Shown here: in pieces, positions 1 through 64,000 of the stretch
How positions within the stretch are numbered: the first letter of the stretch is position 1
Layout: the number at the start of each line of letters is the position of its first letter
From: a virus
Virus record (IMG/VR): IMGVR_UViG_3300023184_003849
Coordinates: 32,001 to 96,000 of that record
Reading direction: 5' to 3' (one strand)
Length of the DNA stretch: 64,000 nt
Position numbers and translations under genes: made by a program
The notes under the pieces: generated by a model
The model's database searches: none
Seen by the model: only the letters and a program-made list of their open reading frames with translations
Told to the model about the DNA's origin: nothing

Positions 1-2
1 GA

Positions 3-188
3 AAACTTGCTCACGAGGCTGGATTGCCTACATACAATCCAGAAGGTATTCCAACTAAGTTAGAAAAGTTCGCCGAGTTGATTGTTCGGGAATGTGCTCA
101 GGTCGCGGACCAATGGGTCAATGACGAAGACAATGGCCACAACTTGGTCAGTGACCGATTGCGACAACATTTCGGAGTTGAAGAATGA
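3..188 (+). CDS. Hypothetical phage protein, 5' truncated (EKFAELIVREC...HFGVEE family)
   Basis: Open frame read by hand to TGA 186-188; ATGA overlap with the next gene; resembles 20602-20823. Confidence 0.7.
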   Translation, partial: KLAHEAGLPTYNPEGIPTKLEKFAELIVRECAQVADQWVNDEDNGHNLVSDRLRQHFGVEE

Positions 189-421
189 ATAAGATTAGTC
201 AATATCTGATGAGCATCAATCGTCCGCCTTATGTGGCTGGTCGGCGGGTAGGGCAGGCCACGCCCTGTCAAAGTTATAGCGAGCCTGCTTGGTTTATCTC
301 GTTCCTGGATGGCTATACTCATATCAACAACCCTGTGTTCACAGATGAAGATGGTCTGAACTCGGCACCCACTATTCACGAATACGCAACAAATTTAGGA
401 TATGAACCATGTATGAACTGA
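185..421 (+). CDS. Hypothetical protein
   Basis: ORF track; ATGA coupling to upstream gene; GGAG upstream. Confidence 0.6.
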   Translation: MNKISQYLMSINRPPYVAGRRVGQATPCQSYSEPAWFISFLDGYTHINNPVFTDEDGLNSAPTIHEYATNLGYEPCMN

Positions 422-606
422 TATTTACATTTTTGGTTGTGACCAAGGCCGGGCTTCCTGGCTTTCACATAGAGTACATGGGTCAATTTAGAGCCATAGA
501 GGATTGTGAAAAAACTCGAGTGGTCATGATCGAATACACAGACCGATTGGTACGAGAAAATAGAATGTTTCCCGGTGTGTTTGAATGCAGAAAGGTTCAA
601 CGATGA
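409..606 (+). CDS. Hypothetical protein with N-terminal hydrophobic segment
   Basis: ORF track; AGGA SD; coupled to neighbours. Confidence 0.6.
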   Translation: MYELIFTFLVVTKAGLPGFHIEYMGQFRAIEDCEKTRVVMIEYTDRLVRENRMFPGVFECRKVQR

Positions 607-873
607 ACCGAGAAATTACACTAACACCTGAGGGTGGCCGATTCTATCGCGCCATGGCATTCCATTGGGTCACAGTGGCCTTATGTTTGCCGCCCTTGAT
701 GGCACTACATGATTGTAGCAATATTGAATCCATTTTGGTTTAGAGATTCAATGTTTAACTGGGTAGAACGACGAGTCAACTCATTCACACGTTGGCGTAA
801 TAATGTGAAATACCGGATCTATCTCAACTGTGATCCTGTTGTTTGGCACACCCTTCGAGGAGATTTAAAATGA
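603..873 (+). pseudogene. Frameshifted hypothetical membrane protein (or sequencing error)
   Basis: MNREITLTPEGG... frame continues as MIVAILNPFWFRDS...GDLK in the +1 frame near 708; both ends have ATGA overlaps with flanking genes. Confidence 0.5.
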
Positions 874-1271
874 CCATGCCCGCTGGCCGATACTACATCG
901 GCGATCTTTGTTACGTAATGCACGACGTCTGGGACGAGGTTTGTAATTTGTTCTTCCCGCCTCACGAGCCCGCAGGACGTGGCCATGAAGGTGAGTTCGT
1001 TCTGAAGGACGGTCGACGCTTTGCCAGTTTTGGCACTGCCTATGGCGATGGCACATATCGTTCCAGTATCAGCACTGAACACTCGGTAGACTCTGGCTCT
1101 ATTGGTTGTATCCGTGTTGAAGACATTCGCGATGATGCATATGATGATATAGAACGCCTGGGTGCCATTATTGATTTCGCTGAGTCATTTGAAGTTGACA
1201 GCGATGCTGGCCTACTTAAATTTGGGCATGTGTCGATTGAAACCAACAACGACTACGAATTTGAAGAATGA
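870..1271 (+). CDS. Conserved phage hypothetical protein (YIGDLCY / TAYGDG / VDSGSIG motifs)
   Basis: ORF track; GAGGAG SD before ATG 870. Confidence 0.75.
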   Translation: MTMPAGRYYIGDLCYVMHDVWDEVCNLFFPPHEPAGRGHEGEFVLKDGRRFASFGTAYGDGTYRSSISTEHSVDSGSIGCIRVEDIRDDAYDDIERLGAIIDFAESFEVDSDAGLLKFGHVSIETNNDYEFEE

Positions 1272-1576
1272 ACAAAGTTGTTCGTGACGGTCTGGTAGCG
1301 GTACTGTATTCGCCCCAATTTGGTGGCGGTTGGTATACCTGGAATCCCGGCCATCCCGAAATCTTGTTTGATCCTGCCATAGTTGAATTTGTAGAACAGG
1401 GAAAGACCGAAGAACTACAGGTGTATGTCACGCTGAAATATCCTGACATCTACACTGGTGGCATGGAAGGCTTGACCATTGAATGGATTCCGCAAGGTGT
1501 GCGTTTTAGAGTAAACGAATATGACGGCAGTGAAAGCATTGAAATACAGGATCATGTGAACTGGCTTGAGGCTTGA
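1268..1576 (+). CDS. Conserved phage hypothetical protein (EYDGSESI motif)
   Basis: ORF track; ATGA coupling. Confidence 0.75.
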   Translation: MNKVVRDGLVAVLYSPQFGGGWYTWNPGHPEILFDPAIVEFVEQGKTEELQVYVTLKYPDIYTGGMEGLTIEWIPQGVRFRVNEYDGSESIEIQDHVNWLEA

Positions 1577-1601
1577 CACTAAATAGTTTTCCTAGTATAG
1601 T
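1573..1601 (+). promoter_or_regulatory. sigma70-like promoter
   Basis: TTGACA-17-TATAGT just upstream of the tRNA at 1611. Confidence 0.7.
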
Positions 1602-1610
1602 ATTTGACAC

Positions 1611-1696
1611 ACAACGGACGCCGTATTGGTCGCAGGCCCTAGACTCATAATCTAGTTCGAAAGACACTGTGGGTTCGAATCCCACCCGTTGTACCA
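1611..1696 (+). tRNA. tRNA with CAT anticodon (Met or Ile2) and extended variable region
   Basis: Acceptor ACAACGG/CCGTTGT, anticodon arm CTAGA-CTCATAA-TCTAG, T arm GTGGG-TTCGAAT-CCCAC, encoded CCA. Confidence 0.85.
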
Positions 1697-1704
1697 ACAC
1701 AACC

Positions 1705-2184
1705 ATGACCAAAGTAAATTCTAGTCCCCAACGTCACACATTCCAACACGGCAAAATTGAGTTGGAAACCGTGCTGAAAGATATCCGCAATCAGGATCGC
1801 CTAAAACTGGCTGATCCAGAGTGGCAAAAAGACAATCTAGAGTACGACTTGCGTAGTACCAAATGGATCTGCGACAAGACCAAAAGTACCAAGACCTATG
1901 CTCAAAACTTGTATGCGGCCCTGTGCAACAATGACTTTCAAAAGAACGCGGTATGGACCAGGCTTGAAGACAAAGTATGGAGTTGTAGTTGGCGTCATGC
2001 CGGGGGTATTGTGGCTGACATGCGTGAAGAGGGTGACTACATTGACTGGTACTGCTCGGGCATACAGGGCGAGCCTGATGAGTCATGGATAGACTTGGGC
2101 CATATTCCTGAAGGCACTGTAACAGATCAAATCCGTGAAGACTTGTTTCGCCTGGGCTGGCTGGTGCTTGAGTCTAAGAACTAA
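1705..2184 (+). CDS. Conserved phage hypothetical protein (YAQNLYAALCNN, GDYIDWYCSG)
   Basis: ORF track; start moved to the first ATG after the tRNA. Confidence 0.75.
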   Translation: MTKVNSSPQRHTFQHGKIELETVLKDIRNQDRLKLADPEWQKDNLEYDLRSTKWICDKTKSTKTYAQNLYAALCNNDFQKNAVWTRLEDKVWSCSWRHAGGIVADMREEGDYIDWYCSGIQGEPDESWIDLGHIPEGTVTDQIREDLFRLGWLVLESKN

Positions 2185-2201
2185 AATTTTCTATAATCCA
2201 C

Positions 2202-2265
2202 ATAGAAAAATACAATAGCAAAAATCTTGTTTTTGCTTGATTTCATTGATATATACTATTACAAT
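2202..2265 (+). promoter_or_regulatory. ahpC promoter with possible OxyR-like site
   Basis: ATAG-N7-CAAT at 2202-2216 upstream of TTGATT-17-TACAAT (2237-2265); ahpC genes are canonical OxyR targets. Confidence 0.4.
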
Positions 2266-2313
2266 ATATACTCAGTGCAAATACTGAGTTTCATTTCAAC
2301 AAGGAGATTATCA

Positions 2314-2853
2314 ATGAAAACTGTAGGCGATCGTTTGACCCCATTTGCCATCACCGGCGTAAAACCCGGACAACCTGATGACGCTTTCTATACCATCACT
2401 GACGAATCATTTGAAGGCAAGTGGAAAGTGATTGTGTACTATCCAAAAGATTTTACATTTGTGTGCCCCACAGAAATTGTAGCATACGATAAACTGGCTC
2501 AAGACTTTGAAGACCGTGATGCAGTATTGCTAACAGGTTCAACAGACAACGAGTTCTGCAAAGTGGCATGGCAAAAGAGCCACGATGACTTGCGTAAGAT
2601 CACGCATCATCAATTTGCTGACACACAGCGCGGTGAGTTGAGCCTGATTGAGCAGTTAGGTGTATTCTACGCTCCAGCAGGTGCGGCACTTCGCGCAACA
2701 TTCATCATTGACCCTAACAACGAAATTCAACACGTCTCTGTCAACAACCTGAATGTTGGTCGTAGCCCAGAAGAAACCTTGCGTGTTCTTGATGCCCTTC
2801 AAACAGGCGAACTGTGTGCATGTAACCGTACCATCGGCGGCGAGACTCTGTAA
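2314..2853 (+). CDS. ahpC: Peroxiredoxin AhpC
   Basis: YYPKDFTFVCPTE peroxidatic motif, GRSPEETLR, C-terminal GELCAC; AAGGAG SD. Confidence 0.95.
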   Translation: MKTVGDRLTPFAITGVKPGQPDDAFYTITDESFEGKWKVIVYYPKDFTFVCPTEIVAYDKLAQDFEDRDAVLLTGSTDNEFCKVAWQKSHDDLRKITHHQFADTQRGELSLIEQLGVFYAPAGAALRATFIIDPNNEIQHVSVNNLNVGRSPEETLRVLDALQTGELCACNRTIGGETL

Positions 2854-3506
2854 TGTTAGAAACCATCTGCGAAACACTGGTAGAAGCCTATCGTAGAAAC
2901 TGGATTACCAGTCGCGATGGTAATGTCAGCATACGCCACCATGACCGTGATCATTTTTATATCACACCGTCGGGTGTGCGTAAGCAAACACTACAACCAG
3001 ATCAGTTTAAAAAAATCCGGCTGATCAACAGTATCAGTGCCGCACCACCATTTTTGACCCAGACATGGCAAGAGGATGATTACACAGACATCAGCAGTAA
3101 TCTCAGACCCAGTGGTGAGATACCCTTGCACTTTGGTTTACAACGGCAAATGGGCCAACATGCCACGGATGTGCGTGTGGTTGTGCATTTACATCCTACC
3201 TATTGTGTTGCGGCCATGCATGCGGGTATTGACTTGAGTACTATTGTCACGGACTTTCCAGAACTGAGTCGTTACACCAAGGTTGCACCTAATGTAGGCG
3301 ATGTCAAACCCATCAGTCAAGAACTTGCAGACTGTTGTCATCACAATTTGAAATTAGATTCTGATGGCACGATTGCCTATGACATTGTGGGCATCAAAGG
3401 ACATGGTGTTGTGGCTATTGATACCTCACCATGGCGGGCTTTTGAGCATATTGAGAGATTGGAACATATTTGTAAAATTGTATTATCATCAAGGAGATTT
3501 CAATGA
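2853..3506 (+). CDS. Class II aldolase/adducin family protein
   Basis: GNVS, ITPSG, PSGE..LH, VHLHP, GHGVV motifs. Confidence 0.9.
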   Translation: MLETICETLVEAYRRNWITSRDGNVSIRHHDRDHFYITPSGVRKQTLQPDQFKKIRLINSISAAPPFLTQTWQEDDYTDISSNLRPSGEIPLHFGLQRQMGQHATDVRVVVHLHPTYCVAAMHAGIDLSTIVTDFPELSRYTKVAPNVGDVKPISQELADCCHHNLKLDSDGTIAYDIVGIKGHGVVAIDTSPWRAFEHIERLEHICKIVLSSRRFQ

Positions 3507-4018
3507 CAGCATGGGTTGATCAACTCAAAGAAGGCTTGCCCGAGTATGCCAAGGACACAAAGTTAAACTTGGACGCAGTGATCAAGCGTGGCACCATTGA
3601 TCCAGAGCAAGCAGAAGCCATTGCCTTGGCGGCCGCCTTTGCCACAGGCAATGGTAAATTGGTATCATTCATCCAAAGCAACATTGCCAACACAGTGGAA
3701 CGTGATGCGGCACTTACAGCCGGTTCAATCATGTCAATGAACAATACTTGGTATCCTTACGTTGAAATGGCGGAAGATCCTGCACTCAAAGGCTTGCCAG
3801 CACAACTTAGAATGAATGCCATTGCCACACACGGTGGAACTACCAAGGCTCGCTTCGAAGCCTACAGTCTGGCCGCTTCAATAGTAGGCAAGTGCCATTT
3901 TTGTGTGCGGGCTCACTACGAAACCTTGAAAAAGGAAGGCTACTCAGTTGAACAACTGAGAGATATTGGTCGTATTGCGTCTGTAATTGCCAGCGTTGCT
4001 CGTGTGCTGAACAGTTGA
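3503..4018 (+). CDS. ahpD: Alkyl hydroperoxide reductase AhpD
   Basis: PEYAKDTKLNL, MSMNNTWY, GKCHFCVRAH (CxxC..H). Confidence 0.95.
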   Translation: MTAWVDQLKEGLPEYAKDTKLNLDAVIKRGTIDPEQAEAIALAAAFATGNGKLVSFIQSNIANTVERDAALTAGSIMSMNNTWYPYVEMAEDPALKGLPAQLRMNAIATHGGTTKARFEAYSLAASIVGKCHFCVRAHYETLKKEGYSVEQLRDIGRIASVIASVARVLNS

Positions 4019-4162
4019 GCAAGAAGCAAAACCAGTTGACCGGTGTTGGTCATTGAAACTGTTGCGAAGCACTTCACATTGAGTCAAGGTCTCAACAGGC
4101 CTTGACTCTTTGATCAAGGTATGATCGGCAGTGAAAATAAACAAAGTCAAAATGTATTCCAT
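3944..4162 (-). CDS. Small hypothetical protein
   Basis: ORF track; TATAAT immediately before ATG; the 3' end overlaps ahpD antisense. Confidence 0.35.
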   Translation of the reverse strand: MEYILTLFIFTADHTLIKESRPVETLTQCEVLRNSFNDQHRSTGFASCSTVQHTSNAGNYRRNTTNISQLFN

Positions 4163-4241
4163 ATGATTATATATCCTACTAAACGTTGGAAAATGCCTGG
4201 TTTGTTATACAGAGTTTTTGGATTAATATAACCTGCAAAAC

Positions 4242-4286
4242 TAATACTTTTGTATTATTGACCAAAATCTCCATCTGTGTTATAAT
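4242..4286 (+). promoter_or_regulatory. sigma70-like promoter with upstream TAATAC-N4-GTATTA palindrome
   Basis: TTGACC(4258)-17-TATAAT(4281); palindrome at 4242-4257. Confidence 0.75.
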
Positions 4287-4306
4287 TACACACTAAGGAG
4301 AAAAAA

Positions 4307-4774
4307 ATGCCATGGATTGAAAACGTAGCCGCCGCAGATGTACCCATGAGGTTTCATCACGAGGCTGGTGAAAATTCCATGTTGATTCAGATCATGGATC
4401 CGTGCCCTACATGGTGGCCCAATCCTGCGCATAACTTTCGAGAAACACATCGTTTTGAATTTTTGGATGCCGAAGACAAGGACGGCTTTCCAGACGAGAC
4501 AAAGATCAGCGATGTCCAGGCTCAAGAGATTGTGCGCCTGTTGCAACATGCACTGGCCAATCACATGAACGTGGTTGTGCATTGTATGGCAGGACTTTGC
4601 CGTTCAGGTGCAGTGGCCGAGGTTGGTGTGATGATGGGCTTTGATGATTGTGAACGCACTCGTATACCTAACATTCGCGTCAAGCATCGCTTGATGAAGG
4701 CCTTGGGATGGACATACGACAAAAACGAACAGCCAGACGAAGCAGCCTGGCGCCGAATGAAACTAGATTATTAA
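4307..4774 (+). CDS. Protein-tyrosine/dual-specificity phosphatase-like protein
   Basis: VHCMAGLCRS (HCxxGxxRS P-loop); AAGGAG SD. Confidence 0.85.
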   Translation: MPWIENVAAADVPMRFHHEAGENSMLIQIMDPCPTWWPNPAHNFRETHRFEFLDAEDKDGFPDETKISDVQAQEIVRLLQHALANHMNVVVHCMAGLCRSGAVAEVGVMMGFDDCERTRIPNIRVKHRLMKALGWTYDKNEQPDEAAWRRMKLDY

Positions 4775-4784
4775 GGAGGCAACG

Positions 4785-5390
4785 ATGCCCGCAGTATTTT
4801 TGACAAGCGACACACACTTTGGACACGCAGGTGTATGTCGTTTCACGCACCCAGATGATCCTGAAGTGAAATTGCGTCCCTGGACTGATCCAGACGAGAT
4901 GGATGAAGCCATGATCAAGAACTGGAACGAACGTGTTCGCCCCAGCGACAAGGTCTACCACTTGGGTGATGTGGTGATCAACCGTAGAGCCTTGAAGACA
5001 TTGAGTCGTTTAAACGGCGACAAGGTTTTGATCCGTGGCAACCACGACATCTTCCGCGATGACGAGTACCGCGAGTACTTTCGTGAATTGCGGGCGTATC
5101 ATGTGTTGAACGGCATGATCTTGAGTCATATCCCTGTGCATGAAGCAAGTTTGGGTCGCTTTGGTGTAAACATTCACGGCCACTTGCATGCTACTCGTGT
5201 TAAGCGAGCACGTGGAGTTGACGCAAAGACTGGGACTGTGTTATACTCTACTGAGATTGATCCACGCTATCATTGTGTTTGTGTGGAACAAACTGACTTT
5301 GCACCTATCTTGTTTGAAGACGTGATCCGGCGTATTGAAGCAGAAGGTGGTGTAGTTGGGTTTAAATCCGGCAACGGCCCTACAATGTAA
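4785..5390 (+). CDS. Calcineurin-like metallophosphoesterase
   Basis: SDTHFGH, HLGD, GNHD, HGHLH motifs. Confidence 0.92.
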   Translation: MPAVFLTSDTHFGHAGVCRFTHPDDPEVKLRPWTDPDEMDEAMIKNWNERVRPSDKVYHLGDVVINRRALKTLSRLNGDKVLIRGNHDIFRDDEYREYFRELRAYHVLNGMILSHIPVHEASLGRFGVNIHGHLHATRVKRARGVDAKTGTVLYSTEIDPRYHCVCVEQTDFAPILFEDVIRRIEAEGGVVGFKSGNGPTM

Positions 5391-5427
5391 ATTTTTACAA
5401 AAGGTAAATAAAAGTTCACACAAGGGG

Positions 5428-5456
5428 TTGACAAGGTATAAATAAACCTATACAAT
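5428..5456 (+). promoter_or_regulatory. sigma70 promoter heading the tRNA island
   Basis: TTGACA(5428)-17-TACAAT(5451); predicted +1 at about 5463, the A of the leader ATG. Confidence 0.85.
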
Positions 5457-5462
5457 AAGCAC

Positions 5463-5609
5463 ATGATGAAACATTCCGCACATTATTCAAGACCAGTTTA
5501 TCAGAAGACGCTAAGTCTGGGCACATGCCCCGCCTTGTGGTCGGCAATTGAGAACATGAATAATGGTCGTGAATCAGACAACAATAGGGTCCAAGGAGAC
5601 AGAGTATAA
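5463..5609 (+). CDS. Putative leaderless attenuator leader peptide, 48 aa (MMKHSAHYSRPVYQKTLSLGTCPALWSAIENMNNGRESDNNRVQGDRV)
   Basis: Translated by hand; ATG at the predicted TSS; its 3' end overlaps the antiterminator arm. Confidence 0.6.
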   Translation: MMKHSAHYSRPVYQKTLSLGTCPALWSAIENMNNGRESDNNRVQGDRV

Positions 5610-5639
5610 TTTAATACATACTCATACTTCAAAGACCCT
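5586..5639 (+). promoter_or_regulatory. Putative antiterminator hairpin
   Basis: AGGGTC(5586-5591)/GACCCT(5634-5639), GGAG(5595-5598)/CTTC(5627-5630), GAGTAT(5602-5607)/ATACTC(5618-5623); sequesters the terminator 5' arm. Confidence 0.65.
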
Positions 5640-5668
5640 GGATTAAAAACCCAGGGTTTTTTGTTTTT
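5631..5668 (+). terminator. Intrinsic terminator (attenuator)
   Basis: AAAGACCCTGG-ATTAAAAAC-CCAGGGTTTTT followed by a U-tract. Confidence 0.85.
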
Positions 5669-5681
5669 GATAAAGGAAAAA

Positions 5682-5837
5682 ATGACAGATACAAAATCTA
5701 AACGTCAGGCAGAATACACGCGACAGCACACACTAACCGAAGCAGATCTTCGCAAGATGATGGCAGAAAAGTTAGAACGTGCTCGAGCGTGGCATAATGC
5801 CCTTATCAAACGACGAGTTCTACAAGAGAACCGTTGA
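5682..5837 (+). CDS. Small basic hypothetical protein, 51 aa (MTDTKSKRQAEY...LQENR)
   Basis: AAGGA SD; translated by hand; below the ORF-track cutoff. Confidence 0.6.
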   Translation: MTDTKSKRQAEYTRQHTLTEADLRKMMAEKLERARAWHNALIKRRVLQENR

Positions 5838-5870
5838 TTCACCTAGTGGTGACAGGAAACGCGATCCCGC

Positions 5871-6042
5871 AACACACTCTAAACAGTTGCAAATGGGCGG
5901 CCTCGGGGATGGAGTTCTTCTTGTAGAACAAAAAATCCGAGCGTATCGAAGCATATCAGTTGCCAAAGGCATCGTGCGGCCATTCAAGGTCGGGGTTTGT
6001 GATCTTGGTGTGCTTCGATACACACATTTGCAAGAGTGTGTT
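5871..6042 (+). ncRNA. Unknown structured RNA preceding tRNA-Leu
   Basis: AACACACTCT/AGAGTGTGTT and TTGCAAATG/CATTTGCAA closing helix; internal 16-bp helix GTATCGAAGCATATCA/TGGTGTGCTTCGATAC. Confidence 0.55.
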
Positions 6043-6045
6043 CAT

Positions 6046-6136
6046 ACCCTGGTGGCGAAATTGGCAGACGCACTTCTCTCAAAAGGAAGAAGGAAAAACA
6101 CCTAAGTTGTGAGTTCGAATCTCATCCAGGGTACCA
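6046..6136 (+). tRNA. tRNA-Leu(CAA)
   Basis: Cloverleaf, long variable arm, CCA. Confidence 0.92.
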
Positions 6137-6140
6137 TGTT

Positions 6141-6232
6141 GGAAGATAATGCAGGTGCGTTGGTGCGCCGACTGGCCTTGAAAACCAGGTTCCGAGAAAT
6201 CGGATGGGGTTCGACTCCTCTGTCTTCCGCCA
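6141..6232 (+). tRNA. tRNA-Ser(TGA)
   Basis: Cloverleaf, long variable arm, G73, CCA. Confidence 0.9.
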
Positions 6233-6238
6233 AGTTGT

Positions 6239-6312
6239 TCGGGAATAGTGTAATGGTAACACCACAGACTTTGACTCTGTTATTCTAGGTTCGAGCCCTA
6301 GTTCCCGTGCCA
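6239..6312 (+). tRNA. tRNA-Gln(TTG)
   Basis: ACAGA-CTTTGAC-TCTGT, CCA. Confidence 0.92.
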
Positions 6313-6344
6313 AAACAACTGTTGTAAAAACGCAACAGCCAGCA

Positions 6345-6373
6345 TTGACCAATAATCCAGTTGATGCTACAAT
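6345..6373 (+). promoter_or_regulatory. sigma70 promoter
   Basis: TTGACC-17-TACAAT; upstream palindrome CTGTTG-TAAAAACG-CAACAG (6319-6338). Confidence 0.75.
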
Positions 6374-6417
6374 AGAACTTAACAAAGCAACAAAGTAGAT
6401 CGCGACTGGTTGCACAA

Positions 6418-6428
6418 GATCTTTAAAA
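6418..6428 (+). promoter_or_regulatory. boxA-like antitermination site
   Basis: GATCTTTAAAA about 40 nt after the predicted TSS, as in rrn leaders. Confidence 0.5.
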
Positions 6429-6436
6429 TCAACAAA

Positions 6437-6627
6437 GAGGTTACCAGACCCGTTAGTGGCGTTGGTAGAGGTTGTGAGTGTACCGGCGGGTACACGCCTA
6501 CTACCAGTCATGAAGCCGGCTCTCCCCCTGGCGGGGTGATCCAGAAAAGCGGCGGATCGTCTGGCAGTAATGACCGTGGTGACTTGGCCTCGCAAGCCAA
6601 GCAGAACGAGATCCACAACGGTTCCTC
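6437..6627 (+). ncRNA. Unknown GC-rich structured RNA
   Basis: GAGG/CCTC closure; CCAGAC/GTCTGG, TGGTAG/CTACCA, GTGTACC/GGTACAC and ACCGT/ACGGT helices; no credible ORF. Confidence 0.55.
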
Positions 6628-6642
6628 AATGTAAAACTACAT

Positions 6643-6718
6643 GCTCGGTTCATCTAGTGGCCCAGGATAGTGCCCTTTCACGGCATTCACACCGGTTCGA
6701 ATCCGGTACCGAGTACCA
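6643..6718 (+). tRNA. tRNA-Glu(TTC)
   Basis: Cloverleaf, CCA. Confidence 0.92.
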
Positions 6719-6877
6719 AGGTTTTTATAGTCAAGCATCGATAAGGTATCGTGGCAGGACGCTGTCACTATGCGGGCCCAACCGGCCGGGAACGGGTCCT
6801 AATATAACTGCATCGGCTGTGGAACGGAAGCACCGGACTCCTAAATTGGCATTCTCGGTGCTTGACTATAAGAATTT
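6719..6877 (+). ncRNA. Unknown structured RNA filling the tRNA-Glu/tRNA-Asp spacer
   Basis: About 20-bp closing helix TTTTTATAGTCAAGCATCGA/TCGGTGCTTGACTATAAGAA; internal hairpins (GTGGCAG/CTGTCAC). Confidence 0.6.
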
Positions 6878-6952
6878 GGTCTCAAAGTGTTCATGGACGC
6901 ACACGAGCCTGTCACGCTCGAAGAAGGGGATCGTTACCCCTTGAGACCGCCA
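6878..6952 (+). tRNA. tRNA-Asp(GTC)
   Basis: CGAGC-CTGTCAC-GCTCG; atypical T loop ATCGTTA; CCA. Confidence 0.88.
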
Positions 6953-6957
6953 AGTTT

Positions 6958-7020
6958 GAAGCCACACCGCCTGGGCACTTCTCTCAGCAATGAGACACTA
7001 GGTCCTGCAACCGTGGCTTC
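6958..7020 (+). ncRNA. Small structured RNA or 5' UTR element upstream of feoA
   Basis: GAAGCCAC/GTGGCTTC, CCTGG/CTAGG, TCTCA-GCAA-TGAGA. Confidence 0.4.
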
Positions 7021-7039
7021 TCCCTTTATGGAGTTGACC

Positions 7040-7294
7040 GTGACTGATACATTACGAGACTTGTTGTCAGGTGCCTCAGCCATCATTGACCATGTTGCAG
7101 GCAATCACAGTTATAGCACAAGATTGCAGTCCATGGGATTTCAATCAGGACAAACTATTCGGGTTCTCAGAAGAACCGCTCATGTCATGCATGTTCGCGT
7201 GGGTAGTACTGAGTGGGCCATACGTGATCAAGATGCAGAATTAGTAAAAATTATTCCGGAAAACCCGAGCAAGGTGCATGGGCGTGACTGTTAA
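7040..7294 (+). CDS. feoA: FeoA (SH3-like ferrous iron transport A) family protein; stop codon lies inside tRNA-Asn
   Basis: RLQSMGFQSGQTIRVLR...VRVGSTEWAIR FeoA signature; GGAG SD before GTG 7040. Confidence 0.8.
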   Translation: MTDTLRDLLSGASAIIDHVAGNHSYSTRLQSMGFQSGQTIRVLRRTAHVMHVRVGSTEWAIRDQDAELVKIIPENPSKVHGRDC

Positions 7295-7333
7295 TCACTG
7301 GTTAGAAGGGTTCGATTCCCTTATCCGGAGCCA
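7255..7333 (+). tRNA. tRNA-Asn(GTT)
   Basis: Anticodon loop CTGTTAA, T arm AAGGG-TTCGATT-CCCTT, G73, CCA. Confidence 0.88.
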
Positions 7334-7337
7334 AATT

Positions 7338-7412
7338 GCCTCTGTAGTATAATGGATAATACACTGGTCTACGAAGCCGGGAATTGTGGTTCAATTCCAT
7401 ACAGAGGCTCCA
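7338..7412 (+). tRNA. tRNA-Arg(ACG)
   Basis: Cloverleaf, CCA. Confidence 0.9.
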
Positions 7413-7417
7413 TTCAT

Positions 7418-7491
7418 GCCCCTTTAGTTTAAAAGTAAAACAGACGCTTGATAAGCGTCAGTCGGAGGAGCGTTACCTCCCGGGGGTACCA
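7418..7491 (+). tRNA. tRNA-Ile(GAT)
   Basis: GACGC-TTGATAA-GCGTC; atypical T loop AGCGTTA; CCA. Confidence 0.85.
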
Positions 7492-7511
7492 GTTTTTAAA
7501 AGGAGAATGCG

Positions 7512-7640
7512 ATGAAACGCAAGATGACCGTCAGGCAACGTAACCCCTTCGTTGCATTGGCTATGAAAAGAAAAGCGGGTAGCCATCGAAAAACCAACAA
7601 AGAGGTTCGTCGATTAGATAAAATGCGAGGCTATAGTTAA
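7512..7640 (+). CDS. Small very basic peptide, 42 aa (MKRKMTVRQRNPFVALAMKRKAGSHRKTNKEVRRLDKMRGYS); possible ribosome-rescue-factor-like
   Basis: AAGGAG SD; translated by hand; stop codon lies inside tRNA-Lys. Confidence 0.7.
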   Translation: MKRKMTVRQRNPFVALAMKRKAGSHRKTNKEVRRLDKMRGYS

Positions 7641-7702
7641 GCGGTTATAACATCACCCTTTTAAGGTGTAAGACCTCGGTTCGAATCCGAGTGGCCCTAC
7701 CA
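7627..7702 (+). tRNA. tRNA-Lys(TTT)
   Basis: Anticodon loop CTTTTAA, T arm CTCGG-TTCGAAT-CCGAG, CCA; one acceptor mismatch. Confidence 0.85.
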
Positions 7703-7803
7703 TATGAAAACACATTGTGGCGAGTTTATGAGTAGCCTGGGAACACGGCAGTAGACCCAATATGTCATAACGTTAGCCTGATATCAGCAATGTGTTTCCA
7801 TAT
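7703..7803 (+). ncRNA. Unknown stem-closed RNA filling the tRNA-Lys/tRNA-His spacer
   Basis: ACCATATGAAAACACATTG(7699-7717)/CAATGTGTTTCCATATGGT(7788-7806), 18 of 19 bp. Confidence 0.5.
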
Positions 7804-7878
7804 GGTGTCCATAGTTTAGTGGCAAAACCGCGGGTTGTGATTCCGCTATCATGAGTTCGATTCTCATTGGATACCCCA
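7804..7878 (+). tRNA. tRNA-His(GTG)
   Basis: G-1:C73, GCGGG-TTGTGAT-TCCGC, CCA. Confidence 0.92.
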
Positions 7879-7879
7879 A

Positions 7880-7954
7880 GGATGAGTAGCATAATGGCAG
7901 TGCGCCTCCTTCATACGGAGTAAGGTGGTAGTTCGACTCTACCTTCATCCACCA
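7880..7954 (+). tRNA. tRNA-Met(CAT), elongator (Ile2 not excluded)
   Basis: Anticodon loop TTCATAC, CCA. Confidence 0.85.
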
Positions 7955-7964
7955 AAATAGTTTT

Positions 7965-8041
7965 GCCCTGGTAACCGAATTGGTATAGGTACTGGTCTTA
8001 GAAACCAGGTTCTGAGAGTTCGAGTCTCTCCTAGGGCACCA
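7965..8041 (+). tRNA. tRNA-Leu(TAG) with short variable loop
   Basis: CTGGT-CTTAGAA-ACCAG; variable region only GTTCT; A73, CCA. Confidence 0.88.
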
Positions 8042-8051
8042 CGTAGTTTAT

Positions 8052-8125
8052 GTCTTGTAAGTGTTACGGTAGCACATCAGTCTCCAAAACTGAGGGCTGG
8101 GGTTCGACTCCCTAACGAGACGCCA
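8052..8125 (+). tRNA. tRNA-Trp(CCA)
   Basis: TCAGT-CTCCAAA-ACTGA, G73, CCA. Confidence 0.9.
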
Positions 8126-8130
8126 AATCG

Positions 8131-8204
8131 GGGCTGGTAGTTAAATGGGATAACGGTGGCTTTGCAAGCCTCAGTTGGGAGTTCGATTCTCCCTCGGTCC
8201 ACCA
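8131..8204 (+). tRNA. tRNA-Ala(TGC)
   Basis: G3:U70, anticodon loop TTTGCAA, CCA. Confidence 0.92.
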
Positions 8205-8211
8205 AAAATTC

Positions 8212-8299
8212 GGAGGTATCGCATAGCGGTCGATTGCACGGGACTGTAAATCCTGCGCCCTACGGGGCCTCGGTGGTTCAAATCCATCTACCTCCACCA
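8212..8299 (+). tRNA. tRNA-Tyr(GTA)
   Basis: Long variable arm, CCA. Confidence 0.92.
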
Positions 8300-8302
8300 C
8301 TT

Positions 8303-8376
8303 GCCTCGTTCGTCTAATGGTAGGGCCGCGTGTTTACACCGCGCAGACGGCAGTTCGATTCTGTCACGAGGTACCA
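8303..8376 (+). tRNA. tRNA-Val(TAC)
   Basis: Cloverleaf, CCA. Confidence 0.9.
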
Positions 8377-8405
8377 TTGACACACAATAGATAATTGTGT
8401 ATAAT
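8377..8405 (+). promoter_or_regulatory. Consensus sigma70 promoter
   Basis: TTGACA-17-TATAAT. Confidence 0.85.
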
Positions 8406-8424
8406 ACATGTAAATAGAAACAAC

Positions 8425-8502
8425 GCAACGGTGGCAGAGTGGTCCAATGCATGGGATTGCAAATCCCAAAAGCCGCTGGTTCAAATCCAGCCCGTTGCTC
8501 CA
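8425..8502 (+). tRNA. tRNA-Cys(GCA)
   Basis: TGGGA-TTGCAAA-TCCCA, U73, CCA. Confidence 0.92.
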
Positions 8503-8504
8503 AA

Positions 8505-8750
8505 CGTTCCAGCGTCACTGGATACTCTGGTCCCAGAGGATGAGAAGTGTGATGACACACACGGGCGGTTCTGAAGAGTCAAATCTTCACAGTAGAGATA
8601 CTGCGGTCTAGCCTCAACCGGCGTTGGCAATACGAGAACTGATCCCTGTCGAGAAGCGGGTGGAGGCCGTGTGTGATGGTATATGAGAAAGACGGCGTAA
8701 TGGCACGAAAACTTGTATGCTTGATGCGGTATAATTACCGCCGGGGGACG
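8505..8750 (+). ncRNA. Unknown multi-branched RNA, about 245 nt
   Basis: CGTTCC/GGGACG closure; TCCAG/CTGGA, CTCTGG/CCAGAG, CACACACGG/CCGTGTGTG, TGAAGA/TCTTCA, CAGTA/TACTG, GCGGTA/TACCGC. Confidence 0.6.
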
Positions 8751-8774
8751 CAGAGCATATATTAGGAGAATTAT

Positions 8775-8927
8775 ATGCCAATGTATGAAACAACTGTGAG
8801 AACACCACAAGGTGAAGAAAAGAAAAAAATCTATGCGGACACACCGCAAGAGGCTAAGAAACTTTTTGAACAACTGTACGGTGGTCCAAGAGCAGTTCCG
8901 TATATTCCACATATTATTCCAAGTTAA
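8775..8927 (+). CDS. Small hypothetical protein, 50 aa (MPMYETTVRTPQGEEKKKIYADT...)
   Basis: AGGAG SD; translated by hand. Confidence 0.7.
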   Translation: MPMYETTVRTPQGEEKKKIYADTPQEAKKLFEQLYGGPRAVPYIPHIIPS

Positions 8928-8931
8928 TTAC

Positions 8932-9006
8932 CGCGGGGTGGAGAAGTAGTATCTCACTAGGCTCATAACCTAGAGATCGGCGGTGCGATTCCGCCTCCCG
9001 CAACCA
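8932..9006 (+). tRNA. tRNA-fMet(CAT), initiator-like
   Basis: CGCGGGG start with C1:A72 mismatch; CTAGG-CTCATAA-CCTAG; CCA. Confidence 0.88.
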
Positions 9007-9010
9007 ATCA

Positions 9011-9084
9011 GCCCCTATAGTTAAATGGCAGAACATCGGTTTTGTAATCCGAGGACGGGAGTTCGATTCTCTCTAGGGGCACCA
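9011..9084 (+). tRNA. tRNA-Thr(TGT)
   Basis: Cloverleaf, CCA. Confidence 0.92.
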
Positions 9085-9107
9085 ATTTGAATAAGGAATT
9101 TTTCATT

Positions 9108-9812
9108 ATGAGATGTTTGGAAGAAATTCAAAAAGATAATTTACCAATAATTGTATTAGGGTCTTGTTTGAGTTTGCCCACTATAATCGAATCATGTGAG
9201 GCTTCTGGAAGAAAAATCATTGCAATAATTGATAATGATTATGTTGATCAAACAAACATGTATGGATTTCCAGTTTTTCAGGAATCTTGGCTTGATTCTA
9301 TAGAAACAACTCATTATGAATTTTTTATTGCTTCAGTTTGGACCCCAGGAAATCATGTTGTTACAAAACGTAGCAATAATAAAAGAGATCATTATATCAA
9401 TTTAATGCAAATTAAAAAATTAACAGGAGCAACAATAATTCATCCTAGTTGTGTGATTTCACCAAATGCATTGATCGGGAGGAATGTAAGAATTGGAGCA
9501 ATGACTGTGGTAGTTCATGGGACAGAAATCCATGATCACGTGCTGATCAAAGAACAGTGTTATATAAGTCACGACGTGAAAATTGGAAAAAATTCAGTAA
9601 TACAAATCAAAGCCTGCATCACTGGCCATGTACACATTGGAGCAAATACCTATATTGGAGTAGGCTCTACAATAATGCATCGCGTTCAATCAGCCGCCCC
9701 GACAATCATTGGTGACAATGTACTTGTTCATCCGAAATTGTTGGTCATTCAAGATTTGCCTAATGATTCTGTTGCCAGTTTGAAAAATAAAAAATATTCA
9801 AGAATCTTTTAA
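9108..9812 (+). CDS. Hexapeptide-repeat sugar O/N-acetyltransferase (NeuD/PglD-like)
   Basis: IIHPSCVISPNALIGRNVRIG left-handed beta-helix repeats after a Rossmann-like N-terminus; AT-rich. Confidence 0.85.
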   Translation: MRCLEEIQKDNLPIIVLGSCLSLPTIIESCEASGRKIIAIIDNDYVDQTNMYGFPVFQESWLDSIETTHYEFFIASVWTPGNHVVTKRSNNKRDHYINLMQIKKLTGATIIHPSCVISPNALIGRNVRIGAMTVVVHGTEIHDHVLIKEQCYISHDVKIGKNSVIQIKACITGHVHIGANTYIGVGSTIMHRVQSAAPTIIGDNVLVHPKLLVIQDLPNDSVASLKNKKYSRIF

Positions 9813-10061
9813 ATCGTTTTGCAATTTTTTTAAATGAGAGAATCTTTTCATACGATTATAAATTTTGATTACGCCACGAGCGGCATGTTCCGGAAAAAAA
9901 ATAGGAAAAATTGCATGGATAAAACTACTCAATGACAAAAATAAAAGATGACCGCTATTGGTCAAACTATGTTTTAAATGATACCAATATGTCATTCGAC
10001 TATTTTCAAGATGAATTTTTGTGCTAATCATTGTATAATATTTATTTGATTTTTTGTACAA
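9798..10061 (-). CDS. Small membrane protein (MTYWYHL...FIHAIFP family); true start may be 10031
   Basis: ORF track; recognisable phage motif. Confidence 0.6.
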   Translation of the reverse strand: MYKKSNKYYTMISTKIHLENSRMTYWYHLKHSLTNSGHLLFLSLSSFIHAIFPIFFPEHAARGVIKIYNRMKRFSHLKKLQNDLKDS

Positions 10062-10092
10062 TACAAAAATTAACTTTTTAATAGGAGTGTAA

Positions 10093-10341
10093 ATGCTAGA
10101 TTATATCATTACTTTTATTGCAGTATTTGCCACTGATTTGATCTACATTCTTTTTGTAAAATCAATTCAAGACAATCAGCCTTGGCGTGCCGCATGGTGG
10201 TCAATGGTTTGTACGCTCACAGCCTCAGTGGCTGTAATCAACTACACTGAAAATCACTTGGCCTTGATTCCAGCCCTGGCAGGTGCCTTCTTTGGTGCCT
10301 ATGTAGGCATGAAATACAAGAAAAAAATCATCTCCGATTAG
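10093..10341 (+). CDS. Small membrane protein; stop codon lies inside tRNA-Pro
   Basis: Three hydrophobic segments; AGGAG SD. Confidence 0.75.
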   Translation: MLDYIITFIAVFATDLIYILFVKSIQDNQPWRAAWWSMVCTLTASVAVINYTENHLALIPALAGAFFGAYVGMKYKKKIISD

Positions 10342-10407
10342 TATAGCCTGGTAGTACCCGTGGTTTGGGACCATGAAGCGGGAGTTCAAATCTCTCATCG
10401 GAGACCA
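10332..10407 (+). tRNA. tRNA-Pro(TGG)
   Basis: C1:G72, CGTGG-TTTGGGA-CCATG, CCA. Confidence 0.9.
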
Positions 10408-10408
10408 T

Positions 10409-10536
10409 AAGCGTTGTATCAAGCACAAACTCACGTGGAGGATTTATCAGTTGAGGATCTGGTACAAAGTCTCTGCGCACAGTAAAATACCCATGCTCTT
10501 GATAAACGCCTTCGGCAGCCACACGATACAATGCTT
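10409..10536 (+). ncRNA. Unknown stem-closed RNA after tRNA-Pro
   Basis: AAGCGTTGTATC/GATACAATGCTT 12-bp closure; internal TTTATCAG/TTGATAAA. Confidence 0.45.
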
Positions 10537-10577
10537 CAATGCCATGCTCGTTGTCATATTTCATAGACCTATTTATT

Positions 10578-10653
10578 CTGGCGTTAGTATAATGGATCAA
10601 TACAGCGGGCTTCTACCCCGCGAATGTGGGTTCGATTCCTGCACGCCGGACCA
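10578..10653 (+). tRNA. tRNA-Arg(TCT)
   Basis: GCGGG-CTTCTAC-CCCGC, CCA. Confidence 0.92.
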
Positions 10654-10676
10654 CAGTTAAATAAAAGAAAGCACTT

Positions 10677-11150
10677 ATGAAGAAGATCAATCTAGACGAA
10701 GTAAAAGCGTTTATTGAAAAGCAAACTCCAGAGACCAAAATCTACTTGGGTTGCGACTCTGAACGTCTCAAAATCAACGGTGTCTGGCATGCTGATTATG
10801 TGCTGGCCATTGTGGTTCACATCAACGGCAACAACGGTTGCAAACTGTTTGGAGAAATTCAACGTGAACGAGACTGGGATCAAAAAGCCAGCCGGCCATC
10901 TATGCGACTAATGAATGAAGTGTACAAAATCAGCGAATTGTATCTAAAACTTCATGAAGTGTTAGAGGGTAGAGATGTCGAAGTTCATTTGGACATCAAC
11001 CCCGACGAACATCACGGATCAAGTTGTGTTATCAGCCAGGCTGTGGGTTACATCAAAGGTACCTGCAATGTCATACCTTTTGTCAAGCCTGATGCTTTTG
11101 CAGCCAGTTACGCCGCAGATCGTTTCAAAGGTCTCTCAAAAGTTGCATAG
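10677..11150 (+). CDS. RNase H-like YkuK (DUF458) family protein
   Basis: IYLGCDS, RLMNEV, VHLDIN, AASYAAD motifs. Confidence 0.85.
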   Translation: MKKINLDEVKAFIEKQTPETKIYLGCDSERLKINGVWHADYVLAIVVHINGNNGCKLFGEIQRERDWDQKASRPSMRLMNEVYKISELYLKLHEVLEGRDVEVHLDINPDEHHGSSCVISQAVGYIKGTCNVIPFVKPDAFAASYAADRFKGLSKVA

Positions 11151-11157
11151 AACAACC

Positions 11158-11233
11158 GCGGATGAAGTGTTTTGGGTTACACGTCAGTCTTCCAAACTGA
11201 AATAGACGAGTTCGAATCTCGCCTTCCGCTCCA
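11158..11233 (+). tRNA. tRNA-Gly(TCC)
   Basis: TCAGT-CTTCCAA-ACTGA, U73, CCA. Confidence 0.88.
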
Positions 11234-11236
11234 GAA

Positions 11237-11265
11237 TTGACAACACACTGAGTTTGTTGTATAAT
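11237..11265 (+). promoter_or_regulatory. Consensus sigma70 promoter
   Basis: TTGACA-17-TATAAT. Confidence 0.85.
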
Positions 11266-11274
11266 TACATTGAA

Positions 11275-11364
11275 GGAACGGTCCCATAATGGTATTGGAG
11301 CAGATTGCTAATCTGTCGGCTGGTTTAATCCGGCTTCGGGGTTCAAGTCCCCGTCGTTCCGCCA
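11275..11364 (+). tRNA. tRNA-Ser(GCT)
   Basis: Long variable arm, G73, CCA. Confidence 0.92.
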
Positions 11365-11370
11365 GACAAT

Positions 11371-11445
11371 GCGGCTATGGCGTAGTAGGAAACGCATGTG
11401 CTTGCCAAGCATAAGTCACGAGTTCGACCCTCGTTAGCCGCTCCA
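11371..11445 (+). tRNA. tRNA-Gly(GCC)
   Basis: Cloverleaf, U73, CCA. Confidence 0.9.
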
Positions 11446-11644
11446 GGTTGAGTAAAGAAAGCGTGTTAGAAACTCATTGACGATGGGCCCAACTATCAGG
11501 GACACTACGTTAATCCAGAGCCGCTGAACGGGCGAGAGCCGCGGTAGACTGCCAGTCACAGTCGTGTCATGCTTCTGGAGGGACGGGAGTGCAGAGATGT
11601 ATTCCGCACCCTTAAACACAAGATAGTGCTTTCTTTATTTCATT
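11446..11644 (+). ncRNA. Unknown structured RNA filling the tRNA-Gly/tRNA-Thr spacer
   Basis: TGAGTAAAGAAAGCG/TGCTTTCTTTATTTCA closure; TCCAGAG/TTCTGGA; GGAGTGCA/TGTATTCC. Confidence 0.55.
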
Positions 11645-11718
11645 GCTCTTGTAGTTAAGTGGCATAACGAATCCATGGTAAGGATTAATCGACAGTTCGA
11701 TTCTGTACTAGAGCACCA
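11645..11718 (+). tRNA. tRNA-Thr(GGT)
   Basis: AATCC-ATGGTAA-GGATT, CCA. Confidence 0.88.
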
Positions 11719-11719
11719 T

Positions 11720-12421
11720 TTATTTCACAGTGGCTAGACGCAGAGTCTTGAGGATGCAGATGTACATCCAGCCTATGTCAAATTCAAACCAGCGTTGACT
11801 TAGACGAGGGCTTGCTGGGTCTAAGTGATGATTGTTGTGCAGTTCTTCCCCGCCAATCACAACGCCCCAGGGAATGATGTTTCTACTGAGGTCTCGAGTT
11901 TCGCCATTGCGATAGCCCCACCAGTGTGCTAGACCGTTGATCACACCAGCGGCCCAGAATGGAATCCATATCATCTGTATGCCCCAGATTATGGCGCCAA
12001 CCCAACCAAAGAGCCAGAGGTTGAGCACAAGGAAAATGCCAATGCCAAATCTACTGTGAGGAGTGTATATGTTGCGCTCCAGCCAATCAGCAGGAGTGCC
12101 GCGACCATATGTGCTAACCATATCTTTATCTTTTGATGCTTCATGATACAATATTGCTCCTTGAAATAACACTTGCCAGATTCCATACACATAAGGGCTA
12201 TGCGGATCACCTGCACAGTCACTGTATCTATGATGCTTGCGGTGTATGGCCACCCACTGACGTGTGATCATGCCTGTGGTGAGCCATAACCAAAATCGCA
12301 TGAAGTGTTCTATTAGGGGATGAAATGTTACAGATCGATGTGCTTGTGATCTATGCAGATACAGCGTGACGCAGGCTATGGTGATATGTGTTACTGTTAA
12401 AGTGTATAAGATTTCTGTCAT
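11720..12421 (-). CDS. Delta-9 fatty acid desaturase (auxiliary metabolic gene)
   Basis: His boxes HRSQAH, HRKHH, HNNHH; WFEFDIGW. Confidence 0.93.
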   Translation of the reverse strand: MTEILYTLTVTHITIACVTLYLHRSQAHRSVTFHPLIEHFMRFWLWLTTGMITRQWVAIHRKHHRYSDCAGDPHSPYVYGIWQVLFQGAILYHEASKDKDMVSTYGRGTPADWLERNIYTPHSRFGIGIFLVLNLWLFGWVGAIIWGIQMIWIPFWAAGVINGLAHWWGYRNGETRDLSRNIIPWGVVIGGEELHNNHHLDPASPRLSQRWFEFDIGWMYICILKTLRLATVK

Positions 12422-12438
12422 TGCTTACTTATCCACAG

Positions 12439-12513
12439 CGGCCCTTAGTTCAATGGATAGAATACGTGGCTTCGAACCATGTGGTGGGAGTTCGATTCTC
12501 TCAGGGCCGGCCA
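12439..12513 (+). tRNA. tRNA-Arg(TCG)
   Basis: CGTGG-CTTCGAA-CCATG, A20, CCA; antisense to the radical SAM 3' end. Confidence 0.9.
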
Positions 12514-13554
12514 TCTATGTTTGTATATGTTTCCTACAACTGATTCAAATTCAAGTCTGTCTGCAGGGTCGTGTACTGACTCAAGTATTGTTTTGCTCAA
12601 AGTTTTTACAAATTCCTTTTGAGTCTTAGTAATTTTGTAATGTTGGCTTTGGTGTTGTAGGGACTCAACAATCTCTTGTTTTTCAGAGTCACGAAACACA
12701 GACCAACCAAGGTAACGTGGTTGCACCAAATTGGTCACTCGTGTTGATCTAAGTTGTCTATTACACCAGTCTAATGTAGGCACCAGTTGCTGGACATTCA
12801 GTACCTGTGCTACAAAATGAAAATTTATTTTGGCATCTGGCAATTGTTTCAGCAACAAAGATACATTTTTTGTAAATGTTTCCCATTCTGCTGGGTACCT
12901 CATGATTTCATAACCTTGTTCATACCCATCTATACTGATCTGTAATTCCAATTTGGACATTTTTTTTAATTTTTCTATATGAGAATCTAACAGCACTGTG
13001 GCATTGGTCACCACTCTAAATGGTATGTTTTTTTCAATTACAAAATCCATTATTTGTAGATTGTTTTTGGTCAGGAAAAATTCTCCGCCAATAACACTTA
13101 TACTTTCAATATCGCCAACTTTGTGCAATATTTCTAACTGTTTGTCGCTGGTATTTGTTTCTCTGCTAAAGTTGATTGCTTCAATACCGATACTGTGCCT
13201 TTCTTTGGCCAATGCTGTGCTATAGGAAGGCCCGCACATGACACATTTTAGATTGCACACATTACTGGGCATGATTTCGTATCTCACACCTGATAGATTA
13301 TTCAATGCCTGGTTGGCATGATGCCTATAACTGGTTTGTCCTTGTTCTTCTTGTTGCCTACAAGTTTGACACCCAGTGGGCCATGTTGTTGCTGTTTTTA
13401 ATTCCTGAATTTCTGCACTAGAATAATATTGTTCAAGAGTGCTGTAATGGTTACTTGTCTTGTATATGCAACAAGGCAAAACTTTTACTTGCGAGTCAGG
13501 AGTTGTGTCAAGTCGTATATTATGATGTATGGCAGCACAGTAGAAATTGTTCAT
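12445..13554 (-). CDS. Radical SAM protein (twitch-type)
   Basis: CNLKCVMC, GGE, TNAT, SIDG; N-terminal C..PCC and CxxC. Confidence 0.9.
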   Translation of the reverse strand: MNNFYCAAIHHNIRLDTTPDSQVKVLPCCIYKTSNHYSTLEQYYSSAEIQELKTATTWPTGCQTCRQQEEQGQTSYRHHANQALNNLSGVRYEIMPSNVCNLKCVMCGPSYSTALAKERHSIGIEAINFSRETNTSDKQLEILHKVGDIESISVIGGEFFLTKNNLQIMDFVIEKNIPFRVVTNATVLLDSHIEKLKKMSKLELQISIDGYEQGYEIMRYPAEWETFTKNVSLLLKQLPDAKINFHFVAQVLNVQQLVPTLDWCNRQLRSTRVTNLVQPRYLGWSVFRDSEKQEIVESLQHQSQHYKITKTQKEFVKTLSKTILESVHDPADRLEFESVVGNIYKHRWPALRESNSHHMVRSHVFYPLN

Positions 13555-13593
13555 AGAGTATTTAATTTGCGTATCCAATGACTGTAGTAATTT

Positions 13594-13669
13594 GCCCCTT
13601 AAACTAATCTAGTGAAAGTGCAGGACTGAAAATCCTGAAAGCCAGGAGCGTAACCTGGAGGGGGCACCA
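13594..13669 (+). tRNA. tRNA-Phe(GAA)
   Basis: CAGGA-CTGAAAA-TCCTG; atypical T loop AGCGTAA; CCA. Confidence 0.88.
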
Positions 13670-13681
13670 ACTAAATATCAT

Positions 13682-14065
13682 ATGTCTTACAAAACTTACT
13701 ACTGCGAGCACTGTAGATCCCCTTATGGCTGGGTGCAACAACAACAAACACCGGGATATTGCAGTGCTCGATGCCGCAGTGCAGACGCCAGTCGCCAGGC
13801 CAAGAAATCATTTGATCAAATACAACTGGATCGAATAGCCAGTAGAATTCCAACAAGTGCAAAAAATTCAGATACTCTCGCACCACGGCAAGATCGTGAG
13901 CCAACACAATTACGCGAACAACGTTGTGAATGTTGTGGCATTACAGAATACAATGGCCTACCTATTAAGTTCAAGTGGTTCCGTATTGATGGCAATGAGA
14001 ACAATGACAACCCGCCTAATTTAAGATTGTTGTGCCCCAACTGCTTGAGTCAACAGACTACATAG
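13682..14065 (+). CDS. Zn-binding HNH endonuclease-like protein (possibly degenerate)
   Basis: CECCG...IDGNENND..NLRLLCPNC; the catalytic His positions appear replaced. Confidence 0.65.
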   Translation: MSYKTYYCEHCRSPYGWVQQQQTPGYCSARCRSADASRQAKKSFDQIQLDRIASRIPTSAKNSDTLAPRQDREPTQLREQRCECCGITEYNGLPIKFKWFRIDGNENNDNPPNLRLLCPNCLSQQTT

Positions 14066-14075
14066 GATTTTTGTC

Positions 14076-14291
14076 ATGCGACCAGCAATGATTTGGATTT
14101 TGAGTTTCAGCGTATTGGGTCCTGAGCCGCACTATCAAGAAATACCCAAGTTCACCAGTCGCGAACAATGTGAAGCGGCCCTGCAACAAAAACGTGAAGA
14201 GTATCGTGCCCAGCGTAAACAGATTGCGGGCACTTGTACACAAAGCACTCAAAGTGCGCCCAAACAAACGCCAAGCATGCCGGCTCATTAA
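14076..14291 (+). CDS. Small hypothetical protein
   Basis: ORF track; AGGA SD; F.SREQC motif. Confidence 0.6.
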   Translation: MRPAMIWILSFSVLGPEPHYQEIPKFTSREQCEAALQQKREEYRAQRKQIAGTCTQSTQSAPKQTPSMPAH

Positions 14292-14294
14292 TGG

Positions 14295-14323
14295 TTGACA
14301 AATAACTAAAATGAATATATAAT
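14295..14323 (+). promoter_or_regulatory. Consensus sigma70 promoter of tmRNA
   Basis: TTGACA-17-TATAAT. Confidence 0.85.
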
Positions 14324-14329
14324 AACGAG

Positions 14330-14669
14330 AACAGCGTAAACTGTTATTGAGAAAAGGATTCTGGACGCGGGTGCGAATCCCGCCAGGTCCACCAAAAGAA
14401 TATTTATGATTGAAGCAATTGGATTTTTTGTTACATTGTTAGTTTTAATGTGGATAGCAACAATCTTGGGTGAAATATTTTTTTGATGGGCCTGATATAG
14501 ATTCGACAGGGTCAAGAGTAAAAGTAATGGCGCTCGGCAATGTAGAAGCCGTTAGGGTTGGGGATTCCCGGCCGAAGACACAAAAAACGTAAATGCAAAC
14601 GACGAACAGTTCGCTTTGGCAGCCTAAACACTGCCTAGGGTAGGAAATACCTCGTAACAGAAACCACCA
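14330..14669 (+). ncRNA. ssrA: Circularly permuted two-piece tmRNA; tag (A)ANDEQFALAA
   Basis: Acceptor piece ends CAGGTCCACCA (14394) before the coding piece begins GGGCCTG...GATTCGAC (14488); G3:U70; tag ORF 14595-14627; outer ends approximate. Confidence 0.93.
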
Positions 14670-14691
14670 AGCCCACTTCGGTGGGCTTTTT
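14669..14691 (+). terminator. Intrinsic terminator
   Basis: AAGCCCAC-TTCG-GTGGGCTT-TTT. Confidence 0.9.
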
Positions 14692-14708
14692 CTTGGCTAA
14701 ATATCGGC

Positions 14709-15293
14709 ATGATAGTTTATATTCACGGTGCCAGTGCCACCGCCGAAAGTTTCACACACATAAGAGAATACGTCAGAGAGCATACAGAACTGCCAGATAC
14801 TGCCTTGGAATACAAAAGCGATGATGGGTTTGATAACAATCTTGGTCGCATGATGGGTCAACTGGATGAGGCCGAACGGCTGTTCTTTGTAAGTCACAGC
14901 CTGGGTGGTATCTATGCCTTGTACTTGGCCAATCACTATCGTGACCGCACCCTGGGTGGTGTGAGCCTAAGCACACCCTATGGCGGAAGCAAACAGGCTG
15001 ACTTTGCCAGATACTTTTTGCCATTCAATCAACTCATGAAAGACGTGGGCACTATGAGTGAGCCCATGGCAGAATCTCGTAGACTGCCAGCACCACCTAA
15101 CTGGACCAATGTTGTGACCACTGTGGGCGACAGTCCTTGGATTGTTGAACCCAATGACGGGGTAGTGACCTTGGCCAGCATGAGATATCGCAAAGACTTT
15201 GAACTGGTAGAATTGCCACTCAATCACTATGAAGTTGTGCTGAGCAATCAAGTGGTGCGACTGATCTTGGACCGGATTCAGCAGGCCTTATGA
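14709..15293 (+). CDS. Alpha/beta hydrolase (lipase/esterase-like)
   Basis: IHG, SHSLGG nucleophile elbow, NDGVV, NH. Confidence 0.9.
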   Translation: MIVYIHGASATAESFTHIREYVREHTELPDTALEYKSDDGFDNNLGRMMGQLDEAERLFFVSHSLGGIYALYLANHYRDRTLGGVSLSTPYGGSKQADFARYFLPFNQLMKDVGTMSEPMAESRRLPAPPNWTNVVTTVGDSPWIVEPNDGVVTLASMRYRKDFELVELPLNHYEVVLSNQVVRLILDRIQQAL

Positions 15294-16012
15294 AACCAGT
15301 GTTAATCCTACAACACCAAACGCCCGAACGTCCGGCCTATCTTGTGACATGGTTGGCCCAGCACAATATCGAATATGAAACTCGCTGTGCAGGTGCTGGG
15401 CAAGAATTTCCCCAATCAATAGAACCTTATTCAGCCCTGGCTATCATGGGCGGTGGCATGAGTGCTAACGACCCGTTGTTATCAAATCGTCAAGCAGAAA
15501 TTTTAATACTACAAGCCATGCGCCAGGATCGTCCAGTTGTAGGGCATTGTTTGGGTGGGCAACTCATGAGTCGGGCCTTGGGCGGTACTATTGGTCCGTC
15601 ACCGCAACCTGAGATAGGATGGCAGCCCATTGAGTATACAGATGACCCTGCTGTTGAGGCATGGTTCGGTCCCACACCCACTGACACTGTGATCCAGTGG
15701 CACTATGAAACCTTTAGCATACCTGCGGGCGCCACACGTCTAGCAGGGTCAGCGGCCTGTCCAAACCAAGCCTGGGCCATGGGTCCACACCTGGCCATGC
15801 AGTTTCACATAGAAATGGATGCTGATAAAGCCCGTGAATGGGCCAACGACGAAGATCCCAAATGGGCCGCGGCCCGAGCACAATATGTTACTGTGCAGGA
15901 TCGAGATGCTATTTTGAGTGGGATTGAGCCACATTTGGCACAACATCAAGCCACTGCTGATCACATTTACCAAACTTGGTTAAAACCTACACTTTGGGCT
16001 AAAAACCTGTAA
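15290..16012 (+). CDS. Type 1 glutamine amidotransferase
   Basis: GHCLGGQL, EIGW, QWH, QFHIE. Confidence 0.92.
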   Translation: MKPVLILQHQTPERPAYLVTWLAQHNIEYETRCAGAGQEFPQSIEPYSALAIMGGGMSANDPLLSNRQAEILILQAMRQDRPVVGHCLGGQLMSRALGGTIGPSPQPEIGWQPIEYTDDPAVEAWFGPTPTDTVIQWHYETFSIPAGATRLAGSAACPNQAWAMGPHLAMQFHIEMDADKAREWANDEDPKWAAARAQYVTVQDRDAILSGIEPHLAQHQATADHIYQTWLKPTLWAKNL

Positions 16013-16060
16013 ACCGATCCTGAGTCGCAGGCGTTGTATATGTATGTCAAGGAGACATCA

Positions 16061-16222
16061 ATGACTTATGCCAAATGCCTAAACTGGGACAAACCAGGAA
16101 AAAATGAAATACCCCGATTCATGCCTGTCAATCTAGCACGATTTAGCCGTTGTCCAGATTGCGATATCAAGCGTAGTGCCGCATGCAAGGATCCTGTTTG
16201 CAGTCGAACCAAAAATCCTTAA
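16061..16222 (+). CDS. Small Cys-rich hypothetical protein
   Basis: AAGGAG SD; CPDC...C...C. Confidence 0.5.
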   Translation: MTYAKCLNWDKPGKNEIPRFMPVNLARFSRCPDCDIKRSAACKDPVCSRTKNP

Positions 16223-16309
16223 TACTTATTTGTTGGTGAGTTTATAACCAAAACACATTGCTTGTGCTTGACAACTGTGTTACAATTGTTGATAAACAAA
16301 GGAGAACCC

Positions 16310-16546
16310 ATGTCAAGACTCAGCAGTGAACTAGCAGTAGAACGAATTGGCAATCGTTACGATTTAATTTTGGTGGCCAGCCGACGTGCCCGAGAACTCA
16401 GCCGTGGCGATCGACCACGGGTAGATCCGGGCAAGAGCAACATCAGCACCGCCCTGTTGGAAATCGAAGCAGGTGCTGTGGATCGCAGTTATCTCTACAA
16501 GAAACAAGATCTATCAACTCAAAGTCACCATAGGAAATACGCATGA
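16310..16546 (+). CDS. rpoZ: RNA polymerase omega subunit homolog
   Basis: IGNRYDLILVASRRAREL...ALLEIEAG; AAGGAG SD. Confidence 0.92.
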   Translation: MSRLSSELAVERIGNRYDLILVASRRARELSRGDRPRVDPGKSNISTALLEIEAGAVDRSYLYKKQDLSTQSHHRKYA

Positions 16547-16707
16547 TCAAACCCGGACCAAGTTATCGAATGAGTCGTTCCAACAAAGTGCTTTTGGCTT
16601 CTTACATTGATCGCCACAAGCGTGGCGAGATCAAACGCACCGTGATTCAAGCCGACTTGTATGGTCGTACGCATGTGCCACGCAATCGAGACAATAATCA
16701 AAAGTAA
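16543..16707 (+). CDS. Small basic hypothetical protein, 54 aa
   Basis: Translated by hand; AGGA SD; ATGA coupling. Confidence 0.6.
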   Translation: MIKPGPSYRMSRSNKVLLASYIDRHKRGEIKRTVIQADLYGRTHVPRNRDNNQK

Positions 16708-16747
16708 TACTTTAGTATTATCTAAAAAAGTTGTATCCTGATACTAC

Positions 16748-16778
16748 AAAAGCCCTACTTGTGCTAGGGCTTTTCTTT
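16748..16778 (+). terminator. Intrinsic terminator
   Basis: AAAAGCCCTA-loop-TAGGGCTTTT-CTTTT. Confidence 0.75.
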
Positions 16779-16781
16779 TGG

Positions 16782-16810
16782 TTGACCAAATATTACCATT
16801 TTGCTATAAT
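16782..16810 (+). promoter_or_regulatory. sigma70 promoter
   Basis: TTGACC-17-TATAAT with extended -10 TG; palindrome TAATACTTTAGTATTA at 16705-16720. Confidence 0.8.
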
Positions 16811-16841
16811 ACTTGTATAGAAACTAAAAAGGAGTTCCAAA

Positions 16842-17306
16842 ATGGGTACACGCAGTCGGATTGGTGTCATGCATGGTGACGTGGTAAAAAGTGTTTACTG
16901 TCACTGGGATGGCTATCTTGAGCACAACGGTGCCATACTGCAGGAACATTATGATTCCAGCCGAGCCAACAACCTTGTGGCCCTAGGTGACTTGAGTAGC
17001 CTGCGTCCTGCAATTGGCGTTGAGCATCCTTTCTCTAGCATTGGTATCATGGAGCATGAAGACTATGAAAAAGCCTACGGCGATATGTGTACCTTCTACG
17101 GACGCGATCGCGGCGAAACCGGCACTGAGTGGAAAGTGGCCCACTCGTTTGCCCAGTTTTATGAACAATGCGACAACTGTGGTGCCGAGTACTACTATAT
17201 CATGCGGGATGGCGTTTGGTACTGTGGCGATACTTACACGTCTAGCCCATTAAGTAAGAAGTTAACACCACTTGCAGAGGCTTTGCAGGCTGTAGAAACT
17301 GTTTGA
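16842..17306 (+). CDS. Conserved phage early protein (MGTRS..YCHWDGY)
   Basis: ORF track; AAGGAG SD. Confidence 0.8.
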   Translation: MGTRSRIGVMHGDVVKSVYCHWDGYLEHNGAILQEHYDSSRANNLVALGDLSSLRPAIGVEHPFSSIGIMEHEDYEKAYGDMCTFYGRDRGETGTEWKVAHSFAQFYEQCDNCGAEYYYIMRDGVWYCGDTYTSSPLSKKLTPLAEALQAVETV

Positions 17307-17331
17307 CACAAAATTGCATTTCGTATACAAT
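17303..17331 (+). promoter_or_regulatory. sigma70 promoter
   Basis: TTGACA-17-TACAAT. Confidence 0.75.
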
Positions 17332-17361
17332 TGACTTATCTTAACCAGCAAAGGAAACACA

Positions 17362-18444
17362 ATGTCAGATTCACGTACCGTCACCGCTGTCCAGGCTCGC
17401 AAAAGTTTGCTCCGTGCATTCCGAGTTCAACGCCCGTTGTTCTTGTGGGGTCCTCCCGGCATTGGCAAGAGTGAATTAGTAGAAGGCATTACCCGGGAAC
17501 TTGGCGGTCTCATGATTGACCTGCGTTTGGGTCAGATGGAGCCTACAGACATACGTGGTATTCCTTTCTACAACAAAGACATTGGCAAGATGGACTGGGC
17601 AGAGCCTGTGGAACTGCCCGACGAGACCATTGCCAGCAAGTATCCTATTGTTGTGTTGTTCTTGGACGAACTCAACTCAGCCGCACCAAGTGTTCAGAGT
17701 GCCGCTTATCAACTAATTTTGAATCGACGAATTGGCAAGTATCGACTGCCCGACAATGTTGTGATGGTGGCCGCAGGTAATCGTGAGTCAGACAAAGGTG
17801 TTACTTACCGTATGCCAACTCCGCTGGCAAACCGCTTTATCCACCAAGAGATGAAAGTGGACTTTCCTTCCTGGCAAGAGTGGGCTGTGAACAACAACAT
17901 TCACAAGGACGTGGTTGGTTACTTGAGTTTTGCCAAGCAGGACTTGTACGACTTTGACGCCAAGAGTGCCAGTCGTGCATTTGCCACACCACGCTCGTGG
18001 ACCTTTGTGAGTCAATTGTTGGATGACGAAGATGACACAGACACCATTACCAACTTGATTGCAGGTACCGTGGGCGAAGGTCTTGCTGTGAAGTTTATGG
18101 CTCACCGCAAGGTAGCAAGCAAGATGCCCAACCCAACTGACATCTTGAGTGGCAAGGTCAAGGACTTGAATGTTAAAGAAGTAAGTGCCATGTATTCATT
18201 GGTTATCTCCATGTGCTATGAACTCAAAGGTGCAGTGGAGGCCAAGATAGATGATAAAAAGTTTCACGAAATGAGTGACAACTTCTTTGGCTACATGATG
18301 AAGAACTTTGAGACAGAGTTGGTTGTGATGGGTGCCAGAATTGCACTTACTACATACAACTTGCCGTTCCAACCCAGTAAGTTGAAGAACTTTGACGAGT
18401 TCCATCAACGTTACGGCAAGTATATTTTGCAGGCATCAGCCTAA
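17362..18444 (+). CDS. MoxR-like AAA+ ATPase
   Basis: GPPGIGKS Walker A, LFLDE Walker B, AAGN, LANRF. Confidence 0.93.
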   Translation: MSDSRTVTAVQARKSLLRAFRVQRPLFLWGPPGIGKSELVEGITRELGGLMIDLRLGQMEPTDIRGIPFYNKDIGKMDWAEPVELPDETIASKYPIVVLFLDELNSAAPSVQSAAYQLILNRRIGKYRLPDNVVMVAAGNRESDKGVTYRMPTPLANRFIHQEMKVDFPSWQEWAVNNNIHKDVVGYLSFAKQDLYDFDAKSASRAFATPRSWTFVSQLLDDEDDTDTITNLIAGTVGEGLAVKFMAHRKVASKMPNPTDILSGKVKDLNVKEVSAMYSLVISMCYELKGAVEAKIDDKKFHEMSDNFFGYMMKNFETELVVMGARIALTTYNLPFQPSKLKNFDEFHQRYGKYILQASA

Positions 18445-18449
18445 CCTGG

Positions 18450-18473
18450 ATAGGGCCTCCGGGCCCTATTTTT
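18450..18473 (+). terminator. Intrinsic terminator
   Basis: ATAGGGCC-TCCG-GGCCCTAT-TTTT. Confidence 0.8.
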
Positions 18474-18478
18474 GATTT

Positions 18479-18796
18479 ATGGATAGTGTAAAAGTCAAAG
18501 TCACCAAACTGGATGGTAGACACAGTCATACTGGTTTGTTCAGTCACATGTTGCAATTTAGACATTTGGTAGGATACCAACCTTATCAGCAAGCCCTGCA
18601 CTATTGCAACACTCAATGGGGACCTAGTGTAGATGTTGAAACCTACAGCAAAATATATTGGGATGCCATCAAAAGAAACTATCAATTCAACTTCAATCCT
18701 ACCTGGAGTTATCTTGCACGGTATGGTGATCATCGTATCTACCTAACAGAAGATGCCACTGCCTGGATCCAACTTGCAGAACCTTGGAACACATGA
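18479..18796 (+). CDS. Hypothetical protein
   Basis: ORF track. Confidence 0.65.
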   Translation: MDSVKVKVTKLDGRHSHTGLFSHMLQFRHLVGYQPYQQALHYCNTQWGPSVDVETYSKIYWDAIKRNYQFNFNPTWSYLARYGDHRIYLTEDATAWIQLAEPWNT

Positions 18797-19080
18797 GTGC
18801 CAAAATTGTGGTCAAAAAGAATCTCATCATCTTTCGCGACCCAGAGAAGGACTGGATGCCAATTCGCCGACGACTGGTTGCAGAATACGGTCAGAGCATT
18901 GTGCTCACGTATGCCATGCGAGAGCGACTGGGCTTTAGTACAAGGTACCACACAGCCTGGTTAACCAGTGGCACGGGTGACAACGAACTGGAATGGAAGT
19001 ATCCTGAGGAACAGATACACTTGGATTTTTACAACGAAGCCGCCCAAAGTTGGTTCCAACTCCGGTACTTAAATGTGTAA
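18793..19080 (+). CDS. Hypothetical protein (IHLDFYNEAAQSWF.L.Y)
   Basis: ORF track; ATGA coupling. Confidence 0.7.
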   Translation: MSAKIVVKKNLIIFRDPEKDWMPIRRRLVAEYGQSIVLTYAMRERLGFSTRYHTAWLTSGTGDNELEWKYPEEQIHLDFYNEAAQSWFQLRYLNV

Positions 19081-19132
19081 TACTTGAGTAATACTTTTTA
19101 AATTTGACTGAATATTCATGAAATGTTATAAT
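19078..19132 (+). promoter_or_regulatory. sigma70 promoter with upstream TAATACT..AGTAATA motif
   Basis: TTGACT(19104)-17-TATAAT(19127). Confidence 0.75.
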
Positions 19133-19158
19133 ACATACATAAACAACAGAGGACACAA

Positions 19159-20430
19159 ATGACCACAACCACTGCCACAAAAGAAGACGCTAAAAAATTC
19201 GCCAATCTTATTGGTCCAACCGACGCCCGACTAGACCGAGAAGTGCGTGAGATTTTGATCACTGCTCGTGTGGGTTTGTTGTTAAAGGCTTCATTCTTTG
19301 GCAACCTTGCTACTCGTTTGAAACTGGTCAATGCCGACGAGTGGTGTGCCACTGCCGCAACAGACGGTCGCAATTTCTACTACAATTGCCGCTTTATCAA
19401 AATGCTCAAGCCCAAAGAAGTTGAATTCTTGTTTGGTCATGAAGTGTTGCATTGTGTATATGATCACTTTGGGCGGCGTGGAGATCGCAATCCACAGTTG
19501 TGGAATATTGCTGATGACTTCTGTGTCAACGCAGACTTGAAGAAGCATCACGTGGGTGAGTTTATTACTTCAGTACCATGTTTATATGATCACAAGTATG
19601 ATGGCATGAGTGCTGAAGAAGTGTATGATATCTTGTACGAAAAAGCAGACAAGATTGACATCAATGACTTGTTGAATCGAATGATCGACGACCATTTGGA
19701 TGGTGACGACGAGCAAGATGGCAGTGGTGGCGATGGTGATGAGCAAGGTAAAGGTCGTCCCCGACTCACTAAAGAAGAGCGTCAGCAGATCAAGGACGAG
19801 ATCAAAGAAGCCATGTTGGCGGCTGCCAGTGCCAGCGATGCAGGCAATATTCCAGCAGGTGTAAAACGCCTAATACAAGAGTTGACTGAGCCCAAGATGA
19901 ACTGGCGTGAACTGTTGCGTATGCAATTGGAGTCAACTATCAAGAGTGACTTTACTTGGATGCGAGCCAGCCGCAAAGGTTGGCACATGGATGCTGTGAT
20001 GCCTGGCATGAAGGTGGACCCAATGATTGATATTGCTATTGCTATTGACGCATCAGGGTCAATTGGTGAGGCTATGCTCAAAGACTTCCTAGGCGAAGTA
20101 CAAGGTATCATGGATTCGTTCCCAGCATACCGAATTCACATCATCACGTTTGATACTGATGCATATAATCCTGCACAATACGACTCAGACAACCTGGACG
20201 ACATCTGTGACTACGAAGTTGCAGGTGGTGGTGGCACCGACTTCGATTGTATCTTTAAGTATTTGAAAGACAACGAGATCGAACCCAAGCGTTTGGTTGT
20301 GTTCACAGACGGCTACCCGTTTGGTTCATGGGGTGACGAGAACTATGCAGACACTGTTTGGATCTTGCACGGAACCACCAGCATTGTGCCACCTTGGGGT
20401 CAATATGCCTACTACGACGAGGCTGAGTAA
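19159..20430 (+). CDS. Metallopeptidase-like plus VWA domain protein (DUF2201-type MoxR partner)
   Basis: TAATDG, HEVLH, DASGS MIDAS, GGGGTDF, FTDG. Confidence 0.92.
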   Translation: MTTTTATKEDAKKFANLIGPTDARLDREVREILITARVGLLLKASFFGNLATRLKLVNADEWCATAATDGRNFYYNCRFIKMLKPKEVEFLFGHEVLHCVYDHFGRRGDRNPQLWNIADDFCVNADLKKHHVGEFITSVPCLYDHKYDGMSAEEVYDILYEKADKIDINDLLNRMIDDHLDGDDEQDGSGGDGDEQGKGRPRLTKEERQQIKDEIKEAMLAAASASDAGNIPAGVKRLIQELTEPKMNWRELLRMQLESTIKSDFTWMRASRKGWHMDAVMPGMKVDPMIDIAIAIDASGSIGEAMLKDFLGEVQGIMDSFPAYRIHIITFDTDAYNPAQYDSDNLDDICDYEVAGGGGTDFDCIFKYLKDNEIEPKRLVVFTDGYPFGSWGDENYADTVWILHGTTSIVPPWGQYAYYDEAE

Positions 20431-20618
20431 TGCTTGCACTAACTGCCTTGATGGTTGCATTGTTGGGTTACCAGGTCACCATGCCTGCTGTGGACAATGC
20501 CAAGTACTCCATGACAGTATATAACGGTCAGGTTATTAGAATGAATACCCAAAATGGTCAATTTGAACGATGTGATGAAAAATTTGTATGTAAGACTGTA
20601 GATGAATCCAAAAATTGA
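20430..20618 (+). CDS. Small exported or membrane hypothetical protein
   Basis: ORF track; signal-like N-terminus. Confidence 0.6.
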   Translation: MLALTALMVALLGYQVTMPAVDNAKYSMTVYNGQVIRMNTQNGQFERCDEKFVCKTVDESKN

Positions 20619-20823
20619 ACAACTTGCACGTGAGTGTGGTGCCTGGAATCAGGTGTATGGCAACAGGACATTCATGATCGACGAGCATTTTGACATTGAG
20701 AAGTTTGCAGGCTTGATTATCAATGAATGTACCGAGGTCACTGCTGACTGGTATAAAAATCATAACCAATATCATATGCCCCCTGATGAACACATTAAGG
20801 CGCATTTTGGACTCTTAGATTAG
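20602..20823 (+). CDS. Hypothetical phage protein (EKFAGLIINEC family)
   Basis: Paralog of 3-188. Confidence 0.7.
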   Translation: MNPKIEQLARECGAWNQVYGNRTFMIDEHFDIEKFAGLIINECTEVTADWYKNHNQYHMPPDEHIKAHFGLLD

Positions 20824-20840
20824 GAGTGCCAATTTTGCCA

Positions 20841-20874
20841 AAATCCCCAAGAAAATACAACCTTGGGGATTTTC
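20841..20874 (+). terminator. Intrinsic terminator-like hairpin
   Basis: AAATCCCCAAG-loop-CTTGGGGATTT-T. Confidence 0.7.
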
Positions 20875-20890
20875 TGTTGTAAATATCTAC

Positions 20891-21133
20891 ATGAACGACA
20901 CAACTGAATCGACACAATTCACTATTGCTGATCTTGCTGGAATACGCAACATCATCGACCTGGCTTGCCAGCGTGGCGCTTTTCGTGGGGAAGAGATGAA
21001 GGATGTGGGGCTGATATTTGAACGCCTTACCAACTTTATTATCAGTGCCCAGGAAGCCGCCGAAGCACAAGCCCAGGCTCCGGACGCTGAACAAGAGCCT
21101 ACTGAGCCAGCCACATCAACTCAAGGAGAATAG
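20891..21133 (+). CDS. Hypothetical protein
   Basis: ORF track; TAAATA box just before ATG. Confidence 0.75.
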   Translation: MNDTTESTQFTIADLAGIRNIIDLACQRGAFRGEEMKDVGLIFERLTNFIISAQEAAEAQAQAPDAEQEPTEPATSTQGE

Positions 21134-21134
21134 C

Positions 21135-21872
21135 ATGGCATTTTTAAAACACATAGGCAAACATGGCGATCGCAAGATTGTTGTTGTTTTTAGACAGATT
21201 CCAGGTGACGAGCACATGTGCTTGTGCATCTATCCAGACTTGTTGGCCACACACTGGCACGATACCATTATGAAGGTATTAGAAAGCCCTGTGGGTCAAG
21301 CCGCAGAAGAATTTGCTGACGCACTCAATCGTAACTTGTTACCTGATGGTCGCAACATCCTGGGCGCATTACATGCTGAACGCATGATGAAGCGTGTGAA
21401 TACTGAACAAGTGTTGATGACACCTACTATCAACAGCAATGTCAAACTCAGTGAACTCAACAAGATCCTTAATGAAATGAAAAAGGGCGAGGACGCTGTG
21501 CGCAAGATGGCCGAGATTGACGGAGCAAGAGGCTTGGTTGATCCCAAACAGAAACGTGCCGCTGAAGCACAATACAAAGCCGAACAAACGGCACCCAAGG
21601 CACAGTCAGGTTATACTGCCGCGCCAACAGATGGTGCATTAGATGACAAGAGTCTGGCAGCCAACATGCTGACGCAGGCTGTTCGCATGCACAACGAAGC
21701 CACCAGCATGATCAACGAAGCCGCACGTATGCGCAAAGAAGCAGAGAAAATGTTTCCTGGTGTGAAGATGATGGACCTACCCAAGATGGCACCAATCCCC
21801 ACAGTAGAAACAGAAACACCTGCGCCTCGAAAGCGTGGACGTAAACCTGCTGTGGCTCATGCAACTCAGTGA
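21135..21872 (+). CDS. Conserved phage hypothetical protein (MAFLKHIG)
   Basis: AAGGAG SD before ATG 21135. Confidence 0.8.
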   Translation: MAFLKHIGKHGDRKIVVVFRQIPGDEHMCLCIYPDLLATHWHDTIMKVLESPVGQAAEEFADALNRNLLPDGRNILGALHAERMMKRVNTEQVLMTPTINSNVKLSELNKILNEMKKGEDAVRKMAEIDGARGLVDPKQKRAAEAQYKAEQTAPKAQSGYTAAPTDGALDDKSLAANMLTQAVRMHNEATSMINEAARMRKEAEKMFPGVKMMDLPKMAPIPTVETETPAPRKRGRKPAVAHATQ

Positions 21873-22161
21873 TGAATTTCTTGAACAGTGGGATCATATA
21901 ATTTCCGGTGTAGACAAAACCGAAGTTCCGTTAGAGTGCATCAACAAAATTGTTATTCGCTTGCAAGGTGGTCGTCAGAAGACTATCAACCTTGCTCGAC
22001 TCAAACGTGATGGTTTTGATCTTGAAGAAATTGAATCGTATCTCACTAGAAATCTGCTTGAACTCGGAGACCTAGTGCGTGACATAGACTTTTTAGTAGA
22101 TGTAAACGCTGTGGCTCAACTGGTACAACCCGAAACCGATAAACTCTTAAAAGATCTATGA
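21859..22161 (+). CDS. Hypothetical protein
   Basis: ORF track; start moved to ATG. Confidence 0.75.
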   Translation: MQLSDEFLEQWDHIISGVDKTEVPLECINKIVIRLQGGRQKTINLARLKRDGFDLEEIESYLTRNLLELGDLVRDIDFLVDVNAVAQLVQPETDKLLKDL

Positions 22162-22829
22162 ATGTCAAACTTGTATCCTATTCACAACCAACAGAAGAAT
22201 TTAGAAACCAGGGCATTGACGATGCTCAAGAACTTATCGCTTTCTGCGCACGAGTATCCAATCCCTCCAACCAGTTCAACAATGACACAAGTGAAAAACT
22301 CATCCGATACCTTGTCAGACATCAACACTGGAGTCCACTTGAAATGGTCAGTGCTTGCATGGAAATTACGACAACACGAGATATTGCACGGCAAATCCTC
22401 AGACACCGAAGTTTCAGTTTCCAAGAATTCAGTCAACGATATGCTGACCCGACAAAAGATCTTGAGTTTGTTACCCGCAGTGGAAGACTTCAAGACCCAA
22501 AGAATCGACAAAACAGCATAGAGCATGACGACCACTTGTTGGAGAACGAGTGGTATCGTGCGCAACAACGAGTGATCTATGCGGCCCGGCGTGAATACGA
22601 ATGGGCTATCAAGAACGGTATTGCCAAGGAACAGGCCCGTACCGTGTTACCAGAAGGCTTGATACAAAGCCGGCTATACATGAATGGTACCTTGCGATCA
22701 TGGATTCACTTTATTGAGTTGAGGAGTGCCAACGGCACACAATTAGAGCACCAACAAGTGGCTGTAGCCTGTGCTCAAGCCATTGCCGCAATCTTTCCAA
22801 TGGCCACCGATCTAGTTGCAAAAACTTGA
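22158..22829 (+). CDS. thyX: Flavin-dependent thymidylate synthase
   Basis: HWSPLE, RHRSFSFQEFSQRY signature, KEQARTVLP. Confidence 0.97.
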   Translation: MNVKLVSYSQPTEEFRNQGIDDAQELIAFCARVSNPSNQFNNDTSEKLIRYLVRHQHWSPLEMVSACMEITTTRDIARQILRHRSFSFQEFSQRYADPTKDLEFVTRSGRLQDPKNRQNSIEHDDHLLENEWYRAQQRVIYAARREYEWAIKNGIAKEQARTVLPEGLIQSRLYMNGTLRSWIHFIELRSANGTQLEHQQVAVACAQAIAAIFPMATDLVAKT

Positions 22830-22849
22830 TTGATCTGCTATACTAAGGT

Positions 22850-23176
22850 ATGGCCAACTACCAGCCCCAACATTCTGATCTTTCTCAATCCCGCGAAGTC
22901 AAAATAATTGACGGCGTACCAATTGCGTTTAGCGACGTGGTTGTGCATCACTTTCCCATGGGCGATGTAGAAGATCCAGACTTGTATGCGGCCGACCCTT
23001 TGTACAAATGGCAACAAAGCGAAGCCGGTACCTGGGTCATGGCTCATGCTGTGGAACCACCGTTTTGGGTTAGACAACCGGATATCGAGTCATACGGATA
23101 TCGCTACTATATTGTGGCCAGGTTGAAAGAGCAAGATCAAACTTATTTTAAACTAAAGTGGGGAAGCATCAAATGA
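22850..23176 (+). CDS. Conserved phage hypothetical protein (GDVEDPDLYAA)
   Basis: ORF track; TTGCAA-17-TATACT just upstream. Confidence 0.75.
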   Translation: MANYQPQHSDLSQSREVKIIDGVPIAFSDVVVHHFPMGDVEDPDLYAADPLYKWQQSEAGTWVMAHAVEPPFWVRQPDIESYGYRYYIVARLKEQDQTYFKLKWGSIK

Positions 23177-24132
23177 AATTTTTAGTAACAGGCGGCTTGG
23201 GTCTCATTGGACACAACGTAGTGCAACGTCTACAAAAGCGTGGCGAAGAAGTTGTTATTGTAGACAATCGCACCACGTATGGTATTATACCACAAGACGA
23301 ACTAGACTATCTAATGGCAGAACGTTGGAAAAAGATTGACCAGACAGATGTATACTACACAGACATTGCTGATGGTGCCAAGTTTGATCAAATTGTAAAG
23401 AATCACAAACCCGAAGTGATCATACACATGGCATCATTTCCTAGACAGAAAGTTGTCAACGCTAATCCTGCTCAGGGTGCTAGGGTCATGATGGAAGGTT
23501 TAATGAACATTTGTGAGAGTGCCAAATCGCATGGTGTGGAGCGTGTGGTATATATAAGTTCAAGCATGGTGTACGGGGACTTTGAAGACCAAGTGACGGA
23601 AGAAGCCGAGTGCCGGCCTATTGGTCAATACGGAATTATGAAACTCTCAGGAGAAGACATTGTCAAAGACTACCATAGACGCGGCTGTTTTGACTACGCT
23701 ATTGTTCGGCCTAGTGCTGTATACGGGCCACTTGATGTGGAGGACAGGGTGGTTGCAAAATTTATGCTCCAGGCCATGCGTGGTGATGTTCTCCGAGTTA
23801 ATGGAGCCTCGGAAACACTTGATTTCACGTATGTCGATGATGCGGCAGATGGTATTGTGGCGGCGGCAACAAGAATTATGGCGGCAAATCGTACATATAA
23901 TATTACCAAATCGCATTCGGTAAGTTTGTTAGAGGCAGCAGAAATGATTGTTAAGATTGTGGGCAAGGGCACCATTGAAGTACGCGATAAAGATGCAGAC
24001 TTCCCTAGTCGTGGTGCGTTGTGTATTGATCGCGCACGAGTGATCCTGGGCTTTGATCCCCGAGTAGATGTAGAACAAGGATTCCAAAATTACTACAAGT
24101 GGTTGAGTGAATCGCCTTACTGGAACAAATGA
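23173..24132 (+). CDS. NAD-dependent epimerase/dehydratase
   Basis: TGGLGLIG, SSSMVYG, YGIMK, DFTYVDD. Confidence 0.95.
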   Translation: MKFLVTGGLGLIGHNVVQRLQKRGEEVVIVDNRTTYGIIPQDELDYLMAERWKKIDQTDVYYTDIADGAKFDQIVKNHKPEVIIHMASFPRQKVVNANPAQGARVMMEGLMNICESAKSHGVERVVYISSSMVYGDFEDQVTEEAECRPIGQYGIMKLSGEDIVKDYHRRGCFDYAIVRPSAVYGPLDVEDRVVAKFMLQAMRGDVLRVNGASETLDFTYVDDAADGIVAAATRIMAANRTYNITKSHSVSLLEAAEMIVKIVGKGTIEVRDKDADFPSRGALCIDRARVILGFDPRVDVEQGFQNYYKWLSESPYWNK

Positions 24133-25223
24133 CCACTACCGGCCTTACTATCCCGTTTACTGGTCTAAGAAAACAGTATAATACCCTAAGAACAGAAATT
24201 CTGGATGTGACCGATGAAGTATTGCGTTCAGGCGTTCTCATGGGAGGCAACTATACTGCTGAATTTGAAAACTGGCTAGCACGAAAGAATCGTGTGAGTT
24301 ATGCTGTGACCTGCCACTCGGGCACACAAGCACTTGAAATCATAGCCGGATTCTACCGCGATCTGGACTTGGCCTTTGTCAATCCTCCCACAGTGATTGT
24401 TCCTGCCTTGACATACCCAGCCACTGCTAATGCTTTTTTACGTGCAGGTTGGTCGGTCATAATTGGAGATACTGACTACTATGGTCAGATTGACGTAAGA
24501 AAGATGGTCAATGATTTGGACACACACTATCATGCTGTGTGTGCTGTGGGCTTGTATGGCGCGGCCCTGCGTGACATGCCACCAGTTGAAAATCGAGCCT
24601 TGCTGATCGAAGATGCGGCCCAACACTGGTTAAGCAACGACTGCAAAAGACAAGGTGGGGCCGCGGCCATCAGTTTTGACCCTACCAAGAACTTGGCCAA
24701 CTATGGCAATGGTGGTGCCATAGTATCTGATGATAGAAACTTGCTGGACTATGCAAGAAACTGGGTAAACAACGGCAAGCATACCCGACATGACCAAACT
24801 GGGTCAAATTCAAGAATGAGTGAAACAGATTGTGCTCAAATGATGATCAAGACACGTTATATAGATGTCTGGCAGAAGCGCAGGGCTGAGATTGCCCGTC
24901 ACTGGATTGAACGATTAAAGAACACAGGCATACGTACACTAATCGACGATACTAACTTTTCAACGCATTGTTATCATAAGTTTGTGATCGATGTGGATTC
25001 CAGAGATGTTGTGCAACGCAATCTTGCTATACGCAAGATCGAAACCAAAGTTCACTATGCTGAGCCTTTGCACGAACTACCCGCGTATCGAAATCTTACT
25101 GGCCCGGATCTCCTGAGTCCAGCAAGTGCGTTGAGCCGACGCTGTTTAAGTTTACCTATCTACCCCGAGTTATCAGATCTCGAGGTAGAATACGTTATCG
25201 ATCAGTTGTTAGACCTCGTTTGA
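24129..25223 (+). CDS. DegT/DnrJ/EryC1/StrS aminotransferase
   Basis: SGTQAL, IEDAAQ, SFDPTKNL..GNGG, SLPIYP. Confidence 0.95.
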   Translation: MTTTGLTIPFTGLRKQYNTLRTEILDVTDEVLRSGVLMGGNYTAEFENWLARKNRVSYAVTCHSGTQALEIIAGFYRDLDLAFVNPPTVIVPALTYPATANAFLRAGWSVIIGDTDYYGQIDVRKMVNDLDTHYHAVCAVGLYGAALRDMPPVENRALLIEDAAQHWLSNDCKRQGGAAAISFDPTKNLANYGNGGAIVSDDRNLLDYARNWVNNGKHTRHDQTGSNSRMSETDCAQMMIKTRYIDVWQKRRAEIARHWIERLKNTGIRTLIDDTNFSTHCYHKFVIDVDSRDVVQRNLAIRKIETKVHYAEPLHELPAYRNLTGPDLLSPASALSRRCLSLPIYPELSDLEVEYVIDQLLDLV

Positions 25224-26802
25224 TCAAGGCATAAGTGGCCAACCAAGACCACTCATAACTTTTTCTCAGTTGTTCAAAGTCTCCACTTACTGATTCATAG
25301 TATTCTATAGCATCCTGGGCCCCTTTAATACTCCACTGGTTTGGAGTATTGTCTTTGGTCAACCATTGATTCAATCTATATTCGTTTTCTACATCAGGCA
25401 AACTGGCTCGTAATTTCAACACCTCTCGAAACGCTGTGCGCCAACACATCCATGAACTTGTGTAGTAGTTGGCCGTGCCTGACACAATGGGCACAACTTC
25501 GTGTGGATCATCAAGAGTAAAGTCTAGTCCGTGTCCTGTGTTGGCCAGAGTCAAGCGACGATTGTAGGCAATCATGGCTTGGTGTCCATACACTAAACCA
25601 TTCACAGGATTCTTGGCATGAAAGATATAGTGCTTGGCTTGTTGCATACGATCTGGCTGCCACGACCAATCAAAGTTCTGGTCAACTTGAAGTTTGGCAA
25701 ACACAGCAAAGAACCACGGAGTTGTGCTGACTTCAGCAGCCGCATGATAGGCTGCCACACGACCATTGACATTTTGCACTTGATGTATTTTATTAAGACT
25801 ACTGTTGTACCAGGCTTTGGTGCTTTGCATGAGTCGTTGATAGTTAGTTTCAGCCTCGTTTTCACCATTAGATATAAACACAATATCAATTGGAGTTTCG
25901 TTTAAGGTAATTTTGGTTTTGTTGATGTGTGGGTAATCATACACCTGTATTTTAATATAATTTTTACACTCTCTAGGCACCACAGCAGTGGCATTTCCTT
26001 GACTGAGAGGCATCACTGTTTTAGTACTCTCTTGCCATAGGCTTATTGTAGGCACGTTATTGCCCAGTGCTATAGTTTGATAGAACTCAACCAATGGAGT
26101 GTCAAATTCATGATTCCATACGGCTGTAGCAAGACTGTCATCGGTGTACTTGACCTGAGTCAAAGGCAGTCTTGGTATTGGTCGATCCTCAATAAAGTTT
26201 AGAGTTTCAAACCATTCTAATACTTTTAAATTCTTGGTCTTTTCCAAAAAACTAGACACATGTACATAAAACGTATCTCCAAACTTTTGTTCATTGCTTG
26301 CAAACACATGTAACATTTCCTGTTGCCATTCGTTAGGGTGCCAAGAGAAATCAAAGTTAACATAATCACAAACATCACTAGTAACCCAACAGTATTCCCA
26401 TTTGACTTTACTCAAGGCTCTACGCATGGTGCCCAAGTAATCTGAAACGTACCGAACATTAACATCACCTGCATTTTGGCTACTTAGGGCATGTTTGATA
26501 TGCAAGCGTGGCACACTGAGTCGTCGTGGCACTATAGGGTGTGATCTATTCACCTGCTCATACTCACGCGGTACCAGTGCGGTTCCACCATTTGCCTGAT
26601 GCTGACTAGGCCACACATGCATTTGATTGCGTTCCCAAGGCACAGGTTCCCAAAGAAAATCAAACCCAGAATAGTCCGATAAGTAATTTATCCACCAAAA
26701 ATATCTCGTGCGACTTTGCTTTTGTGCTTGCTCGATCGATTGCACTTGCTTCTCATGTGGAAATACATTGGGCTTGGTGCCAGTATAAAATACATCAAAC
26801 AT
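25195..26802 (-). CDS. Phage glycosyltransferase-like protein (repeated GT-A-like modules)
   Basis: Internal repeats FDF.W.P; C-terminal NPVNGLVYG and WRTAFRE..KL shared with 42424-43350. Confidence 0.7.
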   Translation of the reverse strand: MFDVFYTGTKPNVFPHEKQVQSIEQAQKQSRTRYFWWINYLSDYSGFDFLWEPVPWERNQMHVWPSQHQANGGTALVPREYEQVNRSHPIVPRRLSVPRLHIKHALSSQNAGDVNVRYVSDYLGTMRRALSKVKWEYCWVTSDVCDYVNFDFSWHPNEWQQEMLHVFASNEQKFGDTFYVHVSSFLEKTKNLKVLEWFETLNFIEDRPIPRLPLTQVKYTDDSLATAVWNHEFDTPLVEFYQTIALGNNVPTISLWQESTKTVMPLSQGNATAVVPRECKNYIKIQVYDYPHINKTKITLNETPIDIVFISNGENEAETNYQRLMQSTKAWYNSSLNKIHQVQNVNGRVAAYHAAAEVSTTPWFFAVFAKLQVDQNFDWSWQPDRMQQAKHYIFHAKNPVNGLVYGHQAMIAYNRRLTLANTGHGLDFTLDDPHEVVPIVSGTANYYTSSWMCWRTAFREVLKLRASLPDVENEYRLNQWLTKDNTPNQWSIKGAQDAIEYYESVSGDFEQLRKSYEWSWLATYALIKRGLTTDR

Positions 26803-27913
26803 GATTAGAATAGACGAAATTTATGACAATATTTTTTGGGCTTGGATCAATAAACATCACCCTGGTTATAAAATGTTTTTTTGTGACCCTTTTGGTCGTA
26901 GTGACCCTGAAAGTATTTCGAATTACGGAAGAGAAGATATACATGAACATAATTATATATTCTTTTTTGACCAAGAGCCAATACATTTAGACATACATCT
27001 CTCAACATTTAATCATATTATTTGGTCTACTTTGTCTATTTACGAAAGCATGCCAGGTGATATTGGGTATCTAGTGACTAGTGAAAAGAACAGTGAGACA
27101 GTGGAACGTGTTTGTAAACATTACAATTGGAAATCTTTGTATTATTTTTTTCATGGTTGGGCCGCATTAGATTGGTATCGCGGATACGATAGAACATTTT
27201 TGATTACTCCTTGGACCGAACGGAAAATTAAAAAGACATTTTTCAGTGCCAATCGAATCATTGGGGGCAAAAGACAACATCGAGTACTGATGCTATACCA
27301 CTTTCAACGTCTAGGGCTCATGAACAATTGGATCAGTGCCAGTGCAGTATGCCCTGTAGAGAATACATCCATTATTGATATTGCAAAATATTATGAACAA
27401 CAATATCCTGACATTGTAGATGTAATCAGTGGTATAGAATTGCCTAAACATTTTCCTAATGAAGATTCTCCACGGATGAGTAGTTGTTGGTTGGATCAAT
27501 TTGACATCTGTGCCGAAAGTCTTATCTATCACGTGAGCGAAACTGTTTATGTAGGACGTAGACTACATCTAACTGAAAAAACATTTAAACCAATTGCACT
27601 GGGCATGCCCTTTGTATTATCAGGTACTGCAGGAAGTTTGGAATACTTGCGCAGTTACGGATTTAAAACTTTTGGCAACATCTGGGACGAAAGTTATGAT
27701 AAGGAAACAGATGATATTCGTCGGGCAGAAAAAGTCGCTGATTTATTAAAGAGCATAGATCAGTTGTCAGAAAAACAAAAACAAGAGTTATTCGAACAAA
27801 CATGGCCAATTATAGAACACAACTGGAATCATTTTTATCGTGGAAATTTTGCCGATGTACTTTGGAAAGAACTTGTAAACATGTTGGAACAAATTAAAAC
27901 ATGGTGTGCATAG
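26801..27913 (+). CDS. TEK-motif protein (GT10/fucosyltransferase-like)
   Basis: VSET...LTEKTFKPI...GFKTF..WDESYD. Confidence 0.75.
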   Translation: MIRIDEIYDNIFWAWINKHHPGYKMFFCDPFGRSDPESISNYGREDIHEHNYIFFFDQEPIHLDIHLSTFNHIIWSTLSIYESMPGDIGYLVTSEKNSETVERVCKHYNWKSLYYFFHGWAALDWYRGYDRTFLITPWTERKIKKTFFSANRIIGGKRQHRVLMLYHFQRLGLMNNWISASAVCPVENTSIIDIAKYYEQQYPDIVDVISGIELPKHFPNEDSPRMSSCWLDQFDICAESLIYHVSETVYVGRRLHLTEKTFKPIALGMPFVLSGTAGSLEYLRSYGFKTFGNIWDESYDKETDDIRRAEKVADLLKSIDQLSEKQKQELFEQTWPIIEHNWNHFYRGNFADVLWKELVNMLEQIKTWCA

Positions 27914-29133
27914 CAATTGATCATAGAGACCCTGTGTCAGGTAGACCCATGCCCAATGGCATTCCATTGGAGCAACATCATTCAATTGAACAAATGGATG
28001 GTTATAGGTTAGACTATCCTAGAATCATCTATTATCTGCATGAGTGCGGAATACCTATGCAGGTGGCAGCCACTGCCGATGCACCCTTAGGCGCCTGGTA
28101 CCCAGTGGTACTAGGTTGGTTTGATTTTTCAGTAGACTATATAGGCAGGATAAGTCCTGCCGCATACACACGCATACAACAAAAACACATGTTGTTGGTG
28201 TTTACATATCACGAAGGCGATAATCCTGCCAAGATAAGAGCAAGAATCAATCAACTGTGTGCTGACCATGCAATAGAACCTGACATGGTTTGGCTGATTA
28301 GTGGCAATAGTTCTGCAGATTCAATACAGGGATGCGTTTATTGGCCTGAACTGGAATTTATGTATTGGCGTACTGTAAATTTATCAGCAGGCGCCAAATA
28401 TCATCTGCGGCCTAGATCACGTGCATTTACTGGACTGTGTAGAATAGACAAACTTTGGCGTAAGGTATTCATGAGCGAACTATGGGCAGATGGGTTACAC
28501 AAGAATGGTTACTTCAGTTATACTCAGTATTTGCTAGGCGGCGAAGACGATTATTTTAATTGTGCATTACGCAATAGTTATCTTGCTCATAAACAACATC
28601 AAGTTAATCAATTTATAGCAGCCGGACCATTTCATGCGGATGAACTAGATTTAGATGCACACAACAACTATGCCGTCAACATGACCAACCTTTATGAAGA
28701 CAGTTACTTCAATATTGTGTTAGAAACCATGATTGATGTTGATGATTCAGGCGGACAGTTTATAACAGAAAAAACATTCAAACCCATATTCAACAATCAA
28801 TTTTTTATTGTGGTTAGTAGTAGTCACCACATGGCACACTTGCGTGAACTAGGGTACCAGACATTTGGGCGTGTGATAGATGAACACTATGATTCGATAG
28901 AAAACAATCAAGAAAGATTTGAGGCTGTGTTGGCGATGACAAAGAGTTTGTGCACCAAGCCTTTGTCAGAATTACACTCAATCTATCAACAACTTGAACC
29001 TGAGATTGTTCATAACTATCAAGTTTTTGTAGCAGGCATGCGACACAGGCTTAAAGTAGTGGTTGATCGTATTAACTACAAACCTTTACACCATATAATT
29101 TTTCAAAACGATCAGCGTCTGCTCGATCATTGA
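27901..29133 (+). CDS. TEK-motif protein (GT10-like)
   Basis: IVLET...ITEKTFKPI...GYQTF..IDEHYD. Confidence 0.75.
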   Translation: MVCIAIDHRDPVSGRPMPNGIPLEQHHSIEQMDGYRLDYPRIIYYLHECGIPMQVAATADAPLGAWYPVVLGWFDFSVDYIGRISPAAYTRIQQKHMLLVFTYHEGDNPAKIRARINQLCADHAIEPDMVWLISGNSSADSIQGCVYWPELEFMYWRTVNLSAGAKYHLRPRSRAFTGLCRIDKLWRKVFMSELWADGLHKNGYFSYTQYLLGGEDDYFNCALRNSYLAHKQHQVNQFIAAGPFHADELDLDAHNNYAVNMTNLYEDSYFNIVLETMIDVDDSGGQFITEKTFKPIFNNQFFIVVSSSHHMAHLRELGYQTFGRVIDEHYDSIENNQERFEAVLAMTKSLCTKPLSELHSIYQQLEPEIVHNYQVFVAGMRHRLKVVVDRINYKPLHHIIFQNDQRLLDH

Positions 29134-30553
29134 CCATGGGTTCGCCGCGTATGTTTAGCGAAGTGTTCAGCAACATGGGACAGCCAGTCAACACGTACCA
29201 CTTTTCAAGCAGTTGTCGGATTCCTGAACCGTCCTGCGCCACAGTTTGTACTCGGCTGGTGCCATCAACATGACATACAGCAGGAGTAAGGCTAGGCTGG
29301 CGACAACGAGCGACTGACTGCATATAAGGACTATGATGCCAACCGGCTGGCATATCAAAATAGTCATCAGCCACCTCAGCCAGTATGACCGGGGCAAAAG
29401 GTCTAAACTGTTGTCTGCGTTTGATTTCATTTACTTTCTCCTTGATCTCGCGGCCTCTAGGGTCTGCAAGGAGGCTACGGTTTCCGAGTGCGCGGGGGCC
29501 GAACTCGGCACGTCCTGAGGCGACTCCCACAATTCGTTCAGTAAGAAGCCGATCCAAAAGGCCATTAACGGGATAAGGGCCAGGAATGTCATACCCCAAA
29601 AAAGCGTTTGTCCAGTTAATTCTATATCCAAGAGCCAAAGCGGCAGCACCAAGGCTACTACCAGCATCACCAGGGCAAGGCATAATCCAAATATTCTCAA
29701 AGTACTCTCCCAAAAAACGATTTGCAGTGCAGTTCAAAGCCACTCCACCCATATATACCAAGTTTGCACTAAAATCTAATTTTCTAGCACGAATCATGAC
29801 CTGACGTATAAGATCTTCTGCGACCAACTGTGCCGCTGCCGCAATATTTTCTTCACTGGAATGCTGTAAAAATTCAGGGTCCATGCCTGTGTGAAAATTC
29901 TTTTTTAATTGTAAATTACGCTCGTCCTCAATCACGTGTTCACGCATGTCTTGGTACCACGTGTTACGGCCAAAGGCAGCCATGCCCATGGTGATGTACT
30001 CTTCATCCATTGGATGCAGACCAATACGCTTAGTCACTGCACTGTAAAACAAACCAATTGAATGTGGATAAACTTGCCGCCATAATCTACGATACTGCGC
30101 ACGGCCCGACTGATTGTATTCGGCACCCCATATACTTATAGTGTCCCATTCACCAATGGCGTCAACCACTACTACAGTGGCACGTTCAAACGGCGAAGTT
30201 TGAAAACCTGCGGCTGCATGGCTTAGATGATGATTGTAGTTTTTTATTTTCTTATCACAAGTGACCAATCCAGGCAATTGTTTTTTTAATATTGATGTGA
30301 CTGACAGTTTATCCCAGTCAATGTTTTGACCTGCATACAGTTGTCGCAGTTGTTTTGACCAAGGGCGCTCATAGTAGGCAATTGTGTCTATTTCTCGTCC
30401 GTATAAGTCTATTACTAATTCAGATGCAATTTCAGCATCGTTTTTTATTTTACTATACCGTTCTGAATGCGCGGCAAATAAGATCTCACCATTGGGACTT
30501 ATGACCGTGGCGGCTGCATCGTGAAAGCCTGCCGAAATACCCAGGATATTCAT
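29072..30553 (-). CDS. Carbamoyltransferase (NodU/CmcH/TobZ family)
   Basis: HDAAA, ERYSKIK, HHLSHA, GGVALNC, EFGPRALGNRS, FRPFAP, NTSLN. Confidence 0.96.
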   Translation of the reverse strand: MNILGISAGFHDAAATVISPNGEILFAAHSERYSKIKNDAEIASELVIDLYGREIDTIAYYERPWSKQLRQLYAGQNIDWDKLSVTSILKKQLPGLVTCDKKIKNYNHHLSHAAAGFQTSPFERATVVVVDAIGEWDTISIWGAEYNQSGRAQYRRLWRQVYPHSIGLFYSAVTKRIGLHPMDEEYITMGMAAFGRNTWYQDMREHVIEDERNLQLKKNFHTGMDPEFLQHSSEENIAAAAQLVAEDLIRQVMIRARKLDFSANLVYMGGVALNCTANRFLGEYFENIWIMPCPGDAGSSLGAAALALGYRINWTNAFLGYDIPGPYPVNGLLDRLLTERIVGVASGRAEFGPRALGNRSLLADPRGREIKEKVNEIKRRQQFRPFAPVILAEVADDYFDMPAGWHHSPYMQSVARCRQPSLTPAVCHVDGTSRVQTVAQDGSGIRQLLEKWYVLTGCPMLLNTSLNIRGEPMVNDRADADRFEKLYGVKVCS

Positions 30554-30651
30554 TTGTAGATAAATGGATCGCGTTTGCGGAGTTCTTTTAATTTTTTTCT
30601 ATACCGTATTTCTAGTGTAATACGATTCCAAAGTCTTTGAATCCAATTCAT
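30550..30651 (-). CDS. 33-aa peptide MNWIQRLWNRITLEIRYRKKLKELRKRDPFIYK
   Basis: Translated by hand; ATGA overlaps on both sides; AGGA SD. Confidence 0.8.
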   Translation of the reverse strand: MNWIQRLWNRITLEIRYRKKLKELRKRDPFIYK

Positions 30652-31685
30652 GTTAAATTCCTAATTTGAAGTATATCATAGTCTGGATCACTCCAGCGAT
30701 AGTCATATGTAGCCCTGGTTGTGCCGGTACGCACTTTATACACATCCTGGTGCTGACTCAATTGCGAATATATTATTTGCCAGTCTTCTGTACCAAACGT
30801 CCTTTTGAGATCAACTTGCCCGATTTGAGGGTGGCCGATTGTAAGACCTGGGTCATCTGGGTTGAATCCATTCCGTTCAAGCCACGTTCGAAATTCGGCC
30901 AACTGTCGGATTTGCCAGGAGTAAGCACCGGGATCACGGGCCCATTCAATATCAAAATCAGCAGCCGCTTGAGTCTGAGTACGTAATCCTGAGGTAACCA
31001 ATTCTGAAATCCTTGAGTCCCTGCCCTCATCTTGAAATACCTCCCAATGGTGCTTGCCCACTGCTTTATTTACACCTACATATACACCACCCAATTTTCT
31101 ATTGATTGTTTCTATACCAAACAATTCTAAATCTGATTCTTCCAACTCAAATCGTGGAGCATTAAGCCAGCACATGAGTTGACTAGGTCTACGCCATTCG
31201 GGTGCTGTTTGTGCCTTACGTATACTGAGTACCAGGCTTTCAAACTCGTGGCATAACAAATTCAATTGTCTAATGTGCCAGCGTGTGGAATCATCTGCTT
31301 GAGAATAATAAGGACTCATAGCCCCTGCTGTGCCTTGTAAATCTTCAAAATAACGATGTAGTTGATTAAGATGTTGGTGGTTGGTTCTGCCTTGACTGTC
31401 TATGCTGTTGGCAGGTGAGAAGAAATCTTGTATTTTATAATTTAAGTTGCTTGAATTTATAGCATGGATTGATCTATTGATTTGAGTACACAAATATTCT
31501 GGATTGCGAGCACTTTCGGCCCAGCCCAACCAACAGTAATTTTTTTCTAGGTGTAATTGTTGATCAATAATATTATTCAATGCCGCAAGCCATTTACGGC
31601 TGAGACTGTTGTCTTCAACATTTATGTATACCGTAAAAATTTGATTTTCGGCACTCCGTAGGTCTATTTCAATCAAATCAAGCAA
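30648..31685 (-). CDS. Hypothetical protein (LNQLHRYFE, VGKH motifs)
   Basis: ORF track; coupled within the operon. Confidence 0.75.
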   Translation of the reverse strand: MLDLIEIDLRSAENQIFTVYINVEDNSLSRKWLAALNNIIDQQLHLEKNYCWLGWAESARNPEYLCTQINRSIHAINSSNLNYKIQDFFSPANSIDSQGRTNHQHLNQLHRYFEDLQGTAGAMSPYYSQADDSTRWHIRQLNLLCHEFESLVLSIRKAQTAPEWRRPSQLMCWLNAPRFELEESDLELFGIETINRKLGGVYVGVNKAVGKHHWEVFQDEGRDSRISELVTSGLRTQTQAAADFDIEWARDPGAYSWQIRQLAEFRTWLERNGFNPDDPGLTIGHPQIGQVDLKRTFGTEDWQIIYSQLSQHQDVYKVRTGTTRATYDYRWSDPDYDILQIRNLT

Positions 31686-32967
31686 TTTTCATCCACCACT
31701 CTGCCACTTCAGGGCGTTGACTTAATATATCTGTCAAGGTCACTGATTGTGTTCTTATTTGTTCTAGTTTGAGCACACGAGCCTTGCCTCGACGCAGTCC
31801 CTCCTGATATTGATCAGGCCACTGTTCCGCAAACGTGGGCCGGGTTTTTAATTGTAGCAGTACATCACGCATGGCACCTGCGGAGCGGCCTGCTAGTTCG
31901 TCAATCCAAGGGTCCAACAAATGCCTAGGCAGTGCCAAAGGACTCAAGATTATATCTGGGGAGAAACTGAATATGACCTTGGCCAACAGTTGTACCCCAT
32001 ACTTGTGTGCCAGGTTTTCCATTGCATCTGTTTCAAACATTCCAGGGAGAGTGAGGGTAAAATCAAGACGCATTTGTCTAGGGTGTTTGGCGTACTGTAA
32101 GCCGTGTTCAAAATTACTACAGAACTGTTCATAATTCAGTCCTGTACGAATATATTCCCCGATTTTGTCTAATCCATCCAGACTAGCACATATTTGCCAA
32201 TCTCGTACATGACTGAGGATATCGCCAAAAAGATCCAGGCCTCGATAATTAATTCGACTCAAATTAGTATTGTATCGAGCATATAAACGAGGTCCATCTC
32301 CTAATTCCACGATTCGTTTCATGTAACGCCAGTGCTGTTCATACATTAGCGGCTCTCCGCCAACCCAATATACCTCTTCAACACGGTGTCCTTCAACGGC
32401 GGCAGAAAACTCGGCTTCAACCTGATTCTCCTGAAAGTGTGCGATCTTGCCACGTATATCTGCTCGCATCCAATGATTTTTTGGATCGTGCCAATCAACC
32501 ATGTCATGAGTTTTTTCTTCACTTTCCCAGGCGCTTGAAAGCATGTCTCCGCAGGTTCTGCATCGGAAATTGCATAGATTTGAAAACCTATAATCCCACG
32601 ACACAGGTACCATAGTTGTAGAGCCATCCGCATTAGTGTTATTGTAAACTTCTTTGATCTTGTGTCCGAATAAATGATCGAAGTAGGTCCTATAGACATC
32701 GGTGTTGAGCAGTCGGTCATTGCATACCTCGCATTCTGGTAGTTTTTCCCCGGCCATCATTCTGCGCCTAACGCTTTTCATGTGTTCTGAATTCCAATGC
32801 TGTTCAAGTGTGATGGGAATGTATTGCCCTGTGCCCCGGGCTGTGTCTATATACTGCTCAAAGTTTTGCGCAGGTTCCCGAGATGCACAGCACATACGTC
32901 GTTCTGTTTGCGGACTTAAATATGTATGCACCCAGGGCGCTAGGCAGAGATTGTTAGGTTTCTGCAT
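31678..32967 (-). CDS. Twitch-domain radical SAM protein
   Basis: CLAPW..CC, CEVC, CNFRCRTC, GGEP, YNTN. Confidence 0.93.
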   Translation of the reverse strand: MQKPNNLCLAPWVHTYLSPQTERRMCCASREPAQNFEQYIDTARGTGQYIPITLEQHWNSEHMKSVRRRMMAGEKLPECEVCNDRLLNTDVYRTYFDHLFGHKIKEVYNNTNADGSTTMVPVSWDYRFSNLCNFRCRTCGDMLSSAWESEEKTHDMVDWHDPKNHWMRADIRGKIAHFQENQVEAEFSAAVEGHRVEEVYWVGGEPLMYEQHWRYMKRIVELGDGPRLYARYNTNLSRINYRGLDLFGDILSHVRDWQICASLDGLDKIGEYIRTGLNYEQFCSNFEHGLQYAKHPRQMRLDFTLTLPGMFETDAMENLAHKYGVQLLAKVIFSFSPDIILSPLALPRHLLDPWIDELAGRSAGAMRDVLLQLKTRPTFAEQWPDQYQEGLRRGKARVLKLEQIRTQSVTLTDILSQRPEVAEWWMKIA

Positions 32968-33862
32968 ATTCTAACAATGGTTCTACAATTTCATTTATAA
33001 TACGTTGTTTTACTAATTTTTGATCGAAAAAATGGTTGTGATTATGTGTCAATTTTTGAAGTGTAAGTATATCATAATGGTCTATCTGAACAGAGTCGAT
33101 AACATCAAGTATCAATGATAAACGTTGATCAAAAGACTCAAGTTTATCATAGGATTCATCAAACAAATTATCAAATGTTTCAAATCCTTGACTTTTTATT
33201 GTTTGCAACATTCCTGCGCTGCCTAAGACAACAAACGGATGATAATAGGCACAAGGTTTATAAGTTTTTTCGGTTAGGAAACTGCAACGTTCCGGATTAA
33301 TGCTTGATTCAATGACCAAACTCATCCAGGTGGTGTCATACCAATCTGGATTGAAAAAACGTTGATAGTTTGGATCATCGCAAGATACATCATCAGGAAG
33401 TCGTTTGTCTTTGTAACTCCATATGAAATTTTCTAGTCTTGTCCCTAGCCGATCAATTATAATGTCTCTTTCTGTCTTTGCACGATTTATTGTCATGAGA
33501 GACTTTTTTTTATAGTTTTTCTTAGGAATATAATTGTGATAGCCCAAAAATTGCCACCATAAACTTTCATTGTACCAAAACCATTGATTGTTTGTTAATT
33601 CATAATAATTATTTTTAAATTCTTTATCAGATTGTTCCCATAGATTGTCAATAACAACTTTATATCCTAAACTTTTTAAATTTTGACTATAACTGTCATT
33701 GGCATTACAATGCCATACCACAAAGAGTGTTGAATCAGCATGATAGAATTTGTCTGTATCAAACCATTCGATATCAAAGTATTGTTTCCAAAATTCTTCA
33801 AGATAACAACTGGTGAAACTTGAGAATTCATTTGGTCTCAGTATCATTTTTATCTTAGACAT
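32954..33862 (-). CDS. TEK-motif protein (GT10-like), AT-rich
   Basis: LTEKTYKP..GFETF..FDESYD. Confidence 0.75.
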   Translation of the reverse strand: MSKIKMILRPNEFSSFTSCYLEEFWKQYFDIEWFDTDKFYHADSTLFVVWHCNANDSYSQNLKSLGYKVVIDNLWEQSDKEFKNNYYELTNNQWFWYNESLWWQFLGYHNYIPKKNYKKKSLMTINRAKTERDIIIDRLGTRLENFIWSYKDKRLPDDVSCDDPNYQRFFNPDWYDTTWMSLVIESSINPERCSFLTEKTYKPCAYYHPFVVLGSAGMLQTIKSQGFETFDNLFDESYDKLESFDQRLSLILDVIDSVQIDHYDILTLQKLTHNHNHFFDQKLVKQRIINEIVEPLLEYAET

Positions 33863-35054
33863 AGTTTAATAATTTAGCCATTTCAGGTGCAACATTTGTG
33901 AAATCTTGATTGCGGCGTTGATCAATTTTTTGTATTTGGCTTAATGTTTCTTTTCCATCAGTTGACTTGCCACGCATCATAAAATCCACAATACCCTCAA
34001 AATCTTTTTGATAACCAGTGTGTGCATTGAGTAAATGTTCAGCAATGGCTTGCTTGGTAGTATCGGGCAAGCACCCGATTGAGAAATACCAAGCATCGTG
34101 CATGATATTCCAGTACACAAAATCAAAACCCTGTACACTGATCCAGTGTGCCAGTTGATCAATATAACGCACATTGAAAATGTTTACTGTAGAGCAACAT
34201 TGCAATTGAATGTTACTATACTGCTGGCGCATTTGACGAAACAGTTCAAGATTTCGTTGTACATCTGCCCATTTAGCACCTGTACGCTGATATTCAAATC
34301 TTTCACAGAGGTCATCAATTGAAAATGCAATCTCTACTGTTTTGAAATGTTTCCAAATATGCTCTGCTTGTTCTGGCCATTGTGTGCCATTGGTGTTGTA
34401 GTGTATTTCTACTTGTGATGCAATACCACGGTCCACTATGCCTCGTAACATCGCAAAGTGTTCTTCAATCATAAATGGTTCGCCACCAGTAAATTCGATG
34501 TAACGAATATCATTTAACACCGAATCAATTTGATTCCAAAATTGTTTATTCTCTCTAGGCCAGCGCCCAGCCTTTAACATTTGATAGGGGAAACTTGTTT
34601 TACTGTGCTCTTCTACTGAAGTTGCGATTTCTTCCACAGCAAAACTACTGCTAGACCAAGATCCACATATACGACATTTCAAGTTGCAGATGTTACCTAG
34701 TTTAAGATCCAAAAACATAAGTGGTTTAGCATCTTGAGTCCATCCTGATGTGATGCCCATGTGTTTGAGTCTATCTAGTGTATGCATACGCTTACTAGTG
34801 CGACCAGCATCCTCCTCTTCCCAGCATTTGCGGCAAGTGTGTGGCTGTTGACCTGCTAAAAATGCTTGTCGCAGTTGATACATGTATTCACTGTTTTGAA
34901 TATCTTTAAAATCAGCAGACTTCAAGTTAAATTTAACACTATTACTATCTACTATTTCATCGTCAGCAAGACAACACGGACGCACAGTACCTATAGGCGT
35001 CGCCTCTAGACTAACCCAGGGCAAAACACAAAATTTGTCAGACGGTAAATTCAT
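33855..35054 (-). CDS. Twitch-domain radical SAM protein
   Basis: CVLPW..PCC, CRKC, CNLKCRIC, GGEP, YNTNG. Confidence 0.93.
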   Translation of the reverse strand: MNLPSDKFCVLPWVSLEATPIGTVRPCCLADDEIVDSNSVKFNLKSADFKDIQNSEYMYQLRQAFLAGQQPHTCRKCWEEEDAGRTSKRMHTLDRLKHMGITSGWTQDAKPLMFLDLKLGNICNLKCRICGSWSSSSFAVEEIATSVEEHSKTSFPYQMLKAGRWPRENKQFWNQIDSVLNDIRYIEFTGGEPFMIEEHFAMLRGIVDRGIASQVEIHYNTNGTQWPEQAEHIWKHFKTVEIAFSIDDLCERFEYQRTGAKWADVQRNLELFRQMRQQYSNIQLQCCSTVNIFNVRYIDQLAHWISVQGFDFVYWNIMHDAWYFSIGCLPDTTKQAIAEHLLNAHTGYQKDFEGIVDFMMRGKSTDGKETLSQIQKIDQRRNQDFTNVAPEMAKLLNYV

Positions 35055-36313
35055 TTTAATGCTACCAATTCAGGCAATGCATGTTGCCAGGATTCATTTC
35101 TAATTTCATCTAACCCGTGTGTTCGGCGCCAGAATGTATCAATCAACTGGGTGTTGTCTGTGGCATTCATAAAGGCAATAGCAGATTCAAATCCTTGTGT
35201 GGCACGGCCCAATGAGTCTCTATCACTCATCCAGGACAGATGCTTGCGATACTTTTCTTCTAATCTTTCTTTGTACTCTGCAGGGGCAATATCTATTCTA
35301 TAATATGCAGGATCTTGTAAAATATTTACATTTAAATCTTGCGGTTGAATTAGTCCAGCGGCACACCACTCCTTGTGAAATTCTGGCAAGTGCCAAGCAT
35401 TTAATATGCTTAGTGTGGGTGAGATATAAAAGTCTACCTGGGGACACATTGCAATCATTCGGTGACGATTTTGCACAACATCATACCAATTGGTACCTTT
35501 GCGTATGTATTCGGCAGGATGACCCATGCCATCTAAACTGGCGCCCACTGCCACTGAGTCAAACTGTTGCCAGTATTCAAATACGCTACGGCCTTTCAAG
35601 TCTGTGTGCGTGAAGTTGGTATTGTATATTAAACGCACGTCAAAACGTTTTCTTTTTACAAGTTCTTCAAGAATGTTATAGTGTTCTTCCATCAACAAGG
35701 GTTCACCACCAGCAAAGTATATCTGCTCCACGTAATCCAAATGGGGCTCCAGTTGCGTCCACATGTCTGTCTCTGTGCGTCCTGCATAGTTTAATACACT
35801 ATTGCGATCTTTCCATCCTGGCCCGGCCAGTTTTGCCTGGTCTTGATACCACTGACTACTAAAGATATGCCCACACGATCTGCATTTTAAGTTACATAAG
35901 TTACTGAATCGAATATCCCAATAAGTCATTTCAAAAGGGTTCTCATCCAATTTTTTTATCTGATGTCCGTGATGTTTGTTGGCTGATCTGCGTCCTGAAA
36001 AGAATCCCGATTCTTCTTGCTCATAACAGCGTGTGCAGGCTGCGTGTGGAGTTTCGCTCAGCATATCTGCACGTAGACGTTTCATAGGCTCACCAGTCCA
36101 TATTTCTTCAAGCGTATGAGTTCTACAATTGCCCACCACACCGGGCTTCATTTCGGCATGGCAACAGGGATATGCTTCACCTGTAGGGTAAGCGTGTAAA
36201 TGGATCCAGGGATAGATACAAAAGGTCTTTGAATCTTCTAATAAGAAACGCTCACGTTCTGTTAGTTCTGTGGCACGTACTAGATCTGTGGAGTTATACC
36301 GGTATTGCGTCAT
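35051..36313 (-). CDS. Twitch-domain radical SAM protein
   Basis: CIYPW..PCC, CTRC, CNLKCRSC, GGEP. Confidence 0.93.
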   Translation of the reverse strand: MTQYRYNSTDLVRATELTERERFLLEDSKTFCIYPWIHLHAYPTGEAYPCCHAEMKPGVVGNCRTHTLEEIWTGEPMKRLRADMLSETPHAACTRCYEQEESGFFSGRRSANKHHGHQIKKLDENPFEMTYWDIRFSNLCNLKCRSCGHIFSSQWYQDQAKLAGPGWKDRNSVLNYAGRTETDMWTQLEPHLDYVEQIYFAGGEPLLMEEHYNILEELVKRKRFDVRLIYNTNFTHTDLKGRSVFEYWQQFDSVAVGASLDGMGHPAEYIRKGTNWYDVVQNRHRMIAMCPQVDFYISPTLSILNAWHLPEFHKEWCAAGLIQPQDLNVNILQDPAYYRIDIAPAEYKERLEEKYRKHLSWMSDRDSLGRATQGFESAIAFMNATDNTQLIDTFWRRTHGLDEIRNESWQHALPELVALK

Positions 36314-37631
36314 ACCATTCTTTTAGTTCGGGGAAGGCAGCGCCAAAGTCTTTTGATCTACGTTGATCATACTGTGTGTAGAACTGTCGGAAATCATTTA
36401 ACAGTCGGGGCATTTCAAATGCTTCAGAATGAGGAGTTTTGACCACATCCAAATAATCAATCAAGCGTTGTGTGTGATTGACTTCGTGTTCGTGAATGAT
36501 ATCACTGTCAACCCAGTGCTCTAGCCATGTCTCCAAGCGTTGTCTATATACTGTGCGTTGGGCATCAGGTAGCACCAGTGGCGATTGGAAACTAGGAAAT
36601 CGTAGAATGTTCAATGTAAACGAAACCGCATCTCGGCCATATTCTAGTTTCCAATTCATTATGCACTCTAACAATTGATCCAAGGTAGTCAAACATAATG
36701 CATTAATGGTACACATCACATGTATGCCACGGAACTGCCCTGAGTCTAGTAGTCTTTCTACGTTGTTGGCCCAGTCGTCCCAGACCAGTCCGTCACGGAT
36801 ATACTCTGCTTGAGTGGAGATCGCCTCATTTGACGTGTATAAATCGATTACCATTCCTTGTGTGCTGTCAAGCAATCGGTCAATGTCAACGTCGGTACCC
36901 AGGTTACTGTTGATAGCCAAGCGTGTGCTACTCTTGCCCTGATTATCTCGAAACCAATCAATGAGTCGCCAGGTGTGGGCGGACATGAGGGGCTCTCCTC
37001 CGGTGATTCTAAGTTCTGTAAGAGTGCGATGTAGATCTGACTCCCACCATGCAAAAAATGCGCTAATGTAGGCATTATCCTCCGTGATCTTAAACAACTG
37101 AGAGTTGTCATGAGTGTGAGTAAAGTGGTTACGACCATCACTGACCAGGTTGCGATAGGGTCCGTTATTGCGTATGTCTCGAACCCAAGTTGTGCTAAAT
37201 GCAGGGTTACAGTAACTACAAGCAAACTGACAAGTACGATCGAAAGCAATTTCCAAGGTACGGAGATTGACGTCTTCAGTGGGTAGTGTATTTCTAGCCT
37301 CATGCAATGCCTCTATAGGGTATATCTTACTCTTATACACACGATCACTCACAGCATCGCGACCCATGTCTTCAATTTTCCAACAGTATTCACAGCCTGC
37401 GGGACGTTCTCCGATGATCATCTTGCGACGATCTTCTTTCTTTTGATCAGTGTTGTGCAACAGCCTAGGGTTGGCGCGAACTCGATCAATGTCCACCAAA
37501 TGGGCTGGAGGGTGGTGACAACTTGTGGTCATACCAGAGCCTAACCAAATAGTCGCATTGTACCACTTGGCTGCACAAAAACTTTCACTCAACGTGTCTA
37601 ATACTGTGTGTTTGAATTCTAAATCGTTCAC
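36294..37631 (-). CDS. Twitch-domain radical SAM protein
   Basis: CAAKW..SCHHP, CEYC, CQFACSYC, GGEP. Confidence 0.93.
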   Translation of the reverse strand: MNDLEFKHTVLDTLSESFCAAKWYNATIWLGSGMTTSCHHPPAHLVDIDRVRANPRLLHNTDQKKEDRRKMIIGERPAGCEYCWKIEDMGRDAVSDRVYKSKIYPIEALHEARNTLPTEDVNLRTLEIAFDRTCQFACSYCNPAFSTTWVRDIRNNGPYRNLVSDGRNHFTHTHDNSQLFKITEDNAYISAFFAWWESDLHRTLTELRITGGEPLMSAHTWRLIDWFRDNQGKSSTRLAINSNLGTDVDIDRLLDSTQGMVIDLYTSNEAISTQAEYIRDGLVWDDWANNVERLLDSGQFRGIHVMCTINALCLTTLDQLLECIMNWKLEYGRDAVSFTLNILRFPSFQSPLVLPDAQRTVYRQRLETWLEHWVDSDIIHEHEVNHTQRLIDYLDVVKTPHSEAFEMPRLLNDFRQFYTQYDQRRSKDFGAAFPELKEWYDAIPV

Positions 37632-38737
37632 AAATTGCTTTGGATAAAATTAACAAAGCGGTCAGGAAATTCTTGAAAGATTCGGATTCCTTCTGCCGCC
37701 AAGTGTTGTTGATTATACTTAGTTACGGCCCGACTTGCAACCAGAAATTCCTCCAGATTGCTGTCACACAGGTCTTGTACCACTTGTGCTATCCTGTCTA
37801 ACCGATCTTGATTGTTGGCTATTAGATCAAATGATTCGTCAATCAAGTGACCGAATGTCTGGAATCCTGCATTATGTAAGTCGCGATAAAAACCGCAATT
37901 GGCCACTGCCACAAACGGATGGCCCATGGCTATGGGTTTGTAGATCTTTTCACTGCGCAGGCTGTAAGGATAATCAAACACAGTTTCTGACACCAAACTG
38001 AAATAGGTATCTATATAAGGTTCAGCACGGATGTACACGTCACCCCAGGTGTTGTCAAACAATTCGTGTTTGACGAAAGCATGTTGATACCGATCTTTCT
38101 GCCCTGCGCGGAATTGTTCTACTTCGTATTCTGTGGGTAATAATCGTATCTCGCTGGGTCTTTCAAATAGGTCTGTTGAATAAGTGTGATGGTATACAGG
38201 AGTGGTGTCCAGATTAGTCCAGAGTGCGTGATCCAACAGGCCAGCATCACGCATGCGCTCTATCATGTATTTTCTATGTGGTCTTGTGCGCCCATTTAGA
38301 AACAAGAACTTGTAGGGTTTGTGAAACTTACTGTAGATTTCATCTGCGCGGGTGCCTTGTTCACGATTGCTTTCATAACAGGTTGCTCGATAAGCATAAT
38401 GGTCGTAGACCATGCAGTTGAGTTCAGGCTCCATGTCTCCACATCCTACCAACAGCAATCGCTTTTGTTGAATCAAATCTATCAATCCCAGACGTTGGCA
38501 TTGCAGTTTGAGTGTTTGCGAACCTTCTGAAGGATTGGCCAATACAGGCAAACAAATGTTGCTAAGTTGTTTTACCCGATCTGCATATCGGTTCACAGTT
38601 TGTCTGGCCAGTACAACAACGTCATTGGGTCTGGGTTCGTACTGTTCAAAATCCCAAAATGTATCATCCACTAGATGTTGTATTTCCGCATATATCTCAC
38701 AGGAAGTGTCGCATACCAGACTGTGGTTACCTAGCAT
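37628..38737 (-). CDS. TEK-motif protein (GT10-like)
   Basis: LVSET..RSEKIYKPI..GFQTF..IDESFD; start moved to ATG 38737. Confidence 0.75.
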   Translation of the reverse strand: MLGNHSLVCDTSCEIYAEIQHLVDDTFWDFEQYEPRPNDVVVLARQTVNRYADRVKQLSNICLPVLANPSEGSQTLKLQCQRLGLIDLIQQKRLLLVGCGDMEPELNCMVYDHYAYRATCYESNREQGTRADEIYSKFHKPYKFLFLNGRTRPHRKYMIERMRDAGLLDHALWTNLDTTPVYHHTYSTDLFERPSEIRLLPTEYEVEQFRAGQKDRYQHAFVKHELFDNTWGDVYIRAEPYIDTYFSLVSETVFDYPYSLRSEKIYKPIAMGHPFVAVANCGFYRDLHNAGFQTFGHLIDESFDLIANNQDRLDRIAQVVQDLCDSNLEEFLVASRAVTKYNQQHLAAEGIRIFQEFPDRFVNFIQSNL

Positions 38738-40130
38738 GATACTGACATTCTTCCCACCAAGATCGCATTTCAGGAAATGTTTGTAAAAAGTCTGTGCCGC
38801 GTCGACGGTCATGTTCTGCAAAGAATCTGTAAAAGTCTGCACGTGCCTCGGAATGATCCTGATTTTGAGCACTACGCATCCAGGCAATGTCTCGGTCCAA
38901 GCGGGCAACTTCATAGTCCTTGAATCCTTGATGCGGATATCTGGGATCTTCCAGGTGTTCTAACATAAATTGTTTGACTTCTTCTAACTTGGCAATATAA
39001 CTTGCAGGCAAGATTTGCAAACTCTGCCATGTGGGTGTGCGTAGCACAGGAGTATCAAACCATATGCGTTGATAGGTTCTACTGTGTGTTCTTCTTAAAA
39101 ACAATATCCAACCCAGCAAAGATTTTAATCCTGTAACTGAAAGATTGTTCATGGTAATGATAAATGTAAGACTGTTATAAGCAGGAACTTCTGTCAAATA
39201 ACGATCAACGTTGTGGAACATTCGCATGTAGTCAAGTCCGTGGCGTATGTATTCAGCCTGCGCGGGTATTCCTGAATCCACGCTTACATATTGCATGAAG
39301 TGTTCTATACGACCATCGCAGATTTGTTTAACTGAATCTAAGTAGCGTTTGAACAGTTCAGGCTCTACTGAGAAGTTTGATGTTACATTTAAATGCAGTT
39401 TTTTACTAGGATTGGCCATGATATAATCAAATACTCGATAGGTGTTCCGGTCCATGAGTGGCTCACCGCCAGTCATTCTAAAATGCTCTAGTTCGGGATA
39501 CAGTGTCGGCCACCACTGCCAAAAGGCATCGACGTAGGGATTAGACTCTCGGGCAGGTATTGGTCGTCGAGAAGCAGTAAAGTGTGCCGGATCATTGTGA
39601 GGAACAAGGGTGGGAAAAGCACCGTGTCGTTGTACTTCATCAGCCCATGAACTGCTAAATTGAGGACTACAATAACTACATTTAAGATTGCAAGCATTGT
39701 TGAAGTTGACTTCCACGTAGGATGGAATAATATCATCTTCATCTCCGGTTGAGTTCTTTATCCGTTCAAAGTCTACCGCGGCCCAAGGCTCGCCCGAACG
39801 ATAGTGTCTGTCCGATAGTTTGCCTTGATCTTCCATGTTCCAGCAATATGAACATTCTGTAGGACGCTCCTGCTGAAGCATTATTTTCCGCTGTGCTTTT
39901 TTGTGCCAAGTGTTGTGCAAAGCCGCAGGGTTGGTTTTTATTGCTTCTGGATCTATCATGTGTAGCGGAGGATGATAACAGGAGTTGTTGAGTCCAGTGG
40001 GCAAATGTAAAGAGACTTGCTTCCATTTGGCCAGGCACAGTGCTGGACCCAGTTGATCTTTCATTTGTTCTGCTTGATGCATAAATTCTGATTTGGAATT
40101 TTTGTCAATGTTGTTTTTTTCAAGCATCAA
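38727..40130 (-). CDS. Twitch-domain radical SAM protein
   Basis: CLAKW..SCYHP, CSYC, CNLKCSYC, GGEP. Confidence 0.93.
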   Translation of the reverse strand: MMLEKNNIDKNSKSEFMHQAEQMKDQLGPALCLAKWKQVSLHLPTGLNNSCYHPPLHMIDPEAIKTNPAALHNTWHKKAQRKIMLQQERPTECSYCWNMEDQGKLSDRHYRSGEPWAAVDFERIKNSTGDEDDIIPSYVEVNFNNACNLKCSYCSPQFSSSWADEVQRHGAFPTLVPHNDPAHFTASRRPIPARESNPYVDAFWQWWPTLYPELEHFRMTGGEPLMDRNTYRVFDYIMANPSKKLHLNVTSNFSVEPELFKRYLDSVKQICDGRIEHFMQYVSVDSGIPAQAEYIRHGLDYMRMFHNVDRYLTEVPAYNSLTFIITMNNLSVTGLKSLLGWILFLRRTHSRTYQRIWFDTPVLRTPTWQSLQILPASYIAKLEEVKQFMLEHLEDPRYPHQGFKDYEVARLDRDIAWMRSAQNQDHSEARADFYRFFAEHDRRRGTDFLQTFPEMRSWWEECQYHAR

Positions 40131-41103
40131 AAACTCTTTCTATATCTTGCTTGGTTAAATCTAGTAATAAGTCTCTGTTATGTCTCAATGTGGGCAACAT
40201 ATCTTGATACATTGACTGTAATTCCCCCAAGGACAACTTGCTCAAATGTTCTAAATTGTCAAAAATGCAAGACACTTGACAACCGTCTGGGTCTTCGCTG
40301 TAGCCTTCATCCCACCACTGATGAAATGTTTTGAATCCTATCCGTCTGAAATTTTTAATCCAATTGCTCGGTCCTTGTATCATAATAGGGGTGAGCGCCA
40401 GAGTAGGCCGCCATACTTTTTCGTCTATATAAAAGGTTGTTCCTGAAAAAAATGTAAGGTTGACTATTTCAAGAAAAAACTTTGGATAATATTTGAGTAA
40501 GTTTATGTTTGTTGGTTGAAGTATAGGAAAAGTTGTAATCTTATCCAATTCAATGGGGGCATGTTTGATATGATTGTATGCAGTATCTAGCATAGATTCT
40601 GTGACCCCAATGAACATGAGATCTTCAAGACCTATGTATTCTCTATGGTACTCCTCAGTTACTTTACAGTGATAACTTTGTAGTGTTTTGTCTGAATATT
40701 GAGATTTTAATAAACTACTGGTTTGCAGTCGATATTTGTTACTATGACCTATAAAATTTGCAAAATGTTTGAAATCCGAATCAAACTTTTTTTCAAAATT
40801 TGGAAATTGTTTACTGTTAATAATTGATCTTTCTAGTTCCCAAAAATTGAAATCTTTATGAATATGATATTTTGTATGTGATTCCAACATATTGGAGGTG
40901 TAGATATGAATACAACCATGATCAAAATTGAATTTTTTACAAATCTTATCAATCAGGCAATATAATCCCACATGTTCACAACAAGGCCCTTCTGACATGG
41001 TGTTGATATGTGCCTGTCCAGTGGTTTGTATCTCATACACTACGTCTAAAATAAATTGATCTGTGGCCCTGATTTTGCCATCGTTGGTTAATAATGATAT
41101 CAT
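40120..41103 (-). CDS. Divergent TEK-motif protein, AT-rich
   Basis: IDEKVWRP..GFKTF..WDEGYS. Confidence 0.65.
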   Translation of the reverse strand: MISLLTNDGKIRATDQFILDVVYEIQTTGQAHINTMSEGPCCEHVGLYCLIDKICKKFNFDHGCIHIYTSNMLESHTKYHIHKDFNFWELERSIINSKQFPNFEKKFDSDFKHFANFIGHSNKYRLQTSSLLKSQYSDKTLQSYHCKVTEEYHREYIGLEDLMFIGVTESMLDTAYNHIKHAPIELDKITTFPILQPTNINLLKYYPKFFLEIVNLTFFSGTTFYIDEKVWRPTLALTPIMIQGPSNWIKNFRRIGFKTFHQWWDEGYSEDPDGCQVSCIFDNLEHLSKLSLGELQSMYQDMLPTLRHNRDLLLDLTKQDIERVFDA

Positions 41104-41684
41104 TTAAATACTGGCATTTCTGGCAAGTAGGGATACTCATCCTGGGTCCATACCCTTGCTTTTGTGGCACATGCTTGGGGTAATTTTTCAAGTCCCATTT
41201 TTGCTGTGTCAATGGTCATGTAGTAATGATATCCAATTGTGTCAATGTTTTGTTCTTTCCAGGGTTGAATTGGAATGCGACCATCATGAGTCATTTTTTT
41301 GAGAACAATGTAATCATTGTAATTGTCTAGCAATATTGCGCCCCCGCGTATGAGATTTAGATGTTTCTTATATTGAAAACTCAAACACATAAAAGTATTG
41401 GACACATACCCATCTTGTTGCCAGTATGTGGCTGCATCTATAATTTTGGTATTCCCTATATAGTAATACCCAGCCCAATTTGTATCAACGAACGACCAAC
41501 TTAATCCTAATTTTTCAAAAGTAAACGGAATAGAAATGTATGTTCTAGCAGGGCATGTAACGTTGTTATCTTTTGTGTAACGCAGAGCAAGTTCAATTGC
41601 ATGTGTACAAGAATCTGTGGCAACAGCATAAGGCGCCCCAAAAAACTGTGACAATTGTAATTCAAATTCTTCAACCATATTCAT
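41100..41684 (-). CDS. Short DegT/DnrJ-type aminotransferase
   Basis: DSCTHAIEL, IIDAA, SFQYKKHL..GGAI. Confidence 0.85.
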   Translation of the reverse strand: MNMVEEFELQLSQFFGAPYAVATDSCTHAIELALRYTKDNNVTCPARTYISIPFTFEKLGLSWSFVDTNWAGYYYIGNTKIIDAATYWQQDGYVSNTFMCLSFQYKKHLNLIRGGAILLDNYNDYIVLKKMTHDGRIPIQPWKEQNIDTIGYHYYMTIDTAKMGLEKLPQACATKARVWTQDEYPYLPEMPVFK

Positions 41685-42430
41685 GCATATTCCCAATTTA
41701 GAGTGTCATTCAAAGGCCAGTGTAAACCTCTCCATGTTTGTAATACGTTAAACGCTTCTTTTTTATCTATATGTACGTCAAAATAATTTTGTAATTTACC
41801 AACCACACTAGTATCATTACCTTCTATTAGCCATTCTAATGGAATAATATGGTTTTGATCTATATTTTTGACAATATGATTGCGTCGATTTTCAACTATG
41901 CATTTTAAATTTTTTATATTTTCTTTACACCATGCGCCTAATCCGTAAGTTTTTATAAAATTAGTTTTTTGTTCTTCAATATCAGTTTCAAATGTAAAAT
42001 TATGCATGATTTCTACGCCTTTTTTTTCACAGTATGCTCTAATTTGCCATTCTAACCCAAAATCAGTGATTGGCATAACAATAAGGCTAGGCATCTTTCT
42101 CAGAAAGGAATAAAAATTATCCAGATCATAAACAAAACTGTGATTGATAAAAACAATCGGTTTGTCTGCTGGACGAACGTTTTTCTCATATTGTTCCCAG
42201 TCAAGTTCGTGACTCAGATCGATTCCATAATATTCTTTGTAATTCCCTATTTTACTCTCTAAAAAAATCCATTCCTGTTTATTTGATTTCAATCTTTCTG
42301 GATATTGCTTTAAAATTTTTTCAAGTCTTGGTTCTGCAAATGGCCAATAAACATCATTACTTAATAGAATGATATTTTTTACTAGATTTGATGCGGCTCC
42401 TATATCTCCGCAAACTAAAAAATTTACCAT
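41681..42430 (-). CDS. Hypothetical protein, AT-rich (possible P-loop/sulfotransferase-like fold)
   Basis: ORF track; weak N-terminal G..GAAS. Confidence 0.6.
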   Translation of the reverse strand: MVNFLVCGDIGAASNLVKNIILLSNDVYWPFAEPRLEKILKQYPERLKSNKQEWIFLESKIGNYKEYYGIDLSHELDWEQYEKNVRPADKPIVFINHSFVYDLDNFYSFLRKMPSLIVMPITDFGLEWQIRAYCEKKGVEIMHNFTFETDIEEQKTNFIKTYGLGAWCKENIKNLKCIVENRRNHIVKNIDQNHIIPLEWLIEGNDTSVVGKLQNYFDVHIDKKEAFNVLQTWRGLHWPLNDTLNWEYA

Positions 42431-43350
42431 CCTTCCTGGCCTCTAATCACATCTATCTCTCTAACCATGACACCCTGATTGTGCCAGTTGCTACGATAGT
42501 GATGCTTGAAGAATCTGCTGGCCTCTGCTGTGAGCATGTGCATGGGCAGATCCAATTGTGTAGCCAAGTCATCTGCCAGTCGGTTGGCTATGATTTCAGG
42601 TTGATCGTTTCTCACAGTTTCAAACAATTCTGCCAAGGCTGTAAAGTTTTGTACCTGTAAGTAATCCCAGTTTGTTAGCATGGTCATGTAAGTGCCTTGA
42701 CGTGCACCAGCAATTGACCAGTATCCATAGTCTACATCACCGCCCACATTGTGCCAGATTGTGAGATGATCTAAATTGCGTTGATGCACACGATCACGAA
42801 ACTCTGCTACACTGGGTCTTGCCCCTCGATTCAAACACATCTTGACGCCTTCACGGAATCCGGCACGCCAAGCATGAAAAGCCGATCCATTGGGATATGT
42901 TATACTATAACAATCGTTCATGGCCCAGTATAGCGGATCAAAACAAAACTCTATCTGTGTTTCTGTTGCACCATCTGTATTTTCATGTGTGCGCATGTTT
43001 TTTACATGTGTTCGGGTCCACGATGAGAGGCCACCATTGCCATACATCAATCCATTGACATGATTACGTGCTCGCCATCTAAACACAGCCTGCTCATAAT
43101 CACTAGTAGGAAAATCCAGTGTTTGATTAAAAAATGCCGGATCGGGTAAGTTGTCGCCATCAATGAGAATAAATCTTTCTGTATCACTTGCATCAGCGGC
43201 TGCTTTGTGTGCCGCGTCAGATCCGTGTACGCCATCAACTCGTCGGGCCCAAGGAACCATATTTTTGATCCGGATCCAAAATTCTTCTTTTTGTGGTTCG
43301 TCATATGATAGGTAAATACAGTCTAAATCTGCTATGTCAATCTTGCTCAT
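42424..43350 (-). CDS. GT-A-like glycosyltransferase
   Basis: LSYDE, LIDGDN (DxD), NGLMYGNGG, WRAGFREGVK. Confidence 0.75.
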   Translation of the reverse strand: MSKIDIADLDCIYLSYDEPQKEEFWIRIKNMVPWARRVDGVHGSDAAHKAAADASDTERFILIDGDNLPDPAFFNQTLDFPTSDYEQAVFRWRARNHVNGLMYGNGGLSSWTRTHVKNMRTHENTDGATETQIEFCFDPLYWAMNDCYSITYPNGSAFHAWRAGFREGVKMCLNRGARPSVAEFRDRVHQRNLDHLTIWHNVGGDVDYGYWSIAGARQGTYMTMLTNWDYLQVQNFTALAELFETVRNDQPEIIANRLADDLATQLDLPMHMLTAEASRFFKHHYRSNWHNQGVMVREIDVIRGQEGW

Positions 43351-43678
43351 GTAGTTTTAACTTCCATCGTTGGTGTTCTTCTTGTGCGCTCACAACAACA
43401 GCAACATCAGTAGGGTGGCATGGTGTTCCAGTGTCACTAGGTACCAATTTTGGCGGTACTGGTCGCTTGCGTGGTTTTAACACGCCATCGACTACACGCA
43501 CTTGCAGGTCTCTTAATGCAAACTGTTCTGGAGTAACGTCGATGTACTTACCGGGCTGATCTTCGTGGCTATAAAACAATGGCAGTCCTGAATCATCATA
43601 GTAAAGTCTTAGATAAACAGGCTTGATTTCAGGCCATTTGATGTTTTTCCAAAAGTCTAAAAATTCTTCGTCATTCAC
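43337..43678 (-). CDS. Hypothetical protein
   Basis: ORF track. Confidence 0.7.
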   Translation of the reverse strand: MNDEEFLDFWKNIKWPEIKPVYLRLYYDDSGLPLFYSHEDQPGKYIDVTPEQFALRDLQVRVVDGVLKPRKRPVPPKLVPSDTGTPCHPTDVAVVVSAQEEHQRWKLKLHEQD

Positions 43679-44405
43679 TGCGCCAGTCCTTCACGTGATA
43701 ATGAACTGCACCCCATTGTGCTACTGTGTTGAATCTTAATGGGTTGCTTTCCCATACTAGTTCATTTGTCCAATTTGATGTATGAGTTGCGATCATGTGG
43801 CGTTTCATATGCACAATTTTTGGATACGAAGCAAACGGCATAGTGACCAGTTCTGGCCCAATGATCTGTGCGGCCATTGCATACACTAAATCTGTAGACG
43901 GCACATCATCTGGAAACTTTAGTAATGTTCGATATTCAGTCCAGTTCTCAAAGATGTTGCGCACCAAGCGAAAGAACTCCTGTGCTGTTTGACTCACACG
44001 CCAGTAGGTTATGGCATTGTAAACATCGGGCAAATGGTTAGCGTCAAACACTTTTCTGTAGTATCTACTGGCAGCAGGTTGGTCATAAAAATCTCTAGCA
44101 CCTGTAGATATCACAAGGTCTCGATGTTCAAACATAGTCCACCAGTGATCGATTGAACTGGCTATGACCATGTCTGCTTCTAGTTTGATAGTTTGCCTGT
44201 AGGGACTGGCCGCAAAGCATTGCCAATCATTGGCAAACCCACCTTGGTCGCCATTGGGCAACATTTCTCTGGTGAGTATGGTTATGTTGGCTTCAGGATG
44301 GTGTTGGCGTATGCTTGCTGCCAACTGTTCAGCACAAGCCACATAGTTTACTGATTCTGTATCGATGGCCGGTATAAGATAGCCACGTTCAGCAAGTATT
44401 GGCAA
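43671..44405 (-). CDS. GT-A/GT8-like glycosyltransferase
   Basis: SPYRQTIKLEADM, HMK, HY. Confidence 0.75.
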   Translation of the reverse strand: MPILAERGYLIPAIDTESVNYVACAEQLAASIRQHHPEANITILTREMLPNGDQGGFANDWQCFAASPYRQTIKLEADMVIASSIDHWWTMFEHRDLVISTGARDFYDQPAASRYYRKVFDANHLPDVYNAITYWRVSQTAQEFFRLVRNIFENWTEYRTLLKFPDDVPSTDLVYAMAAQIIGPELVTMPFASYPKIVHMKRHMIATHTSNWTNELVWESNPLRFNTVAQWGAVHYHVKDWRSE

Positions 44406-45198
44406 TGATATCTCCTAGATGCTTTTTGCCCATGGCATGAAAGTCCATGCCATGCCATGCCATGGTTTTGGGTTTCTTGTCCAATCCTGTGTATCCAATT
44501 TCAAAGTAGTCTGTGTCGAGTTGTGTAAGACGGTGCTCGGGCATGACACTAGCCAGGCCAAATGGTATGTTGTCTACTTGTAGTGTATGCCCGCTTACAA
44601 TACCCAATGCAATGCTGAGAGCATAGTCGTTACGATAGGTAGGGCCTGCGATATGATACAAGTCTTTATAGTGGCGCCAGTTTGCACGTATCATACCCAT
44701 GCAATCAAAGATGTATTGTGCTGTATTGCTCTTGCGAAACATCATCACAGTGGCCCACCACATAGGCATGCGATTATGGCCAAAATAGTCAAGACCATCA
44801 AAATCATTCATGCTGGTCATATCCCAAGCATATCTGTGACACATAAAGTCTTGCGGACTGTCAATCACAGTCTTTAACTCATTGCCACACACCACATAGT
44901 CAGCGTCTAGTACTAAGGTTTGATCCCAAGGCGTAAGTTGATATGAATCAGTTCTACCTGCGTTGTGCCACGACACAGTCGCTTGATAATCCTCAAACCA
45001 ACGTGTTCCTCCGGAAACTGGCGTCGCATTAATGACTTGATCTGCGGCAGCCAATCGTCGATCTGTTGGGTCTGCGTCCGTGACAATGGCTGTAGGGATC
45101 TTGAGGTGCCTACGAATTCTTCGAGCACTCCAGCCAGCCATAGCAACGTAGTCGGTTTGTTCATTGTCAAACGCAAATATCAATGCGCCTGTGGTCAT
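44389..45198 (-). CDS. GT-A/GT8-like glycosyltransferase
   Basis: TPWDQTLVLDADY (DxD), RNDYA. Confidence 0.75.
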   Translation of the reverse strand: MTTGALIFAFDNEQTDYVAMAGWSARRIRRHLKIPTAIVTDADPTDRRLAAADQVINATPVSGGTRWFEDYQATVSWHNAGRTDSYQLTPWDQTLVLDADYVVCGNELKTVIDSPQDFMCHRYAWDMTSMNDFDGLDYFGHNRMPMWWATVMMFRKSNTAQYIFDCMGMIRANWRHYKDLYHIAGPTYRNDYALSIALGIVSGHTLQVDNIPFGLASVMPEHRLTQLDTDYFEIGYTGLDKKPKTMAWHGMDFHAMGKKHLGDIIANTC

Positions 45199-45503
45199 CG
45201 TTTCTTACTTTGCTCATCATATTCTACTAGCCAAGCGTTCATTTGCTCTTGCCAGTGACCATGTGCCCGAGCAAACAGTTCAGGAACATTTACCCGCACA
45301 GGAGTTTCATACAAGTCCAGTAGTACAACATCCTTGTCTTGGGCACAACTGAGCAAAGTGCATTGCAAGTCAGGTCCGGCTCGCCACATGCCGCCGGCAT
45401 GCGCAAATAACATCTTGGCCTCGTATTTTTCTTTCAACACGCGGCGGGCGGCCACATGATCAAAACGTGCTCGTGCATGAGCAATTAATGTGTCAGTATT
45501 CAT
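45195..45503 (-). CDS. Hypothetical protein
   Basis: ORF track; TATAAT 6 nt before ATG. Confidence 0.75.
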   Translation of the reverse strand: MNTDTLIAHARARFDHVAARRVLKEKYEAKMLFAHAGGMWRAGPDLQCTLLSCAQDKDVVLLDLYETPVRVNVPELFARAHGHWQEQMNAWLVEYDEQSKKR

Positions 45504-45514
45504 TGTACAATTAT

Positions 45515-45549
45515 AAAAGAAAAAAGGGCAAAAGTCTACCTTTTGCCCT
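45515..45549 (-). terminator. Intrinsic terminator of the tail operon, overlapping the next promoter
   Basis: AGGGCAAAAG/CTTTTGCCCT followed by a U-tract on the minus strand. Confidence 0.75.
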
Positions 45550-45564
45550 GTTTGAGTTTGCCAA

Positions 45565-46560
45565 TTAGGCTACGCTGGCAGCAATTGTGGGTGTTCCCCA
45601 CGAATTGGTCAAAGTAGCCGAACTTGGTGGAAGATACGTGACCAATGTGGTTGGTGCTGTACCTGTGATTGTGGTTGAGGGGCTTGTGGTTGCTGTGCCA
45701 CCCGAAATGTCAGCAGTGGTACCTGCACCCGTCGATCCATCGCTGACCCAAGTTGTGACCAAGGTCAACACAGTGGTTGACGTGGCTGTGGCTGTGGTAC
45801 GAATATATTCACCAGAGTATGGTGCGGTAGCATTGTTTAACTGGAATATGGTAGTGGCCACACCAGTAAGATTGTACCATCCTGTTGTGGTGGCCAGTGT
45901 GGTTTGTGTACCTCCTGTGCCGCCAAGACGTGTGGTACCAGTGTATGCTTGAGCCGCGATGGTTTGTGAGTTTGAGTTAACGCGACCGGTGAGATTGATC
46001 GAACCGCACTGTCCTGCGAAAGTATTCCAGTCTGGATCGTTATCAGTACCAGTTGAACTTTTGCCATACTTGAGACGTACAATGCCGCCTGCATTCCAGA
46101 AATAACGTGCTTGGTCTGCTGATGGAAAGGTCACAGTGTGTGTAAATGTAATAGTCCAAGCGGCTTGTCCTGAACCAGTGGCTGTGGTTTTGCTGGTAGT
46201 GCCTGTAAAGGTTCCGTATTCAGTACCCGAGGCTATGGCATTGCCACGGTTGGTTGTGACGCTGGTAATGTCAGTACTCACGTTGGCCAAGATGCCAATT
46301 ATGTTTCCAGCAACAGGTGCAGTTCTTGATGTAAGAGTTGTGTTGGTTTGTGTTCCTGATGTGGCCAAATTATTGACTATTGTAGCCCATTGTGTAGCAG
46401 TTACTGTGTTAGTGCCAGCAGTTACTGTGGCAATATCGGTCTGACCCCATCCGGCATCACCAGATCCTGTGCTCCAAACTCTATTTAAACCAGCGGTGGT
46501 ATTTCCAGCAAAAGTATTGTAATCAGTTGCTTCTATCAATGATCCTGATGAATAAGTCAT
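45565..46560 (-). CDS. Thr/Gly-rich virion (tail fibre-associated) protein
   Basis: Composition; ARYFWNAGG motif; position in the tail module. Confidence 0.75.
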   Translation of the reverse strand: MTYSSGSLIEATDYNTFAGNTTAGLNRVWSTGSGDAGWGQTDIATVTAGTNTVTATQWATIVNNLATSGTQTNTTLTSRTAPVAGNIIGILANVSTDITSVTTNRGNAIASGTEYGTFTGTTSKTTATGSGQAAWTITFTHTVTFPSADQARYFWNAGGIVRLKYGKSSTGTDNDPDWNTFAGQCGSINLTGRVNSNSQTIAAQAYTGTTRLGGTGGTQTTLATTTGWYNLTGVATTIFQLNNATAPYSGEYIRTTATATSTTVLTLVTTWVSDGSTGAGTTADISGGTATTSPSTTITGTAPTTLVTYLPPSSATLTNSWGTPTIAASVA

Positions 46561-46572
46561 TGCTGTTCCTTC

Positions 46573-47796
46573 TTATTTGATTGTGACAATGGCTTCTACT
46601 GTGCCAAGTCCTGTATCTAATTTATCTGCCAATGCGCGACCAATGACATTAAATGCTGTGGCTTCTTCAGGCTGAGCAGATCTAGCAATCCCATCACCTG
46701 CTGACACCAACCGATCACCTTTACGTACGGCACCTGTTACACGTACAGGAACCCGACCTGTCATGGCCACTGGCGGGTGCGTATCATTTTCACCTGCGCC
46801 ACCGTTCATGGTAAATGCAGGGCGGGTAGAAATTACACCAAACACATTGTTACTGGCATCTGTTCGGACCATGGTAATTTCAGCCGACCCACCTAGTTCA
46901 ACCACAGTACCTGGTGTGTAGATTTCGTCTGCGGCAAAGCGTTCTGCTACGTCAGCATACAATGCTGTGGTGGCTGTGGCAAAAATTGTGTTAAAGTAAC
47001 TGCCCGAACTACCGATATTTCCAATAGCATTGCCGGCACCATTGGTGATAGCAGTGGCAGCACCGCCGGTGTTTATGGTTATGGCACCAGTGACGTTCAG
47101 TGTGCCTCCAGTTACAAGATTGCCGCCAGTTACAGTACCAGCGGCAGACACAGTACCCGAGGCTGCAAGATTGGTTCCTGTGACATTGCCATAAACAGCG
47201 TTGTTGGCAATGCCAGTGGCCAATGTAAGACCAGGACTGACGGTTTGTACACCCCATCCACCTGCCACTGAACTGCCTGGGGTAAAGGTTTGATCCTTGC
47301 TGATCATGCCAACAATGGTATTAGCCGCATAGAGTTCAATTACACTGTGTGTTACTGCTGTGTTGTCAGTGATGGTAGCAACAATAGCACCTGTGGTACC
47401 TGTGCCTGGCGTGTAAGCAGGTCCTACCACAATCCAAGCAGAACCAGTCCAAACATTCAGTTGTTGGTTGACAGTATCGTACCACAAATCACCTGTTACA
47501 TTGTTACTTGGAGCACTAGATGCCGAAGTAGCACCACCAAGGGTTTTAAATCCAGTACCGTTGTACACTTGCATGGTTCCAGTGGTCTTGTTAAACCAAA
47601 GTTGACCAGTAAGTGGTGCTCCAGGTGCGCTGGTATTGGCACCATTTTCTAGCAATCGAATAAAGTTATCGTCTAGAAATTGTCCATAGCCGGCCCAGTT
47701 TTTGCCTACCAAAGTCATGCTGGACGCAGTGTTTACAGTTCCGTCCGCTATGGTAGCAAAAATTGCGCCATCAGTTAGTGTAATTGTATATGCCAT
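46573..47796 (-). CDS. Tail fibre/spike protein with C-terminal intramolecular chaperone-like domain
   Basis: LVGKN..GYG..NF..LLEN, GQLWF/GDLWYD repeats; YADVAERF...VAMTGRVPV..KGD.LV. Confidence 0.8.
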   Translation of the reverse strand: MAYTITLTDGAIFATIADGTVNTASSMTLVGKNWAGYGQFLDDNFIRLLENGANTSAPGAPLTGQLWFNKTTGTMQVYNGTGFKTLGGATSASSAPSNNVTGDLWYDTVNQQLNVWTGSAWIVVGPAYTPGTGTTGAIVATITDNTAVTHSVIELYAANTIVGMISKDQTFTPGSSVAGGWGVQTVSPGLTLATGIANNAVYGNVTGTNLAASGTVSAAGTVTGGNLVTGGTLNVTGAITINTGGAATAITNGAGNAIGNIGSSGSYFNTIFATATTALYADVAERFAADEIYTPGTVVELGGSAEITMVRTDASNNVFGVISTRPAFTMNGGAGENDTHPPVAMTGRVPVRVTGAVRKGDRLVSAGDGIARSAQPEEATAFNVIGRALADKLDTGLGTVEAIVTIK

Positions 47797-47823
47797 TTGT
47801 TACTCCGAATACTCTATCTCTAT

Positions 47824-48438
47824 TTATGCTACGCTCAAGTTGGTTAGAGTCTGTATACGCACAGTGTAATCGATTTGTATTTGGCGATTTAGACTCTTTT
47901 GCACAGGGTGAAAAATCACATGGGTCAGCAGTCGATCTGCTGTGGTTCCTGTCCATGCTTTCAACCCCAATTCATCAAACACATATTCACCATTAAAATT
48001 GGTTGAATTATCAAATGCTTGCTGTCCTGGAGGCTCTCCATAATCCAGTAAACATGTGACCAAAATGTCAGTGTAAACCTTGCCAGACGTATGCAACACA
48101 GTCATTTTGTTGTTGGTAGGATCTGTATCGGCTGCTGAGTTGTCATCAACAACTTTGGCATAGGTTTGATTGTAGAGATCTGCATTGATGCCAGTGGTAT
48201 TTGGGGGCAAATATGTAATGATTCCAGTGGGATCTACACTGCTTCCACCATTGCCAAATGCCATTTCATAAATCCAGCCACCGCCCTGTGCGCTGGTTCT
48301 ATTGCTGAGAGTTTCAGCCAGGCTAATGCTCATGTTTTCGTAATGAATTGCATTCTTCTTGTCAACAAATACTTCTTTGGAATTTGGATCAAATATCTTT
48401 ACAAATCCCTCGATTTTTACCATGCCAGGAGAAATCAT
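47824..48438 (-). CDS. Virion/baseplate structural protein
   Basis: NAIHYEN, MAFGNGG, FDELGL, LTHVIFHPVQKS; context. Confidence 0.7.
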   Translation of the reverse strand: MISPGMVKIEGFVKIFDPNSKEVFVDKKNAIHYENMSISLAETLSNRTSAQGGGWIYEMAFGNGGSSVDPTGIITYLPPNTTGINADLYNQTYAKVVDDNSAADTDPTNNKMTVLHTSGKVYTDILVTCLLDYGEPPGQQAFDNSTNFNGEYVFDELGLKAWTGTTADRLLTHVIFHPVQKSLNRQIQIDYTVRIQTLTNLSVA

Positions 48439-48581
48439 GCTCTAGTCTCCACAAAAATTTGTTTGGTTTTGGGATCAAAAATCTTCACAAATCCTGTAAC
48501 CGAAACTGATCCCTGTTCATTAGGGCGTTTGGGTTGAGAGTCGGTTTTTTGTTTGACAGATTGTTGATTATTTTGCATCAT
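48435..48581 (-). CDS. 48-aa protein (…PNEQGSVSVTGFVKIFDPKTKQIFVETRA)
   Basis: Translated by hand; TAAATA box before ATG; ATGA coupling. Confidence 0.7.
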   Translation of the reverse strand: MMQNNQQSVKQKTDSQPKRPNEQGSVSVTGFVKIFDPKTKQIFVETRA

Positions 48582-48600
48582 GTTTTATTTACCTTGTTCT

Positions 48601-51600
48601 TTAGCCTCTAAAAAACTCGGCGGCTTCAGTGTTGGTATATTCCAAACCCACACCATCGTAAGCAGTGGTCGAACCCGCACCGTACCAACTGAGTCCTTGA
48701 CGTACTTGAATTGTGACCTGATAACCTGCTGTGGGTGCTGTGGTAAATTGTACTGTGACTGGGTTGTCTCCAGTGACTGAGTACCCACTGGTTTGCAGAA
48801 GTCCGCCTACATAAACCAAAACAGCCTGCTCGTCAAAAGTGGAATCTTCTTGGCTTAGATCTACATCTGCTGTGAAGATAGTGGTAGTTCCGTCTGCCAA
48901 GGTGTTAGATCCTTCATAATGATCTTGATATTCTACCGGTGCTAAATTGTCTCGGTTGAGATTGTATACAGTGTCACCTGTTGAGTGCAATGTCACAGCA
49001 GTGCCTGCCGTACCTCTCAACAGACTGCTCACTGTGTTGGTGATTGTATCGCGTTGACGATACATGATGCGCTCGCCATTGACTGTTAGAACTCCCCATA
49101 TGTTATTGGCAAGATCAGGTTCCGCAAGTGCACCTGCATCGTTGACATATATTGTGTCCTGGTCAGCATACAATGTTTGAACCAATTCAGTGGTGGTTGC
49201 TGATGTCATTCTATATGTGGCCTGAACGCCACGCATGTCTTGGAAAATACGCAATTCCAAACCAGTTATTGGATCACTTTCAAGCACCACAATGACAGAG
49301 CCATTGGCTGGCGCAGTATTGAAAGTTACTTCGGCCACTGTGCTGTCACTGCTGACTGTGTATTGATCTGGAGATATTACCACATTGTTCACTGCTACCT
49401 CAACGTCCAATGAAGCAGTGGGTGCATAGTAAGGCCCAGTTGTGGAGCCGTCCCCATAAGAAAGGTTGAATTGTCTAGAGTACACACGGAAGTCCAAGGT
49501 GTCAAAGACAGCACCAGGAACAAGTTCTTCTGGAGCATGACTTTCATATGGACCAACAAATTGGCCGCCATCAACATTGATATCTGTGGCTCTGGTTCCC
49601 AAGTAGGGATCTAAAAAACTGCTTTCGTAGATGGCATCAAGTATGGCCGGATCATATGTGGGACGCCCCTCAGGTCCATAACTGATGTTGTCAAAAGGAT
49701 TTATGTCAAAATTCCCTACATCAAATCCAGTGTTTTGTGAAAATGTGGGTGCCAACACCTGCACCCCGGGATAGGCAATTCCATCAATCAACAACGGTAA
49801 ATCCAGTCCTGGTTCATTGGGTCCTGGCACATAGTAACCCATGGTGCGATCAACGCCACTTAGAGCACTGGCTGGAATCAACAGCCAATTGTCAGGATCA
49901 AATTCGGCAGATTGCACAGGCGTACTGTCACCGCTGTTGGCTTGCCATACTCTGTTGTCATAGCGCACTTGAACGCCGTTGTCATAAGCCACGTTGGCTT
50001 GCCAAGTTTCAATTGTCGTGGTGTATTGATAACGATCGTACCGGATAGTGGTGTTGATGCTACGAACCAAATCGTTGCCCATGACAGCCACGATCCGTCC
50101 TCCTGTACCGTTACCACCCGAAACAGTTATGATGGCTGTTGAGGTATAACCTGACCCTGGGTCAGTTATAGTAACAGAACTGATCACGCCTGCGCTGTTG
50201 ACAGTGGCTGTCATTGTGGCCTGAGACACACAGTCTCCTGTGACAGTAAGTTCAGGTGCAACTGTGTAGCCACTGCCGCCGTCGGCAATGACCACATCCT
50301 GAATGCTGAGAGTGTAGTTTTCAAACCAAAAACTGTAAGGTTGAGTTTGCCATAAAGCACTGTCAGGATCAACGTCACTGTAGGTACTGGGATGGCCTGT
50401 TCCTGTGGCTGTACTCAAAGTATAAGGAGTCAACACAGGACTCATGTACTGATTGGGCACTTGTGTGGTATTGTAAAATGCTGGCAAATCAAAGTCAGCC
50501 AGAGTACCTTGATACACATCAAGACCGTTATAGATCAAATTGAATTCACGTATTTGCACATGATAGGGTTTGACTTCTTGAATATAGTTCAACACAAAAT
50601 CTTGATTGTCTCTTTGATATGTTTGATAAGGAATCAACTGACGAATTTTGTGGTCAACGTCAATCAAACTGGTCTTGGTCAGCCACTCAGGTGCTTCAAA
50701 TTCGCTCAGCACAAAGTTGAACATAAGGATCAATGCACGGTTGCGTTCGATCAGTAGATCTCCAATCAACAACTGCTCGTTGATTGCCTGTATAATCTTC
50801 CTGGTTTCTGTCACAGGCTCTTGATCAAAGTGCTGTGCATCAAAAACCTCAACATCAAATCCATAACGACCCAGAGCATAATCCCACAGTTCGGCTAGGA
50901 ACTGTATGGTTCCGTCCTGTAAACCCACTCGATCCCATCCTGTGTTGGTTCTCAAGTATATTTCAAATTTGCCTTGACTGTTGGCAGTAACTTTGACACT
51001 ACTGCCCACAGGAGCCGCTGTCAGACTTAGAGTGTTGAGAGTGGCCACATTGGACACTTCAGCAATGATCTTGACACTTGAATTGTAGCCCGGCAAATAC
51101 CATGTGACATATTCCCAATAGTTCCTAGTGTCATAATTTTGCACACGACTCAAGAACAGAGTAGCAAAAGTCTTGGGAGTGGTTACTGTGTAAATGGTCC
51201 ACAAACCGTTTTGAGTGCTGTCGCTGACCACCAGATACTTGTAGCCTACTGGTACTTGAACTAGATCCTGATAACTGAGTTCTTCGATGTTGGCCACACG
51301 CTTGTTCCAGGCTCCAGTGCCTGTTTGAGGTTCTGGTTCACTGCTGTTCAACAAATTAAAACTGCGAATTTCTGATATGGGATACTGTAGCAACACTGCA
51401 TTCACGTACTGCAAATAATTTTGCAGAGCCAAAAATCTGTTGTCAAACATGCTTTGTCTAGGGCGGAACTGCACACCATAGCGTTGTGCAGGACTCAACC
51501 CAGGATCAGGCACAAGAGCCCCCAATGGATCTGCACCACATAAACTGTCTTGTAATTTTTGATAGAGGTTGTCTGGCAAAAATCCATCAGCACGATCTTG

Positions 51601-54600
51601 AGGCAACAGATCATACTGTACATGCACATTGTTGTCTGTAAATTGTCTGTCAAATTCGATGCTGATCACAGTGTCGCTGGCACTGAGTTGATCCTGCGCA
51701 TTGTATATCGCTGTGGCACTGGGACTTACAAATGCCACATAAGGAATACCACTGCTACGGGGATCAGCAATGTATCGTGCAATACCAGATGGGCTGAGAG
51801 TTTTGCCTATGGTGGTATTGATTGTGGTGATATTTTTGACCCAAAAATAATAGGTGGTTGCAAATACCCCAGCGGTATTCAAACCAGTGGTAACACTGTA
51901 ATTGACTGTGTTTTTGGGCACTCCAGGGCCTGCATAGTTGGCAGGTGGCACTGAACTGGCTGTCCATTGGTATACATCAACACTTGATCCAGGGAACGTT
52001 TGTCCCCAGCGTCGTGCCGCATACACAATGTCATCTTGGTTGGGATCAATAAATCTCACTGAATTAGTATCCCACCAAATTTGACCCACATAGGAAGTTG
52101 CCCAAATTCTTCCATTGTTGTTTTTTGCGCCCACATTGTAGGCAGCAGGATCGACAGCACCAATATAATCGATATTTTGTCGTGCCGCACCCAATATTTT
52201 GCCTTGTAAAGGATCAAAGAAATCCAAAAATGCTGTTTTTGCGCTGGTAATTCTATCATAAGTGAACACACCATTGATCAAAGAAACATCTACCACCGGC
52301 TGTTGTAGGTTGGTCACCCGCCAGGATGGAGAAAGATCAGGATTGTTAAATATGCTCACAGCACCATAATTTTGTGCTATCAATGTGCTGTCACCAAGGT
52401 CATCACCGGGACTGCCCGCCAACAAAATACCATTGGTATAATCAACCGCGGTTCCATAACGGTCCAATTCGCTCACTGTTTGATCATAAATCTGTAGACC
52501 AAATGCAAATTTGCCGGGTGTGGCCGCTGAATCAGTTGCGCTGGCAAAATAATCATATGTGTAAACTGCACCGCTCTGTACCAATGGTCCGACAAATGCT
52601 GTGGTCTTGCTGTCAAAATAAGTGTTGCCACTGTCAAAAGTTGTGGGTCTATACAAATTGCCACGTGGTGCCCCCACTGTGAGTGTGAGGGCACTGGTAT
52701 CAATATTCACAGCACTTCCAAATCCAGCATAGGCCACTGGATACGGGCTCACAATTGTTTGAGTGTAGACAAAAGTTTCAAACACCATGCTGTCAAAAAT
52801 GTTGCCAATCAGGCCAGGAAGCACAGTCAACTTGTTGCCAGACACTGCCGCATCGGTATTTTCAACGCTGATTGTGAGCAAACCAAACCCTTGTGTTCCA
52901 GGCACTGAACCAGCATAGGCAATCACATTGGGTACAGTGCTGTTGTTGATATCCTGTGCCAGTACTGCGGCCCAACTACTGGGTGTCCAGTAGTTGGTAT
53001 CATTCAAAGATGTACCCACTGGCACAGTCTGCACAGCAATCCAAAGACCTTGGTTGTATTCTACTATGGTATCTACAGCAAAAGTCAGCGCACTGTTCCA
53101 AGACACAGGAGCACTCAGTGCCACTTCCATGTTGTTTATTCTAATGGTGTTGCCAGGGTTCAATCTGGCATTGATGGTTGAGGTTGTGACTCCATACACA
53201 CGACTTTGATTTACTTGTCTTTCTACCGCGCCTGCTTGTGGCAGAATACTACCATCTTGCGGAGCACCTGCATAAAGGCTACAGTTGTATCTACAAAGAT
53301 CAACAGCCTGCCCATAATTTGCATTTTCAAAGGCAGCATTGGATCCAATGATTTGTAGCAGACTAAATGTGTTTATTTCAATTTCCAGTATGTCTCCTAC
53401 TGCGGCAGGAGATGCCAGTGTGATCTCGTTGGCACCTGTAACTGTATATTCACTAGATGTACTTCCTGCTGTGTCTGACAAAAATTCATTGTTGAGTATG
53501 ACTGAGGTAGGAGACACCAGTGGTGCATCAGTGGTGTATACTGTTTGTGTATTACTGGTCACAATGAATCTTTGCACCGACCTGTCATACACATATACTG
53601 CTCCTGCGCCAGACACACTGTTATAAGAATCGCCAGAACAGCCCACAATCACTTGCCTGCCATCTGTTGAGCAACTGACTGATTGACCAAATCTTGCATT
53701 GGCTGCTAGGCCTTGTGGTGCCAATGCGTCAACATAAGTGTAGTAACTTTGTGTAATCACATCCACCGTGCCAGTTGGTGCAACAGTAAAGGTTATGTTT
53801 CTGGTGGCAGTGTCAAAAGAGTAATCTATATTAGGCCGTTGAATCGTGCCATTTACTGTGACTTTGAAACTGTAAATATTTTTGGCACTGTACAAGTATT
53901 CATTCAAAGAAAATGTCAAAGTTACACCGTTGCCTGTGAATGTTTTTTCAACTCTTCGACCAATTTTTAACACAAGATCTTGAACTGGAATAGAATTTAA
54001 CACCACCGTGGTGTCTGTCACAGTGTAATCGGTGCTGTAGGTCAACAGTTGATTGTTGAGGACCACAAACAGTTGTTGATACTCTCCTGAATCTATTATG
54101 ACATCATTGTTGTATTGAAACACAAATTGTGTGCCATTTGTTGTGTATTGTACCAGTTGATTTTGTACCTCAACAAGGCTGTAGGCAAACACCTGATTGA
54201 TACCCGGAGCCCCAATGTACATCCAGTGTTCATCAGCACTGACCACAACACTGGTACCAAATTCACTGCCAGAATCTATGTAGGTGTCATCGGGCACGGT
54301 CAACAGATTTGACAACAAGAAAGTGGGACTATTGGGGAATCTATAAATTATGCCCACATACCCAGAATTGGCACTTGAGTCTGATCCAATGCTGTCAGGT
54401 GCACCCACTGCGGCCCATGTTTGACTGCCAATGCTGACGCAGGACCCAAAACCGTATGTGCCAGGATTATCACATTCAATTCTGCTGTTTTGAGTAAAGG
54501 GGTTGCCTGATGTTCTGACAAAAGTGTATACTGCCCCTGACTGTGTGTCTCCGTAACTGGGAGCCCCCACAATAGCATAGACATTTTCGTGTGCTTGATC

Positions 54601-57600
54601 AACAGCCGCGCCAAAATCACTATTGGCCACAGGGGAATCTACTGTGATTTGTCCTGTGGTTTGAAATACCTGTTGCTTTTGAACCACTTGCCACAAACCA
54701 CCACCATTGTCATCTATCCAAACATAGTCGCCAACAAGCAAATTATTAGCATAAGGAAGATCAACAATATCGCTGCCTTGTGCCACTCGTTGACTTTGCA
54801 GAGTAAATGCTGTGCCTGTTCCTGTGGCCACAATTTGATCTATCTGTAAGAAACTGAAAGCAATTGTGACTTGAAAAATATTTGGTACATTTATTACTCG
54901 ATAAACACCATCTACGCCCGAGCCAAAATACTTGATCAACAAAATATTGTCCACTGTCAAACCATGTGCCTGACTGAACGTGACCACCGCAGTGCCATTG
55001 AGATTGCTATTGACCTGTGTGACTTTGCCTTGTGCTTGTGCAGTTCTATAGATGCCCCAGTCATAGTCATTGATCTTGGCAACCCAAACTATGGATCCCA
55101 CGTTGACATTGTTTAGGTCAGCAGCCAGCGACGCAGTATTGTCAATGTTGAACACTGTGATGTCAACATCGTCAATGTTGACGTATCCAGCACTGGGCAA
55201 CACAGTGTCAGTTTTTTTGACCAAAGTGGTGGTTAAAATATCAGGACTGGTTATTTTGTAACTTTGATTCCAGATATCGTTTACTAAAACTGTTTGTTCT
55301 GCCTGGCTGGTTTCTCCAGGCACGACCACTTGTACCAAACTTGGGTTTGAAGTCAATAAGGCTTCATTCAGTCGTATTTCATAGAAACTTCTGTTGGCGT
55401 TGGCACCATATACACCACGTTGCACTGCCCAGTTTTCATAGATCTGATACTCGTTGACTCCACGACCGAGATCAGCAAATGTAAAAATTTCAGCGGCACG
55501 CACAGTGCCTTTGGTGCCAAGAAATTGACGATACAGATTCACTTGACTGGTACTGTCAAGATTAAGGGCAACCATATACTCTCTAGGTTTGAATCCAATC
55601 AAGTTATAGGCAAACAGGTCTTGGTTGAGTTCAAGATTGGCTTGGTACACATTGTATGTGTTGGCCAATTGGTCGCTCTTGTTGGGCAGGTTAGGTAACA
55701 GACCCTGTTGAATCAGAGTGTAGTCACTGCGTGTCCAGTTGTTGAAATCAAACTTGGGTTTGGGCTGTACAATATCAACTGCACTGTAATAAAAGTTTTT
55801 GTACAACACAATTTCACCACGAGCATATTTGCGTAGTGGTTCCCATTCTTTTACATTGTCTTGATTTAATATAAAACCAGGTGCATTGAGTTGACCATTC
55901 CAGTCTTGTGTAACTGATCCAATCAATCTTATTCTACTTTGTCTAGCACCAGTAGCAGGATAGTAAATTAAATCAGCAAATATGCTTTGATTGTCCAACA
56001 CAACCATGTTTTCATAAGATGTAAATTTAATGTGGAAATAGTTTATGGTATCAGCAGTGAGACTTCTCAGAGTAAATGTGTTGTCCAGCCTTTCAACCAC
56101 TAGATCTCGCGTGGCAAATGGAGTACGATCAGCATTGAGAACCATGTTTTCTGTTGTTTGTAATGCAATGCTGTCAACTATGGCCTCAGGTCTTTCCACA
56201 ATTATCTGTGTGGCGCCTGGATTCAAATTTATAATGCTTCCTTCGGCCCACCCTTGACCACTCCAGTACAGAAATTCGCTGACCATTTGATTCCAGTCAA
56301 GCACGTAGCCATTTTCCATTTGATTGAATACCAATCCCTGTTCTTGTAGTAGGGCTCCATAACTCAGTAAGAAATCTGCTACCAAGGTTCTGTTGGTGAA
56401 TGTGTATCCATAAGGTACCTGGACCACTTGGTCGCTGTAACTCACTGGCACACGCACTTCAAACCCGCCAGCACTTATTGTACTCAACACCCCGTTTACC
56501 TTGCTGACCAAGATGTCAAAGTAAGGTTGTATGGTGCTATAGCCGTATACTGCCCACCCATTTGCCGTTGACTGCACAATGATACTGCTGTAGGTCAACT
56601 GATCAAAAGGTACGTTCTTGTAAAACAACAGGTTGTAACTTTCATCGGGCAACAGCAAACTTGAGTTTAGACTGTTGGGGCTGGATTTTTCAGTATAAAT
56701 TTCTAGTAGATTTTTGCCTGTAAAAGCAGCCATTCTGTAGCACAAACGCACGTCAAGATTTTTTAGATCTGCTGTGAGTGCGTCGGTGGAATTGATTCCA
56801 CTTACTCGATTGAAGTCCACAATCCAGTCAATGTAACTGGCCTTGCTGACGCCGTTGCCATAGACTTCAATGCCATTGGCATCCAGTCTGTAACGACCGT
56901 TGTAGAGATATTGACCCAGTTCTGCATTATAGCGATAAAGATCACGATCTGCAAACAGGCTGAAGAATTCTGCTGGACGTGTGAGGGCCAACAGGCGCAT
57001 GATGGCAAATGGATATGCACTACTGGTTCTCCAGGCGTTCTCTACAGGAGCATCGTCACCAACCGCCCAATTTCTCTGGAAGTTGTTGCTGTTGAAATTA
57101 CCAACCACTGTTTCAATGGGCGGTAGTAACGCACCTTCGCTGCCGGATGGAATCACCTGTGTAAGTTGAGGTCTTGCATATTGAGGCAACACGTAAGGTG
57201 CCACAGGGTCTCGCACTAGACCTGCTGCCAAGTCATCCCACAACACCAAGTTGCCTGACGTGTAAGGTGCAGGACCGTATTCTGCTTCCCACCAAGAAGG
57301 CATTACACTGAAACCCAGCATTTCCCAAGGTCTTGTGTTGGGACTTATTGTGTCATAAAAATAGTTATAGATGCCGCGCCAGGCGCCTACGGCCAATGGT
57401 TGATTGGCAGTCAACTTGTTGCTGGCTGTGCTGTAATTCCAGGTGAAACCATTGTTGGGCAGGTAGTCCTGTGACTTGTAGTCCAATTTGTTCCAGCCAA
57501 CCCAGGTCAAAAAGTCTTGACTTTCTATGCCGGTGATTTCCTCCAGGGTATAATCTGTTGTGCGGAACTGTCCAGGCATAACTTCAGTGGCCACGAGGGG

Positions 57601-60600
57601 CACAGGATTACCATCCAGTTTCAAATTGTTGTATATTCTGGTTTCAAATTCCAACAACACTTGATCACGCAAGTCACCAAAAGCCACAGTGATACTTCCA
57701 TCGTGGCCGCGTATGACTCTTCTGGGCGTGACATAAGTGGTATCAATATAGGTCTCGGGCACAAACGCAGGATACAAACCCAGTTTGGTTGGAGTATTGG
57801 GTACAAATGTACCGTATGTGTCAGCATATTCCTGTATCACCACTGTGTCGCCCACTGCTAGTGGTATGGTAATGGTCAACGTTGGTGCATCTGTTGCCAC
57901 CACATATTCAATACCTCTTGTGAGCAGTCGGTCATTCACATACACAGATAATCCCAAATAGTTGGCAGAAGTGTAGTTGTATACTTGTGCAAGGTCAAAA
58001 GTATCTGTGGTAATAAAACTGATCACTGTTGAAGATTGTGTGTACACATTGCTGGCAGGCAACATGTCACTCCAATAAAATGGATTTGCACTGGTACGTC
58101 CAGCCACAAGATCAGTCACTACAGCAGTGAGTATTTCAGGCACAGTCATATTCACATAATCGCCAGACACAGCGGCATTCAACAATTGTGCTTTGTACTT
58201 TTCGTATTCTCTTGAATTAAATTCAAGACTGGCAAATATATTGTAGTTGGCACTGCGCAAAAAATAACCTGCCAATGTCATTGGTGCGCTTTGTTGTAGT
58301 ATGTTCAAGCCAAATGGTATGATATTGCCAAGGTCGCGTGAATTGTTGGCTCCATTTATTTTTCCTGTCAAGCCAATCAAGTTTTGTCCAATGGTATCGT
58401 AGTGGGTCCGTATAGTGCCTAGTGTGAGATTGGCAGCATTCTCATTCAAGGGATTGTTTTCAAGATTGACAGGAACTTGGTAAAAACCCACAGCACTGAC
58501 TTGGTCACTCAAGACCAACACTTCAATTATTTGTCCTGGCACAATTAGGGTGGTAGTAGGAAATGTGATAGTGGTAGTATTAGTTGTTGTTGTATAGGTA
58601 TAAGAGCCTGGATCCTGGAACTCACTGTCCACATAGATCTTGATAGACGGAACTGTGTCTACTGGCAAGGCTGCCACATCCAACAACAAAGGTGTGTTAG
58701 AGGCGTAAGTAAAACTAAACTGCTGATAGATCTTGCTCTTGACTGCGGCCGTTTGCCAACCTATTTCTTTGGTATAAACAGTGCGATTGGCATACTGTCT
58801 TACAAATCCAATGCTGATATTTTTGGTATAACTTATGTCATTTTGCACATAAAGAAATGTGTCAGCATAGAGGTTGTTGTCAAAAACAATATCACCTATG
58901 TTGTTGAGACTGAGATACCGTAGAGGAAAACCCAACACAGTATCGTCTAGACCCGGCCCTAAAGCATAACTAAACAATTTGCTGCCTGCAAATGTACTGC
59001 TAGGATAGGCCACAGGATTGCCAAGACTGTAGCCATTGGTGTCAAATACATCAAACAACGGTGCTTGATTTACTCCAGTTTTTTGTTGTGCCCGAATCCA
59101 TTGCACACCATCATAATAAAAACTTATACCTTGCAAGGTGATGCCGCTGAGACAGACCACTGTTTGGTCAACCAGCACATCAGCATCTGAGGCAGGAACC
59201 AGATTGATCACTGGATATGAGAATGAACTGCCATCGTCACTGAAAGTAACAAATTCTACCACATAAATTTTGTTTCTTACGTCTGGATCGGTGTCACCAG
59301 CAAATATAACTCTAGTTCCCTCAACAAAAGTGTATCCATCTACACCATAACCCACTGTGCCATTTATGGTGCTGAGAGCATCTGTTGTGGCAAAATCAAT
59401 GATGTCCACAGGTTGTTTGCCTTGTGTGCCCATGTGCCATAATCTAGTTCCACCGCGGAATTCCAAAATAGGTCGCTTGGCCCTGTAGGCATTGTCAAGC
59501 ACAGGTATTGTGTTATTGTAAGTGGCTGCGGCTGAAATTACGTCAACATGAAACCAACGATTGCTACGGCTCCAGGCATTCAAGTCTGGTGAGTCCAATG
59601 CCATGGTAAGGTAGTCAGGCACCAAAGGCTGATTCAAACTGGCATCAAAATTACCCACGTCATAAGGTACAGAATCAAAAGGCACGGTGGCACTTTGAGT
59701 GTAGGTTTCAGGTGTGACATAATTGGTGACTGGCAATAATTGAATTGCTGTGCCAACTCCTGACACGTAGTATTCTTGATTGGTATAACTGCTGGGCACA
59801 ACCGGAGCAAGAAATTGCACTTTGAGATTGTTGGTAAACACCACACCATTGGGGCTGGTGTAATTTTTCTTGCCCAAGATATCTGTTGCAACATTGATAG
59901 TGGAACTGTCCGCTTGATCCACTAATCTAATTTGTCCAAAGATGTCTGGATTGGTGCCATCTTGATACCATAACACATCTTTGATTGCAGTCAATAGCGG
60001 AACCTGAGAGATCACACTGCTGGCATCATTGTACCAAGTGGTACTGGCCCACTGTGTGCCAAACAACACGTCAAATTTTGTCAATGTGCTCAGTGTAGAA
60101 ATAGGCAACAAGTTTACAATAGGCAAATTGTTGATGTCATAGGAGTATTGAATCTGCCAAACGTTGTTGGTTGGAAATGTTGGACTGGTTGTGAATACCA
60201 ATGTTTTGTTGTTGAGATTGGTTATGCCATCTATGCCACCATAGTCAGCAATGATGTCGCTGAGATACATGCCGTTCAACTGATCATAACTCAAATCACT
60301 CAGCAGGTCTACATTACCTATGCTGACAAGATCATAATAGAACTGTTGTGCATTTTTGAATGGCACATAAAAAGTCACTGTGCCTAGATCTTCGCCATTG
60401 TTGGTCACTCCCATCACACTTCTACTGCTGATGTTAGGTGCATAAGGCAATTGACCATTGATGCCAGGATCAGTTTGAATCCAGAATGGATTTCCAGTCT
60501 GGCTCACTTCAAAAGTGTAATTGCCCCCACGTACCAGCGTTATGGTAGGATTATTGCCTATTGCTCCACTGAACGTGTATGAGTTGGTACCACGAACAAC

Positions 60601-61068
60601 TGAGAAATTGTCTGTCAAAGGTATTGCTGTGGCAAACACATTTACAGCATCAGGTCCTGCCGGTAACCAATAGTACTGACTGTAGTTTACAAACTTGTCA
60701 AAACTTACAAAGGGATCCCAGGTATAATAATCACTGGTATACAGTCGATCACTGTTGTTGGTCACTGCACCTTGTATTGCCAGAGAGTCTGTGATACCTG
60801 GATAAGTGATGGCATCTTGTATCTCTTCAGTGTCGGGTTTGAGACTGATAACACCAGGCTCCAATTGATAGTTGGCTCGAGTGGCATTGGGTTCTAGCAC
60901 ATAGTAATCATTGGGGTTGACCCCCGGACCAACCCTGCGTCCAACATAACCCTGTACTTTTTCAAATGCAGGTTCTTGAACCAACTGATCAAGCGTGGCA
61001 TTTAAAAATTGTTTGTTAGGAACAGTCTGAAATATTTCAGGTAAAAAATCAACAGTGCGTATGGCCAT
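48601..61068 (-). CDS. Giant 4155-aa virion protein (baseplate/tail, with FG-GAP-like propeller repeats)
   Basis: Uninterrupted ORF; FGxxV...GAP...GAVY repeats; repeated beta-sandwich modules (V.VNG, FT.AP..G); next to the baseplate wedge gene. Confidence 0.85.
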   Translation of the reverse strand: MAIRTVDFLPEIFQTVPNKQFLNATLDQLVQEPAFEKVQGYVGRRVGPGVNPNDYYVLEPNATRANYQLEPGVISLKPDTEEIQDAITYPGITDSLAIQGAVTNNSDRLYTSDYYTWDPFVSFDKFVNYSQYYWLPAGPDAVNVFATAIPLTDNFSVVRGTNSYTFSGAIGNNPTITLVRGGNYTFEVSQTGNPFWIQTDPGINGQLPYAPNISSRSVMGVTNNGEDLGTVTFYVPFKNAQQFYYDLVSIGNVDLLSDLSYDQLNGMYLSDIIADYGGIDGITNLNNKTLVFTTSPTFPTNNVWQIQYSYDINNLPIVNLLPISTLSTLTKFDVLFGTQWASTTWYNDASSVISQVPLLTAIKDVLWYQDGTNPDIFGQIRLVDQADSSTINVATDILGKKNYTSPNGVVFTNNLKVQFLAPVVPSSYTNQEYYVSGVGTAIQLLPVTNYVTPETYTQSATVPFDSVPYDVGNFDASLNQPLVPDYLTMALDSPDLNAWSRSNRWFHVDVISAAATYNNTIPVLDNAYRAKRPILEFRGGTRLWHMGTQGKQPVDIIDFATTDALSTINGTVGYGVDGYTFVEGTRVIFAGDTDPDVRNKIYVVEFVTFSDDGSSFSYPVINLVPASDADVLVDQTVVCLSGITLQGISFYYDGVQWIRAQQKTGVNQAPLFDVFDTNGYSLGNPVAYPSSTFAGSKLFSYALGPGLDDTVLGFPLRYLSLNNIGDIVFDNNLYADTFLYVQNDISYTKNISIGFVRQYANRTVYTKEIGWQTAAVKSKIYQQFSFTYASNTPLLLDVAALPVDTVPSIKIYVDSEFQDPGSYTYTTTTNTTTITFPTTTLIVPGQIIEVLVLSDQVSAVGFYQVPVNLENNPLNENAANLTLGTIRTHYDTIGQNLIGLTGKINGANNSRDLGNIIPFGLNILQQSAPMTLAGYFLRSANYNIFASLEFNSREYEKYKAQLLNAAVSGDYVNMTVPEILTAVVTDLVAGRTSANPFYWSDMLPASNVYTQSSTVISFITTDTFDLAQVYNYTSANYLGLSVYVNDRLLTRGIEYVVATDAPTLTITIPLAVGDTVVIQEYADTYGTFVPNTPTKLGLYPAFVPETYIDTTYVTPRRVIRGHDGSITVAFGDLRDQVLLEFETRIYNNLKLDGNPVPLVATEVMPGQFRTTDYTLEEITGIESQDFLTWVGWNKLDYKSQDYLPNNGFTWNYSTASNKLTANQPLAVGAWRGIYNYFYDTISPNTRPWEMLGFSVMPSWWEAEYGPAPYTSGNLVLWDDLAAGLVRDPVAPYVLPQYARPQLTQVIPSGSEGALLPPIETVVGNFNSNNFQRNWAVGDDAPVENAWRTSSAYPFAIMRLLALTRPAEFFSLFADRDLYRYNAELGQYLYNGRYRLDANGIEVYGNGVSKASYIDWIVDFNRVSGINSTDALTADLKNLDVRLCYRMAAFTGKNLLEIYTEKSSPNSLNSSLLLPDESYNLLFYKNVPFDQLTYSSIIVQSTANGWAVYGYSTIQPYFDILVSKVNGVLSTISAGGFEVRVPVSYSDQVVQVPYGYTFTNRTLVADFLLSYGALLQEQGLVFNQMENGYVLDWNQMVSEFLYWSGQGWAEGSIINLNPGATQIIVERPEAIVDSIALQTTENMVLNADRTPFATRDLVVERLDNTFTLRSLTADTINYFHIKFTSYENMVVLDNQSIFADLIYYPATGARQSRIRLIGSVTQDWNGQLNAPGFILNQDNVKEWEPLRKYARGEIVLYKNFYYSAVDIVQPKPKFDFNNWTRSDYTLIQQGLLPNLPNKSDQLANTYNVYQANLELNQDLFAYNLIGFKPREYMVALNLDSTSQVNLYRQFLGTKGTVRAAEIFTFADLGRGVNEYQIYENWAVQRGVYGANANRSFYEIRLNEALLTSNPSLVQVVVPGETSQAEQTVLVNDIWNQSYKITSPDILTTTLVKKTDTVLPSAGYVNIDDVDITVFNIDNTASLAADLNNVNVGSIVWVAKINDYDWGIYRTAQAQGKVTQVNSNLNGTAVVTFSQAHGLTVDNILLIKYFGSGVDGVYRVINVPNIFQVTIAFSFLQIDQIVATGTGTAFTLQSQRVAQGSDIVDLPYANNLLVGDYVWIDDNGGGLWQVVQKQQVFQTTGQITVDSPVANSDFGAAVDQAHENVYAIVGAPSYGDTQSGAVYTFVRTSGNPFTQNSRIECDNPGTYGFGSCVSIGSQTWAAVGAPDSIGSDSSANSGYVGIIYRFPNSPTFLLSNLLTVPDDTYIDSGSEFGTSVVVSADEHWMYIGAPGINQVFAYSLVEVQNQLVQYTTNGTQFVFQYNNDVIIDSGEYQQLFVVLNNQLLTYSTDYTVTDTTVVLNSIPVQDLVLKIGRRVEKTFTGNGVTLTFSLNEYLYSAKNIYSFKVTVNGTIQRPNIDYSFDTATRNITFTVAPTGTVDVITQSYYTYVDALAPQGLAANARFGQSVSCSTDGRQVIVGCSGDSYNSVSGAGAVYVYDRSVQRFIVTSNTQTVYTTDAPLVSPTSVILNNEFLSDTAGSTSSEYTVTGANEITLASPAAVGDILEIEINTFSLLQIIGSNAAFENANYGQAVDLCRYNCSLYAGAPQDGSILPQAGAVERQVNQSRVYGVTTSTINARLNPGNTIRINNMEVALSAPVSWNSALTFAVDTIVEYNQGLWIAVQTVPVGTSLNDTNYWTPSSWAAVLAQDINNSTVPNVIAYAGSVPGTQGFGLLTISVENTDAAVSGNKLTVLPGLIGNIFDSMVFETFVYTQTIVSPYPVAYAGFGSAVNIDTSALTLTVGAPRGNLYRPTTFDSGNTYFDSKTTAFVGPLVQSGAVYTYDYFASATDSAATPGKFAFGLQIYDQTVSELDRYGTAVDYTNGILLAGSPGDDLGDSTLIAQNYGAVSIFNNPDLSPSWRVTNLQQPVVDVSLINGVFTYDRITSAKTAFLDFFDPLQGKILGAARQNIDYIGAVDPAAYNVGAKNNNGRIWATSYVGQIWWDTNSVRFIDPNQDDIVYAARRWGQTFPGSSVDVYQWTASSVPPANYAGPGVPKNTVNYSVTTGLNTAGVFATTYYFWVKNITTINTTIGKTLSPSGIARYIADPRSSGIPYVAFVSPSATAIYNAQDQLSASDTVISIEFDRQFTDNNVHVQYDLLPQDRADGFLPDNLYQKLQDSLCGADPLGALVPDPGLSPAQRYGVQFRPRQSMFDNRFLALQNYLQYVNAVLLQYPISEIRSFNLLNSSEPEPQTGTGAWNKRVANIEELSYQDLVQVPVGYKYLVVSDSTQNGLWTIYTVTTPKTFATLFLSRVQNYDTRNYWEYVTWYLPGYNSSVKIIAEVSNVATLNTLSLTAAPVGSSVKVTANSQGKFEIYLRTNTGWDRVGLQDGTIQFLAELWDYALGRYGFDVEVFDAQHFDQEPVTETRKIIQAINEQLLIGDLLIERNRALILMFNFVLSEFEAPEWLTKTSLIDVDHKIRQLIPYQTYQRDNQDFVLNYIQEVKPYHVQIREFNLIYNGLDVYQGTLADFDLPAFYNTTQVPNQYMSPVLTPYTLSTATGTGHPSTYSDVDPDSALWQTQPYSFWFENYTLSIQDVVIADGGSGYTVAPELTVTGDCVSQATMTATVNSAGVISSVTITDPGSGYTSTAIITVSGGNGTGGRIVAVMGNDLVRSINTTIRYDRYQYTTTIETWQANVAYDNGVQVRYDNRVWQANSGDSTPVQSAEFDPDNWLLIPASALSGVDRTMGYYVPGPNEPGLDLPLLIDGIAYPGVQVLAPTFSQNTGFDVGNFDINPFDNISYGPEGRPTYDPAILDAIYESSFLDPYLGTRATDINVDGGQFVGPYESHAPEELVPGAVFDTLDFRVYSRQFNLSYGDGSTTGPYYAPTASLDVEVAVNNVVISPDQYTVSSDSTVAEVTFNTAPANGSVIVVLESDPITGLELRIFQDMRGVQATYRMTSATTTELVQTLYADQDTIYVNDAGALAEPDLANNIWGVLTVNGERIMYRQRDTITNTVSSLLRGTAGTAVTLHSTGDTVYNLNRDNLAPVEYQDHYEGSNTLADGTTTIFTADVDLSQEDSTFDEQAVLVYVGGLLQTSGYSVTGDNPVTVQFTTAPTAGYQVTIQVRQGLSWYGAGSTTAYDGVGLEYTNTEAAEFFRG

Positions 61069-64000
61069 TAGATCACTCCACTGCCAGGAGCAGTTCTAAT
61101 ATTTGTGCTGGTCAATGCTGTAATTACTTCTACACTTGAAACTCCGGCACCATTCACAAATATTTCACTAGGCGCACTGCGTATTTCATACAAATCACCA
61201 AAACTCTTTAAAGGGTCCAAAGGAACCAATACCACTGAACTGACCACTCCGCCCATGTTGGAATGAATATAGGCCGCCAGTTCTGAAAAATAAAACGTTT
61301 GTCCAAAATCCCATTTGTCAATACTGAAATAAGTGTTGAGATTGGCTATCACTAGATTTTTTATTTCACTTTCGCTGGCTGTGCTGTCGGCAGCACGAAT
61401 TACCTTGATTGTGGCTTGCAGTTCTTTGGCTGCTTTGGGACCAAACAAGGGTTTGAATACCACGCTGTTCACAATCACATTGTCGCTGATCATCTTGTAG
61501 TCATTGAGTCCCTGATAGGCCGTGCTGAGTTCGTCTATGGTAGGCACAGGAGGTTTGGGCACTGTGTTGGTGGTGTCCTTGATCCAGTTTTGATAGGCAA
61601 AATAATAGGCTTGATTGACCACATACAGATCAATTATGTTGGTTGTGCCTGGGTCAATTCTACTGGTCAGTGGCGCATTGTGTCTGTATTGATAGTAGAG
61701 ACTTTGACGACCGGTTCTGGCCAGCCATTCGTTGCTGACTTCTAGCAAACTGCGCACACCTGTGCCGCTGATGATCAGTTGATAAAAAGCACCCACTTGA
61801 CCGGCCAAGGGTCCAATGCCAATGGTTTGGTTGTAGGCATAGAAAATCTGTCCGGGCACAAACTGTGTCATGACCACTTCTATATCATCTTTGGTAGCAT
61901 ATTCTGAAACCACGCGGCCTGGTTCAACCAACAAATAACGTTGCAGATTGTCAAAGTCCACGGTCTTTTCAAAGAAAACAAGTTTGGTGGTGGGATTTAC
62001 AGTGGGTGCCACTATTTCATCAAAGAAGTCAGGATCATCTGGAACGCCATCTGAATCTGAGTCTTGATAACTCACAAACACCTGATAGTCATCCACAAAA
62101 CCGTCGCTCTCAACTGGTTGTCCCACAATAGCCAATTTGATATCTCCGGGCAAGGGCACATTGGTATCGGGTTGTGAATTGGTTTTGAGAACATTTACAA
62201 AATCAGAGATCACAGTGCCGGTACGGCTATCATATATGCGTTGGTTGGTTTCAAAGAAAAATCTGGTTTGAATCACTGATCCAAACAAATAAAACAGCGC
62301 ACGACTGGTTACTGAATAGGTGGTTCCGTTGCTGACAAATTGTATCAACCAAGAAGCATCTTGATTGGTACCAGATGTTGATTGTGCATTGGTCAAACTG
62401 AATGTGGCATCCACTGCTAGATTTGTGCTTGTGATCACATACCACGTGGCAGTGGTATTGTTGTAGCCAAGACCAAAATTGCGATTCAACAATATCTGAT
62501 TGGTTATATCAGTGATATTGGTTGTGGTGAAATCTGTCACGAACAACGGAATCACTGCTACAGGTATGGCACCAGTAGGCACAAAATTATTCAAAGTCAC
62601 TGGGCCTGTGCCATCAGCAAAATTGCCTTGACCTTGATTGGTTCCGTCCAGCACTATGGCTGTGGGACTGGCCCACAGTATCAGTTTGTCATTGTCTTGA
62701 CTGGGCGTGCCTAGTTTGAGTCTGTTGTTGCCGTCAAAATAGTAACCAGTGGGAGGTGCAAACTGTACCAAAGCACCAACTTGTATGTATTTGCTTGCTG
62801 TACTGCTGAATGTGCCAATGGCAGCAGGATTACCTAGAGAATTGACAAAATAACCAGTGGTCTCGTTGGCCAGTGTAGTACTCTGATTCCAGGTAAAATT
62901 CAAAACTGTTAGATTGGGTCTTGGAAAATTTGCGTAGTAGAATTGATCCAGACCAGTGGACACCAACAGAGGTTGTACACTGTCAGTTATCACTGTGGCA
63001 ATGTCATTGCGTGTTAGCCATGTGAAGTCAAATGTTGGCAGTTGATTTTCTTGCCACAAGGCACCGTCACTGCCAAAAGAATTGGTACTGGAATACTTGC
63101 CTGTGTTGTCTACTAGATCAAGATATCGTGAAGTGCCAATTGAGGCTCGGTTTAGAGCCTTGCTTTTGATAATTGAATTGTACAAGGTAAACGGAAAGTT
63201 GTTGTAGTCTTCACCGTTGACCATGCGGTTCTGTGTGTAGTATCTAGCCGGCGCACGTTGTTTGATTTCGTCTAGAGTCTCTCTAGGTTGTGCATTGCTC
63301 ACAGGCTGTGTGATACCGCAAGTGAAAGTGATTGTTTCCAATTGCCCTGTACGACTCACATAACTGATGGGTATGACCACACTCTGCATTTCTTCTGGAT
63401 TGATAATGTAGGCCAAACCGTTTGAGGCTCGAACATAGGCACGGAACGTGCCCACAGGAATAGTACTGAATACTCCATCTCCGAATGTCAATGTGATTTG
63501 ATCATTGGTTCTGCTGACCACTGAAAAAAGTTTTCTTTGATCAGGTGCCAGTTGTTCTGCGGCTGCCGCATACACACTCTGCACATACTGCCATTCAAAT
63601 TGCACATTTCCCACTGTGTCCAGTTGATACAGCCAACGATCTTCGTTGTTGACACCTTCTATGTTGATGTTTACTGTGCGATTGGCAATGCGTTCGCCAA
63701 GATTGAAATCTTGATTTTGCAACACGCCCTGTTTGAAGTAAAAGAAGTATCCGGTGTTGGCACTGGCAAAGCCCAGTTGATCATTGCGGAACAAGAGGTT
63801 GAAAATACCGTTGGGCAAGGGACTGGGTTCATACACATAGTCTCGCCCCACAGAAGTGGAACTCACTGCCTCAAATGGCATGTTGATGCCGTCTACTGTG
63901 GCTGTGTAAGGAATTACTGGCAAGTAACCAGGCACCAGGTTGATGCTGTATTCAGATGTGTCAACTCCCACAATGGTTTGTTTGGCGCCAGGACGGCCCA
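61068..64000 (-). CDS. Baseplate wedge subunit (T4 gp6-like), 5' truncated by the window edge
   Basis: FGDGVF..P.G, ETLDEIKQRAP..Y.TQNRMV..EDY, WDFG..FYFSEL. Confidence 0.85.
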   Translation of the reverse strand, partial: GRPGAKQTIVGVDTSEYSINLVPGYLPVIPYTATVDGINMPFEAVSSTSVGRDYVYEPSPLPNGIFNLLFRNDQLGFASANTGYFFYFKQGVLQNQDFNLGERIANRTVNINIEGVNNEDRWLYQLDTVGNVQFEWQYVQSVYAAAAEQLAPDQRKLFSVVSRTNDQITLTFGDGVFSTIPVGTFRAYVRASNGLAYIINPEEMQSVVIPISYVSRTGQLETITFTCGITQPVSNAQPRETLDEIKQRAPARYYTQNRMVNGEDYNNFPFTLYNSIIKSKALNRASIGTSRYLDLVDNTGKYSSTNSFGSDGALWQENQLPTFDFTWLTRNDIATVITDSVQPLLVSTGLDQFYYANFPRPNLTVLNFTWNQSTTLANETTGYFVNSLGNPAAIGTFSSTASKYIQVGALVQFAPPTGYYFDGNNRLKLGTPSQDNDKLILWASPTAIVLDGTNQGQGNFADGTGPVTLNNFVPTGAIPVAVIPLFVTDFTTTNITDITNQILLNRNFGLGYNNTTATWYVITSTNLAVDATFSLTNAQSTSGTNQDASWLIQFVSNGTTYSVTSRALFYLFGSVIQTRFFFETNQRIYDSRTGTVISDFVNVLKTNSQPDTNVPLPGDIKLAIVGQPVESDGFVDDYQVFVSYQDSDSDGVPDDPDFFDEIVAPTVNPTTKLVFFEKTVDFDNLQRYLLVEPGRVVSEYATKDDIEVVMTQFVPGQIFYAYNQTIGIGPLAGQVGAFYQLIISGTGVRSLLEVSNEWLARTGRQSLYYQYRHNAPLTSRIDPGTTNIIDLYVVNQAYYFAYQNWIKDTTNTVPKPPVPTIDELSTAYQGLNDYKMISDNVIVNSVVFKPLFGPKAAKELQATIKVIRAADSTASESEIKNLVIANLNTYFSIDKWDFGQTFYFSELAAYIHSNMGGVVSSVVLVPLDPLKSFGDLYEIRSAPSEIFVNGAGVSSVEVITALTSTNIRTAPGSGVI

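Follow-up and report, generated by a model that had tools for sequence, protein, structure and literature searches.

A candidate ribosome-dependent transcription attenuator at the entrance of a phage tRNA and non-coding RNA island

The entrance of an island of tRNA and non-coding RNA (ncRNA) genes in an uncultured giant phage from lake water carries a compact element of about 240 nt that, judging from its sequence, is rather likely to be a ribosome-dependent (leader-ORF) transcription attenuator. In the window, i.e. the 64,000 nt stretch of viral DNA analyzed here (positions 32,001 to 96,000 of IMG/VR record IMGVR_UViG_3300023184_003849), computation and comparison with related phages reveal two conserved RNA structures that overlap each other, an open reading frame (ORF) that ends inside one of them, and tRNA and ncRNA genes downstream. 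In the mechanism that we propose, RNA polymerase would start at a strong promoter at 5428 and a ribosome would translate a 48-codon ORF. The last seven codons of this ORF, together with its stop codon, make up one arm (5') of a hairpin, the other arm (3') of which holds the first five bases of a terminator stem. A ribosome that keeps up to the stop codon would melt the hairpin, the terminator would form and transcription would end at about 5665. If translation were slow, stalled or never begun, the hairpin would persist and block the terminator, and the polymerase would continue into a 51-codon ORF, a structured RNA and genes for tRNA-Leu, tRNA-Ser and tRNA-Gln. How well translation proceeds probably determines the read-through into the tRNA genes, and the signal sensed, we infer, would be the general speed or capacity of translation and not the supply of one amino acid. 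Phage tRNA arrays are common, and a growing view regards them as a response to mismatched codon usage and to host immunity that cleaves tRNAs. A conserved translated leader combined with a terminator switch, if real, would tie the output of tRNAs and ncRNAs to the state of translation by simple cis-acting means, and would extend leader-peptide attenuation to genes with RNA products. Since the element is compact and has a sigma70-type promoter, it is directly testable in reporters, even though the phage is uncultured.

A covariance-model search has found 19 further copies of the element, giving 20 with that of the window and 19 distinct ORF variants, in related giant phages. The layout expected from the first-pass annotation, namely a promoter, an ORF, an antiterminator and a terminator, recurs in these 20 copies, with an ORF of 36-50 codons that is never closed, and in the distant copies the helices are rebuilt from other sequences. 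Because patterns in the peptide or the hairpin served to retrieve most copies, the conservation of the ORF and of helix 1 is partly selected for. In the phage's own genome (the record is 35% complete) the covariance model finds one copy only, and blastn with 5380-5700 matched none of 50,697 phage records. Two pattern scans, one with helix 3 as its anchor and the other with the promoter and the middle of the ORF, returned four and two stretches, respectively, all from the close group, and a peptide-alignment scan of viral contigs with the divergent peptides returned just two contigs, both already known. When 1.84 billion representatives were searched with a profile HMM, 13 matches emerged, three of which are small peptides of the leader family. 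The other ten are TPR-repeat proteins of 700-1200 residues with 3-7 repeated stretches, which we judged to be chance resemblances to W..T..NN...R.RGDR and rejected.

Transcription of the element would begin at the sigma70-type promoter on the plus strand at 5428-5456, which had been proposed earlier and is recovered in a consensus promoter scan with 11/12 matches. The -35 hexamer TTGACA occupies 5428-5433 and is followed by a 17-nt spacer and the -10 hexamer TACAAT at 5451-5456, all three being nearly invariant in the 12 close copies. Only 6 nt lie between the -10 hexamer and the ATG at 5463, which makes a start of transcription (+1) at the A of this ATG geometrically plausible, and this spacing in the window fits a leaderless mRNA, with +1 predicted from the sequence. 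A leaderless transcript, as claimed in the first-pass annotation, is nevertheless not supported as a conserved property of the element: the ATG coincides with the predicted +1 in just three of the 12 close copies, in the other nine it lies 3 nt further downstream, following AAG or AAC at the predicted +1, and six distant variants possess leaders of 31-58 nt with purine-rich tracts. Eight RNA runs were found, each with a small share of the words, and the four examined all consist of assembled contigs; as contigs cannot reveal starts, ends or levels, we draw no inference from them. One metatranscriptome contig (X2, record 11, 213 nt) spans 5416-5608 of a relative, and the X2 depth drops past 5612.

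The antiterminator candidate is a hairpin of three helices at 5586-5639, in which AGGGTC (5586-5591) pairs with GACCCT (5634-5639) as helix 1, GGAG (5595-5598) with CTTC (5627-5630) as helix 2, and GAGTAT (5602-5607) with ATACTC (5618-5623) as helix 3. It overlaps an intrinsic terminator at 5635-5668, whose stem of ACCCTGG (5635-5641) and CCAGGGT (5651-5657) encloses a 9-nt loop and leads into a T tract at 5657-5668; a consensus terminator scan with a loop limit of 3-8 nt did not list it. Both structures are present as described earlier, and so is their mutual exclusivity, five bases (5635-5639) being common to the two in the window and 5-7 bases in the copies. Two features required of leader-ORF attenuators are thus found here, namely an alternative antiterminator that excludes the terminator, and an intrinsic terminator that separates the ORF from the genes downstream. 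Step-wise (co-transcriptional) folding gives the order anticipated, with the hairpin as the minimum free energy (MFE) structure of transcripts ending at 5640-5655 and the terminator as that of transcripts ending at 5660 and 5664. Once the terminator is fully transcribed, the hairpin state is the more stable one in nine of the 12 close copies, and in the remaining three, including that of the window, it lies within 1.5 kcal/mol of the terminator state; the refolding barriers in the close copies amount to 6.7-11.0 kcal/mol. In single-sequence folds of the distant variants, which are free of any alignment, the hairpin forms before the 3' arm of the terminator is made in 7/7, with a different helix 3 in each, and is the full-length MFE structure in 6/7. 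Freeing the 5' arm of the terminator takes 10.0-17.5 kcal/mol in 12 copies, compared with a median of 3.3 kcal/mol for 57 other terminators of related phages; the sole control that reaches 10 (L079, 10.6) turned out to be a diverged copy of the same element, which leaves 56 unrelated terminators.

The pattern of substitutions indicates that the hairpin is under selection. Its most variable part is the apical loop, and in the close set 4/34 paired columns are variable versus 10/22 unpaired ones (Fisher P=0.0097), a difference that can also be seen in the non-coding 3' arm alone (2/17 versus 7/15, P=0.049). The covariation predicted in the first-pass annotation depends on the alignment: in a model-fitted alignment of the 20 copies 98.2% of the cells are paired and both sides have changed in 12 of the 17 pairs, a level that 0/500 shuffles reach, slid controls giving at most five such pairs, but no pair has changes on both sides within the close set of 12, and RNAalifold recovered the terminator and not the hairpin from an unfitted MAFFT alignment of 17 copies. 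The terminator, with its stem and T tract, is found in 20/20 copies, in three stem variants with compensating changes. A palindrome at the level of DNA, for example an operator, was rejected, because an invariant G-U pair in helix 2 and one-sided changes from A-U to G-U and from U-A to U-G fit plus-strand RNA alone. Searches against Rfam 15 gave no match at 5428-5668 at E values up to 1, and only tRNAs at the gathering score in L111, L104 and L045.

The leader ORF extends on the plus strand from the ATG at 5463 (a second ATG is at 5466) to the TAA at 5607-5609. A hand count of 48 codons, 37 of them distinct, and 19 kinds of amino acids has been borne out, the missing amino acid being Phe. The frame is open in 19/19 distinct variants, comprising 12/12 close copies (40-48 codons, with in-frame indels of 9, 6 and 6 nt) and seven further distant variants (36-50 codons), and with a pN/pS of 0.39 (range 0.35-0.39) in this frame, compared with 1.33 and 0.65 in the other two, the ORF looks translated. 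Its stop codon is located at the apex of the hairpin in 19/19 variants and begins 20-24 nt past the helix-1 motif GGGTCC in the 18 variants that have this motif, and its last codons constitute the 5' arm of the hairpin in 19/19 variants, in two reading frames. Such a placement would let the position of the ribosome select the structure, as an attenuator of this type requires. Three variants decode GGGTCC as Gly-Ser and all others as (Arg/Gly)-Val, which argues that the motif has been kept as RNA and not as peptide. All 19 leaders use non-preferred synonymous codons, which places them among the lowest 6.2% of real 45-codon windows. Both the pN/pS of 0.35-0.39 and a Trp that never varies suggest that either the peptide or some RNA within the ORF is constrained, which a pure leader would not need. 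A type I toxin was considered and rejected, as the peptide is not hydrophobic (judged by eye).

Behind the terminator, the first gene on the plus strand is the 51-codon ORF at 5682-5837, which is preceded by a Shine-Dalgarno-like AAGGA and has homologs in L090 and L091. It is followed by a structured RNA-like spacer at 5838-6045, recognized by eye, which gives no match in Rfam and is kept behind the terminator in many relatives, and by the first tRNA block at 6046-6312, comprising tRNA-Leu(CAA), tRNA-Ser(UGA) and tRNA-Gln(UUG); the tRNA-Ser at 6141-6228 was missed by ARAGORN and its anticodon was assigned by eye. At a cut-off of at least 10/12 consensus matches, no sigma70-like promoter was detected between the terminator and this block in the window. 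The next one, TTGACC-17-TACAAT at 6345-6373 (10/12), and two more at 8377 and 11237 (12/12 each), confirm the internal promoters reported earlier, and the one at 6345 limits strict gating to 5669-6344, so that the restriction of gating to the first block stands. Among the 20 copies, 17 have a plus-strand tRNA within 1 kb downstream, and in 14 of these 17 the stretch from terminator to first tRNA has no sigma70-like promoter, although any promoters of a phage polymerase, should they exist, would escape such a scan. Only a 15-codon ORF separates the terminator from the next promoter in L092, L096 and L099, and the 2.4 kb downstream of the copy in L094 contain no tRNA. Gating cannot be extended to tRNA arrays in general, as in 5/12 array heads (80 marker-gene loci) a plain consensus promoter directly precedes the tRNAs, with no switch.

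The first-pass annotation compared the element with the trp and his attenuators; the order of promoter, ORF, antiterminator and terminator agrees with this comparison, but a regulatory run of codons for a sensed amino acid is missing, with no codon used more than three times in the leader of the window. It went on to propose that the leader samples nearly all tRNAs, so that any loss of tRNA, due to anticodon nucleases or starvation, would stall the ribosome and induce the phage tRNAs. If this were true, the leader would be a kind of 'pangram' message, in which selection maintains nearly every amino acid and tRNA class, and the supply of tRNAs would be coupled by feedback to the capacity for decoding; we regard this specific version as possible, but doubtful. 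The 37 distinct codons among 48 exceed the expectation from phage codon usage and from real 48-codon windows (P=0.007 for both) and from nucleotide shuffles (P=0.035), and 22 of the 24 distinct anticodons of the window's tRNAs have codons in the leader, whereas real windows average 17.3 (P=0.0097). Relatives L091 and L090 have 41 distinct codons in 47 and 39 in 48, respectively, all 20 amino acids occur in each of L090, L091, L103, L106, L107 and L111 (P about 0.03-0.045 each), and L045 accommodates 19 kinds in 36 residues (P about 0.03), with Cys, Phe and His appearing by eye at different places between lineages. uORFs that respond to many amino acids have been published, as in the case of whiB7 (part of the account in PMC10274678). 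On the other hand, against uniform codon use, for which the earlier estimate of about 33 distinct codons agrees with the 33.4 computed here, the P value is only 0.086, and low codon bias by itself raises codon diversity. Moreover, a single codon stalls ribosomes weakly compared with the codon runs of classical attenuators. The commonest subclade (9/12 close copies, 40-44 codons) has 16-19 kinds of amino acids, lacks Phe and often Ile and Pro, and shows no enrichment (shuffle P 0.09-0.62), while L105, with 18 kinds, is at z=+0.1; besides, the P values of different lineages cannot be multiplied, because the lineages share ancestry. High codon diversity, as claimed at the outset, is therefore modestly supported relative to phage usage (P about 0.01), but it falls short relative to uniform use (P about 0.09) and is absent from the commonest subclade.

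The constraint on the leader also raises the question of whether the locus is simply a self-contained small-gene cassette, with a promoter, a functional microprotein of 40-50 residues and an ordinary, somewhat leaky terminator, the hairpin merely stabilizing the 3' end of the mRNA. A pN/pS of 0.35-0.39 would be expected of a functional peptide, gene callers have predicted the peptide in eight clusters of a set of 5.8 billion proteins, and promoter-ORF-terminator cassettes, some with an ATG 6 nt past the -10 hexamer, cluster behind the phosphoesterase gene in the relatives, making it a hot spot; the same layout with a 115-codon ORF is present at 30763 of the phage's own genome. However, only Met and Trp are invariant over 24 peptides, those of the distant copies are 18-33% identical to that of the window, and two different frames are used for the C-terminal codons, with the RNA motif retained. 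The products of the 48- and 51-codon ORFs have no match in PHROGs or Pfam, and an AlphaFold2 model of the peptide is of low confidence (mean pLDDT 58.9, pTM 0.25), which is weak evidence against a functional protein. A 3' stabilizer need not sequester the 5' arm of the terminator by 10-17.5 kcal/mol, and no unrelated terminator does so. We consider a mere cassette unlikely.

Equally unlikely, in our opinion, is that the terminator discriminates between promoters and not between states of translation. Transcripts from 5428, translated from their 5' end, would stop, while those reading in from the upstream operon (promoter at 4258) would carry the ORF internally and without a ribosome-binding site, leave the hairpin unmelted and continue into the tRNA genes of the island. 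Such read-in is conceivable, as there is no terminator between the stop codon of the phosphoesterase gene (5390) and 5428, the stop codon of the upstream gene abuts the -35 hexamer in 9/12 close copies, and naked RNA folds into the hairpin by default. Against it, the long purine-rich leaders of the distant variants imply that the ORF could be translated on any transcript, and the upstream context is different in L096 and L097.

In a further reading the ORF is incidental or secondary, and the element is either a small structured RNA of some 200 nt or a switch controlled by a protein or RNA acting in trans. This would explain why the RNA from 5463 to 5668 folds better than all 200 shuffles (z=-2.75) and why long hairpins are conserved within the ORF bodies of distant variants (-24.6 to -36.8 kcal/mol in six variants with 5' leaders), and it has a precedent in attenuator RNAs that can act in trans, as reported for rnTrpL (10.1101/606483, PMC7968998), but it is very improbable, given an ORF that stays open in 19/19 variants despite indels and a change of frame, with its stop always at the apex, an apical loop that is the likeliest ligand site and yet the most variable part, and the lack of any Rfam family match. 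In the distant ORF bodies one 4-bp consensus helix, a potential pause or anti-antiterminator hairpin, extends to the GGG in helix 1, but the window shows no evident counterpart. The reading that we prefer remains that of a leader-ORF attenuator, and with no codon run and 19 kinds of amino acids it would work like the uORFs that report general translation stress, and not like the amino-acid-specific attenuators.

The latter are known from the leader peptides of amino-acid operons, such as trpL, hisL, thrL, pheL and pheM. As in attenuators of the trpL type, of which trp attenuation is summarized in a section of PMC4191407, the phage element has a short promoter-proximal ORF and an antiterminator with a few bases in common with the terminator's 5' arm, and, in the mechanism proposed here, the position of the ribosome would pick the structure, with a ribosome at the stop codon favoring termination. 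Unlike them, it lacks a cognate codon run, its ORF is longer (36-50 codons) and its stop codon lies at the apex of the antiterminator, and neither a 1:2 pause hairpin nor an anti-antiterminator hairpin is evident in the window; its cargo consists of phage tRNA and ncRNA genes instead of biosynthetic enzymes. We have found no published account of control of phage tRNA genes by a leader ORF and terminator, the nearest systems in print being bmrB, whiB7, toiL and a tRNA array of Anabaena. The bmrB leader of the bmrBCD operon of Bacillus subtilis, in the portion of PMC4191407 devoted to it, is a 53-codon ORF that holds both terminator and antiterminator and whose translation is required for regulation; slow translation favors read-through, rare codons tune the response, and the signal is a general inhibition of translation. 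A long leader ORF combined with a terminator and antiterminator is common to bmrB and the phage element, as would be the sensing of general translation, proposed here and experimentally shown for bmrB. However, bmrB controls a drug exporter in response to antibiotics, has its terminator inside the ORF and bears no sequence relation to the phage element.

Other uORFs resemble the proposed switch in reporting many kinds of translation stress. That of whiB7 in mycobacteria is activated by loss of many genes for amino acids, tRNAs and tRNA synthetases through stalling and antitermination (PMC10274678), and toiL of E. coli answers to five classes of antibiotics by stalling at different codons (PMC12121999). 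The whiB7 uORF differs in being enriched in Ala and in controlling a transcription factor, and toiL in acting by occlusion of a ribosome-binding site and Rho; in those accounts neither belongs to a phage, nor does either have tRNA genes under its control. With respect to cargo, a parallel is the trn operon of Anabaena PCC 7120, a horizontally spread tRNA array that is switched on when translation is impaired (excerpts of PMC8421152 and PMC10272220), although there a protein repressor, TrcR, acts at the promoter, and the excerpts of PMC10272220 mention neither a leader ORF nor a terminator switch. Finally, phage tRNAs have been implicated in counter-defence against tRNA-cleaving immunity (PMC11464382, PMC11555353, PMC12409363), and these papers, which in the parts considered here treat the function of the tRNAs and not the regulation of their genes, provide a biological reason for tying tRNA output to the failure of translation.

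The element opens with the promoter TTGACA-17-TACAAT (5428-5456, 11 of 12 matches), where we infer the start of transcription, and six bases past the -10 lies the ATG (5463) of a leader ORF (5463-5609) of 48 codons, 37 of them distinct, with 19 kinds of amino acid. The stop codon (5607-5609) forms the apex of a hairpin of three helices, in which AGGGTC (5586-5591) pairs with GACCCT (5634-5639), GGAG (5595-5598) with CTTC (5627-5630) and GAGTAT (5602-5607) with ATACTC (5618-5623). The hairpin overlaps the 5' arm of a terminator whose stem, ACCCTGG (5635-5641) with CCAGGGT (5651-5657), encloses a loop of nine bases and leads into a T tract that ends at 5668; our simple terminator scan, which covers loops of 3-8 bases, does not list 5635-5668. 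Recomputation bore out all that the first-pass annotation had stated about the sequence itself, i.e. the promoter, the ORF, the codon count, the hairpin and the terminator. In stepwise folding of the growing transcript the hairpin is the best structure until 5655 and the terminator from 5660, and the 206-nt RNA of the element folds better than all 200 shuffles (z=-2.75).

The window represents positions 32001-96000 of a 121,846-base virus record of 35% completeness (CheckV); related contigs reach 330-365 kb, which makes it a giant phage. Metagenome runs with related sequence are aquatic, freshwater, riverine and marine, with a small share of words in all of them. Upstream of the element are the phosphoesterase gene (4785-5390), a CMD-family gene and a dual-specificity-phosphatase-like gene. 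ARAGORN finds 25 tRNA genes, and the window also carries a permuted tmRNA; nearly all of these genes lie within 6046-14718, on the plus strand. The tmRNA gene (14281-14693; permuted tmRNA model RF04321, 120.8 bits; beta_tmRNA, 119.2 bits; tag ANDEQFALAA) comes with a promoter of its own (12/12, at 14295) and with a terminator (14669). A further tRNA at 6141-6228, with a long variable arm and, by eye, the anticodon UGA, was overlooked by ARAGORN and matches in Rfam only the tRNA-Sec model, at 39.3 bits, under the gathering score of 47. The minus strand of 48601-61068 carries a 4155-codon ORF followed by a 967-codon ORF.

For comparison, the 80 best of 596 confirmed loci encoding the neighbouring phosphoesterase were fetched. 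The 290 bases 3' of this gene are homologous to the window in only 4 of the 80 (three distinct sequences), the remaining loci carrying unrelated cassettes there, frequently in the order terminator, consensus promoter, small ORF. Another 11 loci came from scanning metagenome contigs with the peptide as anchor, resulting in 12 distinct close copies including the window. The leader ORF is open in all 12 (40-48 codons), an integrity that is partly selected for, as most of these loci were found via the peptide; no such bias affects the three variants that the phosphoesterase search supplied. All indels (9, 6 and 6 bases) are in frame, and pN/pS summed over pairs is 0.39 in frame versus 1.33 and 0.65 in the other two frames.

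Among the close copies, 14 of the 17 hairpin pairs are invariant, two vary on one side with pairing kept (A-U to G-U, U-A to U-G) and one is broken in a single sequence; no double changes occur in these 12. Variable columns number 4 of 34 paired versus 10 of 22 unpaired (Fisher P=0.0097), and 2 of 17 versus 7 of 15 if only the non-coding 3' arm is counted (P=0.049). The terminator stem exists in three variants, with compensating changes. At full length the hairpin state is favoured by 0.2 to 5.6 kcal/mol in nine close copies and the terminator state by 0.6-1.5 kcal/mol in the other three, window included, with estimated refolding barriers of 6.7-11.0 kcal/mol. As a control, we calculated for the intrinsic terminators of all fetched loci how much energy it takes to release the 5' arm from structures that involve the 60 bases before it. 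For the close copies this cost amounts to 10.0-17.5 kcal/mol (median 15.0), about the terminator hairpin's own energy (-11.9 to -13.6), versus a median of 3.3, a 95th percentile of 7.3 and a maximum of 10.6 kcal/mol in 57 other terminators. Sequestration is weakest in the window, because one G of helix 1 is absent there.

This anatomy is that of a leader-ORF attenuator whose naked RNA, as modelled by folding, defaults to the antiterminator. A ribosome close behind the polymerase would, on reaching the stop, unwind all three 5' arms of the hairpin, and the freed 3' arm would allow the terminator to form about 50 bases further on; if translation were delayed or absent, the antiterminator would stay. 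Alternatively, the same switch could act as a promoter-selective terminator, with read-through decided by the start point of the transcript: the upstream operon is not separated from 5428 by any terminator, and an ORF lying inside a longer transcript, devoid of a ribosome-binding site, would leave the hairpin intact. We regard this version as improbable and retain the leader-ORF attenuator as the more probable reading.

More distant copies bear on the remaining explanations. The sole control to reach 10 kcal/mol, at L079:2141 in a related phage locus, is itself a diverged copy of the element, with a consensus promoter, a 49-codon ORF, helices 1 and 2 as in the window, a different helix 3 and an overlapping terminator. 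A two-motif pattern search of viral contigs returned 17 stretches, 13 of them new loci, which add six distinct variants to the collection, their ORFs 43-50 codons long. With a covariance model trained on the close copies, 20 copies are recognized in 35 sources; most copies come from patterns that take the peptide or helix 1 for granted. One of the 20, in L045, is remoter still: its ORF has 36 codons and its hairpin is an uninterrupted 14-bp helix of other sequence. In every copy the ORF ends at the hairpin apex, the stop beginning 20-24 bases past GGGTCC in the 18 variants with this motif. GGGTCC encodes Gly-Ser in three variants but (Arg/Gly)-Val in all others, which argues for selection on the RNA motif and the frame end, and not on the peptide C-terminus. 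Only Met and Trp are invariant over 24 peptides, the distant ones being 18-33% identical to that of the window. In the model-fitted alignment, which is biased towards its own structure, 98.2% of cells pair, 12 of 17 pairs change on both sides, none of 500 shuffles reaches this and the most that slid controls produce is five such pairs. From an unfitted MAFFT alignment of 17 copies, RNAalifold predicts the terminator only and not the hairpin; in alignment-free single-sequence folds the hairpin is best in all seven distant variants without the terminator 3' arm and in six of seven at full length. Three features speak against a plain small-gene cassette: the peptide has diverged, helix 1 is read in two frames, and the terminator arm is sequestered to an exceptional degree. 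What speaks against a purely non-coding RNA is that the reading frame persists across copies.

The transcript had been proposed to be leaderless, a trait that is not conserved among the copies: ATG stands at the predicted +1 in only three of the 12 close copies (window, L090, L092), AAG or AAC takes its place in the other nine, whose start codon is three bases on, and distant variants start 31-58 bases past the nearest -10, with purine-rich tracts before the start (about ten bases from -10 to ATG in L045). Elsewhere in the same genome, at 30763 (1237 bases before the window), a consensus promoter is followed exactly 6 nt past its -10 by the ATG of a 115-codon ORF, and the same spacing is found behind consensus promoters of long ORFs (MKLEINE...) in L002, L003, L004 and L012; genes with no leader, or almost none, may be frequent among these phages. 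A profile of the leader peptide (window 5463-5606) matches, with E down to 1e-9, 42-residue TPR-type repeats (W..T..NN......R.RGDR, 3-7 stretches) of ten large proteins, a likeness probably due to chance, with origin as a fragment also possible.

The leader had been suggested to sample nearly all tRNAs and thereby to sense their general loss. Its 37 distinct codons are more than expected from the codon usage of the phage (mean 30.8, P=0.007), from real windows of 48 codons (29.7, P=0.007) and from shuffled nucleotides (32.7, P=0.035), but show no clear excess over uniform codon use (33.4, P=0.086), and the nine shorter close copies are ordinary against shuffles (P 0.09-0.62). The ORF holds codons for 22 of the 24 distinct anticodons of the window (real windows, mean 17.3, P=0.0097); L090 has 39 distinct codons of 48 and L091 41 of 47. 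All 20 amino acids occur in L090, L091, L103, L106, L107 and L111 (each P ~0.03-0.045), but since lineages share ancestry these diversity P values are not combinable. The L045 leader has 19 kinds in 36 residues and the shorter subclade 16-19, with Phe absent and often Ile and Pro too. Non-preferred synonymous codons characterize all 19 leaders (CAI-like 0.57-0.66 versus 0.743 +/- 0.050; lowest 6.2% of real windows), which fits a slow, sensitive leader and equally a codon choice set by RNA structure. We rate a specific pan-codon sensor as possible but unproven.

A plus-strand tRNA gene follows within 1 kb in 17 of 20 copies; of the other three, two are covered for no more than 200 bases past the element, and in L094 no tRNA occurs over 2.4 kb. 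Fourteen of the 17 lack a sigma70-like promoter (at least 10/12 matches) between terminator and first tRNA, and therefore the cargo genes seem to depend on passage through the terminator, barring a promoter type unrecognisable to the scan. In the window an ORF of 51 codons, which has a ribosome-binding site, comes first; a structured spacer of 200 bases, tRNA-Leu, Ser and Gln, and then the promoter at 6345 follow. In nine of the 12 close copies (L092-L100) the 51-codon ORF is replaced by one of 14-15 codons (MSTEEYWQWI..., e.g. L093:2703-2747) about 20 nt past the terminator, with a strong Shine-Dalgarno sequence; in L093, L095, L098 and L100 this ORF (14 codons) is followed within about ten bases by tRNA-Ser, and next by tRNA-Gln except in L100. 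The RNA-like structured stretch at 5838-6045, directly 3' of the 51-codon ORF, has no match in Rfam; in L079 the same structured RNA precedes tRNAs, and by eye clear relatives of it (GGAAACG...GGGCGG core) lie directly past the terminator in L104, L105, L106, L111 and L115 and, with a small ORF in between, in L045, L090, L091 and L094. The ~270 nt between promoter 6345 and tRNA-Glu (6374-6642), kept by eye in L092, L093, L095, L099 and L100, likewise lack an Rfam match and are possibly another structured RNA.

Several results speak against a general role in tRNA arrays. Of the 80 marker-gene loci (80 best of 596), no more than 7 contain the element according to the covariance model, and only a 15-codon ORF lies between terminator and next promoter in L092, L096 and L099. 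Among the 12 heads of tRNA runs in those 80 loci, five are preceded by the element at a distance of up to 1 kb, two represent inner blocks of arrays beginning with it, and in five (L033, L049, L058, L060, L068) the tRNAs directly follow a consensus promoter. The latter five represent a second kind of tRNA block, 3' of the CMD-family gene and devoid of a leader ORF, with a 12/12 promoter about 45 nt before the first tRNA.

Amino-acid attenuators contain a codon run, which the element lacks, and also a pause or anti-antiterminator hairpin, for which the element offers at most a candidate. By folding, the ORF bodies of the distant variants are strongly structured. Those of L103, L104, L106, L107 and L111 share a long conserved hairpin (UGGUCAGCGAUU ... 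GAUCGCACACCAG, inner GGC/GCC stem), which could be such an element of the switch. The stress-induced tRNA array of Anabaena is reported to be under repressor control (PMC10272220, PMC8421152), whereas the anatomy here is that of a leader-ORF attenuator. The closest published systems in logic are the bmrB leader of 53 codons (PMC4191407), the whiB7 uORF, which is reported to answer loss of many amino-acid, tRNA and synthetase genes (PMC10274678), and toiL (PMC12121999).

Follow-up and report, generated by a model that had tools for sequence, protein, structure and literature searches.

Why would a phage gene have its stop codon inside a tRNA? In a 64,000-nucleotide stretch of DNA (hereafter the window), which spans bases 32001-96000 of a 121,846-bp IMG/VR virus record with a CheckV completeness of 35%, a short open reading frame (ORF) runs into a tRNA-Lys gene and terminates there. 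The original prediction for this locus was that tRNA processing might strip the ORF of its stop codon and yield a non-stop mRNA for a ribosome rescue factor. There is precedent for such a strategy. As described in parts of PMC6881298, the mRNA for ArfA is a non-stop mRNA and trans-translation keeps its product at a low level, and BrfA, which carries a rho-independent terminator inside its coding region, builds up only when trans-translation is absent. The question raised by the locus is thus whether its arrangement reflects a gene designed to lack a stop codon, or an ordinary gene that has been packed tightly against its neighbor.

A small coding gene that ends inside tRNA-Lys

The sequence, ARAGORN and Rfam agree exactly with the initial description of a basic 42-residue ORF with a strong Shine-Dalgarno (SD) sequence and a TAA inside tRNA-Lys (Table 1). 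Specifically, the ORF begins with the ATG at position 7512, and its TAA (7638-7640) falls within the 14 nt that it shares with the tRNA gene. The cloverleaf of the latter presents a UUU anticodon, which identifies it as tRNA-Lys(UUU). On the other side, the ATG lies 19 nt past the encoded CCA (7490-7492) of a tRNA-like gene.

Table 1. Positions of the peptide gene, its flanking elements and the phage tmRNA in the window
Feature	Position	Strand	Sequence, basis or remark
ORF, 42 codons	7512-7640	+	MKRKMTVRQRNPFVALAMKRKAGSHRKTNKEVRRLDKMRGYS; codons 1-38 correspond to the family domain
Codons 39-42 and TAA of the ORF	within 7512-7640	+	tRNA sequence read as protein
Shine-Dalgarno sequence AAGGAG	7500-7505	+	6-nt spacer to the ATG
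Conserved core	7539-7613	+	RNPFVALAMKRKAGSHRKTNKEVRR; family comparison
tRNA-Lys(UUU), CCA encoded	7627-7702	+	ARAGORN; Rfam RF00005 tRNA, 59.4 bits
tRNA-like gene upstream of the ORF	7418-7492	+	Rfam tRNA match at 7418-7488, 43.9 bits; no ARAGORN call
Predicted tRNA-punctuated mini-mRNA	7493-7626	+	19-nt leader with SD, 38 codons and 1 nt, no stop; boundaries expected from tRNA processing rules
Predicted RNase P cleavage site (tRNA -1/+1)	7626-7627	+	after the first base of codon 39; tRNA 5′ end from ARAGORN and Rfam, cleavage expected from the pre-tRNA rule
Phage tmRNA, betaproteobacterial type, tag ANDEQFALAA	14281-14718	+	ARAGORN 14302-14718; Rfam beta_tmRNA RF01850, 119 bits, 14281-14693

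Both flanking elements have unusual features when examined by eye. The acceptor stem of tRNA-Lys carries a G1-U72 wobble and an A2-C71 mismatch, and the G1-U72 pair (GGG...CCT-A-CCA) also appears in the tRNA-Lys of several relatives. The upstream tRNA-like gene has an Ile-GAU anticodon loop and an odd T-arm, GGAGG-AGCGTTA-CCTCC. Similar arms reading 'GGATCGTTACC' occur in tRNA-like elements located 3′ of the peptide gene at four related loci (L023, L024, L033 and L133).

No sigma-70-like promoter was found directly upstream of the ORF in the window, whereas some relatives (L010 and L023) instead carry a consensus TTGACA-17-TATAAT just upstream of theirs, as read from the sequence. RNA-library runs, all available as contigs, contain at most 0.19 of the sampled words, and contigs from four of them match the window in this region only at 7410-7491 and 7629-7716. 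These matches come from other genomic contexts and leave the ORF uncovered.

The ORF is nonetheless a real, coding gene, because its in-frame pN/pS is low, its SD is kept and its family is large. Among 81 distinct 75-nt cores (3240 pairs), pN/pS is 0.27 in frame versus 1.5 and 2.1 in the shifted frames, and entropy at third codon positions is 35.9 versus 17.4 and 11.8 elsewhere. An AGGAG-type SD and an ATG are conserved at the same place in relatives. A word-based search yielded 15 proteins with the invariant core RNPFV.LA..RKAGSH.K..K..R, and a hidden Markov model (HMM) search of 1.84 billion representatives expanded the family to 584 clusters at E<=1e-3, with 80 at E<=1e-10. These matches nearly always cover residues 1-38, and the tails that follow, from 3 to about 150 residues in length, are unrelated. 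Positions R10, N11, V14, K21, A22, G23, H25, K27, K30 and R33 are invariant or nearly so.

Existing collections hold no name for this family. A Pfam and NCBIfam profile search with the peptide (hmmscan, E<=10) returned no family, and seven bacterial members likewise gave no match to either collection. The ESM Atlas offered only unnamed clusters except for its nearest named entry, DUF7230 (PF23876), at 0.85; membership in DUF7230 was rejected when none of 73 diverse family members matched its profile at E<=1. A 720-aa protein (P0060) was also discarded as a relative, since it contains AT-hook-like repeats of KRKAGRPRKSNK, scores through six short stretches and constitutes a compositional false positive. 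DNA searches of cultured phages, at both near and distant settings, produced no match, and the only relatives identified by tblastn were weak ones, in Acidovorax phage ACP17 and Variovorax phage V45v66 (loci L001 and L002). Neither has a tRNA at this place: the Variovorax phage sequence ends at an ordinary stop, and the Acidovorax phage frame runs into the next gene. An AlphaFold2 model of the family alignment, which is small and carries little information, contains two short helices (residues 12-19 and 29-37), with a mean pLDDT of 72 and a pTM of 0.29.

Given that the ORF is joined directly to a tRNA-Lys at the 5′ end of the latter and that 7 of its 38 family-domain codons specify lysine (six of them AAA), one could imagine that it serves as a cis-acting leader, whose translation merely modulates the folding, processing or yield of tRNA-Lys while the peptide itself is incidental. 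We regard this as very improbable. Strong purifying selection acts on the amino-acid sequence, and the invariant residues are common to chromosomal bacterial homologues that have no tRNA nearby.

The junction with tRNA-Lys is conserved, the stop codon is not

If the overlap between the ORF and the tRNA has functional importance, how is it maintained in relatives? We compared 120 loci, comprising the window, 31 viral contigs, 8 contigs of GTDB genomes and 80 metagenome contigs, which collapse to 86 distinct junctions. ARAGORN places a tRNA-Lys(UUU) 3′ of the ORF in 62 of these. In this set, the tRNA begins 54-66 nt past the first RKAGSH codon (123 nt in one case), and cleavage at the tRNA 5′ end is predicted to leave peptides of 35-43 aa. 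The original prediction would have been undermined if homologs usually stopped before the tRNA. None of the 62 does so, and the first in-frame stop appears anywhere from 4 to 198 nt past the tRNA start.

The position of this stop is otherwise highly variable. Depending on lineage, the ORF enters the tRNA 5′ end in reading phase 0, 1 or 2, and 18 different stop offsets are present. The tails encoded past the junction are translated tRNA sequence, such as GIAQLVEQ, ..TFNP.. and ..RLLTDRQGFDSLHPHQ, which extend to at least 26 residues and are not conserved. Thus, the feature that has been conserved is the junction with the tRNA and not the stop codon.

Three further junctions are interrupted by contig ends, and the other 21 have no tRNA-Lys called by ARAGORN. 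Several of these 21 carry a long, near-perfect hairpin directly past the core, with the stop codon in it or behind it. The hairpin holds the stop in its loop at L016, has stems of about 25 bp at L095 and L126, comprises 22 bp at L121, and comprises 15 bp followed by another tRNA at L101, L114 and L122. One junction counted among the 62 (L074) combines the two arrangements, with a hairpin followed by tRNA-Lys. At L033/L034 and L133, a tRNA-Lys-like element with an unusual T-arm is present without an ARAGORN call, and L024-L026 keep a degenerate 5′ half of tRNA-Lys. Three junctions (L023, L036 and L092) look like deletions, and no convincing structure was found at the junctions of L073, L042, L119/L123 and L129.

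The nearly exclusive partnership with tRNA-Lys may be due to simple inheritance from one ancestral fusion.

Relatives in bacterial chromosomes

Members of the family also reside in bacterial genomes. Profile A3 finds matches, one copy each, in 71 of 401 sampled genomes of Burkholderiales, the order that contains the Rhodocyclaceae metagenome-assembled genome (MAG) of locus L043; the 401 include four genomes flagged as unpublished (G337, G515, G604 and G689), none of which is a carrier. Profile A2 finds matches in 8 of 300 sampled genomes of the class. The neighbors of L043, which encode an NMT1-like binding protein and a PAS histidine kinase, indicate an ordinary chromosome. Within 1.5 kb on either side, no neighbor is conserved across the bacterial loci, and the largest shared set is found at 5 of 35 loci.

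These relatives provide a further view of how the gene ends. We scored 36 bacterial loci for a single hairpin that is directly followed by a T-run and that ends before the stop codon, and used as controls 82 non-overlapping ORFs, each 150 aa or longer, taken from these loci. At a threshold of -12 kcal/mol or lower, 13 of the 36 loci contain an internal terminator versus 9 of the 82 control ORFs (Fisher p=0.004, uncorrected for relatedness). At -15 kcal/mol or lower, the corresponding numbers are 11 of 36 versus 6 of 82 (p=0.003, again uncorrected for relatedness). The control is imperfect, with 7-11% of control ORFs scoring positive, and the enrichment is thus 4- to 5-fold. The terminator-bearing members have long tails that read ..FF.. 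or ..FFW.. from the T-run, and L043 has a -29 kcal/mol hairpin, without a T-run, that ends 4 nt before its stop. An ordinary stop is present in 22-23 of the 36 members, located 6-18 residues past the core and often preceded by a tail that is acidic. Among the bacterial relatives, the stop-less layout therefore recurs and shows enrichment, but it is not universal.

Taken together, the phage and bacterial loci reveal a gene that is systematically without a stop of its own and ends in a tRNA 5′ end, in a long hairpin or in an internal terminator, though with exceptions. The part of the original prediction that proposed a programmed non-stop message, as for arfA and brfA, is strengthened by this pattern, and it is qualified by the bacterial relatives that stop normally.

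These exceptions are among the reasons to consider that the peptide is simply a small basic protein, such as an accessory that binds ribosomes or RNA, with a normal stop that happens to fall inside a tRNA. The overlap would then result from tight packing of the tRNA array, whose members are 1-10 nt apart, and the bacterial terminators would be incidental, much like those detected in the control ORFs. The ordinary stop of the Variovorax phage relative and the weak Acidovorax phage match that reads into the next gene also fit this explanation. It is difficult, however, to reconcile an ordinary protein with the absence of any stop before tRNA-Lys in 62 junctions, despite the rebuilding of the junction in three phases with so many stop offsets. 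Moreover, long unconserved tails made of translated tRNA would be an odd feature of such a protein, and hairpins or terminators occur at the equivalent place in relatives that have no tRNA. We consequently judge the ordinary-protein explanation to be unlikely, and consider it quite probable that the stop-less design is real and has been selected.

Bacterial carriers also permit a look at the rescue systems with which the peptide might coexist. We used the number of RF-1-domain matches per genome as a proxy for ArfB, as three or more matches likely mean that ArfB is present. By hand count, genomes with two or fewer matches make up 34 of the 71 carriers versus 110 of the 330 non-carriers (odds ratio 1.8, Fisher p=0.03, uncorrected for relatedness, genome size and completeness), which is a weak hint of an association. 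Separately, a hand tally of the 30 order-level loci L153-L182 places 7 of the 9 loci with an internal terminator or strong hairpin (small numbers) in genomes with at least three RF-1-domain matches, and 11 of the 21 ordinary-stop loci in genomes with two or fewer. The ArfA profile PF03889 found nothing in six family carriers tested. However, PF03889 matches only 3 of 300 and 3 of 401 sampled genomes and is rare in the likely host order, and its absence from the carriers is therefore uninformative.

A proposed mechanism for conditional expression

RNase P cleaves every pre-tRNA at +1, and ribosomes that arrive at a 3′ end without a stop codon are substrates for tmRNA-SmpB. On this basis, we propose that the gene encodes a trans-acting basic peptide of about 38 residues and is built such that its mature message has no stop codon. 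The ORF would be transcribed within a tRNA polycistron from which processing excises the flanking tRNAs on both sides. The RNase P cut at 7626/7627 would leave a 134-nt mRNA that ends one base past codon 38, and ribosomes would stall at this 3′ end. The peptide would be tagged and degraded as long as trans-translation, carried out by host SmpB together with the tmRNA of host or phage, has capacity to spare. By analogy with ArfA and BrfA, untagged peptide should accumulate once trans-translation is saturated. If a ribosome were faster than the RNase P cut, it would reach the stop within the tRNA and terminate normally there.

What might the accumulated peptide do? Its activity would most likely resemble that of ArfA, BrfA or ArfT, with the KRKAGSHRKTNKxxRR half probing the empty mRNA channel of a stalled ribosome and the NPFVALA patch perhaps helping to recruit a release factor. 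By analogy with these factors, a role of the product in the rescue of stalled ribosomes is a tentative assignment, to which we give a little less than an even chance. We lean slightly toward the combined reading, namely the stop-less gene of a tmRNA-gated, rescue-type factor, if the term is allowed to include a more loosely defined tmRNA-gated ribosome-binding factor.

A factor that is gated by tmRNA but performs another job would be encoded by the same stop-less design. It could be a translation brake, a hibernation signal, or a protector or helper of tRNA-Lys, which is a frequent target of anticodon nucleases. Such a job might account for the choice of tRNA-Lys(UUU) as partner in 62 of 86 junctions, which the rescue model leaves unexplained, and for the absence of homology to any known rescue factor. 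Yet the bacterial members are not beside tRNA-Lys or any conserved neighbor, and ArfA and BrfA, the two known families with this layout, are both rescue factors as presented in parts of PMC6881298. A different job for the gated peptide thus appears distinctly unlikely, and rescue remains the activity that we favor for the model outlined above.

Phage context, tmRNA and host

The window carries 25 tRNA genes called by ARAGORN, and a further Rfam tRNA match (44.5 bits) without an ARAGORN call is present at 13594-13666. A 4155-aa open reading frame at 48601-61068 on the minus strand is followed by one of 967 aa at 61068-63971. The phage also encodes its own tmRNA, and it had been suggested that the peptide is coupled to this RNA. 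Other relatives have a tmRNA as well, as called by ARAGORN in G302, G304 and G305 and by RF01850 in G303 (84 bits). However, G306 and G307 (96% and 90% complete, respectively) yielded no tmRNA match, although both carry the peptide gene. Coupling is therefore not obligatory, and the phage tmRNA is a frequent context of the gene rather than a required partner. The phage record, at 35% completeness, yielded no match for SmpB, an RF-1 domain or RNase III.

The host is likely to be a betaproteobacterium, because the tmRNA is of the betaproteobacterial type and because MAG contigs that carry the ORF-tRNA-Lys unit are labelled Rhodoferax, Burkholderia or Pseudomonadota. According to portions of PMC11633108, every proteobacterium studied requires either trans-translation or an alternative factor, and among 1000 Betaproteobacteria arfA is found in 37 (Table 1 of that source) and arfB in 709.

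[quoted passage not shown] We consider it possible, if somewhat doubtful, that the peptide represents a further, independently evolved family of this kind, which is native to roughly one fifth of Burkholderiales, an order in which ArfA is seldom found, and which large freshwater phages have acquired. In these phages the internal terminator would have been swapped for a tRNA 5′ end, such that RNase P makes the gene a sensor of trans-translation capacity. Together with the tRNAs and the phage's own tmRNA, the gene would form a two-tier rescue module. If true, the family, which occurs in many large phages and in 71 of 401 sampled Burkholderiales genomes, would go some way toward closing the gap in betaproteobacterial rescue factors. 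Phages would then handle ribosome rescue by means of a protein in addition to tmRNA, and cleavage by RNase P at a tRNA 5′ end would be a third way to produce a programmed non-stop mRNA. At its length, the peptide is accessible to chemical synthesis.

Comparison with known rescue factors

The similarity of the peptide to ArfA had been described as only compositional, and sequence comparisons agree: no homology is detectable by Pfam, NCBIfam, PF03889, hhalign or PDB profile searches. The PF03889 profile has no match in the phage record, and none of 73 diverse family members matches it. An hhalign comparison of 167 family sequences with 124 ArfA sequences gives a probability of 0.1%. The family profile has no matches at E<=10 among all PDB chains, in a copy of the database in which ArfA chains are present and which presumably also holds BrfA chains.

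Regardless of this lack of sequence kinship, there is a resemblance to ArfA (PF03889, YhdL), an RF2-dependent factor of Gammaproteobacteria and some Betaproteobacteria, at the level of design. Each is a small basic peptide, and the message, which in the case of ArfA ends before the stop codon, would do so for the phage peptide as well. The truncating devices differ, in that ArfA genes use a hairpin, an RNase III site or a terminator inside the ORF, and the phage peptide gene would use the 5′ end of a tRNA; ArfA examples L052 and L054 show such hairpins inside the gene. At 52-55 aa, mature ArfA, as described in portions of PMC6299226, is longer than the 35-43 aa predicted for the family. By eye only, the two are also alike in having a hydrophobic patch followed by a K/R-rich G-S-(Y/H) stretch, KGKGSY in ArfA and KRKAGSH in the family, although the ArfA motif KGKGS(Y) itself does not occur in the family, whose consensus is [RK]KAG[ST]H. 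The tail of E. coli ArfA reads ..HFF.., similar to the ..FF.. of the terminator-bearing bacterial members. A canonical ArfA gene (L053:74-335; PF03889, 36.9 bits) encodes 38 aa, has its own TGA and is followed 6 nt later by a tRNA-His, which shows that a tRNA can be the immediate downstream neighbor of ArfA proper, too.

The other known factors each share one aspect of the family's organization. BrfA (YqkK) of Bacillus subtilis comes from a different phylum, but its layout, with a terminator inside the ORF as given in parts of PMC6881298, is also that of 13 of the 36 bacterial members. Portions of PMC6299226 describe ArfT as a basic protein of 40 aa that is found only in Francisella, has a KGKGS-like stretch near its C terminus, uses an ordinary stop and is not so regulated. 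Judged by this description, it is comparable to the bacterial members with ordinary stops. With regard to gene layout only, a non-stop message as in ArfA and BrfA regulation would fit the lack of a prior stop at 62 of 62 tRNA-Lys junctions, the hairpins of some relatives and the internal terminators of 13 of the 36 bacterial members. The gene is thus laid out like those for ArfA and BrfA, presumably with RNase P as the truncating enzyme.

A literature search of full texts, evaluated by titles and the starts of abstracts, found no phage or bacterial peptide gene that ends in a tRNA as a non-stop device. A parallel exists in mitochondria, where, under the tRNA punctuation model, the removal of flanking tRNAs from the transcript sets the ends of mRNAs. 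Parts of PMC9674279 and PMC8348895 indicate that mRNA ends set in this manner can give rise to non-stop mRNAs. Whereas punctuation by tRNAs is general in mitochondria, in the phage it would constitute a dedicated switch for one small gene. The programmed non-stop gene of the ArfA and BrfA type is known; what is new here is a protein family that is absent from Pfam and NCBIfam, and the device by which its message would be truncated.
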